Positions 1-64,000 are shown, numbered from the stretch's first letter. The stretch: 64,000 bases of DNA from an uncultured Bacteriovoracaceae bacterium (GCA_964012805.1 CAXGUD010000006.1:1-64000), one strand, 5' to 3'. Numbers and translations: made by a program. The notes: generated by a model not told the origin, from the letters alone.

Positions 1-214
1 AAAAAAATGCCCCCTGGAAAAGCAGTAACCAGGGCCCGAAAAAAAAAAAAAAAAAAAATAAATGAGGTAGTCAAAATATGCCTCTTTTTTTCTTTTATCT
101 AAATTAAAAGGGAAAAATTTGTTCTTTGGTTAAGAAGAATTCGAGAATAGAATAGGATGAATTAAAAAATTTAATTTATAAAATACCTGTCCCTTATAAA
201 TAAGAGAGGATTCT

Positions 215-685
215 ATGAGTAATACAGTCAGTGAAAATGCTAAGTTTAATGTTTCTCGTTCGTCTTCAGGGGACGACGACGATGGAAAAATTGTAATAGA
301 TGACTATATAAATGGAGCTGTTCTTCCTTTAAAGCAGGATCAGGACATTTATGAAGCCGCTAAATTTTTGAGTGAGGAAAAAATAACAGGGGCCCCTGTT
401 TTAGATGAAGATAAAAAACTTATAGGCTTTCTCTCCGAAAAAGATTGTCTTAAGCACGCTTTCGATGCCAAATATAATAGTCTTCCTCCTGGGACTGTTA
501 AGGATTATATGAGTAAAAAACTTATTGTCGTCCAATCTGGAGCGGACCTTTTTGAAGTTGTAGAACTTTTCATAAGACATCACTTTCAAGCTTATCCGGT
601 AATGAAAGGAGACCAGTATATAGGAATTATTCAAAGGGCGAGCGTTTTAAAAGCTGTTCAAAAGATTAAAGATAAGGTTTGGTAA
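215..685 (+). CDS. CBS-domain pair protein
   Basis: Two CBS repeats (ITGAPVLDEDKKLIGFLSEKD; AYPVMKGDQYIGII); GAGG RBS upstream. Confidence 0.85.
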   Translation: MSNTVSENAKFNVSRSSSGDDDDGKIVIDDYINGAVLPLKQDQDIYEAAKFLSEEKITGAPVLDEDKKLIGFLSEKDCLKHAFDAKYNSLPPGTVKDYMSKKLIVVQSGADLFEVVELFIRHHFQAYPVMKGDQYIGIIQRASVLKAVQKIKDKVW

Positions 686-747
686 AACCTTTCTTTATAG
701 AGCGTCCCTTTTTATAAAAAGATAAGTGATTTTTTTTCTTATTTTTC

Positions 748-2076
748 ATGAGGAGTTCATTGATGAAGGAACTATCCTCTATTTTTGAAGTGGTTTTGTC
801 GGTTATTAATGAGTGTTCTTTAAAGAAACTTTTCGATCAAGAGCTTTTTTATAACCTAAAAAAGGAAAGCCCCCCCCATCTTCTTATTGGAATTGGTAAG
901 ATGGCCTATCCCTTAATAAGTGAACTTATGAATTCGTCACTTTTGGGAAGACCTTTTGTTATTACCAAAAACCAAATTTTGGACCAAGCAGATCAGGATG
1001 ATTCATTAAAGATCGTTTTAGGTTCGCATCCACACCTAGACTTTAAAAGTTTACAAGCTGGTCAGGAGCTTCTTTCTTTTTTGAAGGAGTCTAAAAAATA
1101 TGAAGATCACGAGATGTTTGTGGGCCTAACTGGAGGCGCCAGCTCTCTTGTCGATATCCTGCCTGAAGGGATTTCTAGTGAATTTATTTTTAAACTCAAC
1201 AGTGAACTCTTAAAAAGTGGCGCTGATATTGAGGACGTAAATCAAATTAGGCAGGAGTTTTCCTGCCTAAAAAATGGAGGCCTTCTCACTTTTTCTAAGG
1301 CAAAGGCGGTTCATACATTTATTACTTCGGATATTCCTTCGGGACATTATGAAAAAGTTGGATCTTCTCCAACTATCTATGAAGAGCCAAATTTTAATGA
1401 GCTCAAGGTTTTAGTTAAAAACCTATTGAGTGTTCAAGTAGGCCAAAAAGCATTGTCATTTTTTAAGTCCAAAGTAAGGTCAGAGCTTCTTCAGAGAAAA
1501 GAAAAGGCCTTTAAAGAAAAGGATGTCCGAACGTATCTAGTAGCAGATTATAAAAGATTGGTAAAAAACCTAAAACTTAGTTTTAAAGATCAGGTTATTG
1601 TTAAAGAAGGGCCTTATTCCTGTGAAATAGGAAAAGCAGTTAAAGAGCATATCGAAAAATTGAAAAAAATTTTAGAAGAGGACCTTTTCAAAGCGGGAGG
1701 TGGTTTTTACCTGACAGGGGGAGAAACCCCCGTTTTGGTGAAAGGGAAAGGTCTTGGCGGAAGGAATACAGAGTTTGTCCTTAGGATGGCCAAAGAACTT
1801 TTTTTTGATAATGTTCTTGGGCTTTCAGAGATCGTTTTAAAGAGGATCGCCGTGGCCAGTTTTGCAACTGATGGAACAGATGGAGAGACTTCTTCAGCAG
1901 GGGCGTGGTTTGATTACAGTTCTTTTTTAAAAGCAAAGCTTTCGGGCCTAGAGGTCGAGAGCTATTTAAGAAGCAATGATAGCTACAACTATTTTAAAAA
2001 GCTTGGTGGCCTTATCAGCATAGAAAAAGGAGAAGTAAATATTATGGATTTGAGGATAGTTCTTTTAAAGGGATAA
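748..2076 (+). CDS. Glycerate kinase type 2 (DUF4147 + MOFRL); start may be a few codons downstream
   Basis: GIGKMA, GSHP, LTGGASSL, GGET, GLGGRNTE, TDGTDG, NDSY and NIMDL motifs of the MOFRL family. Confidence 0.85.
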   Translation: MRSSLMKELSSIFEVVLSVINECSLKKLFDQELFYNLKKESPPHLLIGIGKMAYPLISELMNSSLLGRPFVITKNQILDQADQDDSLKIVLGSHPHLDFKSLQAGQELLSFLKESKKYEDHEMFVGLTGGASSLVDILPEGISSEFIFKLNSELLKSGADIEDVNQIRQEFSCLKNGGLLTFSKAKAVHTFITSDIPSGHYEKVGSSPTIYEEPNFNELKVLVKNLLSVQVGQKALSFFKSKVRSELLQRKEKAFKEKDVRTYLVADYKRLVKNLKLSFKDQVIVKEGPYSCEIGKAVKEHIEKLKKILEEDLFKAGGGFYLTGGETPVLVKGKGLGGRNTEFVLRMAKELFFDNVLGLSEIVLKRIAVASFATDGTDGETSSAGAWFDYSSFLKAKLSGLEVESYLRSNDSYNYFKKLGGLISIEKGEVNIMDLRIVLLKG

Positions 2077-2110
2077 AAAAACGGGATGACCAGTGGCCAT
2101 CCCGTTTTTT
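2075..2110. terminator. Bidirectional intrinsic terminator between convergent genes
   Basis: AAAAAAACGGGATG-accagtggc-CATCCCGTTTTTT inverted repeat with A/T tails on both sides. Confidence 0.85.
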
Positions 2111-2122
2111 GAAAGGAGGATT

Positions 2123-3892
2123 TCAAAGGTTGTGGGAGCTTCTCATTTTGTTCAAGAATTCGCTCTCCTCTTGAAGGCTTAGTTCCAAAGGATTTAATTT
2201 TTGATCATAAAGAAGTTCAATCTCATGATTCCATTTTCCATTTTGATTGTCCAGACGAAATTGGGAGATAAGACGAGATTCCCAAACTTTGGAATCATCT
2301 TCTCCCTTTTTAATCAGGAAATCATAAATAAGGTTTAAAGCAAAGCTAACCCCTGGAATGTCGATTGGAATGAGCTCTAGAACGCTTTCTCCAATATGGA
2401 TAAGAGTTCTTCGCGCTTTTTTTCTTCTTGGATAAGAGTAGTTGAAACAACTTGTCGGCTTTTTCCTAAGGAGTGGGTGGAGGGCCATAAGAAAAAGATG
2501 TTCTGTTTCCCTACCTCTTTTGATGATGGTTCCCTTAGCAAAAAGGTTTCCAATTTTGGTAAATGAGCCACCCTTTTTCACTATAAAGTTTTCACTTTGA
2601 ATCGCCCTTATTTGTTCTTTCTCGACTTCTTTTTTCCACCAGCGTGCATTTCTTAGTTTAAGGATTTTATAGAGAATATTAACTTCATTGGCCTCTATAT
2701 GAACCGCTGCCTTTATAATTTCTCTTTTTGTAAGGGTTTCAAAAGAGTCAATGACTTCACCTCTATGGGTTGCATTTAAATATTCCAAAAGGGCATAACG
2801 GTGAAGTTTTAACTGCTCTTCTTGAAAGTTAAACCAGCGGCGTAGGCTTAATTTAAAGAGTGGTCCTACTTGAGGTATAACGCCTGCGATTTGTATGGTG
2901 ACTTCTTTGACAAGGAGCCTGGCAAGAGCATGGCCAAGACTGGCCCTCCATCTGACAAGGTCGACAATTTTTTTCGGTCTTGAGGGGTAGTCTCTGTAAG
3001 CTGAGGGAAGGAAAATAAGTTCGTAACCTTTTTCTGTTTTTTGCCATCTTAGCCTAGATAAGAGGTCTCTTTCCAAGCTGATACCCCAGTACTTCTCAAG
3101 TAGCCTTTTTAGTTTTTTCCACTTACGGCTCCAAAGGCGTTTTTTTGAGGATTTCACAGTTTTTTCAAAATCAATATCACCCAAAGTGAAAGATTCAGGC
3201 GGATGTTTATGAGAAACAAGAAAGTCCTTTTTCCACTTTATTTGTTCCCACCCTTCCTGAGGAAAAGAGCTCTTTTTAGTGTTATGAGTTCTTCCAAGAA
3301 GTTCCAAAAATTGATCAGTCCTTTCCCATTTCTTATCGTTGTCCTTTTCAAAAATTGGGAAGGCTGCTTTTTCTTCTCTCCTTTCTCTAATGACCTCACG
3401 AATAATTTTAATGAGGTCTCTGATGTAGTGGCCTTGAGTTTCAATGAGGGCCAGAACCGCCTTTTTTTGATATTCAGGACTTTTTTTGTCGGGAAGTGAG
3501 AGGTCGAAAATACCAAGCTTTTTCCCTTTTTCGTCGAGCCCTACCGCGTAACGGTCTCCAAGTTTTTTCCATTGTTTGACATCTTCATAGCGCACAAAGG
3601 GAGGTTTTTTTGGTTTACGGCTTTTTTCATCTCCCTCTTCACTTTTTTCAAATAGAACGAGTTCTTTTTCAATTTTAGAGATTTCTTCTGGAAGAAGAGG
3701 TCCACCGGGACCTAACGCCTTAATGTCTCTAATAACTTCCCTGGCCCTTCGGCTTAACTCTTTATGAGGGGAGTCGGGTCTAATAGGTTCGGAAGTAGCA
3801 GCGAGTGTTGATTTAGCAATGCAAAAAAACAAAATAAAAAGTTTAAAAAGGTAAGCAGGTTTAAAACAGCTTTTCAGGGAAGGCGTGGACAA
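2123..3892 (-). CDS. Hypothetical exported protein, 589 aa
   Basis: Long ORF, TTG start after GGAGG, signal-peptide-like segment ending STLA; no family recognised. Confidence 0.75.
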   Translation of the reverse strand: MSTPSLKSCFKPAYLFKLFILFFCIAKSTLAATSEPIRPDSPHKELSRRAREVIRDIKALGPGGPLLPEEISKIEKELVLFEKSEEGDEKSRKPKKPPFVRYEDVKQWKKLGDRYAVGLDEKGKKLGIFDLSLPDKKSPEYQKKAVLALIETQGHYIRDLIKIIREVIRERREEKAAFPIFEKDNDKKWERTDQFLELLGRTHNTKKSSFPQEGWEQIKWKKDFLVSHKHPPESFTLGDIDFEKTVKSSKKRLWSRKWKKLKRLLEKYWGISLERDLLSRLRWQKTEKGYELIFLPSAYRDYPSRPKKIVDLVRWRASLGHALARLLVKEVTIQIAGVIPQVGPLFKLSLRRWFNFQEEQLKLHRYALLEYLNATHRGEVIDSFETLTKREIIKAAVHIEANEVNILYKILKLRNARWWKKEVEKEQIRAIQSENFIVKKGGSFTKIGNLFAKGTIIKRGRETEHLFLMALHPLLRKKPTSCFNYSYPRRKKARRTLIHIGESVLELIPIDIPGVSFALNLIYDFLIKKGEDDSKVWESRLISQFRLDNQNGKWNHEIELLYDQKLNPLELSLQEESEFLNKMRSSHNL

Positions 3893-4024
3893 GTGAGACC
3901 TCCTCGAGGTTTTCTAAATTTTTGATGAAGAAGATTGTTCTACTAAAGAATCTATTATTGTTGAAGGATTTTATAATTTCAATTCAGCAAAGGTTACTCC
4001 AAGGCCTCTTTATTTTAAAAGTGG

Positions 4025-4444
4025 TTACCACGATCCCACTGAAGGTTGGCTTTTCCACGGTTCTTTTACAGGTTGGGGCCGACCCTTTTGTAAAAGCTCA
4101 ACTGAGATTCCATCTGGAGACTTTATGAACGCCATGTATCCATCTCTTGGGGGTCTTAATATTTTGACACCTTTATTTTGAAGGTCTTCGCATTTTTGAT
4201 AGATATCTTCGACTTGAAAAGCGAGGTGACCAAAGGAACGGCCAACGCTATAGGGATCTTTTTCGTCCCAGTTATAGGTAAGCTCAATTTCAGGTCCGCC
4301 CTCTTCTGTTGCAAGGAAGACCAAGGTAAATTTGCCTTGGGGAACTTCTTTTCTTCTGACCTCTTTTAATCCTAAATCATTAATAAAAAACTTGAGGGAT
4401 TTATCTAGGTCCAACACTCTAATCATGGCGTGCAAAAACTTCAT
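4025..4444 (-). CDS. gloA: Lactoylglutathione lyase (glyoxalase I, VOC family)
   Basis: [22 protein letters not shown] and [12 protein letters not shown] motifs. Confidence 0.9.
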
Positions 4445-4656
4445 TTTAAATTTTCCTTCACCTTGAAAATGTTATTTTTGGGATAATTTCTGCTAACCCT
4501 TGTTTCATATCCTTTGACCTTTTTCAAGGAGCCTTTTTTTAAAAAAAAAGCCAGGGCCCGTTTTTTACAATGAAGATTTAAAAAGGGTGGCCCAACTTTT
4601 TTTAAAATATTGAGAAAAGAGGGTCACCCAATTGGATTTTTATAAAAGGAAAGCCT

Positions 4657-5037
4657 CTATTTAAAAACGCAGAGGCAATAGAACTTCTGTTTTCTTTGAA
4701 CTTTGCCCTGAGGCGTTGAAACCATACAAAGTCTGTTTCGTCCAGGTGCGCTAAAATTGTTACCATAAAGCCAGCCTTTCCCTGATGGCCGGCCCATTGT
4801 TGTGGGGGCCTTACAAACAGCAGTATATTTATTTTTTAGTTGTGGTGCAAAAAAAGACTCAGATTCAGCAGAGGAACCTTTGAGCTTTTTGCAGACAACA
4901 GGGCATGGTGTTGCACTAGAGGGAAACCATCCGCTTCTTTTAGCTTGAAAGACGTTATCTTGAATTGGATCAGCAAAAGAAGAGAAGGATAGGAATGTTA
5001 GTGAGATGACTAGTATGGTTCTTAAGACGGTTTTCAT
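4657..5037 (-). CDS. Small secreted Cys-rich protein
   Basis: AAGGAG RBS, signal peptide ending SFA, six Cys in the mature part. Confidence 0.75.
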   Translation of the reverse strand: MKTVLRTILVISLTFLSFSSFADPIQDNVFQAKRSGWFPSSATPCPVVCKKLKGSSAESESFFAPQLKNKYTAVCKAPTTMGRPSGKGWLYGNNFSAPGRNRLCMVSTPQGKVQRKQKFYCLCVFK

Positions 5038-5088
5038 GTTGTTCTCCTTATTAGTTAAATTTGGTGATACTTTTTTTAAACAACCTTC

Positions 5089-5104
5089 TTCAAAATTGAT
5101 GCCA
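5089..5104 (-). promoter_or_regulatory. Possible sigma-54 promoter, imperfect -12
   Basis: Minus strand TGGCAT-CAATT-TTGAA against consensus TGGCAC-N5-TTGCW, about 50 nt upstream of the start at 5037. Confidence 0.3.
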
Positions 5105-5213
5105 AAGCTGGAGGGCCAATTTGACCCTCAAAAAGTGGTCTTCATGCTTTTTTTGAGATAAAAAGGAACTGAAGGAAGTTTCTTATAACCTTGCCTGAGT
5201 GGAGGGCGTTTTT

Positions 5214-7301
5214 ATGATGGACATTTTGACCCATAAGCAATTTTGCCTTGAGAAATACAAGGGCTCTAGCGTTTTATCCCTCATTAATAGAAAGCTTCTT
5301 ATTCATAAACAGCTAGAGAGGCCACCTAGAAGTTATGTTGTATACAGTGACCTCCATGGCTCCTATGACAAGTTTGTGTATTGGTTAAAAAATGGTTTTG
5401 GTTATTTCAAGTTATGCGTTCAGGAAATTTTAGGAGATTCATACTCAGAAGAAATTTGTCAGAGTTATGAAAAACTTCTTTTACTTGTTAACCGGACTCG
5501 TTTTGACTCCATTAAAAAATCTCTTGATGGAGAGATGGAGCAAAATCCTCTAAAAAATCAATTTTTAGAAAGGGTCCCAAAAAAGTTTGTTATCGCATTA
5601 GGAGAGTTAGAGAAACATGGTCTTTCTAGAAGGAGGATTCTCAAGGATATTTTGGAGATTCTTAGAGGAGTTACGAGGGGAGATGAACGGAGGATTATAA
5701 AGATCGTTCCAGCGTCTTTTTTGGAGAATATTCTAAAGCTTTATGCTCCAACCGATGATTCTTCTTACGAAGCCGTTGTCAGTGCTGTTGTTGAAAAAGA
5801 AAGCATCTTTTCAATTGTTACCTCCATGCTAGTAAAGCTCATCTTAAGCAATACATTTGATAAGCATATTAATTTGGGTGATACGTTTGATCGAGGAGAA
5901 GAAGCTGATAAATTAATGGGGCTTTATCGACGCTATTTTAATAATGATGATAGCCCAATCCCTCTCCACTATATTTGGGGAAACCACGACATATTATGGA
6001 TGGGTGCAGGTATTGGGAATCCTATCCTTTGTATGACGGCACTAAGAATCTCTATGCGGTACAATAATGTGGATTTTTTAGCGCGCTACGGCTTCAATTT
6101 GGAAGGGCTAAGATCGTTAGCTAGAAAATCCTATAAGAAAACTCCAATTGGTAAATATGTGAAGGCAAAAGACTTCACAAAATGGTCTAAAGAAGACGCC
6201 ATAAAAATGACAAAAACTCTTTTGGTTTTGGAATCTAAGCTGACTCTTACTTGGCTAAAAGACTCAATGGATGAAGTTGGAGATGAAACTGTTGGACGTA
6301 TTGACTATAGAAGAGATTTTGAACGTCAAAAAGAACTTATGAACTTTCTTCCCGTACAAGGTCTTGGAGATGATGAAAAAGAATGGGAGGAGTTCATCAA
6401 GAATAATCCTCTCTATTTAGACCCATACTTTCCAACTGTTGATTCAAAAAAACCTGGACTACTGACTGAAGAGGAAGAGGCGGTTGTGAACGATTTAGTT
6501 TACCAATTTACGACTCTTCCAAAACTTCAGGAGGATATAAAGTGGCTTTTCGAATTTGGTGAAGCTTATAGGGTAGTAGATCATACCCTCTATTTTCACG
6601 CTGCTATTCCTTCAACAAAAGAGATGGATTTAGCGGAGACGAAAGGTCTAAAAGGTAGAAAATTATTTGATTTTATACAAAGAGACTTAAAGAGGATTGG
6701 AGAGTTTCATCGGGAAGGAAAAACAATCACAAGAAGGGAAAAAATGCTCCTTTGGTACCTTTGGTGTGGTAGAGATTCTGCTTTCTTTTGTAAGGACAAA
6801 ATGGCCACTTTGGAGAGGGCCATTTTTGAAAAAGAAATTGCCTCTCGGGGGACCTTAACAACATGGAAAGAAAACCCAAACCCTTTTTATAAAAATATAA
6901 GAAATGATGACTTTTTGAATAAAGTTTTAAAAGAGTTCCATGCAAATAAAATTTGCATGGGGCATACGCCAGTCAAGAATATGAAACAGGCCATTTTAAG
7001 CCATAAGCATGGAGCGTTTATTGTCGATGGGGGGGCCTCTGAAGCTTATGGAGACCGCGGTGCTGTTTTAATAAATACGCCTGACTATAACTATATGACT
7101 TTACACCCTCCGCTTGAAAGCTTGAAAGAAGCTGAGGAAAAAGACCGTTTACCTGACCTCTTAACAACTCCTTTGGAAGAAAAAAACCACCTTAGGCTAC
7201 GCCATATGGATAAAGGCTATTTTTTAAGAAAGGAACTCGAGGCCATTGATGAACTTATTGACGATAACATTGGTCAGTTTTCAGAGTCATATTTTTACTA
7301 G
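5214..7301 (+). CDS. fbp: Fructose-1,6-bisphosphatase class III (metallophosphoesterase fold)
   Basis: SDLHG, LGDTFDRG, WGNHDILWMGA, LWYLWCG, GHTPVK and VDGGASEAY match class III FBPase; GGAGG RBS favours ATG at 5214. Confidence 0.8.
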   Translation: MMDILTHKQFCLEKYKGSSVLSLINRKLLIHKQLERPPRSYVVYSDLHGSYDKFVYWLKNGFGYFKLCVQEILGDSYSEEICQSYEKLLLLVNRTRFDSIKKSLDGEMEQNPLKNQFLERVPKKFVIALGELEKHGLSRRRILKDILEILRGVTRGDERRIIKIVPASFLENILKLYAPTDDSSYEAVVSAVVEKESIFSIVTSMLVKLILSNTFDKHINLGDTFDRGEEADKLMGLYRRYFNNDDSPIPLHYIWGNHDILWMGAGIGNPILCMTALRISMRYNNVDFLARYGFNLEGLRSLARKSYKKTPIGKYVKAKDFTKWSKEDAIKMTKTLLVLESKLTLTWLKDSMDEVGDETVGRIDYRRDFERQKELMNFLPVQGLGDDEKEWEEFIKNNPLYLDPYFPTVDSKKPGLLTEEEEAVVNDLVYQFTTLPKLQEDIKWLFEFGEAYRVVDHTLYFHAAIPSTKEMDLAETKGLKGRKLFDFIQRDLKRIGEFHREGKTITRREKMLLWYLWCGRDSAFFCKDKMATLERAIFEKEIASRGTLTTWKENPNPFYKNIRNDDFLNKVLKEFHANKICMGHTPVKNMKQAILSHKHGAFIVDGGASEAYGDRGAVLINTPDYNYMTLHPPLESLKEAEEKDRLPDLLTTPLEEKNHLRLRHMDKGYFLRKELEAIDELIDDNIGQFSESYFY

Positions 7302-7324
7302 TCCCAAATAAATGGGACTCTTTT
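7300..7324 (+). terminator. Putative intrinsic terminator after fbp
   Basis: AGTCCCA-aataaa-TGGGACT followed by CTTTT. Confidence 0.55.
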
Positions 7325-7383
7325 CCTCCTAGAACACTTTTTAAGAATTAGAAATAATAGAGGCTCAAATAAGAGGTTGGGCC

Positions 7384-9642
7384 ATGTTAAAAAAGTTTTT
7401 TAGTCAGAAAAAAAAAGATTCACCTTCTTCTCAAAAAGAAGTCAATAAAACCATAAGTCAGCTTTTTGAAAATGAAAAAAAGCTTAAAGAAAATATTTTT
7501 CTAAAGGAAAATAATTCTTTAAAGGTTCAACTTGATGACCTTGATTTAAAGTCCCAAAAGAAAAAGTTGAAAGGGCAGGAGAAAAATCTGAAAGGTCTTG
7601 AAGAAGATTTGAAAAGCCAGACAGGACAACTGAAAAAGCTTAAGGAAGGCCTTAGTGGACTGGATGTCCAGCTAAAAGAAAATGATCAATTGCTCGCTGA
7701 CAAAAAATTCCAAATTGAAAAAAATAAGGAACTTTTAGAAGAGTTAAAAGGGCAGTTGGAGGATGGAAGAGATAAAAATAGTGCGCAAGCTAAACTGATT
7801 AAAGAACATACTGACTTTTTGAAAGGTCAGGATCAGCAAATTGCAGAAGAAAGAAGAGAGTATAAGGAAGTAAGAGATGAATTATTTAGGAAGAAAATAA
7901 GGCTCGATGATTTAAAAAATCAAAAAGAAAAGATATCTCTAAGGCTTGGAGGGAATCTAAAGGCCATAAAGCAGGGAAGAGAGGAAAGAGAGAGCATAAC
8001 TGAAAGACTTTTAGAAGAAACAAAAAAGGTTAATATTTTAAAAAATGACCTCTTAGGATCAAAAGAAGAGCTCAAAGGTCTAGAGGAATATATTTCTAAA
8101 GTAAAAGAGCAAAGAATTGGGAATCAGGAAAACTTCCGCCGTCAGAGTCTGGAACTTGAAAAGATGATTTCCAAAATTTATAGCAATAAGAAGGTCATAG
8201 ATGAAGAAAAAATGAATATTAGCGAGTTAGAGCAAAAAACTCATGATAATAACTTAAAATTGGAAGAGAATGAAAAAATATTGGAAGAGCAAACTGAAAA
8301 AAGAAAAATTTTAGAAAGCCGATTCAGTAGTTTGGAAGAGTCTTTAAAGGACGTTAACCAAAGGTTTGTAGTTTCGATTCAAAAAATAAGAGAAGATAGC
8401 CGGGCCTTGATTGAAAAAGAAGAACTTATTAATAAGAGAGAACGCCTACTTAGAGAAAAGATGAGCGATTTTGAAAAAAATCAGAAAAATCTTGCTAATA
8501 TGGAAAGCAAGGTTATTGAAAAGGAAAAAAGAAATAAAGAGTTAGAAAAAGAATTAAAGCACTATAACGAATTAAGTGAAATTCAAAAAGAGTCCATAGA
8601 GAAAAATCAGAAAATTATTAGAGTTCATGATGAAAGTATTAGGAGGAATTTGCGAGATTTAGAGGAGTCACGCAAAAAATCTGATTTTAATAAAAGAAAA
8701 ATAAGTCTGGATTCAAGCAATATAGATGATTATAAAAGAAAATTGACGACTCAGGAAAGAGAACTTGATGAAATAAAGAACCGTCTTCAGGAACAAAACC
8801 TTCACATAAACAATTTAGAAGCAAGGTTAATAGAATTTGTTCATCAGCAGATGGAAAATCAAAACTTATTTAACTCTCAAGAGGAGGCCCTTAAAGCTCA
8901 ATTTGATGAGATGGAGAAGTTGGAAACAGAGATAAAAGAACACCTTGACCTTAGGAAAAAAGAAGAGTCACAAATTGTTTTAAATGAAAAAGTCTTAAGG
9001 GAACAAAAAAGTCGTATTGATGAGAAAAACCAGCAGATTTTGTTTTTTAAAAAAGAGTGGGAGAACAGAGAAAAAAGGGTGGCCAGTCAGAATTCTATCC
9101 TTTACGAAAATGAAAAAAATATTAAGCAACTTGAAACGAGTATTCAAAATTGGGATAGAGTGCAAATCCATTTAGGTCCTTCTAAGGAAAAAGAAGGAAT
9201 GGATTTTGAAAGTAAAATGAGTTGTTTGAGGCGAAGAATACAAGAAGAAATTTCGGAAATTCCGGTTCACATTGACTGGAAAAAAGAAGATATTAAAAAC
9301 TTGGGGGACGAGTATTTCAATTCTTTTCAAGAAGTCACCCTTTCTTTTTTGGAGAAGATGGTCCCTTTTAAAGGACCTGATATTTCTTTTCACATGGCCC
9401 TTTTTAAAAACAATTCAGACTTTGTTTTTAAAATGGTCGTATCCAAACTTAATTGTTTGAGCGAGCAAAACCTAAAAGAAGCTCTTGTTCCTCATTCCAA
9501 AAAATTGATGAAAGATTTTAAAAATTTGGGGCTTAAAATATCATTTATTGTTATGAAGGATCCACAAGGTATTGTTTCCGGATTAACGATGGACTGTAAA
9601 TTAGAAAGTGCTCGTGAAGGCTCTCTCGAGTTACCTTTCTAG
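7384..9642 (+). CDS. Long coiled-coil protein with C-terminal globular domain
   Basis: About 590 aa of E/K/Q/L-rich heptads almost free of Pro, then an alpha/beta tail; no SMC Walker A motif. Confidence 0.75.
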   Translation: MLKKFFSQKKKDSPSSQKEVNKTISQLFENEKKLKENIFLKENNSLKVQLDDLDLKSQKKKLKGQEKNLKGLEEDLKSQTGQLKKLKEGLSGLDVQLKENDQLLADKKFQIEKNKELLEELKGQLEDGRDKNSAQAKLIKEHTDFLKGQDQQIAEERREYKEVRDELFRKKIRLDDLKNQKEKISLRLGGNLKAIKQGREERESITERLLEETKKVNILKNDLLGSKEELKGLEEYISKVKEQRIGNQENFRRQSLELEKMISKIYSNKKVIDEEKMNISELEQKTHDNNLKLEENEKILEEQTEKRKILESRFSSLEESLKDVNQRFVVSIQKIREDSRALIEKEELINKRERLLREKMSDFEKNQKNLANMESKVIEKEKRNKELEKELKHYNELSEIQKESIEKNQKIIRVHDESIRRNLRDLEESRKKSDFNKRKISLDSSNIDDYKRKLTTQERELDEIKNRLQEQNLHINNLEARLIEFVHQQMENQNLFNSQEEALKAQFDEMEKLETEIKEHLDLRKKEESQIVLNEKVLREQKSRIDEKNQQILFFKKEWENREKRVASQNSILYENEKNIKQLETSIQNWDRVQIHLGPSKEKEGMDFESKMSCLRRRIQEEISEIPVHIDWKKEDIKNLGDEYFNSFQEVTLSFLEKMVPFKGPDISFHMALFKNNSDFVFKMVVSKLNCLSEQNLKEALVPHSKKLMKDFKNLGLKISFIVMKDPQGIVSGLTMDCKLESAREGSLELPF

Positions 9643-9663
9643 AGTCAAAGAAGAGATTGAAGT

Positions 9664-10359
9664 ATGTCGATTTATGATGGCCTAATACCTAATATAGACA
9701 AGCGTCTTGAAACATGGTCCAAACTTCAAAGAGAGGCCAACAAAAAAGGTTTAGAGAAAAAGAAGTTTTCAGTAACTATCGCTCGGGAGTTCGGTTGTGA
9801 AGGTTTTCCTTTAGCAGAAGAGATAAAAAATAAATTAGAAAAGGAAACAGATCAAGAGTGGACTGTTTTTGACAAATCTTTGATTGAAAGAGTTAGTAAG
9901 GACAAAAATTTAAGCGAAAATTTTCTTGAAAGGCTGGGAGATGATTCCCAAATAATGGAAATCCTCTCAATTTTCAAAAGCCGCCAAAAAACTCAAACAG
10001 AAGCTTTTAGCATTCTCAGCGAATATATTATTAAATTGGCCAAAGATGGAAACGCTATTTTAGTTGGCAGAGGATCTAATATTCTGACAAGCAATTTGGA
10101 TAACTGTTTTCATTTTAGATTGGTGGCCCCTTTTGAATACCGAGTACAATCAATTTCCAGACGCCTCGAACTAAGTTATGACGACGCGAAAAAAATGGTT
10201 GGCGAGGAGCAAGAAAGAAGGGACCGTTTTATAGAAAATCACCTTTCCTGTAATATAAACGATCCCCTCCATTATCACGCTCTGTTTAATAATGAGGCTT
10301 CCTCCCTAGAGCAGATTGCCGATAGTATTTACTCTCTTATGGCCGATCGTCTGACTTAA
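9664..10359 (+). CDS. Cytidylate-kinase-like family protein
   Basis: VTIAREFGCEG, AILVGRGS, FRLVAPFEYRV and DPLHYH pattern. Confidence 0.8.
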   Translation: MSIYDGLIPNIDKRLETWSKLQREANKKGLEKKKFSVTIAREFGCEGFPLAEEIKNKLEKETDQEWTVFDKSLIERVSKDKNLSENFLERLGDDSQIMEILSIFKSRQKTQTEAFSILSEYIIKLAKDGNAILVGRGSNILTSNLDNCFHFRLVAPFEYRVQSISRRLELSYDDAKKMVGEEQERRDRFIENHLSCNINDPLHYHALFNNEASSLEQIADSIYSLMADRLT

Positions 10360-10457
10360 AACCCCTTTGCTTGACTTTTAAGTGCGACTAGCGGTAACCC
10401 AAAGGAAAGAGTAAGATTTTCTGCTAGTTTCCTTACTTAATCCTTGGAGAAGTATTC

Positions 10458-11900
10458 TTGAATTCATTAAAAAATTTGATCAATTGTAAAAGCTTTGTCG
10501 GGGGGAAATGGATTGATGATCCAAAAGAGGGACATCTTGATATTCTAGACAAATATGACCAAACGGTTTTGGCCTCCATCCCTTTTTTAAACACCTCACA
10601 AATTGAACAAGCAGTTAAAACAAGTGAAGAAGCTTTTAAAGTAATGTCGCGTTGGTCAGCTGGCCAAAGGGCCCTAAAATTAGAAAAGCTTTTAGACCTT
10701 TTAAAGGAAAAGAAAGATCTCTTCACGGAGCTTATTTGTAAGGAAGCTGGAAAGCCAGTGGTGTATGCAAGGGCAGAAATGGAGAGGTGTCTTTATGTTC
10801 TTAATCTCGCCAAAGAAGAATGCCTCCGTTTTGAAGGAGAAAAGGTTCCTATAGACTTTGGATTGGGTGAGGGAAAAACAGCTTTTACAAAGCCTTTTCC
10901 GATAGGTCCTATCTTGGCGATTTCACCTTTTAACTTCCCCTTAAATTTGGTTATGCATAAGGTGGCACCTGCTTTAGCTATTGGGTGTTCGGTAGTTTTA
11001 AAACCTTCTATGATGACTCCCCTTACAAGCTTGGCTTTTTCTGATCTTGTTCATCAAGCAGGGTTTCCCCCTGGGACTTTGAACACTCTTATCTGTAAGG
11101 ATAAAGAAGCTGAGCTATTAGTAAGAGACGAAAGGCTAAAGGCCCTTTCTTTTACTGGAAGCCCGAAGGTTGGATGGTTTTTAAAAACAATCGCTGGTAG
11201 AAAAAAAGTGACTCTGGAACTTGGAGGAAATGCTGCAGTCATAGTAGATGAAGGAGTCGATATAAAAAAAGCGGCCAAAGACATTTGTGGTGGCTCCTTT
11301 CTTTATTCCGGTCAAATTTGTATTTCGACTCAAAGAATTTACGTTCATGCTTCTATTTTTCAGGCATTGAAGGATGCCTTAATAGAAAACGTTGAATCTT
11401 TGTCGATAGGAGACCCTAAAGAAGAAAAAAACATGGTGGGACCCCTAATTAATAAAGAAGCTCTTGAAAGGGTAGGTTGTTGGATTGATGAGGCTAAGCA
11501 CGAAGGAGCAGTCGTTTTGACTGGTGGACGTGTGCTCGATGAAAAAAGGAACGTCTATGCACCTACTCTTTTGACAGAAACCAAAGATACAATGAAAGTT
11601 GTTTTTGAAGAAGCTTTTGGACCCCTTGCTATTTTAGAAAAAGTCGATAGTTTCGAAGAAGGAGTAGAAAGGGCCAACAAAACCCGCTTTGGTCTTCAGG
11701 TTGGAGTTTACACTAATAATATAGATAGAATGAAGTATGCTTTTAATCAGTGTGAAACAGGAGCTGTCATCATGAACTTTGTTCCTGGATTTAGAATTGA
11801 TAACATGCCTTATGGTGGTATTAAACAATCTGGCTTTGGTCGGGAAGGTATAAAGTATACAATGAAGGACTTTTCTGAAGAAAAACTTCTTATTTATTAA
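10458..11900 (+). CDS. NAD(P)-dependent aldehyde dehydrogenase
   Basis: SPFNFP, FTGS, catalytic LELGGN and GQICIS, EEAFGP, PYGGIKQSGFGREG; TTG start after GGAG. Confidence 0.92.
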   Translation: MNSLKNLINCKSFVGGKWIDDPKEGHLDILDKYDQTVLASIPFLNTSQIEQAVKTSEEAFKVMSRWSAGQRALKLEKLLDLLKEKKDLFTELICKEAGKPVVYARAEMERCLYVLNLAKEECLRFEGEKVPIDFGLGEGKTAFTKPFPIGPILAISPFNFPLNLVMHKVAPALAIGCSVVLKPSMMTPLTSLAFSDLVHQAGFPPGTLNTLICKDKEAELLVRDERLKALSFTGSPKVGWFLKTIAGRKKVTLELGGNAAVIVDEGVDIKKAAKDICGGSFLYSGQICISTQRIYVHASIFQALKDALIENVESLSIGDPKEEKNMVGPLINKEALERVGCWIDEAKHEGAVVLTGGRVLDEKRNVYAPTLLTETKDTMKVVFEEAFGPLAILEKVDSFEEGVERANKTRFGLQVGVYTNNIDRMKYAFNQCETGAVIMNFVPGFRIDNMPYGGIKQSGFGREGIKYTMKDFSEEKLLIY

Positions 11901-11930
11901 TTTAAAAGACTTAAAAAAAAGATTTTCGCT

Positions 11931-13013
11931 ATGAAAATGAAAAATATGGGGACATCTGACTTTTTTTCAGGTGTAACATCTTATTTAACAGAAGGCCTTC
12001 CTGGGATTGGAGGAGCTCTTAAAAAAAGCCCCTCTCATTTTAAAGTTATTGAAAAGATGGAGCCGGTTCCAGATAGAGGAGAGCACGTTTCCCTGACTTG
12101 CACGAGGTCTTCAATGACGACTCAGGAAGTGTTGAAAAGGTTGGCTCTTCTATTTTCAATAAAAAATAAAAACCTCTTAGGTCACGCAGGCCTTAAAGAC
12201 AAAGATGCCATTACGACCCAAACTATTTCCTTGCCTTTAGGCCGAAATTTTCCTTTAGAGAAAGTACGTTCAACCCTTGAAGAATCTTTTCCAGAGCTCA
12301 GTTCAATCGTTTTACAAAAAAGAGAAACAAAAATAAAAGTGGGTGAATTGAGGGGAAATAGTTTTGAAGTTCTTTTAACAGAACTTAATTATAGCTCTGA
12401 GGACGCCCTTAAAAAAATAGAACCCATTTCAACTAGAATAAAAGAACTTGGCTTTCCTAACTTTTATGGTCCTCAGAGGTTTGGGGATAAGGGTGACAAC
12501 GCTGAAAGAGGAAAAGCTGTTTGGTTGGGTAAGGAAAAGATAAGGTCTCCATGGCTCAAAAATTTCCTTCTTAACTCTTATCAGTCGAAACTTTTTAACC
12601 AATGGTTATCAAATAGAGTTCAAGAGGGTCGTCTCCATGACTTTCTTGAGGGTGATATTGTTTTGTCTCCAGGGGACACAAGGCCTTTTCTTTTTGGGGA
12701 AGGAAGGACTCTAACTTCAAAAGAGCGGGCTTCCTTAACCGTCACGGGGCCGGTTTTTGGTAAAAAAATGACTTTGCCTTTGGGAAAACCTCTTGAAAGA
12801 GAGGAAGAATTACTTAGGAAAGAGGGGCTATCTGTTAATGAATTAAAAGGTTTCCCACTTTATGGAAGCCGCCGAGAAGCTTGGGTAAAAGTACCAGACC
12901 TTACGATCAGTTTAGAAGCCGATGGCCTTCTTTTTAAAATGACGCTTCCCCCAGGGGCTTATGCAACCTCTCTTTTGAGAGAATTTCGTAAGCCTTCCAA
13001 GCTAACTTTTTAA
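11931..13013 (+). CDS. truD: tRNA pseudouridine(13) synthase
   Basis: AGLKDKDAITTQ (catalytic Asp), GNSF, PNFYGPQRFG and LPPGAYATSLLRE. Confidence 0.92.
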   Translation: MKMKNMGTSDFFSGVTSYLTEGLPGIGGALKKSPSHFKVIEKMEPVPDRGEHVSLTCTRSSMTTQEVLKRLALLFSIKNKNLLGHAGLKDKDAITTQTISLPLGRNFPLEKVRSTLEESFPELSSIVLQKRETKIKVGELRGNSFEVLLTELNYSSEDALKKIEPISTRIKELGFPNFYGPQRFGDKGDNAERGKAVWLGKEKIRSPWLKNFLLNSYQSKLFNQWLSNRVQEGRLHDFLEGDIVLSPGDTRPFLFGEGRTLTSKERASLTVTGPVFGKKMTLPLGKPLEREEELLRKEGLSVNELKGFPLYGSRREAWVKVPDLTISLEADGLLFKMTLPPGAYATSLLREFRKPSKLTF

Positions 13014-13155
13014 AGGACTAGCTTTTGTAGCCGACTCCATTGGACCAGAAATGGTTTTTTAAAAAAGAGCTTTCCTAATAGAAGACTAAACTATGTTTTT
13101 CATTGGTTGATAGTTCTTAAAAATTTTAATATTATCCCAATATAATAATTTAGAT

Positions 13156-13989
13156 TTGATATTTATCATTCATTTAATATTAAAAACTATGGGGTCAATA
13201 TTGAAAAACTCTCATTGTATAAAGAACGATTCTATTGATTTAAAAGAAATTTACCGCCTGTTTAATTATTTTTTTATCTTGCTCTTCCTTTACTTCTTTT
13301 CTTCCTCCAGGGCCTATTCAGTCCAGCTTGATTTAGAGTTTGGGAAAGTAAAACTTCTTAAAAATAAAATTCAGATTCCCGCAACAACAGGAACCATTTT
13401 TGATACAACGGAGGTTTCTCCAACCGAAGATTATTTTTATCGGGTCAACTTATATTGGCCTTTACAGGGAAAGCATTCTTTGAAGGTTCTTTATGCGCCC
13501 TTAGAAATTAACCAAAGCGGTAAGTTTTCAAAAGATATTACTTATGAAGGAGAGGTTTTTTCAAAATCGAATACAACGAATGTCTTATATAAATTTAACT
13601 CCTATAGGCTTACCTACCGTTACCAATGGATGGATGGATCAATACTTAAAACATACATAGGTTTTACTGGAAAAATTAGGGACGCAGAAACTAAGTTGAG
13701 TCAAAGCGGTCTTTCGAAATCCTATTCAAATGTAGGCTTTGTTCCCCTCATTTATTTAAGAGCAGATTGGAGTCCTTTAAACTGGCTGACTTTTATTTTG
13801 GAAATGGATGCACTAGGTGCAAGTCAGGGCAGGGCCATTGAAGGTGCTTTCAAGACAAGATTGACCATGAGTAATTCTCTGGGAGCTAGTTTAGGTCACC
13901 GTGTTTTAGAGGGAGGCGCTGACAACGACAAGCTTTACACGTGGTCATTAATTTCTTTTACTTTTGTATCCTTGGACTGGACTTTCTAA
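13156..13989 (+). CDS. Putative outer-membrane beta-barrel protein; true start probably downstream
   Basis: Signal-like segment ending AYS, alternating beta strands (YKFNSYRLTYRY), C-terminal LDWTF. Confidence 0.65.
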   Translation: MIFIIHLILKTMGSILKNSHCIKNDSIDLKEIYRLFNYFFILLFLYFFSSSRAYSVQLDLEFGKVKLLKNKIQIPATTGTIFDTTEVSPTEDYFYRVNLYWPLQGKHSLKVLYAPLEINQSGKFSKDITYEGEVFSKSNTTNVLYKFNSYRLTYRYQWMDGSILKTYIGFTGKIRDAETKLSQSGLSKSYSNVGFVPLIYLRADWSPLNWLTFILEMDALGASQGRAIEGAFKTRLTMSNSLGASLGHRVLEGGADNDKLYTWSLISFTFVSLDWTF

Positions 13990-13994
13990 GAAGC

Positions 13995-14528
13995 CTATTG
14001 AACAAATTTGTTTAAACTTTTTAAAACGTCAAAGGATACTTTTTCCCAGGACTTTTTGAGAACGATACCTTTCGTATCTTCCCATGGTACATTGACTTTT
14101 TGGTGGGCACCCTTAAAGGTTGTTTCTTTGACAACTTCTTTAAGTGGCTCCCTCCTGTCAACGAACCTAATGTATACAGAGCTTTTGGCCTTCCAAAAGG
14201 GGGATTTAAAAGATGAGTTGAGAGAAGTGATAAAGACATCAGCATAAACCCTTTCAGGAACAGCGTTATCTAGCTCGACCCATTTTATCTTTTTGCCATA
14301 AATCCCTTTTAGAGAATTTTTTAACTTTAGAATCATTTCTTTTTGGGGTGGTTCACTTCTTTGGCCCCTCCGGTCTTCTATATGAACTAAAAGTGGAGGT
14401 TTACCTTTTTTGAAATTGAGAGGAGATTTGGCAACGAATTTGGGGTAAAAGGTTGGGGGGTTTTTACTTGCGCAGCCGAAGTTTAAAAGCAGCCCTAAAA
14501 AGAAGCCGAGTTGTATACTTTTTGGCAT
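13995..14528 (-). CDS. Putative lipoprotein
   Basis: Hydrophobic N-terminus with NFGC lipobox; AGGAG RBS. Confidence 0.7.
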   Translation of the reverse strand: MPKSIQLGFFLGLLLNFGCASKNPPTFYPKFVAKSPLNFKKGKPPLLVHIEDRRGQRSEPPQKEMILKLKNSLKGIYGKKIKWVELDNAVPERVYADVFITSLNSSFKSPFWKAKSSVYIRFVDRREPLKEVVKETTFKGAHQKVNVPWEDTKGIVLKKSWEKVSFDVLKSLNKFVQ

Positions 14529-14669
14529 GTGAATCTCCTAAAACCACAAGTTAAGTCTTTATAGAATACCTTTATATTATGGAACATTTTTCAAAGTGCC
14601 TAGGCTTACTGAAGATACTGGACACTTTATCTTTTTCATGTTTTTTCAAAAAACGAATTATCTAGAAAA

Positions 14670-16136
14670 ATGAGTGATAAGGAAAGAACTATGACTGTTC
14701 GTGTTAGATTCGCCCCCAGCCCCACTGGCTTTCTCCACATTGGTGGAGCAAGAACTGCTTTATACAGCTCTATATTCGCTAAAAAAAATAAGGGAACTTT
14801 TGTTTTAAGAGTGGAAGATACAGACCTTGAAAGAAGTAAAAAAGAGTACGAGGATTCTCAGATTGAGGATTTGAAGTGGCTGGGAATTGAGTACGACGAA
14901 GGCCCAGATAGGCCAGGTGAATGTGGCCCATACAGACAATCTGAACGGATTGAACTTTACAAAAAATACGCAACTCAACTTGTTGACCAGGGTTTGGCCT
15001 TTCCTTGTTTTTGTACAGATGAGGAACTAGACGCCAAAAGGAAAAAAGCTGAAGAAGAAAAGAGGGCCCCCCATTATGATGGGACTTGCCGAGACCTCGA
15101 CCCGGAGGTCGCTAAGGCCAGGATTGAAAAAGGTGATAAGTTCACAATCCGCTTTAAGGTTCCTAAAAAAACAATTACAGTTAACGACCTCATTAGAGGG
15201 GAAGTTACTTTTCCAGATGATATGGTTGGGGACTTTGTCATTTTGAGGTCTAATGGCCTGCCAGTCTATAACTTCTGCTGTGTCATTGATGATTGGCTCA
15301 TGAAAATGACCCATGTAATTAGAGCTGAAGATCATCTTCCTAATACGATGAGACAAGTCATGATTTATGAGGCTTTGGAGGCAGAGCTTCCTCAATTTGC
15401 CCACGTGTCGCTACTTGTTGGTCATGACAGGGCCAAGCTTTCTAAAAGACATGGCGCAACAAGTGTGACAATGTTTAGGGAGCAAGGTTACCTTCCTGAG
15501 GCCATGGTCAATTACCTGAGCCTTCTAGGCTGGAGCCATCCAGATGAAAAGGATGTTTTTACCAGAGAGGAGCTATTACTCCACTTTGATTTGAAAAGAC
15601 TAGGAAAAGCAGCTGCGACTTTTGATATGGTCAAATTAGGTTATATCAATGGTCAGCACCTCAAGAATTTGTCTTCCAAAGAAATTCTTTCGAAAATAGA
15701 TAGTTTTTTACCGAAGGATACGGCCTTTAAAAATCAAGAACCTTCTTGGAAGGAAGAGTTCGTAGACCTTTTTAAAGAAAAGGTCGATACCCTAGAAGGC
15801 TTTGGCCCTTTCATAGAGGATATTTTTAATTCCGAATTAAGAGATGATGAAGACCTAAAGGAAGTTCTGTCTTGGGAGACGACTCCAAAGATAAAAGAGT
15901 ACCTTATCAATAAAGTCGACGAAGCTAAGAAAGAGGGTCTTCTCTTTTTAACTCCTGAGCTAATAGATGAATACCTGACGACTTTAAAAAAAGAACACAA
16001 GATAAAAGGGAAAAATCTTTTTAAGGGGACACGTGCCGTATTGACTGGCAGAGCAGAAGGACCAGACCTCAAAAGATTTGTGGCCCTAACTCCCCTTGAG
16101 GTTATTTCATCCCGCCTTCAGAAAATAGATGCTTGA
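14670..16136 (+). CDS. gltX: Glutamate--tRNA ligase (start may be 14691)
   Basis: RFAPSPTGFLHIGG, LRVEDTD, YRQSER, CFC Zn site, KLSKRHG and anticodon-binding domain. Confidence 0.96.
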   Translation: MSDKERTMTVRVRFAPSPTGFLHIGGARTALYSSIFAKKNKGTFVLRVEDTDLERSKKEYEDSQIEDLKWLGIEYDEGPDRPGECGPYRQSERIELYKKYATQLVDQGLAFPCFCTDEELDAKRKKAEEEKRAPHYDGTCRDLDPEVAKARIEKGDKFTIRFKVPKKTITVNDLIRGEVTFPDDMVGDFVILRSNGLPVYNFCCVIDDWLMKMTHVIRAEDHLPNTMRQVMIYEALEAELPQFAHVSLLVGHDRAKLSKRHGATSVTMFREQGYLPEAMVNYLSLLGWSHPDEKDVFTREELLLHFDLKRLGKAAATFDMVKLGYINGQHLKNLSSKEILSKIDSFLPKDTAFKNQEPSWKEEFVDLFKEKVDTLEGFGPFIEDIFNSELRDDEDLKEVLSWETTPKIKEYLINKVDEAKKEGLLFLTPELIDEYLTTLKKEHKIKGKNLFKGTRAVLTGRAEGPDLKRFVALTPLEVISSRLQKIDA

Positions 16137-16256
16137 GTGGTTCACTTCTTTTTCCCTAGAGTAAAAGGACCTTAATAGCGGGAACAATTTTCTCACCTAA
16201 TGAGGCCGTCCTTGAATGCTATAATTTGTGTAAAGCGTTAAAAGGACAGGTCTCCC

Positions 16257-18212
16257 ATGAACACTGTTGATTACAACACAAAGCTTGCCCGAAATAGAGA
16301 TGATTATTATAGAACTTCCCGTCGGATGAAAAAAGAACACGAACGGGAACTCGATGCACAAGAAAAGATCTTTAAAACTCAGCAAAATAAACAGTTAAAG
16401 TCGCATCAAACTGCTATCAAAAATATTAATGAGGCAAACAGGGAGCATTTAAAAGAAACCTCCAATAATGCCAATAATCTTATTAAACAAAGAGAGTCAG
16501 AGACAAGAAAGCTTCTAAGGCAGATGAAAGATACCTTTAGGGAAGAAAAAGCTGATCAAAGAAGAGATTACAATAGGAAATTAAGAAATATTTCAGATGC
16601 CTATAGGAAAGCAGGGGCAGACCAAAAAGTTCATTATGATAGGACTATGGCCAAAACCAAAAGAAATGCGAAAAACATCATTGAAAGGAAAAGCAGAGAA
16701 AATTTGGAAGAACTTGATAGGTTTACAAAGGCTTCCGAAAAGACTTTAAAAGAAACAAAAAGGGAAATGAAAGCAGACCAGGAAGCATTACAAAAAGGTT
16801 GGCAAAATGAAAAAGAGTCCATTTTAAGAGATGCCAGTGAAAAGAACCTTCAAACGAGAAACAACTTTAATAAAAACCTCGAAGATTTAAAGAGGATTTA
16901 TAGAAATGAGCTGGATTTTATTAACAAAAAGAATGCAAGAAATTTAGAAGATGCTAGAAAAAAAGATACCTCTGCCCTTGATAACCTTAATTTGACATTT
17001 AACGATAAACTTAATGGTTTAACAGATAAGTTTGAATATGAATTGAGAGACCTCCGCCATAAAAATAATCTTGAAAAACAACAAACAGAAAGAATTCATA
17101 AAAGCGAATTGCAGGCCAAGACTCAAGAAGCCGATGCTAAAATTAAAATTATTGGAGGTAAGGAAAAGCATGATGCAGAAACAAGAAAGCTTGTGGAAAA
17201 ATATGAGCATAGACTGAATAAATTAAAAACCCTCATGAGGGACGATGGGGTTATTAGACTTCATCAACAAGAGCAAAGTGAAGAAGATTTTAAAGATGAA
17301 ATTATGGATCAAAATCTTCAACACAAAGAATATATAGCGGATCTTAATGAAGACTTTGATCGAGTGACAAGAGATAAGGTTGAGAGAGGTCGTAAAGAAC
17401 AGACTAAAATTAAAGACTCCTTTAGAAGAAAAATTAGGACAATGGAAGGGGAGCATGAAAGGGAGATGATACAAACCAATCGTCTTAGCAAGAAGAGATT
17501 GGAAAATGGTAGAGAAATCTTAAATGATACAATTAAGACCTTTTCTGATAGCAGTCTAAAAAATCAAGAAACTCTTCAGGAAGGCTTTAATAAAGAAAGA
17601 ACAAACTTGAAAAGACAGGCGAGTAAGACATTATCTGAAGAGCTTGCGCGTACAAGGGATACTCTTGAGAAAAAATTAGACCGGACAATGGAATCTTATG
17701 AACATAGGCTTGATATCAAAGAAATTCAAAAGAAAGACCATGTAGACAAGCTTGAGAGAAGAATAGATTATTTAGAGGAAGTTATTAAGAATAAGGAGCA
17801 GGAGTATCAAACTTTTGAAACTCAAACGAGAGCAGATGACAGGCGTGAAATGGAAAACCGCTTGAAAGATCAAAAGGAAAACTTCACCCTGTCCAATAAG
17901 CAGCAAAGAAAGAAATTTGACGAAACTATGAGAGAGATAGAGAGAAAAAATAAAAGAGAAGTAGAAAAGCTGGTAAGGGATTATGAGAGGCAGCTCTCTG
18001 ATCAAAATATTCGTAATCAAAGGAACTTGAAAAGAATTACGACAAAACATAAGGTTAATTACGATAAGGTCGTTAAAGATGCTCAAAATGAAAGAGAGGC
18101 CATTATCCAAAGCTATGAAGATAAAATAAGCAATATGAAGACTATTTATAATGAAAATATCGAGAGGTATCGAGACCTCAGTTCTCAAAGGTTAATGGAA
18201 TCTGTAGATTAA
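16257..18212 (+). CDS. All-helical charged coiled-coil protein, 651 aa
   Basis: Highly R/K/E/D-rich with no Pro or Cys; no signal or TM segment. Confidence 0.75.
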   Translation: MNTVDYNTKLARNRDDYYRTSRRMKKEHERELDAQEKIFKTQQNKQLKSHQTAIKNINEANREHLKETSNNANNLIKQRESETRKLLRQMKDTFREEKADQRRDYNRKLRNISDAYRKAGADQKVHYDRTMAKTKRNAKNIIERKSRENLEELDRFTKASEKTLKETKREMKADQEALQKGWQNEKESILRDASEKNLQTRNNFNKNLEDLKRIYRNELDFINKKNARNLEDARKKDTSALDNLNLTFNDKLNGLTDKFEYELRDLRHKNNLEKQQTERIHKSELQAKTQEADAKIKIIGGKEKHDAETRKLVEKYEHRLNKLKTLMRDDGVIRLHQQEQSEEDFKDEIMDQNLQHKEYIADLNEDFDRVTRDKVERGRKEQTKIKDSFRRKIRTMEGEHEREMIQTNRLSKKRLENGREILNDTIKTFSDSSLKNQETLQEGFNKERTNLKRQASKTLSEELARTRDTLEKKLDRTMESYEHRLDIKEIQKKDHVDKLERRIDYLEEVIKNKEQEYQTFETQTRADDRREMENRLKDQKENFTLSNKQQRKKFDETMREIERKNKREVEKLVRDYERQLSDQNIRNQRNLKRITTKHKVNYDKVVKDAQNEREAIIQSYEDKISNMKTIYNENIERYRDLSSQRLMESVD

Positions 18213-18309
18213 TGGACTGGTTTCTTAGCAGAGAAAAAATTCTTCAAATAATATCCAGGTTTTTCAAAGCCCTTCTTTTCCGTTAATATAGACGCCTCTT
18301 GGAGGGGGC

Positions 18310-19524
18310 ATGAAAAAAACCACTATTTTTATTTTTTTAAATTTTACTCTATTTTTTTACCCTTCTTTTGTAAAAGGCAGTATTCAGAAGAATTTAATTA
18401 ATGTTTTGCATTATAATATTAAAGAGCTGGACTCCAGGAAGATTAGAGAAAAAGACCAAAGTTTAATGAGCTCCATTGAACTATTGAAAGAAATCCCCTT
18501 TGATATACTTTCTTTAAATGAAATTCAATATGACTTTCCTGGTATCCCTTATGAAAGTTTTATAACAAGAGGACAAAATTTAGTTTTGATAGGGCAGTTG
18601 TTGGGAGGGTCTTTAAAGGGTTGGCCTCAGCTTTTTCACCCAGGCAATACAGGGGTTAATGCGAGGAAGAGGGATGATGGGACTTATTTTCCTGATTTGA
18701 AGAAATTGGTCGCTAGAAGTTACGCTGACCCCATAAATTTTGGCGTTTTTCCTGGTCAATATGCAACGGGAGGAGTGAGCCGCTTTCCTGTTAAAGAGGT
18801 CCACTATATTCATAAAATTATTTGGAAAGATGCTTTTCCCAAAAGAGTTTTGTCTTCTTATAAAGACGCTCATGGAAACCCTTTGCCTAAAAATATGCCC
18901 CTATTTGATAAAGTTTTTATTCATGCCACTTTAGACGTTAAAGGGCAGGACCTTCACCTTATTTTACTTCACACTGTTCCTTCATTTAATTTTGGAAATC
19001 AAAACTCTGTTAATATAGTGAGAAATAGCGATCAACTTCGATTTTTAAAAAGTTATTTGGAAGGGAAAAGACTTGGTTCAGAAAGTAATAGTGAAGGCCT
19101 CCCCTTGAATGCACCTTTTATAGTTATGGGAGACCTTAATGTCGATTATAGAGATTCTAAAAAAGAAGGTGCTTTGGTCATAAAATCTCTTTTAGAGTCC
19201 AAAAATATTAAAGGTCTTAAAGTTGACCATACTTACGAAAGTGAGGGATTTGCCAAAAGGCCAAACAAGCTTCTCTTGGATTATATTCTTTATGGTGGTC
19301 AGGGTTTAAGTTTAAATAAGGGGGGTGTTTATGGTCTGCCTTCCGGTAAGGTTCATCTGGGTTGTAAGAAACCGAGGCTTCCCATGCCTGGTAAGGTCAT
19401 GGTTTCTTATAAAAAACGAGGGAAAAGTTGTTTTTTAGAGATGAATAAACCGTATTTTTTGGCCAAAAAGGCTTCGGATCATTTTCCACTTTATGCTCAG
19501 TTTTCGCTTGAAAAGGAACTTTGA
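18310..19524 (+). CDS. Exported endonuclease/exonuclease/phosphatase family protein
   Basis: Signal peptide; YNI, LNEIQYD, MGDLN, LDYIL and ASDHFP motifs. Confidence 0.88.
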   Translation: MKKTTIFIFLNFTLFFYPSFVKGSIQKNLINVLHYNIKELDSRKIREKDQSLMSSIELLKEIPFDILSLNEIQYDFPGIPYESFITRGQNLVLIGQLLGGSLKGWPQLFHPGNTGVNARKRDDGTYFPDLKKLVARSYADPINFGVFPGQYATGGVSRFPVKEVHYIHKIIWKDAFPKRVLSSYKDAHGNPLPKNMPLFDKVFIHATLDVKGQDLHLILLHTVPSFNFGNQNSVNIVRNSDQLRFLKSYLEGKRLGSESNSEGLPLNAPFIVMGDLNVDYRDSKKEGALVIKSLLESKNIKGLKVDHTYESEGFAKRPNKLLLDYILYGGQGLSLNKGGVYGLPSGKVHLGCKKPRLPMPGKVMVSYKKRGKSCFLEMNKPYFLAKKASDHFPLYAQFSLEKEL

Positions 19525-19670
19525 TTTAAGAAGTGTAAAAGTCAATGAAAGTTATTTAGCTCCACTGAAAATCTTCCCTGGTCATGGCTTTTATCTTTAA
19601 AAAGAGGTCAATTTGGGGCATTTTGTCATCTAATCTGTCAATATGCATAAAATTTAAGGACTTTTCTTTT

Positions 19671-21491
19671 ATGAAACCTAGATCGAATAGTTTATTTTTC
19701 TCTTTGTTCATTACTCTTAATTGCCTTTTTTTAGTTTCCTGCGGACCTGAATCCTTTAATCAAAGCTTTGAAAAGAATCGGCCAAAATCCGTCAAAGGTC
19801 ATGTTTTTAATGGGACTCAAGTAAAAGAGGGTGAAGCACCATTTGTTGTCGCCTTAGTTAGTGAGGGAAGAGTTTTTTGTTCTGGAGTCCTCCTCCATCC
19901 AAGGCTCGTGGCAACAGCGGCCCACTGTATAAGTGAAGATAAAAAGCCTTTTACCAAAAAAATAAAAGTATACACAGGTCCTGGGAAAGAAAACGGATAT
20001 GTAGACGCTCAGTTTAATATTGTCAAAGCAGCTTCCAATCCTCTTTATAGAACCCTGCCTTTTTCTGTCGGTCTCGCTGACACAGGCTATGTTGTTTTAG
20101 AAAAACCAATTAACTTAAAAAATAGTAGAGGGGAGAAAATCGATTTCCCTAAAGTCTGGACGAGTCCAAAGGTCCTAAGAAAGGCCCTCATTAAAGGTGA
20201 AAAAACAAAGCTTTTTGGTTTTGGACGAAGAGGAAAGGAAAGAGAGGACGGTTTTGGTCTTAAGTTTACGACAGGACTTAGAATAAAAAGCCATACATCG
20301 AATGAAGTTGTTATGGAGGGTGGTGAAACAGACGCTTGCCCAGGAGATAGTGGTGGCCCTGTTTTTTATAAAAACTCTGATGGCCTAACGAAGGTTTTGG
20401 CCCTTGTTTCTAGAGGAACTGGTCTTCATTGTAATGGAAAGGAGTATGATCCAGGTTCTAAAACTTACACGAAAAAACCTGCAGAAACGACTTATAGTCT
20501 GCTTTATGATTCACTTTGCTGGATATCAAAAGATTCGGGGATTACTATAGAAGGAGCAAGTGAAGTTTGCTTTGATGAAGGCCTGAAGGCCCCAAAGATT
20601 GATCCAACGTATGAAGGTTTAAAAAAGACTTCTTTTTTAAAAATTTGCCAAAACCCTGAGACACTTTCTAAAGCCCAGAAAGAAACTTTATGGGCCCTTT
20701 TAGAAAAATCACCTAAGAAAACGTGTGAAGAGTCATCAAGATGGTTAGAGGCCCAAACTGACCTAGATCTTTCAATGACTTTTCTTACTGATTTATCACC
20801 TCTTTTGACGCTGCCTAATATAGAAAGCCTTTCAATAGAGCACGCTCCTTGGAGGAACGCAGGGCTTTTAAAATCTTTATCATCTTTAAAGAAAGCAACT
20901 ATAAGCTACAGAAAGACCCAATTTAAAGAATATCTAAAAGTCAAAGAGTCTGGAATAGACATTAAGTTTGTCACGGACCTGAGCACGCTCTTTGTTGTTG
21001 AAATTTCTGCTGTGCTTGAAGAAAAGAATTGGGATAAATACTATTTTTATCTAAAGATGGGGCTTAACCCTGAAGATATGTTGATTCATATTGCCGGTTG
21101 GGAAAACCGCCTTTTCTTTGAAGACATCCTTTCCAGAGTAGAAACTTTCAGCAATGAGTACGCCGGAACGACGGCCATTGATTTTGCGATTTATCAAAAT
21201 GATCTTTCTCTTTTCAAAGAAGTTATTAAAAAAGGTCCTTATTTTTGGGACTCTCTTTCAACGGTTCTCGATGTTGAGGATAAGAAGTGGGTTGATATCT
21301 TTTTAAATCATTTTGATGAAGTTTCCGCTGACGATTTTCTAAAAGTTGCATGTGAGTACGAAAACTTAGACTTTGTTAACTTTTTGTTAAAAGAGAAAAA
21401 TGCCTCTCTAAAAAAAGTCAAACAAATGGCGTTAGAAGAGGACAATGAAGATGTCCTCACTTTTCTAAAAAAACATTTTCCTGAACTTTAA
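19671..21491 (+). CDS. Trypsin-like serine protease lipoprotein with LRR-like and ankyrin-like C-terminal regions
   Basis: LVSC lipobox; triad TAAHC, AD, GDSGGP; LDLSMTFLTDLSPL LRR-like; TAIDFAI and LKVACEYENLDFVNFLL ankyrin-like; ATG at 19671 follows AAGGA. Confidence 0.85.
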   Translation: MKPRSNSLFFSLFITLNCLFLVSCGPESFNQSFEKNRPKSVKGHVFNGTQVKEGEAPFVVALVSEGRVFCSGVLLHPRLVATAAHCISEDKKPFTKKIKVYTGPGKENGYVDAQFNIVKAASNPLYRTLPFSVGLADTGYVVLEKPINLKNSRGEKIDFPKVWTSPKVLRKALIKGEKTKLFGFGRRGKEREDGFGLKFTTGLRIKSHTSNEVVMEGGETDACPGDSGGPVFYKNSDGLTKVLALVSRGTGLHCNGKEYDPGSKTYTKKPAETTYSLLYDSLCWISKDSGITIEGASEVCFDEGLKAPKIDPTYEGLKKTSFLKICQNPETLSKAQKETLWALLEKSPKKTCEESSRWLEAQTDLDLSMTFLTDLSPLLTLPNIESLSIEHAPWRNAGLLKSLSSLKKATISYRKTQFKEYLKVKESGIDIKFVTDLSTLFVVEISAVLEEKNWDKYYFYLKMGLNPEDMLIHIAGWENRLFFEDILSRVETFSNEYAGTTAIDFAIYQNDLSLFKEVIKKGPYFWDSLSTVLDVEDKKWVDIFLNHFDEVSADDFLKVACEYENLDFVNFLLKEKNASLKKVKQMALEEDNEDVLTFLKKHFPEL

Positions 21492-21597
21492 TGACTCCTC
21501 TTAAACAACTCCAAGTCTTTACTCTTTAAGGGAAGTTTCGGCTTCCTAAAAGGTAAATTTTAATTATAATGGGGTAAGTTTATTTCCTATTTTTGCT

Positions 21598-21613
21598 TGG
21601 TGCGATGGTTGCA
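21598..21613 (+). promoter_or_regulatory. Possible sigma-54 promoter of the TRAP operon
   Basis: TGGTGC-GATGG-TTGCA has exact GG-N10-GC spacing and a perfect -12; a TATAAT also lies at 21565-21570. Confidence 0.4.
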
Positions 21614-21660
21614 GTGAGCAAAACTTTAACATGAATCTATTTAAGAGGCAGGTGTATTTC

Positions 21661-22773
21661 ATGAGAACGTTGGTACAAGCTGTAATGGCCATTCTCCTTC
21701 TAAGTTTTTCTATTCAAGGACATTCAAAGACAGTTAAATTAAAAATTGCTTCCATGGCCCCAAAAGGGACTAGTTGGGGGAATGCCCTTGAAGCTATGGC
21801 CAAAGAAATAAGAAAAGCCACAAATAAAAAAGTTAGGTTGAAGCTTTACCTAGGAGGCTCTGCAGGTGATGAGCCAAGTGTTCTTAGAAAAATTAACAGC
21901 GGTATTATGCATGGAGGGGTTTTTACAGGTCGTGCTCTTGGTGACGTGAACGGTGATGTTCGTATTATGGAAGTTCCGTTTACTTTTCTTGATGATAGAA
22001 AAAAGGCCTGGTTTACTCTTCAGGTTATGAATAAAAAACTCTTTAACGAAGGGTTTGAAAAGAGAGGCTTTAAAAACTTAGGGTTTTTTGAAATTGGTAA
22101 AGTCTATCTTGTTTCTACTCAGAAGGTTACAAAAATTGATGAATTAAAAGGGAAAAAGATTTGGTCTTGGTCAGGTGATGATATTTCCGCTTCTCTTATT
22201 ACATCGATGCAGCTCGTAGGTGTCCCACTAGGCCTTCAGGATGTTTTGACATCTCTTTCTACGGGAATTATTGACACAGCTTACGCTTCTCCGATGGGTG
22301 TTTTGGCCCTTCAATGGCAAACTAAAATCAAATACCTTGTTGATTACCCTGTGACATATTCTGTCGGCGCACTTCTTTTAAGACAAAAGTTCTGGGATAA
22401 AATTCCAACAGATCCAAAAAACCCAGATAAAGATTACAGAACGATTGTAAGAAATATTATTAAAAAGCATGTAGATATGGCCAACCAAAGAACAGTCCAA
22501 GAAAACCTTGATGCCTTAAAGGCGATGAAAGATCAGGGGATTGAGTTTTTAAATTTTCCAAAAGATTCTATCACTGAAGGACGAAAAATACGTCAAGAAG
22601 TAATTGATAATCTTGGAGGAAAACTCTTTTCGAAAGATGCTGTTAAATACTACAATAGAGTTGTGGGTCTTCCTTCAAGTGTAACAACTGTCGATGGGGC
22701 CATCGCAAAAATTGCTGCTGATATTGAAGCTGAAAAGAAAGCAGCAGAAGAAAAGGCAAAAAAAGGCAAATAA
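21661..22773 (+). CDS. dctP: TRAP transporter substrate-binding protein (DctP, TatP-like)
   Basis: Signal peptide, KIASMAPKGTSW, GDEPSVLRKI, LKGKKIW and LSTGIID. Confidence 0.9.
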   Translation: MRTLVQAVMAILLLSFSIQGHSKTVKLKIASMAPKGTSWGNALEAMAKEIRKATNKKVRLKLYLGGSAGDEPSVLRKINSGIMHGGVFTGRALGDVNGDVRIMEVPFTFLDDRKKAWFTLQVMNKKLFNEGFEKRGFKNLGFFEIGKVYLVSTQKVTKIDELKGKKIWSWSGDDISASLITSMQLVGVPLGLQDVLTSLSTGIIDTAYASPMGVLALQWQTKIKYLVDYPVTYSVGALLLRQKFWDKIPTDPKNPDKDYRTIVRNIIKKHVDMANQRTVQENLDALKAMKDQGIEFLNFPKDSITEGRKIRQEVIDNLGGKLFSKDAVKYYNRVVGLPSSVTTVDGAIAKIAADIEAEKKAAEEKAKKGK

Positions 22774-22803
22774 AAACCATCACCCTCCAACCATGGAATC
22801 TTT

Positions 22804-23343
22804 ATGGTTTATAAAGTTTTAAAAGGAGTGGACACTTTTCTTGAGAAAGTGTCCCTTTACACTCTCATTGTCTCGATCCTAGGGATGCTTCTTCTGACTC
22901 TTTTAACAATTGTCCTAAGGTGGTTTAGTATAACCTATTTGTGGATGGACCCTTTAATCCGTCATCTGGTTTTCTTGAGTACATTCCTTGGCGGGGTTAT
23001 TGCTACAGGTTCAAAGCAGCACATCGCCATTGATATTTTCTACAAGATGGCCGAACAACAAGGGAAAGAAAAACTGACTCTTTTTTTCCAATTCTTGACT
23101 GCTCTAGTGAGCGCTTTCACTCTTATTTGGCTTATCACAGCCGCCATTGATTTTGTTGGAACTGCCTTTAAGTATGAAAAAGTTGTTTTTTTGGGAATTC
23201 ATAGAGGGGTCCTTGTTTCAATTATACCTTTTGGGCTAGGTCTCATTAGCTACCGCTTTTTTATTATTGCCATTGAGTCTTTGACGAAGTTGATTAACCC
23301 GACTTGGCAACCAGTTGGAGAGTCTAACTCAGAAGGCGATTAA
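22804..23343 (+). CDS. dctQ: TRAP transporter small permease
   Basis: Four TM helices, HIAID motif, position between dctP and dctM. Confidence 0.88.
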   Translation: MVYKVLKGVDTFLEKVSLYTLIVSILGMLLLTLLTIVLRWFSITYLWMDPLIRHLVFLSTFLGGVIATGSKQHIAIDIFYKMAEQQGKEKLTLFFQFLTALVSAFTLIWLITAAIDFVGTAFKYEKVVFLGIHRGVLVSIIPFGLGLISYRFFIIAIESLTKLINPTWQPVGESNSEGD

Positions 23344-23483
23344 GAGGTTAAGTGTTTTAGAGTACATTTTTCCGAAGGTCCTTCGTGAAAAATGAAAGCT
23401 TTGAAGATTTATAATTATAAAGTTGAAAAAGAAAGCAGTTATAAATAGAGGTTACGAATCTTTTAGATCCTCGAGGAGGGGTT

Positions 23484-24800
23484 TTGGAAGCAACACTATA
23501 CATTGTTATTATCGCCCTAGCGCTTATTGGTCTTCCTCTCTTTGTTGTCATGGCCCTTCTGGCCATGGTTGCTTTTACCTATGCAGACACTGAAATTGTA
23601 GCTGTTGCCATTAAAATATATGAAATATCAGCTCAGCCGATGCTCCTGACGATTCCTCTTTTTACCTTCGCTGGTTATATGATGGCCGAATCAAAATCTC
23701 CTCAAAGAATGCTCCGGTTTGCTCAGGCCTCCTTAGGCTGGCTTCCTGGTGGCGTGGCGATTGTTTCACTGGTGGTTTGTGCTTTTTTTACGGCTTTCAC
23801 TGGGGCCAGCGGAGTTACGATTATTGCTCTTGGTGGTTTGCTTTACCCAATTTTATCTAAAGAAGGTTACCAAGATAAGTTTACTCTTGGGTTGATTACG
23901 ACTTCAGGGTCTCTGGGGCTTCTTTTTCCACCAAGCTTACCTATTATCCTTTATGGGCTAGTCGCCAAAGTTGATATTGACCTTCTTTTTAAGGCAGGTA
24001 TTGTGCCTGGAATTATGGTTATCGCTGCTCTTTCTTTGTATTCCATTATTATCGGAAAGAAGGGCGCAGCCGCCGCCGCGGCGGCTGGACCAGATACTAT
24101 CGTTGAAGCCGAGGGAGAACAGATTAAGGTCTCTCATAAGTTTGTTTGGAAAGACTTTGTTGATAGCTTCAAAGGGAGTTTTTGGGAGCTTCTTCTTCCC
24201 GTTGGTGTATTAGTTGGAATTTATGGAGGTTATACCACTGTTTCTGAAGCTGCGGCCTTCACGGCTTTTTACGTTTTGATTATGGAGTGTTTCATTTATA
24301 AAGACCTTCACATCATTAATGATATTCCTGGAACGATTAAAAGGTCTATGACTCTTGTAGGTGCAATTCTTCTCATTCTTTGTTGTGCTCTTGGGGTGAC
24401 AGATTACTTAGTTGATGAAGAAATACCGATGCAGCTCTTTGAATTCATAAAGCAGTTCATTGACAGTAAACTTGTGTTTCTTATTTTTCTAAACATCTTC
24501 CTCCTTATGGTTGGAGCGATGATGGATATTTTCAGTGCCATCATGGTTGTTGTGCCTTTGATTCTTCCTATTGCTGAGCTTTATAAAGTCGATGCTGTTC
24601 ATCTAGCAATAATTTTTCTAACTAACCTTTCGATTGGATATATTACTCCACCAGTCGGGATTAACTTATTTATTAGTAGCTTCAGGTTTAAAAAACCAAT
24701 AACAGAAGTCTATAAAGCTTCATTTTCCTTCCTCCTTTTGATGCTTGTTTGTTTATTGATAGTGACTTATGTGCCTGCTTTAAGCTTGTGGTTTAAATAG
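23484..24800 (+). CDS. dctM: TRAP transporter large permease
   Basis: IPLFTFAG, GSLGLLFPPS, ITPPVGINLF; TTG start after GGAGG. Confidence 0.92.
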   Translation: MEATLYIVIIALALIGLPLFVVMALLAMVAFTYADTEIVAVAIKIYEISAQPMLLTIPLFTFAGYMMAESKSPQRMLRFAQASLGWLPGGVAIVSLVVCAFFTAFTGASGVTIIALGGLLYPILSKEGYQDKFTLGLITTSGSLGLLFPPSLPIILYGLVAKVDIDLLFKAGIVPGIMVIAALSLYSIIIGKKGAAAAAAAGPDTIVEAEGEQIKVSHKFVWKDFVDSFKGSFWELLLPVGVLVGIYGGYTTVSEAAAFTAFYVLIMECFIYKDLHIINDIPGTIKRSMTLVGAILLILCCALGVTDYLVDEEIPMQLFEFIKQFIDSKLVFLIFLNIFLLMVGAMMDIFSAIMVVVPLILPIAELYKVDAVHLAIIFLTNLSIGYITPPVGINLFISSFRFKKPITEVYKASFSFLLLMLVCLLIVTYVPALSLWFK

Positions 24801-24876
24801 ATCTTTGGAGCAGGTAATTTTTTCCCTTTCTAAAATTAAGAAGTATATACGTGAATAAAAAACCGAATGATCCTTT

Positions 24877-27800
24877 GTGGAAGAGCAAAAGGAAAATTCT
24901 GTATTTATACACCTCCCTCAAAAAATCTTGAGGTTAAATCTGCTTTGGTTAGCAGGATGGCTTTTTGTTATAAGTGCAAGTGCTTCCTTTTTTTGGTTTT
25001 TTAAAACTAAGGGATCTTTGGCACTCCATGTTTACTTTTTACCTGTCCTCTTGTTTATTTTGAACTGTTCTCTTTTTCCACTCATTAAAAAGTTAAAAAA
25101 TAATTTTAAATCGTCCTATTTGAATTGGGTTGCTATAACAAACCTCTTAGCAGGCTTATACTTTTCTTTTATTCAGCCAGATGAATTTAATGGGGTTATA
25201 TATTTATTTATTTTAATTATAGGTCTCATTCCTATGACGGGATTTTACTCATTAAAAAGAACGCTTATTTTTTGTTGTTTTTTTCTTTTGGGTGGAATAA
25301 CCCCTTACGTGTTTGAAATGTTAACTTTTGGCAGCGATGACCTTTTTTCTACTTGGCTCGTTTTGCTTACTTCAGCTTATTTCATTATATTGAGTCGTTA
25401 TTTGAAAGGTCAAAGAAGCAAAAATCTAGAAGAACATATGGGGCTAAAAAGTGCAAAGGAAATTTCAGAAGACAGGTATGAAAATGCTAAAGCCTTAATT
25501 GAAGAATTGAAAAATAAAAATAATAATTTAATCAAGCTAGAGAAAGTTAGAAAAAAGGCTTTTCACGTCTTAACCCACAAAATTAAGACTCCCTTAACTT
25601 TGGTATTAAATCCACTAATGAGGCTTGAGAAAAGGTATCCTTACGACTCTCAAGTTTCCTTGGCCCTTAAAAATGCAATTTTTATGAATCATTTAACGAC
25701 AACTTATATTGATCAAAAAACAATTGAGTCTGATCGTGAAGATTTAATTTTAATTCCAGTAAACTTTAAAAAATTTGTTGAAAACATCATAGACTCAATA
25801 AAAAGTCCTTTTGAAAATAGAGGGATTATTATCCAATTAAAGTCTAAAAGGTCCCCTATTTTAGAAACTAATATAGAGATATTGGAAAAAATAATTTTTA
25901 GTATATTTTTTCATATTTATAAAACATTTGATCAACTTGGTAAGTTGGAAATAAAGATAAATACGACAAAAGGAAGGGCCGATCTGAGTTTTATGTTTAA
26001 GAGGACCTCATTTATAAAAAAGGACTTGTCGGTTCTCTTAGATGACGAGACATCTTCTGAGGTTAAATTGGCCCAAAATGACTTAAAGATTACAAGCGGC
26101 CTTGTAAAGAAGTTGGGTGGGAAATTTAATTATGAAGAGTTAAATAATGAGAAAAGCATAATTAATATATCTTTTAAAGAGTTTGAATTTAAAGGAGTTA
26201 TTGATACTCTTTTTATTTTAAAAGATTTAGATAAAGCCCCTATTTATAAGGGCAACATTTCGCCTTCTTTTAAGGCCCAATTTACAAGTTCATTTAAAAA
26301 TGCACTCAGCTTTCTTGAAAATAGCAGGGTAAAAACTATTATATTCGATAATTCAATTGAAGAGTCTCAAGAAAAAATAGATTTTATACAGCAAATATAT
26401 AACGATTTTAAAGACATCCCCGTCACTTACCTAGAAAAAAACGAAGCAATATCACAAAAACTATTTCAAGCAATAGAGGATGAAGTTAATAAAAGCCTTG
26501 TAAAAAAACTACCAGTCCTTTTCGATTTTATCTTAAAAGATATATTGATTGTTGATAGCTTGGATGAAAATAAAAATATTGAAAAAAACTTTAAAAATGT
26601 AATGAAGAGTTACGATATTATTTTTGTAAAAAGCATTGAAAGTATAAAAAATCAGTTAGATAAGCATGTTTTTAAATTAGTTATTATTGATACTTCACAT
26701 TTTGGACAAAAAGGTGAGGCCTTCATTAAGACATTTAAAGAGAATCATCCAGAAACTAAGCTTGGCCTTGTCGTTCCACCAAAGGAGCATAAAAATATAA
26801 AGCAAAAAGGCTTGAGTACAATGTTTGATTTCTTGGCCTTTAAGCCAATTAAAGAATCATCATTAATGGAAATTATAAAAAATAATATATCAAACCCTTT
26901 ATTAAATAATTATCAGCCTTATAAGGCAAAAGAATATTATTTGTATCTCTTTAAAGAAAATGAAGAAGTAAAAGAAGAATACGATAAATTGGTGGAAAGT
27001 GATTTAGAAAAAAGCGATAAGAATAAAAAAAGCCAAGGAGATATTCTTATTATTGATTCTTCAGATAGCATGGGAATGCTTCTTAAGGGAATACTTTCAA
27101 AAGGTGGATATAGTTCACATCAAGTTAAGACATCTAAAGAAGCTTTTGAGTTTATAAAAGAAAATAAGATTGATCTAATTATATCCGATTGGTATTTAAA
27201 AGATATAACTGGAATAGAATTATTTAATATTCTTAATCATTCTCCGGGAAATAAGGGAGTCCCCTTTATACTAATGAGCTCTAAAACCTCAGAAGAGTAT
27301 GAAATCTTAGAGCCGAAAGATAAACCAGATGGTCTTCTTGGAAAACCTTTTAGTGATTCAGAATGCTTAAGTCTTGTTCAAAATATTTTAAAGCTCAAAG
27401 AAAATATATCCTTAAGTGAATGGAGAAAAAAACTTTTAGATGTTGAAAAAGAAAATGCTAGGCAATTAGATAAAGAGGTTAAAGAAAGAACTGATGATAT
27501 TCAAAATATTCTCGATAGCTTAAGCCATTCTATCTTTTGTATTAATGAAGAATTAATTGCGATTCCACCGATTTCCAATTACTCCAAAGAGTTGTTCGGA
27601 GAGTCCATAGAGGGAAAAAGTATCTTTGATATACTATTTGTTGATTACGATAAAAAAAGTGAAAATTATAGTCTTTTGGTAAATTCCTTCGAATTAATGT
27701 TTGGTGAAGATGAAAAACAATTTTTACTAGTTGAAGATTATCTCCCTAAAGAAATAAATTATGCTGGAAGAGATAAAAATCAGGATAAGACACTTAAAAT

Positions 27801-28698
27801 CGTTTATAAACCAATTTTTGATAAAAATGGAATTTTAGATAAAGTTCTTTTTGTAATTGAAGATTACACGAAATTAAAGAATTATTATCAGGGGGCCTTA
27901 AATGATCAGCTAGAGTTTTCTTTTTATAAAGATATTTATCCTGTAGAAGATAAAAATAAATTAGTTATTCAATTAAAAAAATCAATTGAAACCTCACTAT
28001 ATTTTTTCGAAGAATTTGTATCTTATTCCGAAGAAAGACACTCGAGAAGATATCTAGAAGAGCAGATTGATTTTTTCTTCAAAGACCTTTTGGAAAATTT
28101 AAAAGATATAGATATTTTATATAAAGCGATCGAAAAAATAAAAGAATCAAAAAGGTTAGATGACTATATAGGCGAAGACCTCGACTTAAATAATACTTGC
28201 TTTGAAATAATTAGTGATGCATTTGAGATAATCCTTAAGTATGCTAAGGGTTTAAATTATTTTGTAAACTTTGATGTTCTTGTTATTGATCAGAAGTTCG
28301 AAAAAATGAGAAATGAGAAAGTTGAAGATTTGAAAAATCTTTTTGGTAACTTGTTAAAATACGTTTTTTTGATTAGTGATATAAAAAACTTAGATAGGGC
28401 GAAGCTTTCACAAGTAGTTTCATATTCTAAAATGTACCCAGAGTTTGATGATGTTATTAAATTGATTTCTGAGAGATCACTTTTTGTTTCCTTTGTTTAC
28501 AAACTTCTTTTAGATGAGGAGTGTGCTAATCACTTTTATAAAATGAGCCTCCTTCTCTCCAAAATTCCTACCAGGAATTATTTGACAGATGCAATTCTAA
28601 AACATAACTTGATATCCCCATATAAAACAATGCTAGATTTATTAGACAGACGAGAAAAAAGTGAGGGAAGTAACAATCAAGACAAAAAAGCTTCCTAG
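24877..28698 (+). CDS. Membrane-anchored multidomain signalling protein (degenerate His kinase, REC domains, PAS-like)
   Basis: 5-6 N-terminal TMs, H-box-like THKIKTPL, eroded HATPase, REC with LIISDW...KPF, PAS-like segment. Confidence 0.7.
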   Translation: MEEQKENSVFIHLPQKILRLNLLWLAGWLFVISASASFFWFFKTKGSLALHVYFLPVLLFILNCSLFPLIKKLKNNFKSSYLNWVAITNLLAGLYFSFIQPDEFNGVIYLFILIIGLIPMTGFYSLKRTLIFCCFFLLGGITPYVFEMLTFGSDDLFSTWLVLLTSAYFIILSRYLKGQRSKNLEEHMGLKSAKEISEDRYENAKALIEELKNKNNNLIKLEKVRKKAFHVLTHKIKTPLTLVLNPLMRLEKRYPYDSQVSLALKNAIFMNHLTTTYIDQKTIESDREDLILIPVNFKKFVENIIDSIKSPFENRGIIIQLKSKRSPILETNIEILEKIIFSIFFHIYKTFDQLGKLEIKINTTKGRADLSFMFKRTSFIKKDLSVLLDDETSSEVKLAQNDLKITSGLVKKLGGKFNYEELNNEKSIINISFKEFEFKGVIDTLFILKDLDKAPIYKGNISPSFKAQFTSSFKNALSFLENSRVKTIIFDNSIEESQEKIDFIQQIYNDFKDIPVTYLEKNEAISQKLFQAIEDEVNKSLVKKLPVLFDFILKDILIVDSLDENKNIEKNFKNVMKSYDIIFVKSIESIKNQLDKHVFKLVIIDTSHFGQKGEAFIKTFKENHPETKLGLVVPPKEHKNIKQKGLSTMFDFLAFKPIKESSLMEIIKNNISNPLLNNYQPYKAKEYYLYLFKENEEVKEEYDKLVESDLEKSDKNKKSQGDILIIDSSDSMGMLLKGILSKGGYSSHQVKTSKEAFEFIKENKIDLIISDWYLKDITGIELFNILNHSPGNKGVPFILMSSKTSEEYEILEPKDKPDGLLGKPFSDSECLSLVQNILKLKENISLSEWRKKLLDVEKENARQLDKEVKERTDDIQNILDSLSHSIFCINEELIAIPPISNYSKELFGESIEGKSIFDILFVDYDKKSENYSLLVNSFELMFGEDEKQFLLVEDYLPKEINYAGRDKNQDKTLKIVYKPIFDKNGILDKVLFVIEDYTKLKNYYQGALNDQLEFSFYKDIYPVEDKNKLVIQLKKSIETSLYFFEEFVSYSEERHSRRYLEEQIDFFFKDLLENLKDIDILYKAIEKIKESKRLDDYIGEDLDLNNTCFEIISDAFEIILKYAKGLNYFVNFDVLVIDQKFEKMRNEKVEDLKNLFGNLLKYVFLISDIKNLDRAKLSQVVSYSKMYPEFDDVIKLISERSLFVSFVYKLLLDEECANHFYKMSLLLSKIPTRNYLTDAILKHNLISPYKTMLDLLDRREKSEGSNNQDKKAS

Positions 28699-29886
28699 TT
28701 AAGGCTTTTTGATTATAGACAAAATAAGTTCTTTTCTTGCCTTATCAATCGCTTCTCCCAGTTCTTTCCCCTGAAACTTAGATTCAAGGTGGCTAAGGTT
28801 TAAGGTTTTAAGCTCTTTGATGAGATAAAACATTTTAGAAGATATTTCCGAGCTATTTTCATTTCCATAAAGAATTTTGGACTCAATTTCTATGCACTTA
28901 AGGTAATCAGGTAGGATTGTATGGTTTTGATGAAATGCTTTGAGCTTTTTAAGCAAATCTAGTATTTCTTCAGGAGATGATTCTAGTAAATTATGTCCTA
29001 TTTTATTATGCTTGGCCGTTTGAAGGCAAAGTTGTTTGGCCTTTTGGGGAAAACGAAGGTCTTCTAAGAAAAACTCTAATTTTTTTATATCCTTTTCCCT
29101 TTGGGCCTTTTTAGGGGCCTTACCAAATATCATAAAGAAACAGGAGAAAAGGAGGTCTAGAGAAAAGTCAAATGCTTTGGCCAAATCCAAAATCTGAAAT
29201 GAGTAATCCCAGTCACTTATATTTAAATCATTGTTTTTACATGATTTTAAGGACGTTAAAGAAGCAAAGAGCTCTTTGAGGGCTTGGCATTTTTCAAGAG
29301 TTTCGAAGAACAGGTATGGTTTTGGCGCTAAAAAGGCTTTAGACAATTCTTCCAAAACTCTCTCACTTGAGAGGGTTTTTAATTCTCCTGAATGGGTGAT
29401 TTTTGTCATAAGTTCTAGAGTTTGAGGGGCAATAGAGAACTCTGGGAACCGTGCATGAAACCGTGCAACCCTAAGAACTCTAAGAGGATCTTCAATAAAA
29501 TGAGGAGAAACATGTTTTAGAACTTTATTTTTGAGGTCTTTTTGACCTTTAAAAGGATCAATAATCTCCTTTGATTCTTCATCCATTGCCATTGCATTAA
29601 TGGTCAGGTCTCTTCTAATTAGGTCTTCTTCAAGAGTTACATTGGGAGTAAATTCAAAAATGAAAGCTTTATGACCTTTCCCTTTTTTTATTTCCTTTCT
29701 TGCCAGTGCATATTCGCTTCCAGTTTTTGGGTGGATAAAAACGGGAAATGCTTTTCCTACTCTTTTGAAGCCTTTTTTCTCCATTTCTTTTTCAGTGGCC
29801 CCTACGACAACATAATCTAGGTCGGTTGGGGTTTCACCTAATATTTTGTCCCTTACAGCCCCACCAACCAGGTAAATATTCATCAA
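28699..29886 (-). CDS. cca: CCA tRNA nucleotidyltransferase (class II)
   Basis: YLVGGAVRD, DLDYVV, EYALARKE, RRDLTINAMA and EDPLRVLRVARF. Confidence 0.93.
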   Translation of the reverse strand: MMNIYLVGGAVRDKILGETPTDLDYVVVGATEKEMEKKGFKRVGKAFPVFIHPKTGSEYALARKEIKKGKGHKAFIFEFTPNVTLEEDLIRRDLTINAMAMDEESKEIIDPFKGQKDLKNKVLKHVSPHFIEDPLRVLRVARFHARFPEFSIAPQTLELMTKITHSGELKTLSSERVLEELSKAFLAPKPYLFFETLEKCQALKELFASLTSLKSCKNNDLNISDWDYSFQILDLAKAFDFSLDLLFSCFFMIFGKAPKKAQREKDIKKLEFFLEDLRFPQKAKQLCLQTAKHNKIGHNLLESSPEEILDLLKKLKAFHQNHTILPDYLKCIEIESKILYGNENSSEISSKMFYLIKELKTLNLSHLESKFQGKELGEAIDKARKELILSIIKKP

Positions 29887-30051
29887 ATGACCTCCTTCTT
29901 AGTCCTATTTTCTCTGAATTTAAAAGGGTTTGGCCAGTGGAGGGGCAAAATTGTGAGCCTTTATGGACTTTTAACCACCTGTAAAATAAATAGTAGGCTT
30001 TTTTTTAGGTATCCTTTTCATTATGCCTTTGGGTGTAGGGAGATTGATTTA

Positions 30052-30756
30052 ATGATTAAGGTAAAGGAAATTGTGAAAGATGGAAAGTTCCCCATTGACC
30101 CCTTTTCATGGCAGGTTCGCTTTTCTATTAACCATGTAAAAGCAAATTGTGAGTTTATAAAGGTTCCTTGGGATCAAACACCCGAAATTCTTGAGTTGAA
30201 AAATGAGGCACCAGTTTTAATTGATGGTGAAAGAGTTATAAAAGGAGCTTTCCAAATTACTAAATACCTAGAAAGAAACTTTACAGATTCCCCAAGTCTT
30301 TTTGGAGGATCAGCAGGGCTAGGGGCCTCTAGATTTATTGATTTTTGGGCCTTTGATGTTTTGCTCGAGGAAGTTTATGCTCTGATTATGGTTGACTTGG
30401 CCGAGGAAAATCTGACGATAGATTCTACAAGAAGGAGTGCATGGGAAAATAAAATAAATTCACTTTGGGGGGATATAAAGTTTAGTGAACTCAAGGATTT
30501 ACGTAACGAGAGAAGAAAATACTTCCAAGATGTAATGCTCAAGCCCCTAAGAAAAACAATAACAGCGAGTACATTTTTAGGCGGAGATTCACCAGCTTTT
30601 AGCGATTATGCTGTTGCTGGAATTTTTTATTGGGCAAGAACGTTGAGTTGTTTTGAGATTTTAGAATCAGGAGATCCGGTTTTTTCTTGGCTGGAGGAGG
30701 TTTTAAATTTATATTCAAGTCAGTTTAAGAGACCAGAGGATGCACCAATGGCCTAA
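30052..30756 (+). CDS. Glutathione S-transferase-fold protein, LigE/beta-etherase-like
   Basis: PFSWQVRF, PVLIDG, FLGGDSPAFSDY...WAR...DPVFSW; AGGGAG RBS places the start at 30052. Confidence 0.7.
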   Translation: MIKVKEIVKDGKFPIDPFSWQVRFSINHVKANCEFIKVPWDQTPEILELKNEAPVLIDGERVIKGAFQITKYLERNFTDSPSLFGGSAGLGASRFIDFWAFDVLLEEVYALIMVDLAEENLTIDSTRRSAWENKINSLWGDIKFSELKDLRNERRKYFQDVMLKPLRKTITASTFLGGDSPAFSDYAVAGIFYWARTLSCFEILESGDPVFSWLEEVLNLYSSQFKRPEDAPMA

Positions 30757-30784
30757 AGATTGTTTGAACGTTAAAGGAAAAACC

Positions 30785-31354
30785 ATGATTGGATCTTTTC
30801 AATTTAAAGAAATTCTCTCTGTGACCCTTGTTTTATTCTCCGTTATTGATATTTTGGGCTCAATTCCCATTATTATTGATTTAAGAAAAAAAAATAGAGT
30901 TATAAACCCTGGAAAAGCCACGCTAGTTTCTGGCGTTTTAATGATCCTCTTCCTTTACATAGGTGAAAATATATTAAAATTATTTGCTCTTGATGTTCAG
31001 TCCTTTGCCTTAGCAGGCTCTTTGGTGATGTTTTTAATAGGGATGGAAATGGTTTTAAATGTTGTAATATTTAAGCCAGAGCCAGAAATATCAAGTACTT
31101 CGGTCGTTCCCTTGGCGTTTCCTCTAATAGCCGGAGCTGGAACTATGACTACTTTGATATCCTTACGTGCTGAATTTCAAAAAGTTAACATCCTTTTAGG
31201 TGTCCTTTTAAACCTAATTTTTGTTTATGCCGTCCTTCGGGGCTCTGGCTGGATATCGAGAAAGTTGGGTGTTGGAGGTGCTAATGTTTTAAGGTCTGTT
31301 TCAGGCATAATTTTACTTGCTATTTCCATAAAGATTTTCAAAAAGAACCTTTGA
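30785..31354 (+). CDS. marC: MarC family membrane protein
   Basis: LFSVIDILGSIP, VPLAFPLIAGAG, six TMs; start taken at the second ATG. Confidence 0.9.
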   Translation: MIGSFQFKEILSVTLVLFSVIDILGSIPIIIDLRKKNRVINPGKATLVSGVLMILFLYIGENILKLFALDVQSFALAGSLVMFLIGMEMVLNVVIFKPEPEISSTSVVPLAFPLIAGAGTMTTLISLRAEFQKVNILLGVLLNLIFVYAVLRGSGWISRKLGVGGANVLRSVSGIILLAISIKIFKKNL

Positions 31355-31632
31355 TAAAAATGTTAAAAATAAGAGGTATTTTGACTTAAACTATTGGCAT
31401 TGTAAGTTAATGAAATTTTTCACTTTATCTCCATATCTTAACATTTCCAAATATATTTCTTTGTTCTAAACTCTAAAATAAAAAAAACTATATTGTAAGT
31501 ATCTAAAACTATTACCTTTTTTTTATAAGTTACCTAAAGTTGATAAAAAAAAACGGTTAGGTGTTAATATAATTATTAACGAATCTTAAAAAAGTTTGGA
31601 TGATGAAATTTAAAAAAAAGGGGAAAAGATTA

Positions 31633-31836
31633 ATGGAAGAAAATGAAGCGAGCACTTGTTCTTGTTCTATTTGTGGAACTAAAAAAGGCCCGTTTTTTAT
31701 TGTCTCGCATGAATTAAAAAGTGTTAAGGAGAATCATCATAGTGTAAGCTTGGTAACAACTAGAATTTGTAAAAGTTGCCAAGTTATTTCTCTTAAATCA
31801 CTTTTAATGGCTGCAAATCTAATTAGAAAAAGTTAG
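31633..31836 (+). CDS. Small putative zinc-ribbon protein
   Basis: CSIC...CKSC pairs; GGGG RBS-like element before ATG 31633. Confidence 0.5.
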   Translation: MEENEASTCSCSICGTKKGPFFIVSHELKSVKENHHSVSLVTTRICKSCQVISLKSLLMAANLIRKS

Positions 31837-31868
31837 ATTCTTCTAATCTAATTGGACTAATTTTTTCG

Positions 31869-32966
31869 TTAAGAAATATTCTTAAGTATTTTTATTCTGT
31901 ACATTCCCACTTTTTCTTTTCTTATTAGGTCCTTGTAATCTTTTGTGACGTCTTCATATCCTGTTTCATCTACTTCGGAAACTCGCAAGTAATAACGAAG
32001 GACGACAATACTGTTAGCAGAAAGACATGGCTTTATATTTTGAAGGAAATTTTTTTCAATATTACCTGTAAAGTAAGACGGCACATCACTAAAAGAAAAA
32101 AAATCAATATTATCGATTTCTTTTACTAATTCAAAAATATCTTTTTGCTCGAGGTGTACCGAAGCGTTTCCTTCATTTAAACTTCTTTTTATATCATCAA
32201 AAACTGATGGATCTGCCTCTATAGGAATACCTTCTTTAGTCATAACTTTTCCAAGAAATACAAGTTGAAGGAAAAAGCTTTCTTTTGCGACAATATTGTT
32301 TATAAGGTGGTCAAAGTTATTTAAGTAGTATTGAAAGTGACTTTCTTCAACGTTTTTTTCTATAAAGTGACCTTTATAGAGAAGAGCATTAAAAAAGCTC
32401 TTGTTTCCCATAAGAAAAACAAGAAAACGCCATTTTAAATGCGGAAAATCTCTTTTATAATAATTCAACTGATCTTCAATGGTGGAAAATTCAAAAAGTT
32501 TATCGTGTTGACTTCCCATTATTTTTTTTATGATTTTTGCCACGACTTGAAACGTCTTTTCCCACTTTCCTAAATAAAGGGGGGAAATCCAGTTAATTTC
32601 ATCGTAAAGCCTTGAAAAAAAATGTTTACAATCATTTGAAAGTTCAAGTTCATTAAAAAGAGTATTTCTCTTTCTTGTGTTATCTTCAGGTTCATAAGGA
32701 GGGTATCCCCAGAATAAAAGATAGTCTTCAAGAGAAAATTCTTTGTAGCAGCTTGATCTTAACTCTGTAAGATGGATCTGCTCCTTAGAAAGGTCAACGC
32801 AATATAAATCACTAGGGCCATGACATAAAAGAGGAAGACTTCGACCACCACTACCAGCAACTGCTAATACTTTTTTAGGATTTAATTTCTTAACCATCTC
32901 AACTTCAAATGTTGTATCTTCGTTTCCAAGGGAGTAGTTAAGACTTTTAAAGTATTTTTCGGTCAT
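31869..32966 (-). CDS. BtaA/DUF3419-like SAM-dependent 3-amino-3-carboxypropyl transferase
   Basis: NYSLGNED, VLAVAGSGG, VDLSKEQIHLTELR, GKWEK and FSDVPSY resemble DUF3419/BtaA. Confidence 0.75.
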   Translation of the reverse strand: MTEKYFKSLNYSLGNEDTTFEVEMVKKLNPKKVLAVAGSGGRSLPLLCHGPSDLYCVDLSKEQIHLTELRSSCYKEFSLEDYLLFWGYPPYEPEDNTRKRNTLFNELELSNDCKHFFSRLYDEINWISPLYLGKWEKTFQVVAKIIKKIMGSQHDKLFEFSTIEDQLNYYKRDFPHLKWRFLVFLMGNKSFFNALLYKGHFIEKNVEESHFQYYLNNFDHLINNIVAKESFFLQLVFLGKVMTKEGIPIEADPSVFDDIKRSLNEGNASVHLEQKDIFELVKEIDNIDFFSFSDVPSYFTGNIEKNFLQNIKPCLSANSIVVLRYYLRVSEVDETGYEDVTKDYKDLIRKEKVGMYRIKILKNIS

Positions 32967-35038
32967 GAGTTATCCTCACTTTTTTTAATTGACCAGGTTT
33001 TTAAGTTTTTTATTGCGTGCTCTCTACATAATTCAAATTCTTGATCTGTGACAAAACCCGAATGCCCCATAATTGCGGATAGTCTTACACCATGCTCAGA
33101 TGCCATTTTATCAATTTCTAAAACCTTTTTATAATTAATATTTCTTGAAAGGGTAAAGTTTTCAAGTGTGCCATTAAGTGCAAGAAGAGCTGTCTCAGCA
33201 AGACATGCATAGACCACATTTCCCTCAAGCCCAAGGTCAACTTTGCTATCAATATTGCCAGGAAGTTGAACTTCTCCACTTGCTATAACCATGACATCCG
33301 GTCTTTTAAGGGCGTCTTCCTCCTGAATATCAAAAGGTCGGCTCACATCGCAAATAACACAACCAGGTTTCACCATTTCAATATCTAAGATCTTTCTACC
33401 TTGAGCACTTGTTGTGGTTATAATCAGGTCACAAGTACCAATGAGTTCGGGTTCTGGTGAGGTCGCGATTGTAATTTTTGTTGTAGGGTCTATATTTTCA
33501 ATTTCATCTTTAAGTTCAAGAAGCTTATAGCCTCTAGGTGCAACAAGAATAACTTCGTCCCACCGTGAGGCAAGTACCTTTGCACTAACAGCACCAATGC
33601 TTCCTGTTGCACCGACGACCATAATTTTACCTTTCCATTTTCCATCATTCTTTTTTACTATCCCAATTTTTTGAACAGCTATTTTTGCGGCCCATAAAGT
33701 GGAAGCAGCGGAAAGACTATTTCCAGTTGTAACGGGAATAGGACTTCTTCTTGCTACAGTGACACCAGCATCACCTACAATTTTTGTATAGGCGCCAAGG
33801 CCAATGATATTAGCACCATCTTCTCTTGCCTTATAAGAGAGGTCGACTAATTTTTTATAAATCGTAGATGTGTCTGCCTCAAGAAGTTTTCTAGGAGTAT
33901 CAGGAACTGCATAAATAATACCCTCTACTTCTTTTCCAGTTTTTTCGCTTACGATTCCTTTAATTTTACCATAGAAAAAACCTGGAAAATTAGAGGCCAT
34001 ATTTTCAACTGATCTTTCAAGTGGTTTAGAGTAGCTTTTAAGCCATTTAAGAGATTTTGCCTTAAAAAGCATTTTGGCCGCAAGAGGGTGGATGATAAAA
34101 GCAAACGTTTCTTTTTTATTTGGTGTAGATGTTTTATCATAGCTTTTAATTTCTGGACCTAGTTTACTATCTCCAACCCAAGATAAAATTTCACTTGCAC
34201 TTAAAGGATTATTATTATTTTTTGTAAGCTGAAGAAGTCCCTCATAGAGAGCAAAACTAGAAAATGGAAAGTTTTTTAGAGAAGGTAGGCACGAGATAAT
34301 ATTTTTTACACCATAAGATTTTAATTTTTTTTCTAAAAGAGGGTTCAGAAAGTCTATAATAAGAGTTTTTCCCCTTAGATGTTCTAAGTCAACACTTGAA
34401 ATAGTTGAATTCGTTCCTATAAATACGTGGGAAGAGAAGAATCTACGCAGACCTTTTCCTATGAGCACATCTTTTTCTGAAAAACTAGGAATATTTTTTT
34501 TTCTAAAATTCATTTTTTTTAATAGATTTGAGGAAAGGGATAAAAACGTTTCTAATCTTCTTTTATTTCTAAAAATTGTTGGTAGGTGAAAAAAGTAATA
34601 AGGGTCACAGAGCCTTATGTCGCCAGCAAATTCTTTAATAACATCAAGGCAATGAATAAATTGAGATCCGCAGTAAAAAGAGATTTTTTTATTGGCAATA
34701 AGCTCAGGTTCTCTTAAATAAACTTGTCTTAACATCCAGGGAAGATAAACCTCTTCGAGAATTTCACCGTCAAGTATGGGTGTTTGATCTGAGCTTAATT
34801 TCAGCTGATTAGACGTTGGGTTTACTATATCTTTTCTTGGAAGGTGAATTCTATGTGGAATTCCTGAAAGACAAATGAGATCACATTCACCATCATATTT
34901 TTTAATAAGGTCTTTTGTTAAATTAAAATGAAAACCAGTAGAAAATTGGGTAATCCTAATTTCTTGACCTTCAAATTCAATAACTTTATCAAAGTTTGTG
35001 TTTCTGGATGCATAGGCAAGGGAGAGGATGTGCTTCAT
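32963..35038 (-). CDS. Two-domain protein: uncharacterised N-domain + acyl-ACP-reductase-like (COG5322) domain
   Basis: C-half FAFIIHPL, GLGAYT, TTGN, VGATGSIG, DVSRP and YACLAE (Cys equivalent to the cyanobacterial AAR catalytic Cys). Confidence 0.7.
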   Translation of the reverse strand: MKHILSLAYASRNTNFDKVIEFEGQEIRITQFSTGFHFNLTKDLIKKYDGECDLICLSGIPHRIHLPRKDIVNPTSNQLKLSSDQTPILDGEILEEVYLPWMLRQVYLREPELIANKKISFYCGSQFIHCLDVIKEFAGDIRLCDPYYFFHLPTIFRNKRRLETFLSLSSNLLKKMNFRKKNIPSFSEKDVLIGKGLRRFFSSHVFIGTNSTISSVDLEHLRGKTLIIDFLNPLLEKKLKSYGVKNIISCLPSLKNFPFSSFALYEGLLQLTKNNNNPLSASEILSWVGDSKLGPEIKSYDKTSTPNKKETFAFIIHPLAAKMLFKAKSLKWLKSYSKPLERSVENMASNFPGFFYGKIKGIVSEKTGKEVEGIIYAVPDTPRKLLEADTSTIYKKLVDLSYKAREDGANIIGLGAYTKIVGDAGVTVARRSPIPVTTGNSLSAASTLWAAKIAVQKIGIVKKNDGKWKGKIMVVGATGSIGAVSAKVLASRWDEVILVAPRGYKLLELKDEIENIDPTTKITIATSPEPELIGTCDLIITTTSAQGRKILDIEMVKPGCVICDVSRPFDIQEEDALKRPDVMVIASGEVQLPGNIDSKVDLGLEGNVVYACLAETALLALNGTLENFTLSRNINYKKVLEIDKMASEHGVRLSAIMGHSGFVTDQEFELCREHAIKNLKTWSIKKSEDNS

Positions 35039-36093
35039 CCTTCACCCCCTTCGAGGGCCTTTTCCCTAATTGGTTTAAAAATGTTTTCTTTGTATTTATT
35101 ATAATCACTTGTTTTTTCGCCCCTTAAATCTCTATTGAAATTTCTTTGATCATAAATGCATTTAGAGTACATATAGAGCAAAAGTTCTCGTGGAATTCCT
35201 AAAAGTTCCACCAGATGGGGACTAAACTTGGTATTAGGTAAAGGAAACGGCTTTGGATTTATTCCAACTGCTTTAAAACAATCTTTAATAAACTCATCAA
35301 TTGTTGGAAGATTCGTACCAACCACATGATATGTTTTTAAAGGTAAATCATCCTGATCATTTTTAATTCCCTGGATAACAAAATATTTTGCGTGATCAAC
35401 AGGAATAATAGGGAAAATACTATCCTTGTTGTAAGGAATTGGGATAACAGGCAGAGAATTTAGAATATCTTTTTTATCCTTATTTTGAAGAAGAAACTCT
35501 GTGAAATAATAAGGCCCATCAACCTTAGGGATATGACCTGTTTTTGAGTCTCCTATGATAACTCCTAGTCTATAAATTCTTCTTTTAATAGATTTTTTAA
35601 AATCCCAATTCTGAACCTGAAATTCTGCAAAATATTTAGTTTCCGCATAACTATTGGAGAAAGATTGACCTTCATCGAGAACACTTTCGTAGTACGTTCC
35701 TGAGTGTGAACCACTGACAGCAATTGTGCTTATATAATGAAAAACATCTACATTTGGGCAAAGACCTGCAAAATAGAGAAGATTTTGTGTTCCAATAACA
35801 TTATGGGAATAACATTCAGATAAATTTCCTTCTATGTCATAAAAAGCTGCAATGTGAATGATTGAGTTAATCTCTTCTTTTATATCCTGATATTCTTTAG
35901 CATCCTCAATAACATCCATGTTCAGGAGGTCCCCAACTATGAAGGATATCTTTTTTTCATTTGGGAATAAGCCTTTTGCTTTTTGTAAGCTTTGTTTTCT
36001 TATGAGAAGGTAAATGTGATCGAAGTGATCTATTAGATCCTTTAGGATATACCCACCCAAAAAACCTGTAGAGCCTGTCAGTAAAGCTTTCAC
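35035..36093 (-). CDS. Extended SDR, fatty-acyl/thioester-reductase-like (NAD_binding_4)
   Basis: TGSTGFLG, HIAA, YAETK and GDSKTGHIPKVDGPYYF; GTG start overlaps the upstream TGA. Confidence 0.8.
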   Translation of the reverse strand: MKALLTGSTGFLGGYILKDLIDHFDHIYLLIRKQSLQKAKGLFPNEKKISFIVGDLLNMDVIEDAKEYQDIKEEINSIIHIAAFYDIEGNLSECYSHNVIGTQNLLYFAGLCPNVDVFHYISTIAVSGSHSGTYYESVLDEGQSFSNSYAETKYFAEFQVQNWDFKKSIKRRIYRLGVIIGDSKTGHIPKVDGPYYFTEFLLQNKDKKDILNSLPVIPIPYNKDSIFPIIPVDHAKYFVIQGIKNDQDDLPLKTYHVVGTNLPTIDEFIKDCFKAVGINPKPFPLPNTKFSPHLVELLGIPRELLLYMYSKCIYDQRNFNRDLRGEKTSDYNKYKENIFKPIREKALEGGEG

Positions 36094-37055
36094 GTTAATG
36101 TGACCTCTGCAACCCAATCAACAAGATCCTTACTTGGATCAACTGCATAAACTGTAAGGGCCTTTCTCTCAACTTTGATTTCCCATCGGTTTGATGGGGC
36201 AAAAACTTCACCATCCCCAAAAAACGAAATCATTTTCTCAGGATTATTATTAATGATTTCTAGCTCGCTTGTTTCGAAGGATTTGAAATGGGGATCATTT
36301 TGAGGCAGATTTCCGTTTGAAAGCTCTAAGAGGGCTTTCAAAAGATCTTTTTTGTATGGATGAGTAAACAGGCTTACGTTGAAAGACCCATCAGAATTAT
36401 TTGTTTCAGGTGCGACTATAAAAGAACCGGCCAAAGTAGATTGGTTATTGATTAAGACAGCAACAGCTTTTTCATGGGAGTGAAAGTTAGGGGACTTTAG
36501 TTCTAGATCATAGTAGTCCAGTTTATCGGTTAAAATTTCATAACCAAGAAATAAAGAATAAATTTTACTTCCGGAGAGTTGCATGACTTTTTTGAAAAGG
36601 GGGTAGTCTTGTCGGAGGTCATTTATTTTAGCGGCAACTATACCACCAAGACCAATACCACCATTGGTTGCCATAAATTGCCCATTTATATTGATGAGGT
36701 CAATTTTTTTCTTAGTTTCAAGTCTTATACATTGAATAATTTGTTCGATATCTTTTGGGTCACTTAGTTCGCTTGCAAGGTCATTTGCAGTGCCCGCAGG
36801 AATAACAAGTAGACCAACTTCTGTTTTTGCTATATTTTGAATAACCGTATTTGCTGTTCCATCACCACCAACACTAATGATAGCATCAACTTTATCCTCG
36901 ATGTCTTCTTTAAGGTTTTGATTAAGTTCCTCAATGGACGAAGGTGTTTTAAAAATGAGATGACTTCTAAAAAGCTGTCTAGTTATTTTCTTCCTCCAAT
37001 GATCATAAGATGTATTGGAGGCCCTTTTGTTGAGGTAAATAGTTATCTTTTGCAT
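36090..37055 (-). CDS. Diacylglycerol-kinase-family lipid kinase (YegS/DgkB/BmrU type)
   Basis: GGDGT, IPAGTANDLA, IDL and DGE motifs; ATG at 37055 preferred. Confidence 0.85.
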   Translation of the reverse strand: MQKITIYLNKRASNTSYDHWRKKITRQLFRSHLIFKTPSSIEELNQNLKEDIEDKVDAIISVGGDGTANTVIQNIAKTEVGLLVIPAGTANDLASELSDPKDIEQIIQCIRLETKKKIDLININGQFMATNGGIGLGGIVAAKINDLRQDYPLFKKVMQLSGSKIYSLFLGYEILTDKLDYYDLELKSPNFHSHEKAVAVLINNQSTLAGSFIVAPETNNSDGSFNVSLFTHPYKKDLLKALLELSNGNLPQNDPHFKSFETSELEIINNNPEKMISFFGDGEVFAPSNRWEIKVERKALTVYAVDPSKDLVDWVAEVTLT

Positions 37056-37234
37056 AAATTGACCCTTTTGAGGGTTATCAAACGGTCTTTTCCCTATACT
37101 CAAATCGGTTAAGGCATTTAAAAGATTGAAGAAAAAATTGCATCATTTCTTAAAAAAATGAGGCCTGTTACTATGATTGCTATAATAGGTATTCTTTAAA
37201 GGGATACTTGGAACTTATTCACAAAAGTTGACTT

Positions 37235-37906
37235 ATGGACACCATCTTTAGTTGTCAGGAACTGACTTTTTCTTATAGTTTTGGAAATGTAAATATTGAG
37301 GCCTTAAGAGGGGTTTCAATGGATTTTCAAAAAGGAAAATTCTACTGTCTATCGGGCCCTTCAGGTTCTGGAAAAACAACTTTTCTTAACGTCCTTGGAC
37401 TTATTGAAGATATTCAAGGGGGAGATATTGAATTTGAAGGAAAAAGGTTTAGAAACCTAAAAGAAGAAGACAAAAATTATATAAGAAGAAATCAGGTCGG
37501 ATTTATTTTTCAACATTTCAATCTCTTTCCAGTCTTAAGTGCTGAGGAGAATATTGAGTTTTTTCTAGTAAGGCAAGGTGTACCAAAAAAAGAACGTACA
37601 GATCTTGTTCATAAGGCGCTAAAGGACGTGGGACTTTGGGACCATAGAGATAAAAGGCCGCTTGAAATGAGTGGCGGACAAAGACAGAGAGTCGCCGTGG
37701 CAAGGGCCCTGACGAAAAGGCCTCTTGTTATTATTGGTGATGAACCTACGGCAAGCCTTGATCAAAAAACAGGAAAAGAAATTGTAAACCTTCTTAAAAA
37801 CTTAAGTGATGAATATGGGGCTTCAATTATTTTATCTAGCCACGATACGATGGTTCATGAATTTGCTGAGGAGCTTGTTATTCTAAAAGATGGGAGGTTA
37901 ACGTAA
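37235..37906 (+). CDS. ABC transporter ATP-binding protein (LolD/MacB-like)
   Basis: GPSGSGKT, GFIFQHFNL, MSGGQRQRVA, DEPT and SHD. Confidence 0.92.
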   Translation: MDTIFSCQELTFSYSFGNVNIEALRGVSMDFQKGKFYCLSGPSGSGKTTFLNVLGLIEDIQGGDIEFEGKRFRNLKEEDKNYIRRNQVGFIFQHFNLFPVLSAEENIEFFLVRQGVPKKERTDLVHKALKDVGLWDHRDKRPLEMSGGQRQRVAVARALTKRPLVIIGDEPTASLDQKTGKEIVNLLKNLSDEYGASIILSSHDTMVHEFAEELVILKDGRLT

Positions 37907-39111
37907 TGCTTTTTTCACTGGCCTTTCGAAACTTAGCAAGAAATTTTAGAAGAACATTAGCAATGGTCTTAACTATAGGAATAGGAACTGGTGCCCTTTT
38001 GGTTTTTAAGGGATTTAATGTTGGGATCATGAACCAGTATAGAGATAATACAATTCATGCTCGCTACGGTCATGGTCAAATCAATATGAAAGGTTATCAT
38101 AACTCCGTTTATGAGAAGCCTTGGAAGCATTGGATAGAAGATTATGACTCGCTTAAAAAGAACCTCTCAAAAGTCCCTGGTGTTAAACTTCTTTTTCCAA
38201 GAGTCAATTTCTTTTCGCTTTTAACCAACGGGGAAATGAACATAAGTGGAAAGGGTCAAGGAGTCGATGGTTCGGCTGAATTTTCCTTTTTTAATACCCT
38301 TAATATTGTTGAAGGTAAAAATTTATCAGATGAGAAAGAAGGAATCATTTTAGGAAAAGGACTTGCCAGGGCCCTTAATGCAAAAATTGGTGATCGGATA
38401 ACTGTTTTGGGAAGTACTATTTATGGAAGCATGAATGCTGTTGATACATACGTAACAGGAATTTTTCATACAGGCAGTAAGGAGTTTGACGATAGTGTTT
38501 TTAGAATTCAACTTGACCTTGCACACCTTTTACTTGATACGAAAAAAGTTGAATCCGTTTCCCTAGGCATGAAAGGCCTCGGCTTATGGAAAAGTATAGA
38601 AGACTTTGTTGCTGATAGTGATATAGATCTGGAAAGTATTCCTTTTCATGTTTTGGATAAGGTATATTATCAACACTCAGTTGACTGGTTAGATGCTCAA
38701 TTTGGCGTTATTCAAATTATTATTTTAGTCATTGTTATCTTAGGTATTTTTAATACAGTTTCAACATCAATTCTTGAAAGGCGTCAGGAAGTAGGAAACT
38801 TAAGGGCGAATGGTGAAAGTAGGATTGAGGTTTTAAAGCTTTTTAGTAACGAAGGTTTTTTAGTTGGTGTTTTTGGGGCCATTTTTGGTATTATTGTTGT
38901 ATACGCAATAAATTTAAGTTTTTTAAAAGACGGTATTTTAATGCCTCCGGCGCCTGGTTTAACTAGGCAATTCCACGTTAAAATTGAGTTACAAGAATGG
39001 ATGGCCGTTCAGACATTTATTATTGGGACAGTAACGAGTTTTGTGGCCACATTTTTGGCCTCTCTAAGAGTTATCAATCAAAAAATATCTGATCTTTTAA
39101 GATCTGTTTAG
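37906..39111 (+). CDS. ABC transporter permease (LolE/FtsX-like)
   Basis: LAFRNLARNFRRT, one TM + large periplasmic domain + three TMs, ERRQEVGNLRANG. Confidence 0.9.
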   Translation: MLFSLAFRNLARNFRRTLAMVLTIGIGTGALLVFKGFNVGIMNQYRDNTIHARYGHGQINMKGYHNSVYEKPWKHWIEDYDSLKKNLSKVPGVKLLFPRVNFFSLLTNGEMNISGKGQGVDGSAEFSFFNTLNIVEGKNLSDEKEGIILGKGLARALNAKIGDRITVLGSTIYGSMNAVDTYVTGIFHTGSKEFDDSVFRIQLDLAHLLLDTKKVESVSLGMKGLGLWKSIEDFVADSDIDLESIPFHVLDKVYYQHSVDWLDAQFGVIQIIILVIVILGIFNTVSTSILERRQEVGNLRANGESRIEVLKLFSNEGFLVGVFGAIFGIIVVYAINLSFLKDGILMPPAPGLTRQFHVKIELQEWMAVQTFIIGTVTSFVATFLASLRVINQKISDLLRSV

Positions 39112-39127
39112 GATAAGGAAGGTTCAA

Positions 39128-40054
39128 ATGCTAAAAATCGTAAGGGTATTTTTATTTTTAGGGTTATTTGCTTTTTTATCAAACCCTTTGGTTTCTCAAG
39201 AAAAGGAGAGTGAGGCGAGTAGTGAACCTATAAAGGAAGACAAAGTAGATGTATCACCAAAAGATGAAAAAATAGGAGACGTATCTGGAGAAGTTTCTGA
39301 AGAAGATGGTGATAAAAATGCAGCTGAAGAAAAAGTTTCAGCACCTATCGTCACTGAAGAAGTTCCTGAAGACGTTTCCGGTCGGTTACCAGCATCTGTA
39401 GAAGGTCCATCTGCAGAAGATATTTTAAAAAGAGCTGATGAAGTACGCAATCCTTCTGACTCATTTTTTATGAAGGTTAAAGTTACAAATAAAGGGGAAG
39501 AAGAGAAACCTAGTCAATTCGACGTTTCAATAAAAGGTAATAATAGAACTTTAATTAAAACTCTTCTTCCTAAGAGGGATAGAGGAAGAAACCTTCTGAT
39601 GCTTGATGAAAATATGTGGGTTTTTATTCCTAACTTAAAAAGAAGTGTTAGAGTTGGACTTTCTCAAAAATTAACGGGTCAAGCTGCTAATGGGGATATA
39701 AGCCGAATGAGGTGGAGTGGAGACTATACTCCAAAGCTTTTAAAAGAGACGAAAAAGAGTTGGTTACTTCACCTACAGGCGAAAAAGAAAGGTTTAACGT
39801 ATGAACAACTTAAGGTCCTTATATCTAAAAAAGGATTCAGGCCCAGACAGGCCCATTTGATGAGTGTTTCTGGTAAACTTTTAAAAAAGATTTATTACCA
39901 GGGGTATAAAAAATTGGCAGGTCGTTTAAGGCCTAGTCAAATGAACATAGTTGACGCTATAAATGATAATAAGAAGTCACTTATAGAAATCGAAGAGATG
40001 GAAGCAAGGGATTTTCAAACTGCCCTTTTTAATAAGAGGAACCTCGCTGAATGA
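39128..40054 (+). CDS. LolA-like outer-membrane lipoprotein-sorting protein with acidic N-terminal extension
   Basis: Signal peptide, E/D/S-rich linker, ILKRAD, GRNLLMLDENMWVFIP and GQAANGD. Confidence 0.8.
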   Translation: MLKIVRVFLFLGLFAFLSNPLVSQEKESEASSEPIKEDKVDVSPKDEKIGDVSGEVSEEDGDKNAAEEKVSAPIVTEEVPEDVSGRLPASVEGPSAEDILKRADEVRNPSDSFFMKVKVTNKGEEEKPSQFDVSIKGNNRTLIKTLLPKRDRGRNLLMLDENMWVFIPNLKRSVRVGLSQKLTGQAANGDISRMRWSGDYTPKLLKETKKSWLLHLQAKKKGLTYEQLKVLISKKGFRPRQAHLMSVSGKLLKKIYYQGYKKLAGRLRPSQMNIVDAINDNKKSLIEIEEMEARDFQTALFNKRNLAE

Positions 40055-41259
40055 TTCCAAAAAAAGGTCTTCTTTGGACCTTTATAAGTTGTCTTTTTCT
40101 AATAGGTGTCTCAAAAGCTGAACGAGGTACTGTTAAGATTGGTGGTGAGTTCGGTATGAGATCATCTTATCTCTATGGGGAAGATGATTTTTCTTTAAAG
40201 AGGCCCTACGCTCACGTAAAAGCCCATTTTAAAAATTTTGGGAATGATGAGGTTACACAAGAAGTGTCTATCTCCTCAAGGTTTTTGTTAGATGACGAGG
40301 CCTCTAAATCAGATACTTTGACAGAAGCTACGTACAAAATTGTGAGAGAAAACTCTACTTTCACATTTGGTCTTCAGGAAATAGGGTGGGGAGAAACTTT
40401 TGGTATTTATCCTCTCGACTTTGTAAATGCCAGAAATTTTGAAGATCCTTTTATTTCAGATTTAAAGTGGACGAGAATTCCTGTGTTTGCTCTCAATTAT
40501 GAGTATCTTGGAGAAAAGTTTAGTGGACAATTAATCGCTATTCCAAAACCTAAAAATAGCATATTTCCCTCTAAAGGAGATACCTTCGACACAACCCCTA
40601 CGAGTTTTGCCCATCTAGAAAGAGAAGATATGGCCACCCCTCAACTCATTTACGATTCGGAAATTGGTGGCCGGCTTGGTTATCTTTTTGACTTTGGTCT
40701 AGATGTCGACTTTTATTACTTTTATCACCGGAATCGAAACTTAGCCTTGGATATAAAAAATGGTACGACCTTGAGTCCTGTATTTAAACAAATTCATTCA
40801 ACAGGATTAAGTAGTACTTTTGCAACAGGGGATTTTGTTTTTCGCTTAGATTTTGTAAATCATTTTAATAGACCTGTTAATGATCCAGAAACACTTGCTG
40901 TTAAATATCTAAATAATATGATTGGTGTTTTCGGTTTTGACTTTTCAACCGAGAGTAAATTCCAACTTGGCCTTCAATACCATCATGATTCTTTTACAGA
41001 GTTTTACTATAACTGGGTAAGTTCACAAATGAGCTTCCCTTTATTTGGTGATTGGATGGAATTAAGTTTTTTTGTTTTTTGGGGACTTAATAACCAAGAT
41101 CTTTGGTATCAGCCGACCATGAAGCTTTTTATGAGTGATCAATTATCAATGTCAATTTGGGCAGACATCATTGAGAAACAAGAACCTAAAAAGGCAGGTC
41201 AGATTAGCAGCTTTTCAGAGCATGATAGAGTCTTTCTTGATGTTAGTTGGCAATTTTAG
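40051..41259 (+). CDS. Putative outer-membrane beta-barrel (DUF1302-like)
   Basis: Signal peptide, GLQEIGWG...LDFVN, amphipathic strands, C-terminal DVSWQF; ATGA overlap with the upstream gene. Confidence 0.65.
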   Translation: MIPKKGLLWTFISCLFLIGVSKAERGTVKIGGEFGMRSSYLYGEDDFSLKRPYAHVKAHFKNFGNDEVTQEVSISSRFLLDDEASKSDTLTEATYKIVRENSTFTFGLQEIGWGETFGIYPLDFVNARNFEDPFISDLKWTRIPVFALNYEYLGEKFSGQLIAIPKPKNSIFPSKGDTFDTTPTSFAHLEREDMATPQLIYDSEIGGRLGYLFDFGLDVDFYYFYHRNRNLALDIKNGTTLSPVFKQIHSTGLSSTFATGDFVFRLDFVNHFNRPVNDPETLAVKYLNNMIGVFGFDFSTESKFQLGLQYHHDSFTEFYYNWVSSQMSFPLFGDWMELSFFVFWGLNNQDLWYQPTMKLFMSDQLSMSIWADIIEKQEPKKAGQISSFSEHDRVFLDVSWQF

Positions 41260-41418
41260 GGGAAGATTTTCAGTTTACAATAAAGTCAAGTAAAGAGCAT
41301 TAAAAGTTTCGGTAAAGATTTTATCCAAAAAATTTCTTATAAAACTACTGGCCAACAGTCTTTCTTAAAGGCACTATCGGGGCATCGATTTTGGCAACCT
41401 TTATTAAGGCGGCGAGGC

Positions 41419-43014
41419 ATGTGCGGAATCATTGGCCTTTTCGAAAAATCATCAGTTTCAAGTCACAACGGTGTTTCACCGAATCATAATAGCGCAAAGA
41501 AATTGGTTAAGGCCCTCAAACTTCTTCAGCATAGGGGGCAAGATGCAGCTGGGCTTCTTTCGTCTCGAATAAAAAACGACCACTTCGTTGTAAAGAAAGG
41601 CCCTGGTTTTGTATCAGAAGTTTTTTCAGGCCTGCCTGAAAAAGATTTTTGTGAGCTCGATGGTCAAATTCTACTAGGTCATACCAGGTATGAAACAGTG
41701 GGAGGCCCTTCAGAGTTAAATATACCACCTTTCCAAGCTGTACATTCTGACACAAATTTTAGCGAAGGTGCGGTTAACAACTCTTCGGAAAAAGAAAAAA
41801 CTCCCTCTATGGGGATTGTTCACAACGGGAATATTGTTAATTATTTTTCTCTTAAAGAAGAGCTGGAAGGGGCTTCCGAAGGACAAAGGACCTTCTTGAA
41901 AGGTCAAAATGATGGTGAATTAATGCTTCGACTCTTTCAATCTTTTTTTATGGAAGAGTCTCATTCTCCCAAAACTTTTAATAGGCGCTCTCCATTTTTG
42001 ATTATCCAAACATGTATGAGACGGCTGTCTGAAAAAGTTGAGGGGGGATATGCACTCCTTCTGATTATTGAGGATGTGGGACTTGTGGCCTTCCGAGATC
42101 CTTATGGAATCAGACCCCTCGTTTATGGAAAGGATAAAAAAGGTCATATTTGTTTTTCTTCTGAAACGATTGCTTTAGAAGGAATAGGTTATCAATTCGA
42201 GAGAGAAGTTAGACCTGGTGAAGTCATTTTTATCGGTTTTAATGGTACCTTCAAGTCGGCCAAACTCGCTTTTAGCGGCTATCAAAAAAAAGATCCTATA
42301 AAAGAAGCGCCCTGCATGTTTGAACGAATTTATTTCGCTTCTTCAAAAAGTCAGGTTCAAGGCGCGTTGGTTAAAAATACCCGGCGTCGTTTAGGAAGGG
42401 TTCTTGCGGAAAAAGTATTGGAAAAGAATAAGTTCTTTGACCATTATGACGCAGTTTCGGCTATCCCGGAAACAGGCCTTGACGCTGCTTATGGAGTGGC
42501 CGAATGTTTAAAACTACCTATGGTTGAAGGCATTCTTAAGGTGCAAAAAAGTGGCAGGACTTTTATTTTACCGGGAAATAAAAGAGGCACTGCTTTAAAA
42601 CAAAAGTTCATTGTCAGGGAATCAGAGATAAAGGGTAAGAGGCTTCTTTTGGTTGATGATAGTTTGGTGAGGGGAGCGACTCTTAAAAGTCTTATCTTTG
42701 AGCTGAAGAAAAAGGGGGCCAAAGAACTCTCTTTGGCATTTTCTTGCCCACCAATACAATTTGGTTGCTTTTATGGAGTTGACTTCCCGGAAAAAAATGA
42801 ATTGCTTGCCAACCAAAAAAGTCATCAAGAAATGACTACTTTTCTTGGTGTAAATGACCTTTTCTTTCTCAACGAAGGTGATTTATTAAATGTTTTCGAT
42901 GGACGTGACCATTGTTTTGGCTGTGTCACAAAAAAATATCCGACTAAGCTCAAAGAGGGGATTGCTTTTGCCCGAAAAAGGACGGCTGAAAAAAGTATTT
43001 TAGGAATAGTTTAG
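41419..43014 (+). CDS. purF: Amidophosphoribosyltransferase (Fe-S type)
   Basis: N-terminal MCG, LQHRGQD, GHTRY, HNGN, VDDSLVRG and four Fe-S Cys. Confidence 0.95.
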   Translation: MCGIIGLFEKSSVSSHNGVSPNHNSAKKLVKALKLLQHRGQDAAGLLSSRIKNDHFVVKKGPGFVSEVFSGLPEKDFCELDGQILLGHTRYETVGGPSELNIPPFQAVHSDTNFSEGAVNNSSEKEKTPSMGIVHNGNIVNYFSLKEELEGASEGQRTFLKGQNDGELMLRLFQSFFMEESHSPKTFNRRSPFLIIQTCMRRLSEKVEGGYALLLIIEDVGLVAFRDPYGIRPLVYGKDKKGHICFSSETIALEGIGYQFEREVRPGEVIFIGFNGTFKSAKLAFSGYQKKDPIKEAPCMFERIYFASSKSQVQGALVKNTRRRLGRVLAEKVLEKNKFFDHYDAVSAIPETGLDAAYGVAECLKLPMVEGILKVQKSGRTFILPGNKRGTALKQKFIVRESEIKGKRLLLVDDSLVRGATLKSLIFELKKKGAKELSLAFSCPPIQFGCFYGVDFPEKNELLANQKSHQEMTTFLGVNDLFFLNEGDLLNVFDGRDHCFGCVTKKYPTKLKEGIAFARKRTAEKSILGIV

Positions 43015-43077
43015 GTCAAATATATAAAAGTATAGAATATTAAAGCTTTAAATCCAGATCTAAAGGTAGGTGAAAAA

Positions 43078-43809
43078 ATGAAAGGTATTGTGTTGTATGG
43101 AAGTCAAAGTGACAGAGTTTTTTATGAAGAGTGTTTGGAAAAATTAAAACCTCATTCAGAGTTTATTTTTGAAGTTTTGAGTGCCCACAGAGATGCCGAA
43201 AAGTTGCGCTTATTATGTCAAAAAATGGACGCACAATATGTCATTGCTGGAGCTGGATTGTCCGCAGCATTGCCTGGCTGTGTGGCATCGCAAACAAAAG
43301 TTCCTGTTTTTGGAGTACCGCTTCCCTCATGCTTTGGTGGACTTGATGCCTTTTTGACATCGCTACAAATGCCTAAGGGTACGCCAGTAGCAACATGTGC
43401 TCCTTACAACGAAGATTCGATAATAAAATTTATTGAAAACATTGGGGATGATAGATGGGCTAAAGAAACAAGAGTTAATATTTACGTTGATGCTCTTGTA
43501 CAGCCCTATGAGTATGTTGATAAGGTTCTTAAAGATACAATCAATTTATCAGAAAAAGAAAACATCCAATTAGAAATCACCAATAAATATAACCCAGACT
43601 GCTGGAATATCCTATTAGTCCACCAAGAAAAAGAAATTGTCCTAAAGCCAAATTGTTTGCATGTTCCAATGATGAATAAACAGACGGTGGATAATCCAAG
43701 CAGGGCCCTAAGTCTTTTTAGTTTAGCTGGAAATGGAGGACTTTGGTTTGGAGTGAATAACTGCATTAATGCGCTTCGCTGGCTTAAAAGAGGCTTTGAG
43801 TCTTTTTAG
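43078..43809 (+). CDS. purE: PurE-family AIR carboxylase/N5-CAIR mutase with C-terminal extension
   Basis: GSQSD, SAHR, AGAGLSAALPG, PVFGVP and QMPKGTPVA. Confidence 0.88.
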   Translation: MKGIVLYGSQSDRVFYEECLEKLKPHSEFIFEVLSAHRDAEKLRLLCQKMDAQYVIAGAGLSAALPGCVASQTKVPVFGVPLPSCFGGLDAFLTSLQMPKGTPVATCAPYNEDSIIKFIENIGDDRWAKETRVNIYVDALVQPYEYVDKVLKDTINLSEKENIQLEITNKYNPDCWNILLVHQEKEIVLKPNCLHVPMMNKQTVDNPSRALSLFSLAGNGGLWFGVNNCINALRWLKRGFESF

Positions 43810-43851
43810 AAAAAAGTTTAGGGCTCTTCTTTTTTATTTGAGGGAGGAAAT

Positions 43852-45162
43852 ATGAGTTTTGTAAGTAATGAAAGTAGCAAGCATTTAAATAAAATGATTC
43901 CAGATGTTTACCGACTTGGCTCCGTAAAGAAAATTAGGGGTGTAGAGGGATGTACTCCTTGGCTTTTTGATTTCTCCGATCATTATTCTCTTTTTGATTG
44001 GGGAAAAATGCCGGATGAGCTTCCCTTAAAAGGGAAGAGTCTTGCTCTTATGAGCCTGGCCATTTATGACTACTTAGAAGACTCTAACTCTTGGGAATCA
44101 TTAGATGATTTTCCTGGTCATATAGACTCGAAGTCGATCACTCATTCTTGTTTAGAGTGGCTGAAGAAAAACGGACTTAAAACACATTTGAAAGGTGCTT
44201 GGAATGAAAAAGGGCCTATCAATCTTAAAAATAATAAAGAGTGGGAAAGGTTAGAAACCAAAGGTCCTCTTTATTTGGATTTTACTCCTTTTAAAGTTCA
44301 AAAACCGAAATGGAGTGATGACTTAAGTTTCTGGGATTACTCTTGTTTTAAAAAACCTCAATTAAAAGGTTTCGTTCCTTTGGAAGTTGTTTTTCGTTTT
44401 GGCCTTCCTGAAGGAAGCTCGTTTCGAAAAAGAATCAAAGATAGACCTTACTTGGAGGAGGTTTTACAAACTCTTCCCGAGTCTTATTCAAATAAATTTA
44501 TGGAAGATCTATGTAATGGCCAATATGATAATGGGCTTTGGGACTTTCCAATTATAGAGTTTTCGACCAAGTGGGAGCCTGAAGACCGTTTTGTAACCTA
44601 CGGAGAAGCCCAAGAGATATCAGGTCTAAGTGATGGAGAATGGGCGGCTTTTATCGAGTGGAACCGGCTTGTGGCCATTAAATTGCGTTCCTTTTTTAAA
44701 AAAATTGACCTTGTGCTTTGGGATGGGAAATGTGAGTGGGGGGCCACAAACGAGGAAGGGCCATTTCCTGGTCAAAGGAATTTTGTTTTGGCCGACAGTT
44801 TGGGACCTGATGAGCTCCGTTTGACTTATAAGGGGAAATCCCTTTCTAAAGAAATTTTAAGAACTTCTTATAGAAAAACAAAATGGGCCAAGTATGTGTC
44901 ATTGGCCAAAGAAGAATCAAGGTCGAAAGGACTGAAGGATTGGAAAGACTATTTTTATAAATCTAATTTTCCAGTGAATTCAGAACCACCTTCTTTAGAG
45001 AAAGAGCATAAAAATGTTTTTTCAATGATTTATCAGACTTTATCTAATCATGTTTGTAAACAAGTCTATCAAAAAGTGCCTTTCCCTGAAGCCATGGCTT
45101 TAGATGATTTAGTAAGGGCCATATCAAGCCTGGAGTCTAATAAGTCGGAGGGGGATGAGTGA
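43852..45162 (+). CDS. purC: SAICAR synthetase (long form)
   Basis: GSVK, SLFDWGKMP, PLEVVFR, FSTKWE, DGKCE and ADSLGPDELR. Confidence 0.9.
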   Translation: MSFVSNESSKHLNKMIPDVYRLGSVKKIRGVEGCTPWLFDFSDHYSLFDWGKMPDELPLKGKSLALMSLAIYDYLEDSNSWESLDDFPGHIDSKSITHSCLEWLKKNGLKTHLKGAWNEKGPINLKNNKEWERLETKGPLYLDFTPFKVQKPKWSDDLSFWDYSCFKKPQLKGFVPLEVVFRFGLPEGSSFRKRIKDRPYLEEVLQTLPESYSNKFMEDLCNGQYDNGLWDFPIIEFSTKWEPEDRFVTYGEAQEISGLSDGEWAAFIEWNRLVAIKLRSFFKKIDLVLWDGKCEWGATNEEGPFPGQRNFVLADSLGPDELRLTYKGKSLSKEILRTSYRKTKWAKYVSLAKEESRSKGLKDWKDYFYKSNFPVNSEPPSLEKEHKNVFSMIYQTLSNHVCKQVYQKVPFPEAMALDDLVRAISSLESNKSEGDE

Positions 45163-46514
45163 GCTCTTTAAATAAAATAATAATTATTGGCTCTGGTGGG
45201 AGAGAGCAGGCGATGGCCTTTAAGTTGGCCCAATCAAGTGAAGTCAGCTTAATTTATGTATGTCCTGATCCAAAAACACCCTTTCCTTCGGAGAAAATAA
45301 AAGGGCTGGATTTGAATCCAAATCATTTTGAGGAATTAGGTCATTATGCCTTGGAAGAGGAAATAGACCTTGTTGTTGTTGGTCCAGAAGTTCCCCTTGT
45401 AAATGGTGTTGTCGACTTTTTGGAAAGGAAAGGCATTTCTGTTTTGGGGCCCTCAAAAGAGGGGGCTAAGTTAGAGGGGTCAAAGCATTTTTCTAAACAG
45501 CTAATGAAAGAATCTGAAATCCCAACTGCAAAATTTAAGAATGCCTCTTCTTACGAAGAAGGACTTGAGTACCTTGAGAAGGTCAATGAATCGGGCTTGG
45601 TTGATTTAGGTGTTGTTATTAAGGCCGACAAATTAGCGGCAGGGAAAGGGGTATTTCTTTGTAACTCAGAAAATGAGGCCAGGGATGTCCTTTTTAAAAT
45701 TATGAAAGATGAGTCCTTTGTAATTAAGGATAATAAAGTCGTTATCGAGGAAAAACTTTTTGGAAAAGAAATTTCAGCCTTCGCTCTTTGCGATGGCGAC
45801 TCCTTTTTAACTCTTGGGTTTGCAAGGGATTACAAGAGGTTGAAAGATTGTGATGAGGGACCCAATACAGGCGGAATGGGAGGCTTCTCTAACCCTGAAC
45901 TTGTAAATGAGATCCTTCAAAAGGAAATTGAGGAAAACGTTTTTTCTAAAACCTTAAACTCGTTGAAAAGTCGTGGAATTCATTACAAAGGAATTCTGTT
46001 TGCGGGCCTTATGATAGACCCAAGTGGTGTGGTTAATGTTCTTGAGTTTAATGTTAGGATGGGAGATCCAGAAGCTCAAATCCTCCTACCCCTTGTGAAA
46101 GAAGATTTATTTCCTCTTTTTAAGGCCGCTGCAGATGGTGAATTGTTAGAGCTTATAAAAAGAAGACCTCCATCTTTAAAAAATAAAGTTCACATGAAAA
46201 GTGAGAGCTCTGTTCATGTTGTTATGGTTTCAGAAGGTTACCCTATTTTAGAAAAGGGAAGAAACATGAAGCTAGAACAGCCTATCAGCTTTCCTCAAGT
46301 CAATCAGAGAAAAGAGGCCTTAACTTATTGCTTTTTAAGTGGTGCTATGAAGGAAAATGAAGGGAATAGACTTTTAAATAGTAGTGGTCGAGTTTTGGGA
46401 ATCACAGGTCTTGGGTTAAACCTTAAAGAAGCTCGCGAAAGGGCCTATGAAAGAGTTCACCAAACTAATTTTGAAGGGGCTCACTATAGAAGTGATATTG
46501 CGCTTAATCTTTGA
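45159..46514 (+). CDS. purD: Phosphoribosylamine--glycine ligase
   Basis: GSGGRE, VGPEVPL, LEGSK, GPNTGGMG and EFNVRMGDPE. Confidence 0.95.
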   Translation: MSSLNKIIIIGSGGREQAMAFKLAQSSEVSLIYVCPDPKTPFPSEKIKGLDLNPNHFEELGHYALEEEIDLVVVGPEVPLVNGVVDFLERKGISVLGPSKEGAKLEGSKHFSKQLMKESEIPTAKFKNASSYEEGLEYLEKVNESGLVDLGVVIKADKLAAGKGVFLCNSENEARDVLFKIMKDESFVIKDNKVVIEEKLFGKEISAFALCDGDSFLTLGFARDYKRLKDCDEGPNTGGMGGFSNPELVNEILQKEIEENVFSKTLNSLKSRGIHYKGILFAGLMIDPSGVVNVLEFNVRMGDPEAQILLPLVKEDLFPLFKAAADGELLELIKRRPPSLKNKVHMKSESSVHVVMVSEGYPILEKGRNMKLEQPISFPQVNQRKEALTYCFLSGAMKENEGNRLLNSSGRVLGITGLGLNLKEARERAYERVHQTNFEGAHYRSDIALNL

Positions 46515-46534
46515 GAAGGTCATTGGGAAAAAAA

Positions 46535-47122
46535 ATGAAAGCCGTTATTCTAGCGAGTGGAGAGGGAACAAATGCTGAAAATATTGTTTCCTTTTTCCAA
46601 AATAAAAAGGAATGTCTTGAAGTCCTAGGAATCATTAGTGATAAGGCGGGTTCTGGAGTCCTTGAGAGGGCAAAAGGTTGGGATATTCCAACGGCACTTA
46701 TTGAAAAAAAATCAATGAAAAGGTCAATGCATGAAAGAGAAATATACCGCCAGGTAAAGGAGTGGGGAGGTCATTGGCTCCTTCTGGCAGGGTACATGAG
46801 AATACTAGGGCCACATTTTATTTCCAGATTTTACGATGAAAAAAGAGGCCATTCGAGAATAATTAACATTCACCCCTCTTTGCTACCATCTTTCAGAGGC
46901 TTAAGGGCCTATGAGAGGGCCTTTGAGGCGAAGGCCCCTTTTTCGGGAGTAAGCGTTCATTTTGTTGATGAGGGAATGGACACCGGTCAGCTTATCCTTC
47001 AAAAAAAATTCAACCGCCTTCAAGAAGACAGCTTTGAAGATTTTAAAAAGAGGGGACAGCACTTAGAGCATATTGCTTATATTGAGGCCATATTTAAAGT
47101 ACTTAAAGGGGATTACAGGTGA
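46535..47122 (+). CDS. purN: Phosphoribosylglycinamide formyltransferase
   Basis: ASGEGTN, LAGYMRIL, NIHPSLLP and VDEGMDTG; an alternative TTG start at 46511 overlaps purD. Confidence 0.93.
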   Translation: MKAVILASGEGTNAENIVSFFQNKKECLEVLGIISDKAGSGVLERAKGWDIPTALIEKKSMKRSMHEREIYRQVKEWGGHWLLLAGYMRILGPHFISRFYDEKRGHSRIINIHPSLLPSFRGLRAYERAFEAKAPFSGVSVHFVDEGMDTGQLILQKKFNRLQEDSFEDFKKRGQHLEHIAYIEAIFKVLKGDYR

Positions 47123-50100
47123 GTTTATTACGCTTAGAAATTAAGCCTATTGAGGAAACTATCCTTGGTGAAAATGGTTTTCTGTATGAAGAAATTCCTT
47201 TCTATATTTTAGATTTACCTAGCAATGCTCTTCCTTCATTGGCTAACCTTGAAGAGGTTTTTGGAGACCCCGTTCTTAACGATGTTTATATCGATGACTA
47301 TGATCATTTTTGGGACAAGAAAAAGCCGAAATGGGTTATTGAAGTTAGTTTCAAACCTGGAGTAACTGATAACAGAGGGTTATGTGCCAAAGAAGCCTTA
47401 AACCTCTCTAGCCTATCTTGCTCTTTTGCCAAAAGTGGGACTCTTTATTTTTTCTTTGAAGACCATAAGGAATTAAAAGAATATGCAAACCCACTAATTC
47501 AAAAGGCTGAGCTTTTTTCCTATGAAGACTTTAAAAAAAGAAGCAGATTCCAACATATTGAAAAAATTGATGAAGTCAATTTTGAAGACCTAAATTCAGA
47601 AGTCGAGGTTATTTCTTTAGACAGACCCTTAGAGGAACTGGTTAAGTTAAGCGAAGAGAGGTGCTTGGCCTTAAACGTTAATGAAATGAGTTTTTTGAAA
47701 GATTATTTTAATAAAAAAGACGTTTTTGAAGAACGCAAGGCCCAGGGATTACCAAAAAACCCAACAGATGTGGAGCTAGAAATATTGGCGCAAAGTTGGA
47801 GTGAACATTGTAAGCACAAAATCTTTAAGGCCACTATAAAATATAAAGAAGATTTAAGTAGTTATGAAGATTCTAACTCTGAACACCCTTTCAAGAAGCT
47901 TGGAAACCAAAAAATTGAAGGTGTTTATCAAAGTTTTATCCAAAAGAGTACCAAAGATATCATAGAGGAAAGGGGAATTACATGGGCAAAATCGGTTTTT
48001 AAGGATAATGCTGGAATCGTAAGCTTTGAAAATAAGGTAGACCTTTGCTTTAAAGTTGAGACTCATAATTCGCCATCAGCTTTGGACCCTTATGGAGGAG
48101 CTTTAACAGGTATCCTCGGAGTCAACCGTGACATTTTAGGTGCAGGCTTAGGGTCTAGGCCCATCGGAAATACAAATGTTTTTTGTCTTGGACTTCCGCA
48201 TTCGCTAAGTTCATCTGAAAAAAAGAAGGCGCCTAAAGGTCTGCTTCATCCAAGGTCAATTCTAAAAGGTGTCCACAAAGGTGTCATGGATGGCGGTAAT
48301 AAAAGTGGAATTCCCACAGTTAACGGGGCCATACACTTTGACAGGGATTACGCTGGTAAACCCCTTGTTTTTTGTGGAACAGTTGGTGTTTTGCCAAAGG
48401 TTTTAGCTGATGGAAGGGATACTTCACTTAAAGAAACCCAAGTTGGCGATAGAATTTTTATGGTTGGAGGTGCAATTGGTAAAGATGGTCTTCATGGAGC
48501 CACTTTTAGTTCTCTTGAGTTAAACGAGAGCTCCCCAACAAGCGCTGTTCAAATTGGAGACCCTCTTACCCAAAAAAGAGTAACCGATTTTCTTTTAAAA
48601 GCTAGAGACTTAGGTCTTTACTCATCACTTACGGATAATGGAGCTGGAGGTTTGAGTTCTAGTGTTGGTGAAATGGCTGAATTCACTGGTGGGGCGACTT
48701 TGGATTTATCAAAGTGCCCTGTGAAATACGAAGGACTTAAAGCTTGGGAACTGATGATTTCCGAAAGTCAGGAAAGAATGACTTTTGCTGTACCCCCTTC
48801 TAAATCCCTTGCTTTCAAGGATTTGGGAAAAAAATATGGGGTATCCGTAACAGATATTGGTTACTTTCATGATAAAGGGGCTTTGGAAGTTTTTCATTTA
48901 AAAGAGCGTGTTGCTTTTTTAGACCTCCGACTTATACATGACTTACTACCCCCAATGAAATTAGAGGCCTTATGGAAGGGCCCAAGAAAAAGAAATGAGT
49001 GGTGGAAAGACCCTAATGAGGCTAGTCAGAAACAATTTTTTGAAGAGGAAAAAGTCGAGGATATTCTTCTTAAGCTTCTTTCTTCTCCTAATATTGTTTC
49101 GAAAGAAAAGTGGGTTAGGCAGTATGATCATGAAGTGCTTGGCGCCAGTCATATTAAACCTTTTGTTGGAAAAAAAGGAGACGGCCCTAGTGATAGTTCC
49201 TCTTTATGGCTTTACCCGCATGGCGGCGAGGAAAGCTCAGTTATTCAGATAGGTTGCGGTCTTGCACCTAAGTTAAGTCTTTGGGACCCTTATGTGATGG
49301 CCCAATATGCAGTCGATGAAGCCGTTAGAAATGTGGTGGCCCATGGTGGGAATATTGATCAATGTGCATTATTAGATAATTTTTGTTGGCCTGACCCGGT
49401 TGTATCAGAGAAAAACCAAGAAGGTCTTTTCAGGTGCGGTGACCTTGTAAGGGCTTCACATGGACTTTATGACATCACAGTTACTTATGGCACTCCATTG
49501 GTAAGCGGTAAAGACAGCATGAAAAATGATTTTAGAGGTCTTAATGCTTCAGGTGAACCTTTAAAAATTAGTGTATTACCAACACTCTTAGTAACTGCTT
49601 TTTCAAAATCAACTTTAGAGCATACAGTGACAAGTGATTTTAAAAACCAAGGTGATCTTATTTATTTGCTTGGAGATCATGGACAAGGATTGGCGGGAAG
49701 TGAAGTCTCGGACTTCTTTATCTTTGAGGATCAAGAAGCTCAGAAAAAAATGGAAAAACTGCCATCTATAAACCTTATAAAAAATAAAGTTTTATACCGT
49801 GCTATTTACAAAGCTTTAGGTAGAGGCTTAATTGAATCTTGTCATGATATTTCGGAAGGAGGGCTTGCCGTGGCCCTCGTTGAGTCTGCCATTGGTGGCC
49901 GTTTAGGTTTTACCCTGGATGAGGTGGAATGGCTTGGCCTAAGCAACTTGATTGGGAAGCTCTTTGGTGAGGGTCCTGGGCGGTTTGTGGTTAGCATTGC
50001 AAAGGAAAACGAAAAAGAGTTCTTAAGTGTATTCAAGGAATTACCTCATTCTAAACTTGGAACAGTAAGCTCCTTACCCCAGGTAATTTTCAAAAATGGA

Positions 50101-50163
50101 CATAAAGTCGTTTTAAATCAACATTTAGATAAGATGATTGAGGCCTATAAAAAGGGAGTCTAA
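47119..50163 (+). CDS. purL: FGAM synthase subunit PurL with N-terminal PurS-like region
   Basis: PGVTDN, QSWSEHCKHK, KVETHNSPS, DNGAGG, SESQERM and SGKDSMKN. Confidence 0.95.
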   Translation: MSLLRLEIKPIEETILGENGFLYEEIPFYILDLPSNALPSLANLEEVFGDPVLNDVYIDDYDHFWDKKKPKWVIEVSFKPGVTDNRGLCAKEALNLSSLSCSFAKSGTLYFFFEDHKELKEYANPLIQKAELFSYEDFKKRSRFQHIEKIDEVNFEDLNSEVEVISLDRPLEELVKLSEERCLALNVNEMSFLKDYFNKKDVFEERKAQGLPKNPTDVELEILAQSWSEHCKHKIFKATIKYKEDLSSYEDSNSEHPFKKLGNQKIEGVYQSFIQKSTKDIIEERGITWAKSVFKDNAGIVSFENKVDLCFKVETHNSPSALDPYGGALTGILGVNRDILGAGLGSRPIGNTNVFCLGLPHSLSSSEKKKAPKGLLHPRSILKGVHKGVMDGGNKSGIPTVNGAIHFDRDYAGKPLVFCGTVGVLPKVLADGRDTSLKETQVGDRIFMVGGAIGKDGLHGATFSSLELNESSPTSAVQIGDPLTQKRVTDFLLKARDLGLYSSLTDNGAGGLSSSVGEMAEFTGGATLDLSKCPVKYEGLKAWELMISESQERMTFAVPPSKSLAFKDLGKKYGVSVTDIGYFHDKGALEVFHLKERVAFLDLRLIHDLLPPMKLEALWKGPRKRNEWWKDPNEASQKQFFEEEKVEDILLKLLSSPNIVSKEKWVRQYDHEVLGASHIKPFVGKKGDGPSDSSSLWLYPHGGEESSVIQIGCGLAPKLSLWDPYVMAQYAVDEAVRNVVAHGGNIDQCALLDNFCWPDPVVSEKNQEGLFRCGDLVRASHGLYDITVTYGTPLVSGKDSMKNDFRGLNASGEPLKISVLPTLLVTAFSKSTLEHTVTSDFKNQGDLIYLLGDHGQGLAGSEVSDFFIFEDQEAQKKMEKLPSINLIKNKVLYRAIYKALGRGLIESCHDISEGGLAVALVESAIGGRLGFTLDEVEWLGLSNLIGKLFGEGPGRFVVSIAKENEKEFLSVFKELPHSKLGTVSSLPQVIFKNGHKVVLNQHLDKMIEAYKKGV

Positions 50164-50166
50164 GTC

Positions 50167-50985
50167 GTGAATCCTTTGATTAATTATAAAAAGAAACCTC
50201 ATTTTCTTGTTTTAGCAGGTGATGGTATTAACTGTGAACAAGAGACCAAACTTGGCTTTGAAAAAGCCAAGGCAAAAACAACCATTATCCATATAAACGA
50301 ACTTTTGGATAGACCGAAATTGCTTAGAGATTACCAAGGGTTGGCCTTTCCAGGAGGCTTTAGTTTTGGAGATGACTTGGGAAGCGGCCAGGTCTTGGCA
50401 CTTAAATGTAAGCGGGGTCTTAAAGACGAACTAAACCTTTTTGTTGAAAAGGAAAGCCCTATAATTGGAATTTGTAATGGCTTTCAAACGTTATTGAAAT
50501 TGGGGCTTCTTCCTTTCCCAGGAGAAAAAAGGGAAGTGGGCTTGGCCCCTAATAGAGAGGGAACCTTTCAAAATTATTGGGTTAAGCTTAAAGCACCTCC
50601 TTCTAAGAGTGTTTGTCATTGGACAGAAGGTATTTTTGAAGGAGGTGAATCTTGTGAATTTGAACTGCCCTTGCGAAATAGAGAAGGTCGGATAACGCTT
50701 AAAAAAGGTTCTGAGGATAAAATTTATAATAAACTTTTAAAAAATGGCCAAATACCTCTCCAGTATTCTGATCAATTAAGACCACTTGCCAAGTTTCAGC
50801 ATGAAAGTATAGCTGGTTTATGTGATCCGAAGGGGCTTATTTTTGGACTTATGCCTCATCCTGAAGCTTCTCTTTTTGAGGCGACACATAGAATTCATTA
50901 TAAAAACAGGTGTAAAGACCCAGACCAAAAGGCTTGGGGTCAGAAAATATTTGATAATATTGTAGGTCATCTTAAAAGGAGCTAA
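50167..50985 (+). CDS. purQ: FGAM synthase glutaminase subunit
   Basis: GINCE, PGGFSFGD, GICNGFQ and GLMPHPE. Confidence 0.93.
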   Translation: MNPLINYKKKPHFLVLAGDGINCEQETKLGFEKAKAKTTIIHINELLDRPKLLRDYQGLAFPGGFSFGDDLGSGQVLALKCKRGLKDELNLFVEKESPIIGICNGFQTLLKLGLLPFPGEKREVGLAPNREGTFQNYWVKLKAPPSKSVCHWTEGIFEGGESCEFELPLRNREGRITLKKGSEDKIYNKLLKNGQIPLQYSDQLRPLAKFQHESIAGLCDPKGLIFGLMPHPEASLFEATHRIHYKNRCKDPDQKAWGQKIFDNIVGHLKRS

Positions 50986-50988
50986 TTT

Positions 50989-52605
50989 ATGAATCGTGAA
51001 GTAAATGAAATCGATCGAAAAAATCTTTTTTTAAAAAGATCACTCATCTCAGTTTCCGATAAAAGCGAATTAGGGCCTTTGGTAAAAAAGTTAGCAGAAA
51101 AAGGTGTCGAGTTGATAGCTTCTGGAGGAACCGCTAGATATATTAAATCTTTAGGCTTAAAGGTCACCCCTCTTCAGGAAATAACTGGGAACCCTGAGGC
51201 TTTTGATGGAAGGATGAAAAGTTTGAGCTTTCAGGTCTCAAGCTCACTCCTTTATAGAAGGGATAATCCCAAAGATGTTGCCAAGGCTTTGGAGTTGGGA
51301 ATCAAGCCAATCGACTGTGTTATTTGTAATTTGTATCCCTTCGAAGAAGCTTCAAAAGGAAGTAATTTATCAAGCCTTATAGAGAATATTGATATTGGTG
51401 GTCCAACAATGATTAGGGCGGCTGCAAAGAATTACGAGCATGTTCTTGTGTGCAGTTCTCCGTCTCAATATGCTGAATTTACAGAAGTTCTTTCTTCGGA
51501 AAAACCGCAAGTTTCATTAACTCTTAGAAAGAAGTGGGCGTTGGATGCTTTTAGGTTGAGTGCTTCTTATGAAGGGTTGATTGCAAATGAGTTAGAAAAT
51601 AGATGGGGAGAGGAAACGAAAACAATGTGCTTATCTCCTAAGCATGCGAAAGTGTTACGTTATGGTGAAAACCCACACCAAAAAGCATGGCTTTATCCTG
51701 CTAGAAATAACGGCCTTTCTGAGGCGAAGCTTTTGCAAGGAAAAGAACTATCCTATAACAATATCCTCGATACAGATGCCGCTTGGTCAGTTGTAAAGGA
51801 CCTAAATAAACTCTCATTGGATTCTAAATTTGAAAGACGGTTTTCTTACTCCAGTGTGGTAGTGAAGCACTCCAACCCTTGCGGTCTTGCAACCGCTTCC
51901 TCCAAAATAGAAAGCATAAAAATGTCATTTAAATCGGACCCTATTTCAGCTTTTGGTTCTGTTATAGGTGTTGATTATGAAGTTGATGAAGATGTGGCAA
52001 TTTTTTTGTCTAAAAAGTTTGTTGAGTTAATTGTTGCTCCAAGCTTTTCAGAAAAGGCTTTGGAAGTTTTAAGAAATAAGAAAAACATGAGGCTTCTCAT
52101 TCAAGACCTCGAATACACGGATCCTATGCCCAGTGTCCGTTCGGTTTTTGGTGGATGGCTAGTTCAGGATCATGATCAAGTCTTTGAAACAAAGGGTGAT
52201 TTTAAAACGGTGACCGAAAAGAGGATGAAAGAAGAGCAAAATAACCTCATCTCCTTTGGGATAGTCGCCACAAAGCATTTGAAATCAAATGCAATAAGCT
52301 TTGTCCTTCAAAAAAAAGAAGGTCTAGCAACTATCGGCGCTGGTATGGGGAATCCCAACCGTTTTCTTTCTTTAAAGGAGACATTTCAAAAAATTAAGGA
52401 GAATGGGCTTCAAGACTTAAGTGAAGGAATTTTGATTTCCGATGCCTTTTTCCCTTTTAGAGACAGCATTGATGAAGCTTTTCGGCAGGGAGTAAAGTTC
52501 ATCGTTCAACCAGGTGGAAGCATAAAAGATAATGAGGTTATTGAGGCGGCCAATGAACATGGAATAGCGATGGTCATGACAGGCAAGAGGCATTTCCGTC
52601 ATTAA
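50989..52605 (+). CDS. purH: Bifunctional AICAR transformylase/IMP cyclohydrolase
   Basis: SVSDK, IDIGGPTMIRAAAKN, RYGENPHQ, KHSNPCG, SDAFFPF and RHFRH. Confidence 0.95.
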   Translation: MNREVNEIDRKNLFLKRSLISVSDKSELGPLVKKLAEKGVELIASGGTARYIKSLGLKVTPLQEITGNPEAFDGRMKSLSFQVSSSLLYRRDNPKDVAKALELGIKPIDCVICNLYPFEEASKGSNLSSLIENIDIGGPTMIRAAAKNYEHVLVCSSPSQYAEFTEVLSSEKPQVSLTLRKKWALDAFRLSASYEGLIANELENRWGEETKTMCLSPKHAKVLRYGENPHQKAWLYPARNNGLSEAKLLQGKELSYNNILDTDAAWSVVKDLNKLSLDSKFERRFSYSSVVVKHSNPCGLATASSKIESIKMSFKSDPISAFGSVIGVDYEVDEDVAIFLSKKFVELIVAPSFSEKALEVLRNKKNMRLLIQDLEYTDPMPSVRSVFGGWLVQDHDQVFETKGDFKTVTEKRMKEEQNNLISFGIVATKHLKSNAISFVLQKKEGLATIGAGMGNPNRFLSLKETFQKIKENGLQDLSEGILISDAFFPFRDSIDEAFRQGVKFIVQPGGSIKDNEVIEAANEHGIAMVMTGKRHFRH

Positions 52606-52651
52606 TATGATGCAATTTGATTGTGTAATCTGATAAGGAAGGGAGTCAAAA

Positions 52652-53653
52652 TTGGAAAGTTTTTACCCAAAAACCTATAAAGAAGCTGGTGTCGATAACC
52701 AAAAAGCTGAACGATTTATTTCACGAATTAAGAAGAAAGTGGCAAGAACATATGGCCCTAGAGTTGTGGAAGGTGTTGGAGGTTTTTGCAGTTTATATGA
52801 AATGGGCAAAGACAAATACCTTTCTGCTGGTACTGACGGTGTGGGCACGAAGTTGGAGTTGGCGAAGCTCCTAAATAATCACTCTACGATAGGAATTGAC
52901 CTTGTAGCAATGTGTGCAAATGATATTATTTGTTCAGGATCCAGGCCTCTTTTTTTCATGGACTATTTAGCGACCGGTAGCCTTGATGTGGATGTAAGTG
53001 AAGAAGTTGTTTCAGGTATTATCGAGGGTTGTCAGGCATCTGAGATGGCCCTTATTGGTGGCGAAACTGCTGAAATGCCCGGTTTATATAGAGATGGTGA
53101 CTACGATTTAGCAGGTTTTGCGGTCGGAGAGGTCCATAAAGATGATGTATTAGATGGGAAAAACATAGAGGAGGGAGATGAAATTATTGGGATTTCATCT
53201 AGCGGTTTTCACTCAAACGGGTACTCTCTCTTAAGAAAAGTAGTAAGACCGGATGAAAAAGAGCTCTGTCAAATGCTTCTAAACCCAACCCGCCTTTATT
53301 GGCCATTTATTAAAGATTGCCTTAATCTACCAGGCCGACCAGTTAAAGGTTTGGCCCATATAACTGGTGGAGGTTGGACTAACCTCCTAAGGATTAACGG
53401 AAATTTTGATTATCATATAACCGACATGCCTTCTCTAAGTGATCTTCCCTCAATTTTTTCTGTTGTTGATCAGAGGCTTAAGATACCTCTAGTTAATTTT
53501 TTAGAGGTCTTTAATAGAGGAATTGGAATGATGATGGTCGTAAAACCTGGTCATAACCTTAAAGAAATTTTTTCTTCATGGAATGAAACATTTTGGTTTC
53601 TAGGTCATGTTGAGAAAAATAAAACTGGTAAAGGCAAATTAATTTATCACTAA
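52652..53653 (+). CDS. purM: AIR synthase
   Basis: YKEAGVD, TDGVGTK, GGETAEMPG, SSGFHSNG and HITGGG; TTG start after AAGGGAG. Confidence 0.95.
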   Translation: MESFYPKTYKEAGVDNQKAERFISRIKKKVARTYGPRVVEGVGGFCSLYEMGKDKYLSAGTDGVGTKLELAKLLNNHSTIGIDLVAMCANDIICSGSRPLFFMDYLATGSLDVDVSEEVVSGIIEGCQASEMALIGGETAEMPGLYRDGDYDLAGFAVGEVHKDDVLDGKNIEEGDEIIGISSSGFHSNGYSLLRKVVRPDEKELCQMLLNPTRLYWPFIKDCLNLPGRPVKGLAHITGGGWTNLLRINGNFDYHITDMPSLSDLPSIFSVVDQRLKIPLVNFLEVFNRGIGMMMVVKPGHNLKEIFSSWNETFWFLGHVEKNKTGKGKLIYH

Positions 53654-53662
53654 ATTGCCTTT

Positions 53663-56008
53663 TTAACTATTTTGATTATCGTCCACTTTTTTCAGCAGTT
53701 CAGGGAAGGTTTTTAAGTCTTTTTCGATGTCTTGCATTTTGAAAAGAGAAGCTTCTTTTTTTAAATTAATAGACCAGGTTAAAAGGTCGTGAAAATGATG
53801 TCTTTCCGCAACTTTTTTTGCAGCTTGAGAAAATTCAATAACTTGATTAATTATGAAAGGACGTTTTAACTTTTTCCAATCAGAAAGAAGTACTTCTTTA
53901 AAAATTTGGATAAGGATATCTTTGTCAACAATGCTTTTGCCTTTAAAGTCTTCTTTGTCACTCCAATTTTTGGTAACCTCTGACAATTCATCAGTTTGTT
54001 CATCAAGGTTAATAATTTTATAAGGGAGGTACTTTGAAATTTCTTGAATAACCTCATTTTCCTGAACAGGCTTTTTGAGATAACTATCACAGATATTGAT
54101 AATGCGATCGAAGTCTTCTTTCATTGCAGATGCAGTAATTGCGACAATTGGAATGTTTTGAAACTCTTCTTCTTTTTTCCAAAACTTTGTTGCAGTTAAT
54201 CCATCCATAATAGGCATAATAATATCAAGTAATATGATATCAACTTTATATTTTTTTGTGATTTTTATCGCCTCATCTCCATTTTCGGCCATGATAAGGT
54301 CAAAATTATGTGACTCTAAAAATGTATGGAGGAGGTCTCGGTCTGTTTTTACATCATCGACGATTAAGATAGTCGCCTTTTCAAAATGATATACAGGCTT
54401 TCTGAGCGGGTCGCTTCTATCATCATAATTTGCGCTGGAACCAACTTCAACTTCTTTTAATGTCAAGTGAAAGGTGCTTCCTTTATCTAAAACACTTTCC
54501 GCTCGAAGCTCACCTCCCATAAGTGAAGATAGCTGTTGACTGATGGTAAGACCAAGCCCAGTACCACCAAACTTAGAGTATTTTTGGCGAGACCTTTGAT
54601 TAAAAGCTTCAAAAATTTTAGGAATTTGATCCCTTGGAATTCCTATACCGCTATCTTCAACTGAAAAATCAAGTGATACTTTATTTGCCTTTTTATTTGG
54701 CCATTTAAATGAAGCAATTAACTTTATTCCACCTTTGAAAGTAAATTTTAGAGCATTTGAGAGAAGGTTGAAAAGAATTTGTCTGACCCTCATTTCGTCA
54801 ATAATAATAACAGGGGGAAAATCCTTTTCTATTTCTATTTCAAAATCTAGACCTTTATTTTCAATCTGGTTTTTAAAAATAGAATTGATGTCTCTCAAGA
54901 GGTTGTTTGTATTACAAGCTGAATATTCGAGATGGAATTTACCGGCCTCAACTTTTGAAAGGTCTAAAATATCATTTATAATATTTAGCAATGCCTTACC
55001 ACTTGTATTGATAGAGTCCATATGTTCTTTAAGAGTTTTGTCTTTTAGATGTTTATGAACGATTTCAGAAAAACCTAAAATTGCATTCATAGGGGTTCTT
55101 ATTTCATGGCTCATGTTTGCTAAAAATTCACTCTTGTGTTGATTTGCAAGAATTAATTTTTCTTCAGTTTTCTTATGAGACCTGACTTCCTCTTTCAAGA
55201 GGTTTATATTTTGTTTAATTCTTTCTTCTTTTGCCTCAATCCTTTTCTCTAACTCATGCTTTGAGTTAATTAATTCGTTATTTCTTGTTCTTATTTCTTT
55301 AGATTGACTGACAAGTGTAGATTTATTTTCATGTAATTTTAAAAGAAGAGAATTAAATTGAACCTTTAAAAGTTGTAGCTCGTTTTTTCTCGGAATTTCC
55401 GCTTGAAGAGGCGTAAGATTTTCATAATTAATATTTTTTATTTCATAAATCAGTCCATCAATTGGTTTTTCCAATTCTCTTTTAAGAAAAAAGCGCATGA
55501 TGATGTAAAGAAGAATTGTCTTTATGAGTGCATTTAGAATTAAAATGAATAAACTCCCTTCAATTCTATTATAAATTTTACCCCAATGAGAACCCAAAGT
55601 TATGGTGCCCATTGAAAAAAACTTTTCACCTTTTTTGTAAATTAAAGCAGATTTGTACGAAAATTCAATTTTGTTCAAGAAAAGTATATTTCGAGTTTCT
55701 TTTTTCTTAAGAACGATAACAGGTTTATCCTCTAAATCATCTAATGTGATCTTTCTAAAACTGGAAAAGGATGAGAAATTTTCGAGGATGTATTTATAGC
55801 CTTTATGTTTGTTTATGTGTAACTTTTCAGATATATCCGGCCCTAAAAAATTAACGATTTCTTTCATTTCTTTAACGATAACTTTTTTTTCATGTTGAAA
55901 TTCAAAAAAAATTTGGATTAAGGTAATGAGAAAGGCAAAAAGCCAGTATAGAAGAAAGATATTCTTCAAAAGATGAGAGCTGAGATTTTTATTTTTAAAA
56001 CATACCAT
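53663..56008 (-). CDS. Membrane hybrid sensor histidine kinase (HisKA-HATPase-REC)
   Basis: Two TMs, SHEIRTPMN, NLLSNALKFT, DSGIG, GGTGLGL and REC LLDIIMP. Confidence 0.92.
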   Translation of the reverse strand: MVCFKNKNLSSHLLKNIFLLYWLFAFLITLIQIFFEFQHEKKVIVKEMKEIVNFLGPDISEKLHINKHKGYKYILENFSSFSSFRKITLDDLEDKPVIVLKKKETRNILFLNKIEFSYKSALIYKKGEKFFSMGTITLGSHWGKIYNRIEGSLFILILNALIKTILLYIIMRFFLKRELEKPIDGLIYEIKNINYENLTPLQAEIPRKNELQLLKVQFNSLLLKLHENKSTLVSQSKEIRTRNNELINSKHELEKRIEAKEERIKQNINLLKEEVRSHKKTEEKLILANQHKSEFLANMSHEIRTPMNAILGFSEIVHKHLKDKTLKEHMDSINTSGKALLNIINDILDLSKVEAGKFHLEYSACNTNNLLRDINSIFKNQIENKGLDFEIEIEKDFPPVIIIDEMRVRQILFNLLSNALKFTFKGGIKLIASFKWPNKKANKVSLDFSVEDSGIGIPRDQIPKIFEAFNQRSRQKYSKFGGTGLGLTISQQLSSLMGGELRAESVLDKGSTFHLTLKEVEVGSSANYDDRSDPLRKPVYHFEKATILIVDDVKTDRDLLHTFLESHNFDLIMAENGDEAIKITKKYKVDIILLDIIMPIMDGLTATKFWKKEEEFQNIPIVAITASAMKEDFDRIINICDSYLKKPVQENEVIQEISKYLPYKIINLDEQTDELSEVTKNWSDKEDFKGKSIVDKDILIQIFKEVLLSDWKKLKRPFIINQVIEFSQAAKKVAERHHFHDLLTWSINLKKEASLFKMQDIEKDLKTFPELLKKVDDNQNS

Positions 56009-56107
56009 AAAATATTATCGGTTTTAAAATTAATTTGAAAATGAAACGGTATCGTTCTTACAAAAGGGAAAAAAAATCCATTTAATTACAAATACATTGA
56101 GTTAAAA

Positions 56108-58039
56108 ATGAATTTGTCGAAAAATTTGGCCATGGATAAAAAAGAAGATATACCCCTAATTCTAATTTGTGATGATACACCTAAGAATATTCAGGTTTTA
56201 GGAACTATCCTTATGGAAAAAGGGTATCATGTAACTGTGGCTGAGGATGGCACAGATTGTTTGAAAATGCTGGAAACGGTTAAACCTGACTTAATTCTTC
56301 TTGATATTATGATGCCAACTATGAATGGTTATGAAGCATGCGAAAAAATAAAAGAGGATCCTGACAAAAAAGATATACCTATTATTTTTCTAAGTGCCAA
56401 AAATGAAATTGATGATATTGTAAAAGGTTTAAGTCTTGGAGCCGTTGATTTTGTATCCAAACCATTTAACTCTATAGAATTACTTCAAAGAGTGAGGACT
56501 CAATTAGAGATTAAAAGAAGTAAGGATGTTATTTTAAAACAAAAAGCTATTTTGTCTACTTTGATAGATAACCTTGAGGAAGGTTTTTTTATTTTTGATA
56601 AAAATGGAAAAATTCAGGAAGGCTATTCGAAATCCGTAGAATCTTTTATAGGAAAAAATCCAAATGGAGAAAAAGTCGAGGATTTTATCCCTTTGAGTAC
56701 AAGTGACAGGGATTTATTTAAAAAATGGTATAAAAAAGTTTGGAATTCAAAACTTCTTATCAAAGATCTTATGCCTTTAGCACCAAAAGGTTTTAGCAAG
56801 GGAAAAAACTTTTATGGCCTTAATTTCACGCCAATATTTCAGGAAATTAAGGAAACCAGAAAGAAAAAGTTAATTCAAATGATTTGTACGATAAAAGATA
56901 AAACCGAGCAAAAAAAACTTGAAGAGATTGCTGAAAACGAAAAAAGCTATGTTAGTATGATGCTTTCTGTTCTTCAAGACCCCTTTAGCTTTTTGGACTT
57001 TATTGAAGATCAATCAGAGTTGATTCAAAATTGTTTGGAAGAATTGAAAGAAAATAATAAAGAATGGAAAGTCAAAAAACCAGATGAAAAGAAATTACTA
57101 GAATATTTTAACCATCTTTTCAGGCAAATACATACTTTAAAAGCTGAGGCACTTCGTTACTCATTAAGCGAAATAAAGAAACTTTGTATAGAAGTTGAAA
57201 ACATAATTTTTAAAATTCGAGAAGAAACCCAAAATTTTAAAGAAGAAGAGGTTTTAAAAATTATTGAATTCCTCCAAAAAATAAGTGGATCATTTTCAAA
57301 ATCATTTTTTTCGATTCAAACTTTCTTAGATTTGATAAATAACTCAGATGATAAAAAGTCTTCCAAGAGAATAGAAATTCAAGAAGTATATCAATATTTT
57401 AAAAGTAAAATAAGGGAAGAGAAAAGTGTTATAAGTGACTTTGAAAGAGATTATTTTCATCGTGATATTCATTATTTTTTTGAAGGTCACGATCAAATGT
57501 TAAAAAATATGGCCTTTGATTTAAATAAAGAAATTGAAATAAAAGTTTATCCTACAGATAGAACTTTTAATATGAAAACATACTCTCATTTCTTTTCAAC
57601 ATTAATTCATATTTTGAGAAATGCTCTCGATCATGGAATAGAAGAAAAAGTCTATCGTAAGGAAGTGGGCAAAAAAGAAGCAGGTTTAATAGAGATTCGG
57701 TGTAAAGATGGAGATGAGAAAAAAGAAGGAGAAAAAGGTCTTGTTCTTTTAATTTCTGATGATGGGGCAGGAATAGATATAGAGGCCCTTAAATCAAAAA
57801 TAATGGATAGCGAAGTTGCCAAAGATATAGATTTGGAAAAATGTACAAATGATGAAATCTTACAGAAAATTTTTATGCCAGGGTTTTCAACTAAAAAAGA
57901 AATTAGCCATATTTCAGGGATGGGAGTTGGATTGGATTCTGTTATGCATGAAGTTGAAAACTTAGGCGGTACAATTAGGGTTGACTCAACTTTTCAAAAG
58001 GGAACAACCTTTAGAATTGAAATTCCTTTTTTAAAATGA
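56108..58039 (+). CDS. REC-PAS-like-Hpt-HATPase (CheA-like) kinase without CheW domain
   Basis: REC LLDIMMP, Hpt FRQIHTLKA, HILRNALDHG, DDGAG, PGFST and SGMGVGL. Confidence 0.85.
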   Translation: MNLSKNLAMDKKEDIPLILICDDTPKNIQVLGTILMEKGYHVTVAEDGTDCLKMLETVKPDLILLDIMMPTMNGYEACEKIKEDPDKKDIPIIFLSAKNEIDDIVKGLSLGAVDFVSKPFNSIELLQRVRTQLEIKRSKDVILKQKAILSTLIDNLEEGFFIFDKNGKIQEGYSKSVESFIGKNPNGEKVEDFIPLSTSDRDLFKKWYKKVWNSKLLIKDLMPLAPKGFSKGKNFYGLNFTPIFQEIKETRKKKLIQMICTIKDKTEQKKLEEIAENEKSYVSMMLSVLQDPFSFLDFIEDQSELIQNCLEELKENNKEWKVKKPDEKKLLEYFNHLFRQIHTLKAEALRYSLSEIKKLCIEVENIIFKIREETQNFKEEEVLKIIEFLQKISGSFSKSFFSIQTFLDLINNSDDKKSSKRIEIQEVYQYFKSKIREEKSVISDFERDYFHRDIHYFFEGHDQMLKNMAFDLNKEIEIKVYPTDRTFNMKTYSHFFSTLIHILRNALDHGIEEKVYRKEVGKKEAGLIEIRCKDGDEKKEGEKGLVLLISDDGAGIDIEALKSKIMDSEVAKDIDLEKCTNDEILQKIFMPGFSTKKEISHISGMGVGLDSVMHEVENLGGTIRVDSTFQKGTTFRIEIPFLK

Positions 58040-58084
58040 ACAAGTAAAAATTAAAATCCCTTTAATATAAGGAAGGAGTTGATA

Positions 58085-58291
58085 ATGTCTGATAGTATTT
58101 ATAAAGTTATTGAAGTTGTTGGATCCAGTCCTGTATCTTGGGAGGATGCTGCTAAAAAGGCCATAGAAAGGGCAAGCGAATCTTTAAGAAATTTAAGAAT
58201 TGCCGAGGTTATGGATCAGGATATAAAGATAGAAGATGGAAAACTCTCAGCTTATAGAACAAAATTAAAGCTTTCTTTTAAGTTTGATTAA
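58085..58291 (+). CDS. Dodecin family protein
   Basis: YKVIEVVGSSPVSWEDAAKKAI...YRTKLKLSF; AAGGAG RBS. Confidence 0.9.
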   Translation: MSDSIYKVIEVVGSSPVSWEDAAKKAIERASESLRNLRIAEVMDQDIKIEDGKLSAYRTKLKLSFKFD

Positions 58292-58297
58292 AAAAAA

Positions 58298-58930
58298 TTA
58301 GTCTATGTACTCTTGTTGATAAATCTTTTTACTAGGCCAATGGATCCCTGTAAGCAACTTAGAGGGAGATGTGTCTACGCAAATACCAAAGTCACCATTG
58401 TCATCCTCAAAAAAACGGGGTCTTATTTGGTTCAGGTGTCCGCATATTTGATATTTTTCTTTCCTTTTTGGTGGATGGTAATAGTTCCAAATAAAGGAGG
58501 TAAAAGTTTCCTCTGAGTAATAATTGTTTCCGAGATTGAGGCCATCATCAAATGTTTTAAGGATTCCTGCAATTGGAGCATGAGTCAGGATTAGCTCATT
58601 TGTTTCAATAAAAAGAGGAAGGTCTTTTAACCAATCAACATAAGGGTCCATGTTTTTTATATCATGAAAGCTTTTTAGTGTTTCTGATCCCCAAGCATCA
58701 AACCAAGTACCTTCTCTATAGTAATTACTTTTTATTAGGTGGTTGAGCATCATATGCTCATGGTTTCCAAGTAAACTTCTGCCATTTTTCATAAAGAAAT
58801 CGAATACTTCCCTAGATCTTGGGCCTCTGTCATTAAGGTCACCTAAGCCTATAGGCTCATCATCTGGCATCTTTTTTAGAAGTGCCAAAAGTGTCTTGAA
58901 GTTTCCTGCAATATCTCCAATAAGATTCAT
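58298..58930 (-). CDS. Metallophosphoesterase (PPP/ApaH-like)
   Basis: GDIAG, GDLNDRG, GNHE, THA and GH motifs. Confidence 0.85.
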   Translation of the reverse strand: MNLIGDIAGNFKTLLALLKKMPDDEPIGLGDLNDRGPRSREVFDFFMKNGRSLLGNHEHMMLNHLIKSNYYREGTWFDAWGSETLKSFHDIKNMDPYVDWLKDLPLFIETNELILTHAPIAGILKTFDDGLNLGNNYYSEETFTSFIWNYYHPPKRKEKYQICGHLNQIRPRFFEDDNGDFGICVDTSPSKLLTGIHWPSKKIYQQEYID

Positions 58931-58955
58931 AATATTTATTTTACCATGATTTTTG

Positions 58956-59324
58956 TCAGCTTATCTTTTCAATAAGGTCTGTAATAGATTTGAGTATAAT
59001 AGGTTTTTGTAGAAAGTAGATGTCTTTTATTTGTCCAACTTCTTTTTGAACTTCTTTTAGAAAACCTGAGATGAAAATAATAGGGGTCTGCTGGTTAGGT
59101 CCATCTTTTTCCCTAATCTCTTTTGCAAGAGAACCCCCTGTTTTACCTGGCATTTTGTGGTCTAGAAGGAGCACATCGTATTTTATCTGACCAACTAAGT
59201 CCATAAACTCAGAAGAGGTTTGACTAACTTCAATTTCATAAAGGTCTTTTAACTCAAGACCTTCCTCAAGAATATTAAGAATTTTCTCTTCATCATCAAT
59301 GATTAAAATAACTTTTTTTTTCAT
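58956..59324 (-). CDS. Single-domain response regulator
   Basis: IIDDE, LLDHKMP, ISG and KP. Confidence 0.9.
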   Translation of the reverse strand: MKKKVILIIDDEEKILNILEEGLELKDLYEIEVSQTSSEFMDLVGQIKYDVLLLDHKMPGKTGGSLAKEIREKDGPNQQTPIIFISGFLKEVQKEVGQIKDIYFLQKPIILKSITDLIEKIS

Positions 59325-59423
59325 GTCAAACCTGCCTTTTTTAACAGTTTTAGTCAGAATTTATATATAAAAAAATTATATAGACATAATAATAACAAAA
59401 AGAACTTTTAATTGGATTGTTTT

Positions 59424-59466
59424 AAAAGAGAGGTTAAGGATTCCTACTTTGTAACCCTTAACTCTC
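59424..59466 (-). terminator. Putative terminator after speE
   Basis: Minus strand GAGAGTTAAGG...CCTTAACCTCTC followed by TTTT. Confidence 0.5.
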
Positions 59467-59485
59467 ATATTCGATTGATGTCTTT

Positions 59486-60343
59486 TTATCCTTTTAAGAA
59501 AAGACTCAAATTATTTTTCATGAACGTAGGTAAAGAAAATGCGGCTTTATGAATATCCTTATTGTAATAGTTAAACTTAAGTCCACTTTCTTTAACTCTC
59601 TCCTCTTTAAAGTCATTTAGAGGGTGAAGGCCTTTAGAAGCAAAAGTAAAACTCCAAAGTCCACCTGGGTAAGTGAGGTTTGAAAAATTATAAAGAAGAG
59701 AAACGGGAAAAAGTCCGTTTAAGATACTCATAAGTTTTTTTTGCATCTCAACTTCGTAGAATCCACTTTCTCCCTGACTAACAACTATTCCATCATCTGT
59801 TAAGCAATTAAATATGTCTTTATAAAAATCTTTTCCAAAAAGCGGCTGGGCCGGTCCAATGGGGTCTGTTGAATCGACTAGAATAAGGTCAAATTTTTCT
59901 TTTGTCTTCTTTACGAATTCCAGGCCATCCCCAATGATAAGGTTCATCTTCGGGTGGTCCAAATCTTTAGATGTTTGTGGTATAAATTTTCGGCAAGCCT
60001 CTACAACCATTTCATCAATTTCAACCATTGTACATTTTTTGACTCCAGGGTGTCTCAAGACTTCCCTGGCCGTACCTCCATCACCTCCGCCAATAACGAG
60101 CACATTTTGAGGGTCTGGATGTACAAAAAGAGGAACGTGGGCAATCATATCATGATAAATGAATTCATCTCTTTCTGTGACCATGACGAGGCCATCATTC
60201 AGAAGCATTTTTCCATGGCCTTTTGTTTGAACGACATCAACACTTTGAAATTTGCTTTTTCCAGAAAAGAGCACTTTTTCAACTTTATAATTCATTCCTA
60301 AAAAGTCGCCGTGTTTCTCTTCAATCCAAAGGTTAGATTTCAT
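59486..60343 (-). CDS. speE: Spermidine synthase (polyamine aminopropyltransferase)
   Basis: DEFIYHDM, IGGGDGG, VEID, VDSTDP and TYPGGLW. Confidence 0.95.
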   Translation of the reverse strand: MKSNLWIEEKHGDFLGMNYKVEKVLFSGKSKFQSVDVVQTKGHGKMLLNDGLVMVTERDEFIYHDMIAHVPLFVHPDPQNVLVIGGGDGGTAREVLRHPGVKKCTMVEIDEMVVEACRKFIPQTSKDLDHPKMNLIIGDGLEFVKKTKEKFDLILVDSTDPIGPAQPLFGKDFYKDIFNCLTDDGIVVSQGESGFYEVEMQKKLMSILNGLFPVSLLYNFSNLTYPGGLWSFTFASKGLHPLNDFKEERVKESGLKFNYYNKDIHKAAFSLPTFMKNNLSLFLKG

Positions 60344-60378
60344 ATATCTTGCTCCTAAATATATACTTTACTTGTCGC

Positions 60379-61317
60379 TTAAGAGATTAAAACTGCACTC
60401 TCTTCAGCCGTATCTTTTTTAATAAACTGTCTAAATTGGACTTCATACCCACAGTTAAGCTTTTCTTTAACGCACTTCACTGGGTAATTACTATTCTGAA
60501 AAGGTCTTTCTGGAATAAAATCATTAAAAGAGACCAGATCAAAACTTTCCGGTGAGAAAGCTTGTAGTATTTGAACGCCATAATTTTTATGCTCTCCCCA
60601 AAGGGGAAGGTTTGTTTCAAAGCTCGCATACGATCCCTCTTCTTGAGGAGTGACATGTATCGTAAAATATTGATGACCTTTAATAGCATTTAAAGAGTAG
60701 CCATAAGGCTTAAATACGAAATCGTCGATTTTCCAGTCACTAAAATATTTATTCAGTTTCAAAAACTCTCTAATATTACTTGTTTGCTGACCCTCTTGGC
60801 AAAAGATAGACTTGGCATCACTACCTAGGTGGTACATAAGAAGTTCATGGGTATAGTCACTTGGAGAAGGCGCAAACTCTTTATTTAGGTGATAGAGAAA
60901 GTTGTGGTGGCCGTCAGTATTACCAAAACGAAATGATTTACCACTAAAAACACTTTTAAGAGATTCGATATCAGAAAAGAAGTTTGTTTTTTGGAGGTGG
61001 GAGCAGTATTCATTTTTTCTTTGAAAAATAAGAGAAAGAATATCTTCCTTCGGAAACCTCTTTAAGAAAGTGTGAACCGCTTGGATAAGCTTTGTTTCAC
61101 CACAGGTTATCATCACGATTCTATCATCCCATACAAAAAGGCTAGATTCACTAAGCAGGTAAGCACTTAGACAACTATTGTGGATAGAGGATAAAATTTG
61201 GGCCCCGGAAGCACTAACAACTTCGTTCCAAAAGGGTTGTTTTATATTTCGCAGTGAGTCCCCTGCGGATAATTTAACAACGATTTCTAATTTTTTTTCA
61301 GATCCTTCAAAAAACAC
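60379..61317 (-). CDS. speD: S-adenosylmethionine decarboxylase proenzyme, long eukaryote-like form
   Basis: FEGSEKKLE, YLLSESSLFV self-cleavage site, TCG, GYSLN, TIHVTPQ and YASFE; AAGGAG RBS before GTG at 61317. Confidence 0.9.
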   Translation of the reverse strand: MFFEGSEKKLEIVVKLSAGDSLRNIKQPFWNEVVSASGAQILSSIHNSCLSAYLLSESSLFVWDDRIVMITCGETKLIQAVHTFLKRFPKEDILSLIFQRKNEYCSHLQKTNFFSDIESLKSVFSGKSFRFGNTDGHHNFLYHLNKEFAPSPSDYTHELLMYHLGSDAKSIFCQEGQQTSNIREFLKLNKYFSDWKIDDFVFKPYGYSLNAIKGHQYFTIHVTPQEEGSYASFETNLPLWGEHKNYGVQILQAFSPESFDLVSFNDFIPERPFQNSNYPVKCVKEKLNCGYEVQFRQFIKKDTAEESAVLIS

Positions 61318-61586
61318 CGGCAACTCCTTCAGAACATTGTGATGATTTTTTATGAAAAATATAAAACTATGGTCGTTCTTCTTACACCAAAAGGGCCTTT
61401 TTTGCATCACTTTGGTAAGAATTTCAAACTGGGCCTTTCTATAATGTTGAAATTGAAGCTATTCCAAACAAGAAATAGACTAAAAAAAAGCCTTTTTGAA
61501 CTGCTGAAGACCTTCTTTTTAGATTGTAGGGTCAATTAAAGTCATTGAGTTGAGCCGAGAAATTCAGGGGGTTGTCGGTAAAACGG

Positions 61587-61610
61587 AAAAGGCCCCCATC
61601 AATGGAGGCC
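61587..61610 (-). terminator. Intrinsic terminator after the CARDB gene
   Basis: Minus strand GGCCTCCA-TTGA-TGGGGGCC-TTTT. Confidence 0.75.
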
Positions 61611-61671
61611 AATTTTATTAAATTGGGTTAATAATGCTGTCTGATGACCCCTCTAAGGGAAGGCCACTCAA

Positions 61672-62163
61672 TTAACCCAATCTAAAAAATGACTTGGTGT
61701 TATTGTTTTCATTCTTTTCTTTTACAGTGTTTTTATAATCTGCTTCCACATTTAAAGCAGCATCTGGATTAAAAATCCAATAAGGTAAGTGAAGAGTCGC
61801 TTGAAAACTTTGACCTGGATTCAGTGCTGGTACATAGGAGACATCATTATAGGGGGCTCCTGTGGATTGAAAAGTTGAAGGGTCAATGATTCGTACATAA
61901 CTGGCACCAGCTTTAAGGTTACCAATATTTTTAATGGTAACTTTAATTTCAGTTTGTCCAGTTCCATTTATAAATTGAAATGGGTGGATCGTCTGGACAA
62001 TAAGGTCTGGTCCTTTAATGAAAAAGTGTCTGTCTAAAGGGAAAAGCTTACGAATAACTTCTTTTTTAATAATTTTCTTAGGAACTGGTAAGAACCTAGC
62101 GTCCGCCTTAAAACTCATAACTGCCATAAGAAGCATTAGGGTTACATGGATCATTTTTTTCAT
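61672..62163 (-). CDS. Secreted CARDB (Ig-like) domain protein
   Basis: Signal peptide ending ADA; PDLIV, VTIKNIG, VPALNPG and ADYKNTVKEKNENNN. Confidence 0.8.
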   Translation of the reverse strand: MKKMIHVTLMLLMAVMSFKADARFLPVPKKIIKKEVIRKLFPLDRHFFIKGPDLIVQTIHPFQFINGTGQTEIKVTIKNIGNLKAGASYVRIIDPSTFQSTGAPYNDVSYVPALNPGQSFQATLHLPYWIFNPDAALNVEADYKNTVKEKNENNNTKSFFRLG

Positions 62164-62227
62164 TGTGTACTCCTCAATTGTTCGATTTACTTTTTAGAGG
62201 CCTAAACGGCATCTTGAGGAAGTAGTA

Positions 62228-62243
62228 TGCAGAAACCATGCCA
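62228..62243 (-). promoter_or_regulatory. Probable sigma-54 promoter of the CARDB gene
   Basis: Minus strand TGGCAT-GGTTT-CTGCA with exact GG-N10-GC spacing, about 65 nt upstream of the ATG. Confidence 0.55.
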
Positions 62244-62298
62244 AAGGTTTTGGTAGCAAAAGGTAACTACTGGTGACTTTTACGGTATTGAGAGGAGT

Positions 62299-63261
62299 TT
62301 AAGAGCTAATATGGCCATGATGCATAAGCAATTTATGTCCTGGGATTTTCTTCGCTTGTATGACCCAGGTCGTCCAAGCATGTCTATGGGGAACCCTTGG
62401 TGTCCACTTTGCTAAATTTGATAAGTGGTACGCCGGAAGAGATGGAAAAAAGTGATGGATTACATGATAGTTAAAGTTCATAAAAACAAAATTAGAGACC
62501 AAAGGAGGAAAGATAAGCTCTCTTGTATACTCATCCTGTTTTCGTGGTGGAATGGTCGAGTTGAATTCATTCTGCTTATAATATTTTCGCTCAAAATAGG
62601 TGTGCTGACTTAATAGAAAAGGGTCAGAAACAAAAAGAGTGAAAAATGTGCTTATTAAAAAAGGAAATAAAAAGCTCGTGCCCAAAAAATAATAAAGAAC
62701 AAAATAAGGAGAGATCATAAATAAAAGACAAAAAAGTTGGAACACCTTTTTCTTTTTTGTCGGAGCAAATTGAAGTGTAAACAAAGGATTCCAAAAGCTT
62801 CTGATGTAAAAACTAATAACAAAAATTGGAATCCAATATTTCCAGGCAAAATCAACGACTTTTTTTTGAGTGTCCTTAATCATTTTCTTGTTGGGTCCTG
62901 AAGCTGTCGGGTCTTTGTCAAAAAAGCCTGTCCACCGATGATGAAGGTTATGAATAGTCCTCCACTGTTCGAAGGGAAGGAGTGAAACACACGATGCTAC
63001 AATGCCCACTAACGTATTCATCCAGTTTTTGGAGAAAAAGTGCCCATGACCGCAGTCATGTAAGATAGAGACCCAATTAAAGACAACCGCCACACCTAAA
63101 AGTGTGCCTATAAGATTAAGAATGAAGCTATGTGAAGAAAGGAAATAAAACCAGGTAATGGTTAAAAGGGTTGCTCTGAATACCCACCATAAAGCCAAAA
63201 GGTTTGAATTTTTAAGGGTTTTAGTCTTTTCTTTTAGTTTGAGATAATCGTATTTATTCAT
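62299..63261 (-). CDS. Membrane fatty-acid desaturase family protein
   Basis: His boxes HDCGH, HNLHH and HVIHH; TM helices. Confidence 0.88.
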   Translation of the reverse strand: MNKYDYLKLKEKTKTLKNSNLLALWWVFRATLLTITWFYFLSSHSFILNLIGTLLGVAVVFNWVSILHDCGHGHFFSKNWMNTLVGIVASCVSLLPFEQWRTIHNLHHRWTGFFDKDPTASGPNKKMIKDTQKKVVDFAWKYWIPIFVISFYIRSFWNPLFTLQFAPTKKKKVFQLFCLLFMISPYFVLYYFLGTSFLFPFLISTFFTLFVSDPFLLSQHTYFERKYYKQNEFNSTIPPRKQDEYTRELIFPPLVSNFVFMNFNYHVIHHFFPSLPAYHLSNLAKWTPRVPHRHAWTTWVIQAKKIPGHKLLMHHGHISS

Positions 63262-64000
63262 AATGGCCTTCTTTTGAAAGGTCCTTTTTAAAATATCTTT
63301 GATATGTATCTATAATCATTGAATTTAAAACAAGCTCTTTTTTAATAAAAGGGGCGATATACTTTTCATGCATTTTTGGAAGTTGGCTCCAATGGATCCG
63401 AGGATACATATGGTGGATGGTATGATAACCGCCATTTAAAAAAAGAAAGTTTTCAATGGCATTAGTATAATTTTTGCTCAAGTTTATTTTTGAAGTTGGC
63501 TCGCAGTCTTTATGAAAAAGTAGGTTTGTAAAGACAATAAAATAATTTCCAAAAATCCAGGGTAAGATGACAAAAAATAATGTTTTTGAAAAACTTAAAA
63601 AAAAGCCCATTCCTAAAAAGGTAATAAGGAGTATGTTTTCGGCCTTTTTTATTTTACCAAATTGTAGGTCCATCTTTTTAAAAAGGTCCTTACCTTCTCT
63701 TTTAAAGCGCCTTCCGGTTCTAAACGCGTAAACAAAAGGCCTCAATGATTTTGGGCCTTCACCTTCATTACCAGGCCAAAACCAGTCTTCCTTGCTGCCT
63801 TCATATCGATGATGATTGAGGTTATGGATGATAAAGGTAAAACGCTCACTCGCTCCCCGAGTTATGGTCAGTAAAAGGCCGAAAAGAGTATTAAGTCCCT
63901 TATAACCAAAGGTTGGAACGTGAATATGGTTGTGATCAATAAGGTTCACAATAAAATTAACCAGACATGAAAAAGAAATCCAGAAAAGAGATATAGGAAG
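63254..64000 (-). CDS. Fatty-acid desaturase family protein, 5' end outside the window
   Basis: His boxes HNHIH, HNLNHH and HTIHH; frame stays open from 63949 to the window edge. Confidence 0.85.
   Translation of the reverse strand, partial: LPISLFWISFSCLVNFIVNLIDHNHIHVPTFGYKGLNTLFGLLLTITRGASERFTFIIHNLNHHRYEGSKEDWFWPGNEGEGPKSLRPFVYAFRTGRRFKREGKDLFKKMDLQFGKIKKAENILLITFLGMGFFLSFSKTLFFVILPWIFGNYFIVFTNLLFHKDCEPTSKINLSKNYTNAIENFLFLNGGYHTIHHMYPRIHWSQLPKMHEKYIAPFIKKELVLNSMIIDTYQRYFKKDLSKEGHYE

Follow-up and report, generated by a model that had tools for sequence, protein, structure and literature searches.

Single steps of the gene set described here have counterparts in several known systems. The DUF3419 family is known from BtaA, which with BtaB makes betaine lipid (DGTS); reductases of the AAR fold occur in cyanobacteria, in PigE and as the TAD of CarI; and RPH-Lm, PigC and RedH represent the dikinases. 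In phytol salvage (VTE5-VTE6-HPT) an alcohol passes through phosphate and diphosphate to transfer by a UbiA enzyme. Knowledge of bacterial alkyl (ether-type) lipid synthesis is incomplete, and few studies have dealt with the envelope chemistry of predators. A literature search found no published description of the combination of genes analysed here, as the original prediction had supposed.

Organization of the locus and its proteins

The window is a stretch of 64,000 nt from an uncultured Bacteriovoracaceae bacterium (GCA_964012805.1 CAXGUD010000006.1:1-64000; host genome G000). At 31869..41259 it carries eight genes, four overlapping ones on the minus strand facing a plus-strand ABC/permease/LolA-like/DUF1302-like unit (Table 1). 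The predicted layout, four minus-strand genes with 4-nt stop/start overlaps and a packed divergent unit about 180 nt away, was confirmed, the gap being 179 nt. The GTG start of FAR lies inside the DAGK stop (GTGA, 36090-36093), and ATGA overlaps join the AAR-fusion to FAR (35035-35038) and DUF3419 to the AAR-fusion (32963-32966). On the other strand the ABC ATPase and permease genes are coupled by TAATG, and the barrel gene overlaps that of the LolA-like protein by ATGA.

Table 1. Genes and intergenic region of the locus, with positions in the window.
Feature	Position	Strand	Evidence
YegS/DAGK-family lipid kinase (DAGK), 321 aa, predicted alcohol kinase	36090..37055	-	ATG start; PF00781 64.5 bits, PF19279
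NAD_binding_4 extended SDR (FAR), 352 aa, predicted aldehyde/acyl-thioester reductase	35035..36093	-	PF07993 126.7 bits
Two-domain AAR-fusion reductase, 691 aa	32963..35038	-	AAR/PigE-type fold at residues 310-680
DUF3419 (BtaA-family) SAM-dependent transferase, 365 aa, predicted aminocarboxypropyl transferase	31869..32966	-	PF11899 109 bits
Divergent intergenic region, 179 nt	37056..37234	.	Sequence
LolD/DevA-type ABC ATPase, 223 aa	37235..37906	+	PF00005
LolC/E-MacB-type permease, 401 aa	37906..39111	+	PF02687 (FtsX) + PF12704 (MacB_PCD)
LolA-like periplasmic carrier, 308 aa	39128..40054	+	PF17131 130.5 bits, residues 137-307
Predicted outer-membrane beta-barrel, DUF1302-like, 402 aa	40051..41259	+	ESM Atlas features; no Pfam match

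The eight genes of this marine predatory-type bacterium are real. In the six for which the alignment to a close relative, L071, is gap-free, synonymous codon changes number 78-257 per gene and non-synonymous ones 7-39. Contigs from four marine runs of four studies cover all 30 bins with 0 indels, no one listed piece spanning the whole stretch. No RNA data set was listed for it. A promoter and terminator scan was at chance level for the intergenic region (30 promoter-like sites versus 31.1), for which Rfam gave no match.

The original domain assignments are supported, DUF3419, NAD_binding_4, DAGK_cat, LolA_like, ABC_tran and FtsX+MacB_PCD all scoring above the Pfam cut-offs, and so is the proposed logic from acyl-thioester through alcohol to phosphate. 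The kinase contains the GGDG, GTxND and DGE motifs of the YegS/DAGK family: GGDGT (63-67) is invariant in 40/40 orthologues, and GTAND (88-92) and FGDGE (279-283) are kept in 39-40/40. It scores below every equivalog cut-off tested. FAR, with G7/G10/G13, S122, Y149 and K153 invariant in 40/40 orthologues, resembles the N-terminal half of PRK07201 (NF005539 matched over positions 1-270 of 657).

In the AAR-fusion, AAR homology is confined to residues ~310-680; residues 1-300 form a separate domain for which Pfam and PDB sequence searches gave no match. Standalone relatives of this domain are named ‘quinate 5-dehydrogenase’ at NCBI. The model matches AAR 6jzq (Z 31.9, rmsd 3.0, 325 aligned) and TAD 9e4s (Z 31.5, rmsd 3.9, 349 aligned). 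C612 aligns with the catalytic Cys of AAR and is invariant in 52 rows, and the motifs TTGN (437-440) and GATGSIG (476-482) are present. In loci of other types than this cluster, the AAR-fusion lies near WS/DGAT in 9/29 metagenome loci and near a FAR-like gene in 5/29, and Fe-ADH genes adjoin at some loci; these neighbours are consistent with the AAR-fusion supplying fatty alcohol. In L052 a 1130-aa open frame at first suggested that FAR and AAR are fused; this was rejected, as the long frame gave no FAR match.

The DUF3419 protein reaches 109.1 bits with PF11899 (cut-off 28.2; profile positions 3-335 of 385), and its model (pLDDT 93) has a class I SAM-transferase fold. A structure search returned no close solved relative and no solved BtaA (best Z 12.1, rmsd 3.9, 212 aligned). 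The cultured Bacteriovorax stolpii has a DUF3419 protein on record that is 48% identical. DUF3419 proteins encoded on Xylella and Deefgea plasmids nest among AAR-type rows, yet stand in non-lipid contexts.

Within the facing unit, the ABC ATPase scores 181.8 bits with TIGR02211 (cut-off 307.75) and the permease 95.7 bits with TIGR02212 (cut-off 362.45). The LolA-like carrier has an N-terminus that reads as signal-peptide-like, and an acidic linker. The barrel shares 225/256 ESM Atlas features with DUF1302 clusters (score 0.98) and ends in WQF, the final residue being Phe. The cargo is probably lipid rather than lipoprotein. A candidate link of AupA/AupB to DUF1302/DUF1329 was dropped, these terms being absent from PMC5989066.

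Conservation and exchange of the gene set

Among 301 genomes of the phylum, counted with related genomes that are not independent of each other, 77 contain the long AAR-fusion, and all 77 also have DUF3419 and an RPH-type dikinase; 201/301 lack all three alike. Within 15 kb of the AAR-fusion we found DUF3419 in 68/77 and the dikinase in 57/77, with 18 further dikinases on other contigs. The genes stay linked, as the gene-neighbourhood check proposed with the original prediction required: at 41 distinct AAR-fusion loci, DAGK and FAR adjoin in 40 and DUF3419 in 37. A contig scan with a single-protein query recovered 2 loci only. A UbiA-like gene adjoins in 26/41 neighbourhoods; an AMP-ligase and either an N-formyl- or a GNAT transferase usually accompany it. 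The two transferases are mutually exclusive in 43 loci (formyltransferase in 18, GNAT in 19, both in 0, neither in 6). A P450 is a frequent accessory gene of the loci.

The eight genes are likely one half of a larger conserved set; the four to five other enzyme genes that travel with them lie elsewhere in the host genome. There, genes for an AMP-ligase, a UbiA-like enzyme and an RPH-type dikinase lie on contig C102 and a GNAT gene on C123; past the dikinase stop, 118 nt of DNA match the beginning of the C123 GNAT gene with 93% identity. Natural fusions of AMP-ligase with UbiA occur in L048, L104, L106 and L113. The dikinase has the three-domain order of RPH and its catalytic Lys, Arg, Arg-Glu and His; the residues compared, taken from PMC4844700, are K21, R106, R691/E692 and H868, kept in 31/31 rows that had been selected on the His motif. 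The closest solved relative of the UbiA-like profile is DGGGP synthase 6M31 (E 1.6e-9). PF01040 matches reach 56.8 bits, several being below the cut-off or absent, and the RxxDExKD motif is present in rows chosen on that motif.

The original view of four enzymes plus exporter as the whole system is not supported, as the dikinase accompanies the AAR-fusion throughout, with genes for a UbiA-like enzyme, an AMP-ligase and an N-acyl/formyl transferase beside it; expression of the four genes alone may therefore give an intermediate. The exporter clade is present in 38 of the 77 genomes and was not found by the query used in the other 39, including most of the host's own family. The transporter is a linked accessory of the gene set, predicted to work in the direction of export.

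The reductase/kinase part can be exchanged. L078, L079 and L081, without AAR, FAR and DAGK, encode an HMG-CoA-reductase-like protein, an APH-kinase fused to it, an AMP-ligase, an ACP and an AurF-like enzyme. Brevibacillus B9 and Roseinatronobacter S2 combine an HMGR-like enzyme with UbiA, dikinase, DUF3419, GNAT, AMP-ligase and a 439-aa membrane protein, for which Pfam, NCBIfam and PDB searches gave no match and which, from its motifs, may be a kinase. The HMGR-type variants hold an ACP and a second AMP-ligase. In the cluster HMGR paralogues the catalytic E/K/D/H motifs are intact, and Asn replaces the Arg of solved HMGRs in the T/S-R-H/F motif. That an HMGR paralogue with a different kinase takes the place of AAR, FAR and DAGK supports a conserved slot in which a thioester is reduced and then phosphorylated. 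An alternative mevalonate route (HMGR, kinase, dikinase and OleC-like lactone formation/decarboxylation) was rejected as the main reading because the host has a complete separate mevalonate operon on C5, a second HMGR lies elsewhere in 4/4 tested genomes with the HMGR-kinase fusion, and AAR and FAR fill the same slot.

In a single genus, five loci (L073-L077) contain DAGK and the core with no adjoining reductase, three of them having a ceramidase in its place, and L080 has FAR and DAGK with AAR absent. This reductase-less genus does have FAR homologues, but at 26-29% identity and without cluster context they were not accepted as orthologues.

Proposed pathway and alternatives

Our preferred reading, which we hold tentatively, is that the four genes are the supply half and, with the C102/C123 half, make an alkyl-anchored lipid with a predicted SAM-derived homoserine head, exported by the facing transporter. 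We infer the steps from family chemistry and gene context, over observed genes, motifs, folds, co-occurrence and exchangeable modules. The AAR-fold domain would reduce an acyl-thioester to the aldehyde via Cys612, the NAD_binding_4 enzyme would take this to the alcohol, and the DAGK-family kinase would make the alkyl monophosphate. A second phosphate from the dikinase would give alkyl-PP, whose chain the UbiA-like membrane enzyme may pass to an acceptor that the AMP-ligase has prepared, the simplest product being an ether. DUF3419 would add the aminocarboxypropyl group, GNAT or formyltransferase would cap the amine, and the ABC-permease-LolA-like-barrel system, where present, would carry the product outward. 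UbiA chemistry uses allylic donors, and a primary alkyl diphosphate with a saturated chain serves it poorly, so the model requires either a 2-enyl chain or an SN2 mode. The phosphatidylthreonine reported in Bdellovibrio may conceivably be phosphatidylhomoserine, an idea that is not part of this reading. Counting against the proposed pathway, besides the poor donor, are the reductase-less loci, L080 without AAR, the 439-aa protein without a database match, the 39/77 genomes in which the query did not find the exporter clade, DUF3419 in non-lipid contexts and the TAD fold match.

No allylic chain is required if the alkyl monophosphate is the acceptor, to which the UbiA-fold enzyme adds a soluble dikinase-activated group, giving an alkyl-phospho-X diester decorated by DUF3419 and GNAT. 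The supply-slot evidence fits this equally, and there are precedents in two reports: UbiA-like Rv3806c uses a lipid monophosphate (decaprenyl phosphate) as acceptor (PMC10994848), and MccD puts aminocarboxypropyl on a phosphate (PMC10491745). We nevertheless consider it unlikely, since the UbiA-like profile matches DGGGP synthase and chlorophyll synthase but not Rv3806c at E up to 1, and hydrophobic acceptors are typical of RPH-type enzymes.

We give a similarly low weight to a small specialised metabolite, in which an aromatic or amino acid would be activated by the AMP-ligase and taken to an amino alcohol by the reductases; DUF3419 would then form a homoserine ether, and UbiA would add a prenyl group from an ordinary isoprenoid diphosphate. 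The host's own mevalonate operon, the patchy spread (77/301) and the frequent P450 agree with it, and mollusc bur-ox (bursatellin) likewise involves formylation, adenylation, four-electron reduction to an alcohol, ACP transfer forming an ether, and a P450 (PMC11869996). Bur-ox is NRPS-based with a Nat-type ACP transferase and has no kinase, dikinase or UbiA, unlike the cluster here. The pairing of the AAR-fusion with wax-ester synthases elsewhere, the ACP and second AMP-ligase of the HMGR-type variants and the lipid-kinase family of DAGK speak against a metabolite.

On the original view, the four enzymes would alone give an exported alkyl-phospho-homoserine or alkyl-homoserine ether, dikinase and UbiA being a separate pathway. 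Here, as in many relatives, the four genes are a coupled operon by themselves; in G009 and G072 more than 1 Mb separates them from the second module, and L086-L088 have a dikinase/UbiA pair without DUF3419. This is still improbable given the co-occurrence and linkage of the dikinase, and DUF3419 remains with the dikinase/UbiA module where the reductase trio is swapped. Very doubtful, too, is salvage of prey lipids, with the transporter importing lipid alcohols or sphingoid bases, the kinase trapping them and dehydrogenases oxidising or remodelling them: the host group is predatory and ceramidase adjoins DAGK in L073, L075 and L076, but LolCDE/MacB-type ABC systems export or extract, and building enzymes abound in the cluster. 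DUF1302/DUF1329 genes matter for Pseudomonas growth on fatty esters, though the same authors also report an export hypothesis (10.1101/2020.07.04.188060).

Comparison with known systems

What would be new is the pathway as a combination; every enzyme has a known fold. The proposed pathway would assign functions to several mis-named families (‘PEP synthase’ PRK06241.2, ‘quinate 5-dehydrogenase’, non-BtaA DUF3419, a non-mevalonate HMGR paralogue and the PF17131/DUF1302 transporter). The cluster is a defined gene set present in cultured non-pathogens, so the question is directly testable.

With BtaA/BtaB the locus shares the DUF3419 family, the SAM-transferase fold and a likely aminocarboxypropyl transfer, but a scan of the neighbour clusters that recur at the 41 loci showed no methyltransferase (BtaB); DUF3419 is linked instead to reductases, kinases, UbiA and AMP-ligase. 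The AAR-fusion has the fold, catalytic Cys, TTG motif and GxxGxxG nucleotide binding of cyanobacterial AAR (TIGR04058; 6JZQ), the PigE reductase domain and CarI TAD, and differs from all three in its extra 300-aa N-terminal domain and its partners, a FAR-type SDR and a kinase. It scores 60.7 bits with TIGR04058 (cut-off 449.7) and, at 691 aa, is not of single-domain length. The PigE match covers only positions 2-363 of 837, the fused class III aminotransferase being absent. Unlike the TAD, a putative amidation domain, it is a discrete protein in loci without NRPS, although the TAD fold fits as well as AAR and discrete homologues, forming a cluster, are described in the paper on TAD too. FAR lacks the C-terminal SDR of the two-domain fatty acyl-CoA reductase PRK07201 (167.5 bits versus 549).

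Canonical LolCDE-LolA and DUF1302/DUF1329 systems likewise comprise an ABC ATPase, FtsX/MacB permease, LolA-fold carrier and barrel; here there is a single permease, the carrier is PF17131 and not PF03548, and scores stay below the LolCDE cut-offs. The dikinase has the ATP-grasp, substrate and C-terminal His swivel domains of RPH-Lm, PigC and RedH, but stands in a biosynthetic context and reaches 329.2 bits against the rifampin phosphotransferase cut-off of 999 (NF041857).

The boldest formulation, to which we give little credence, is that in predatory Bdellovibrionota alkyl ether lipids without isoprenoid chains arise by archaeal logic, with DAG-kinase and rifampin-phosphotransferase homologues, a DGGGP-synthase-like UbiA, an N-acylated homoserine head and dedicated Lol-like delivery to the outer membrane. 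If so, bacteria of several phyla would make ether lipids by a new route, for which three reductase/kinase front ends are interchangeable. The proposed sequence of alcohol, phosphate, diphosphate and UbiA transfer is that of archaeal ether-lipid synthesis (DGGGP synthase, 6M31) and phytol salvage; the chain here would be fatty instead of isoprenoid, made with other kinase families and with extra SAM and acyl steps.

Structure and conservation of the cluster

The sequence bears out all eight open reading frames of the original prediction, their 4-nt overlaps (three) and the divergent gap, which measures 179 nt. In family scans, the claimed domains (DUF3419, NAD_binding_4, DAGK_cat, ABC_tran, FtsX/MacB_PCD and LolA_like) all scored above cut-off; no NCBIfam equivalog cut-off was reached by the window's cluster genes. 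The minus-strand genes, for a kinase (DAGK), a reductase (FAR), a two-domain reductase (AAR-fusion) and a DUF3419 protein, face those for an ABC ATPase, a permease, a LolA-like protein and a barrel, which resembles DUF1302 clusters in language-model features.

The cluster is real and conserved. Its arrangement is identical in the relative Halobacteriovoraceae SP87 (AAR-fusion 95% identical), and in six ungapped genes compared with a relative's, synonymous changes far outnumber non-synonymous ones. Contigs of four marine runs cover the region piecewise without indels. The host genome has one copy of each cluster gene, barring generic ABC and weak kinase matches and a stand-alone FAR paralogue (43% identical) that belongs to no cluster. 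A 67-residue ORF with two CxxC pairs and a GGGGA ribosome-binding-like site upstream runs convergently towards the DUF3419 gene; it has a 78% identical copy in a close relative's locus (L071) and one copy in the host genome. Directly after the barrel gene follows a purine biosynthesis operon (purF-like by Pfam, the remainder read from the sequence), which among relatives recurs as a neighbour only in L071.

Among 301 genomes of the phylum, 82 gave AAR-fusion matches, of which 77 were retained (four partial or split) and five left out for weak matches to the C-domain only (G193, G230, G280, G283 and G293). DUF3419 was found in 91 and the dikinase described below in 98 of the 301. All 77 AAR-fusion genomes contain both, against 7.6 expected under independence, a contrast inflated because kin are not independent; 201 of the 301 have none of the three. 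Gene neighbourhoods were compared in 41 loci, i.e. 20-kb stretches from 40 of the 77 genomes plus L071 (L072, a duplicate of L035, was removed). As predicted, FAR (40), DAGK (40) and DUF3419 (37) stay with the AAR-fusion; dikinase (27), UbiA-like protein (26), formyltransferase (18), GNAT (12), permease (13), LolA-like protein (12) and barrel (12) are less frequent. Gene order varies from family to family while the set remains intact. An uncharacterised family of 210–245 residues (c16), which gave no Pfam or NCBIfam match, recurs next to the cluster in 6 of the 41 loci (c16 loci: L046, L049, L053, L055, L067, L074, L077, L085, L104); the host copy lies away from it. In a few genomes (L037, L050, L058, L061, L168), ynbA/ynbB/ynbC-like genes for a CDP-alcohol phosphotransferase, a cytidylyltransferase and a hydrolase-methyltransferase occur nearby.

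Positions of features in the window, in contigs of the host genome (G000) and in related loci (L)
Feature	Sequence	Position	Strand
67-aa CxxC ORF	window	31633-31836	+
Purine biosynthesis operon	window	41419-53653	+
AMP-ligase	G000 C102	3735-5141	-
UbiA-like	G000 C102	2869-3747	-
Dikinase	G000 C102	123-2867	-
GNAT	G000 C123
FAR paralogue	G000 C1	125523-126638	-
c16 copy	G000 C1	1103-2245
oleABCD-like cluster	G000 C5	102512-110239
ynbA/ynbB/ynbC-like genes	L037	1298-7543
Xylella DUF3419 locus	L177	7618-12269
Deefgea DUF3419 locus	L178	8249-10892
ETX/MTX2-like ORF	L179	18881-19834

Enzymes of an enlarged gene set

In the AAR-fusion model (691 aa; pLDDT 88.8, pTM 0.58), residues about 305–680 match AAR (Z 31.9) and carmabin TAD (Z 31.5), the next row reaching only 14.8. 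Cys612, invariant in 52 rows, aligns with the AAR catalytic Cys; the TAD preprint describes this Cys and a TTG motif. Residues 1–300 have no invariant column and no Pfam or PDB match. The 740 relatives of this domain (E up to 0.001) include many standalone 300-residue proteins, and 3 of 10 clusters inspected contain members labelled ‘quinate 5-dehydrogenase’. Catalytic motifs of FAR and DAGK are kept across 40 orthologues. The DUF3419 protein has a predicted class I SAM transferase fold; no close solved relative of the model was found.

The system is larger than the four enzymes plus exporter originally proposed, a proposal not borne out as a full system. Three further proteins recur as neighbours: an OleC-like AMP-ligase (PRK09274-like), a UbiA-like protein and a 900-residue RPH-type dikinase. 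They are joined either by a tandem GNAT or by a formyltransferase and alpha/beta hydrolase, and sometimes by a P450. Residues catalytic in RPH (PMC4844700) are conserved in the dikinase. The top solved match of the UbiA-like profile is DGGGP synthase, and at four loci UbiA and AMP-ligase are one protein. Formyltransferase and GNAT are mutually exclusive (43 loci); they mark two module lineages, so that the exclusion represents one or a few events. Apart from this set, the host has an oleABCD-like cluster that includes KAS, ACP and FAD oxidoreductase genes (labels read from sequence).

Exchangeable and optional parts

DUF3419 without the long AAR-fusion was found in 14 genomes, 11 of which were fetched. 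Three loci (L078, L079, L081) contain an HMGR-like protein fused to an APH-kinase, accompanied by an AurF-like enzyme, ACP and AMP-ligase; all four fusion genomes tested also have a housekeeping HMGR. In Brevibacillus laterosporus B9 and Roseinatronobacter S2, genes for HMGR-like protein, UbiA, dikinase, DUF3419, GNAT and AMP-ligase lie on plasmids, together with one for a 439-residue membrane protein without a family match. Downstream of the cluster in Brevibacillus, an intact ORF gives the impression of an ETX/MTX2-like insecticidal-type protein. The HMGR paralogues of the clusters lack an Arg of solved HMGRs that binds HMG. In the DUF3419 tree (45 rows), the HMGR-type label requires two changes, and L078 lies within AAR-type rows on a long branch. 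Since HMGR-like protein and kinase occur where AAR, FAR and DAGK are absent, the same slot appears to be filled by a thioester reductase and kinase of unrelated forms.

Several loci argue against the pathway proposed below. DAGK and the core (dikinase, UbiA, DUF3419) occur without an adjacent reductase in L073–L077 and L083, three with a ceramidase; AAR is absent from L080, neither reductase type is in view in L085, and L086–L088 have dikinase and UbiA without DUF3419. Plasmid-borne DUF3419 proteins of Xylella and Deefgea (35% identical) lie beside iron enzymes, GNAT or SpeD, and would represent a separate small-molecule cluster type sharing the transferase clade. The Xylella locus combines DUF3419 with an iron redox enzyme, AspH hydroxylase and GNAT, that of Deefgea with an iron redox enzyme and SpeD. 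The SpeD context fits aminopropyl-type chemistry but indicates that the acceptor of DUF3419 need not be a lipid.

The transporter is linked but optional, and its export direction putative. Members of the close LolA-like clade, scoring 156 bits or more, occur in 42 genomes; 38 of these have the AAR-fusion, and in 35 the LolA-like gene lies no more than 15 kb from a gene of the core. This query did not find the clade in 39 of the 77 AAR-fusion genomes. DUF1302/DUF1329 are read as export or as ester catabolism in a Pseudomonas study (10.1101/2020.07.04.188060).

Of 80 metagenome loci, 41 were at least 9 kb long, and 29 of those lacked the core. Nine of these core-less loci have WS/DGAT and five a FAR-like gene, an indication that the general role of the AAR-fusion is to supply fatty alcohol. 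Paired tandem AAR-fusion paralogues with WS/DGAT, Fe-ADH-SCP2, phasin/PhaR-type and patatin-like genes (L123, L137, L154) probably serve wax-ester storage.

Proposed pathway and precedents

We tentatively propose a pathway, possible although short of an even chance, in which a thioester would be reduced to the alcohol and phosphorylated twice, the UbiA-like enzyme would transfer the chain, and aminocarboxypropylation and N-acylation would follow. A saturated chain is unfavourable for UbiA chemistry. A variant with alkyl phosphate as acceptor is unlikely on its own; main mechanism and variant together make a fatty-alcohol-phosphate-based product fairly probable.

The presumed absence of a characterised pathway holds within the searchable literature outside subscription journals, where the cluster is undescribed; an earlier description or lipid structure may exist beyond it. 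Phytol salvage is one mechanistic precedent. Further precedents are Rv3806c (PMC10994848), MccD and BtaA (PMC10491745) and bur-ox (PMC11869996).
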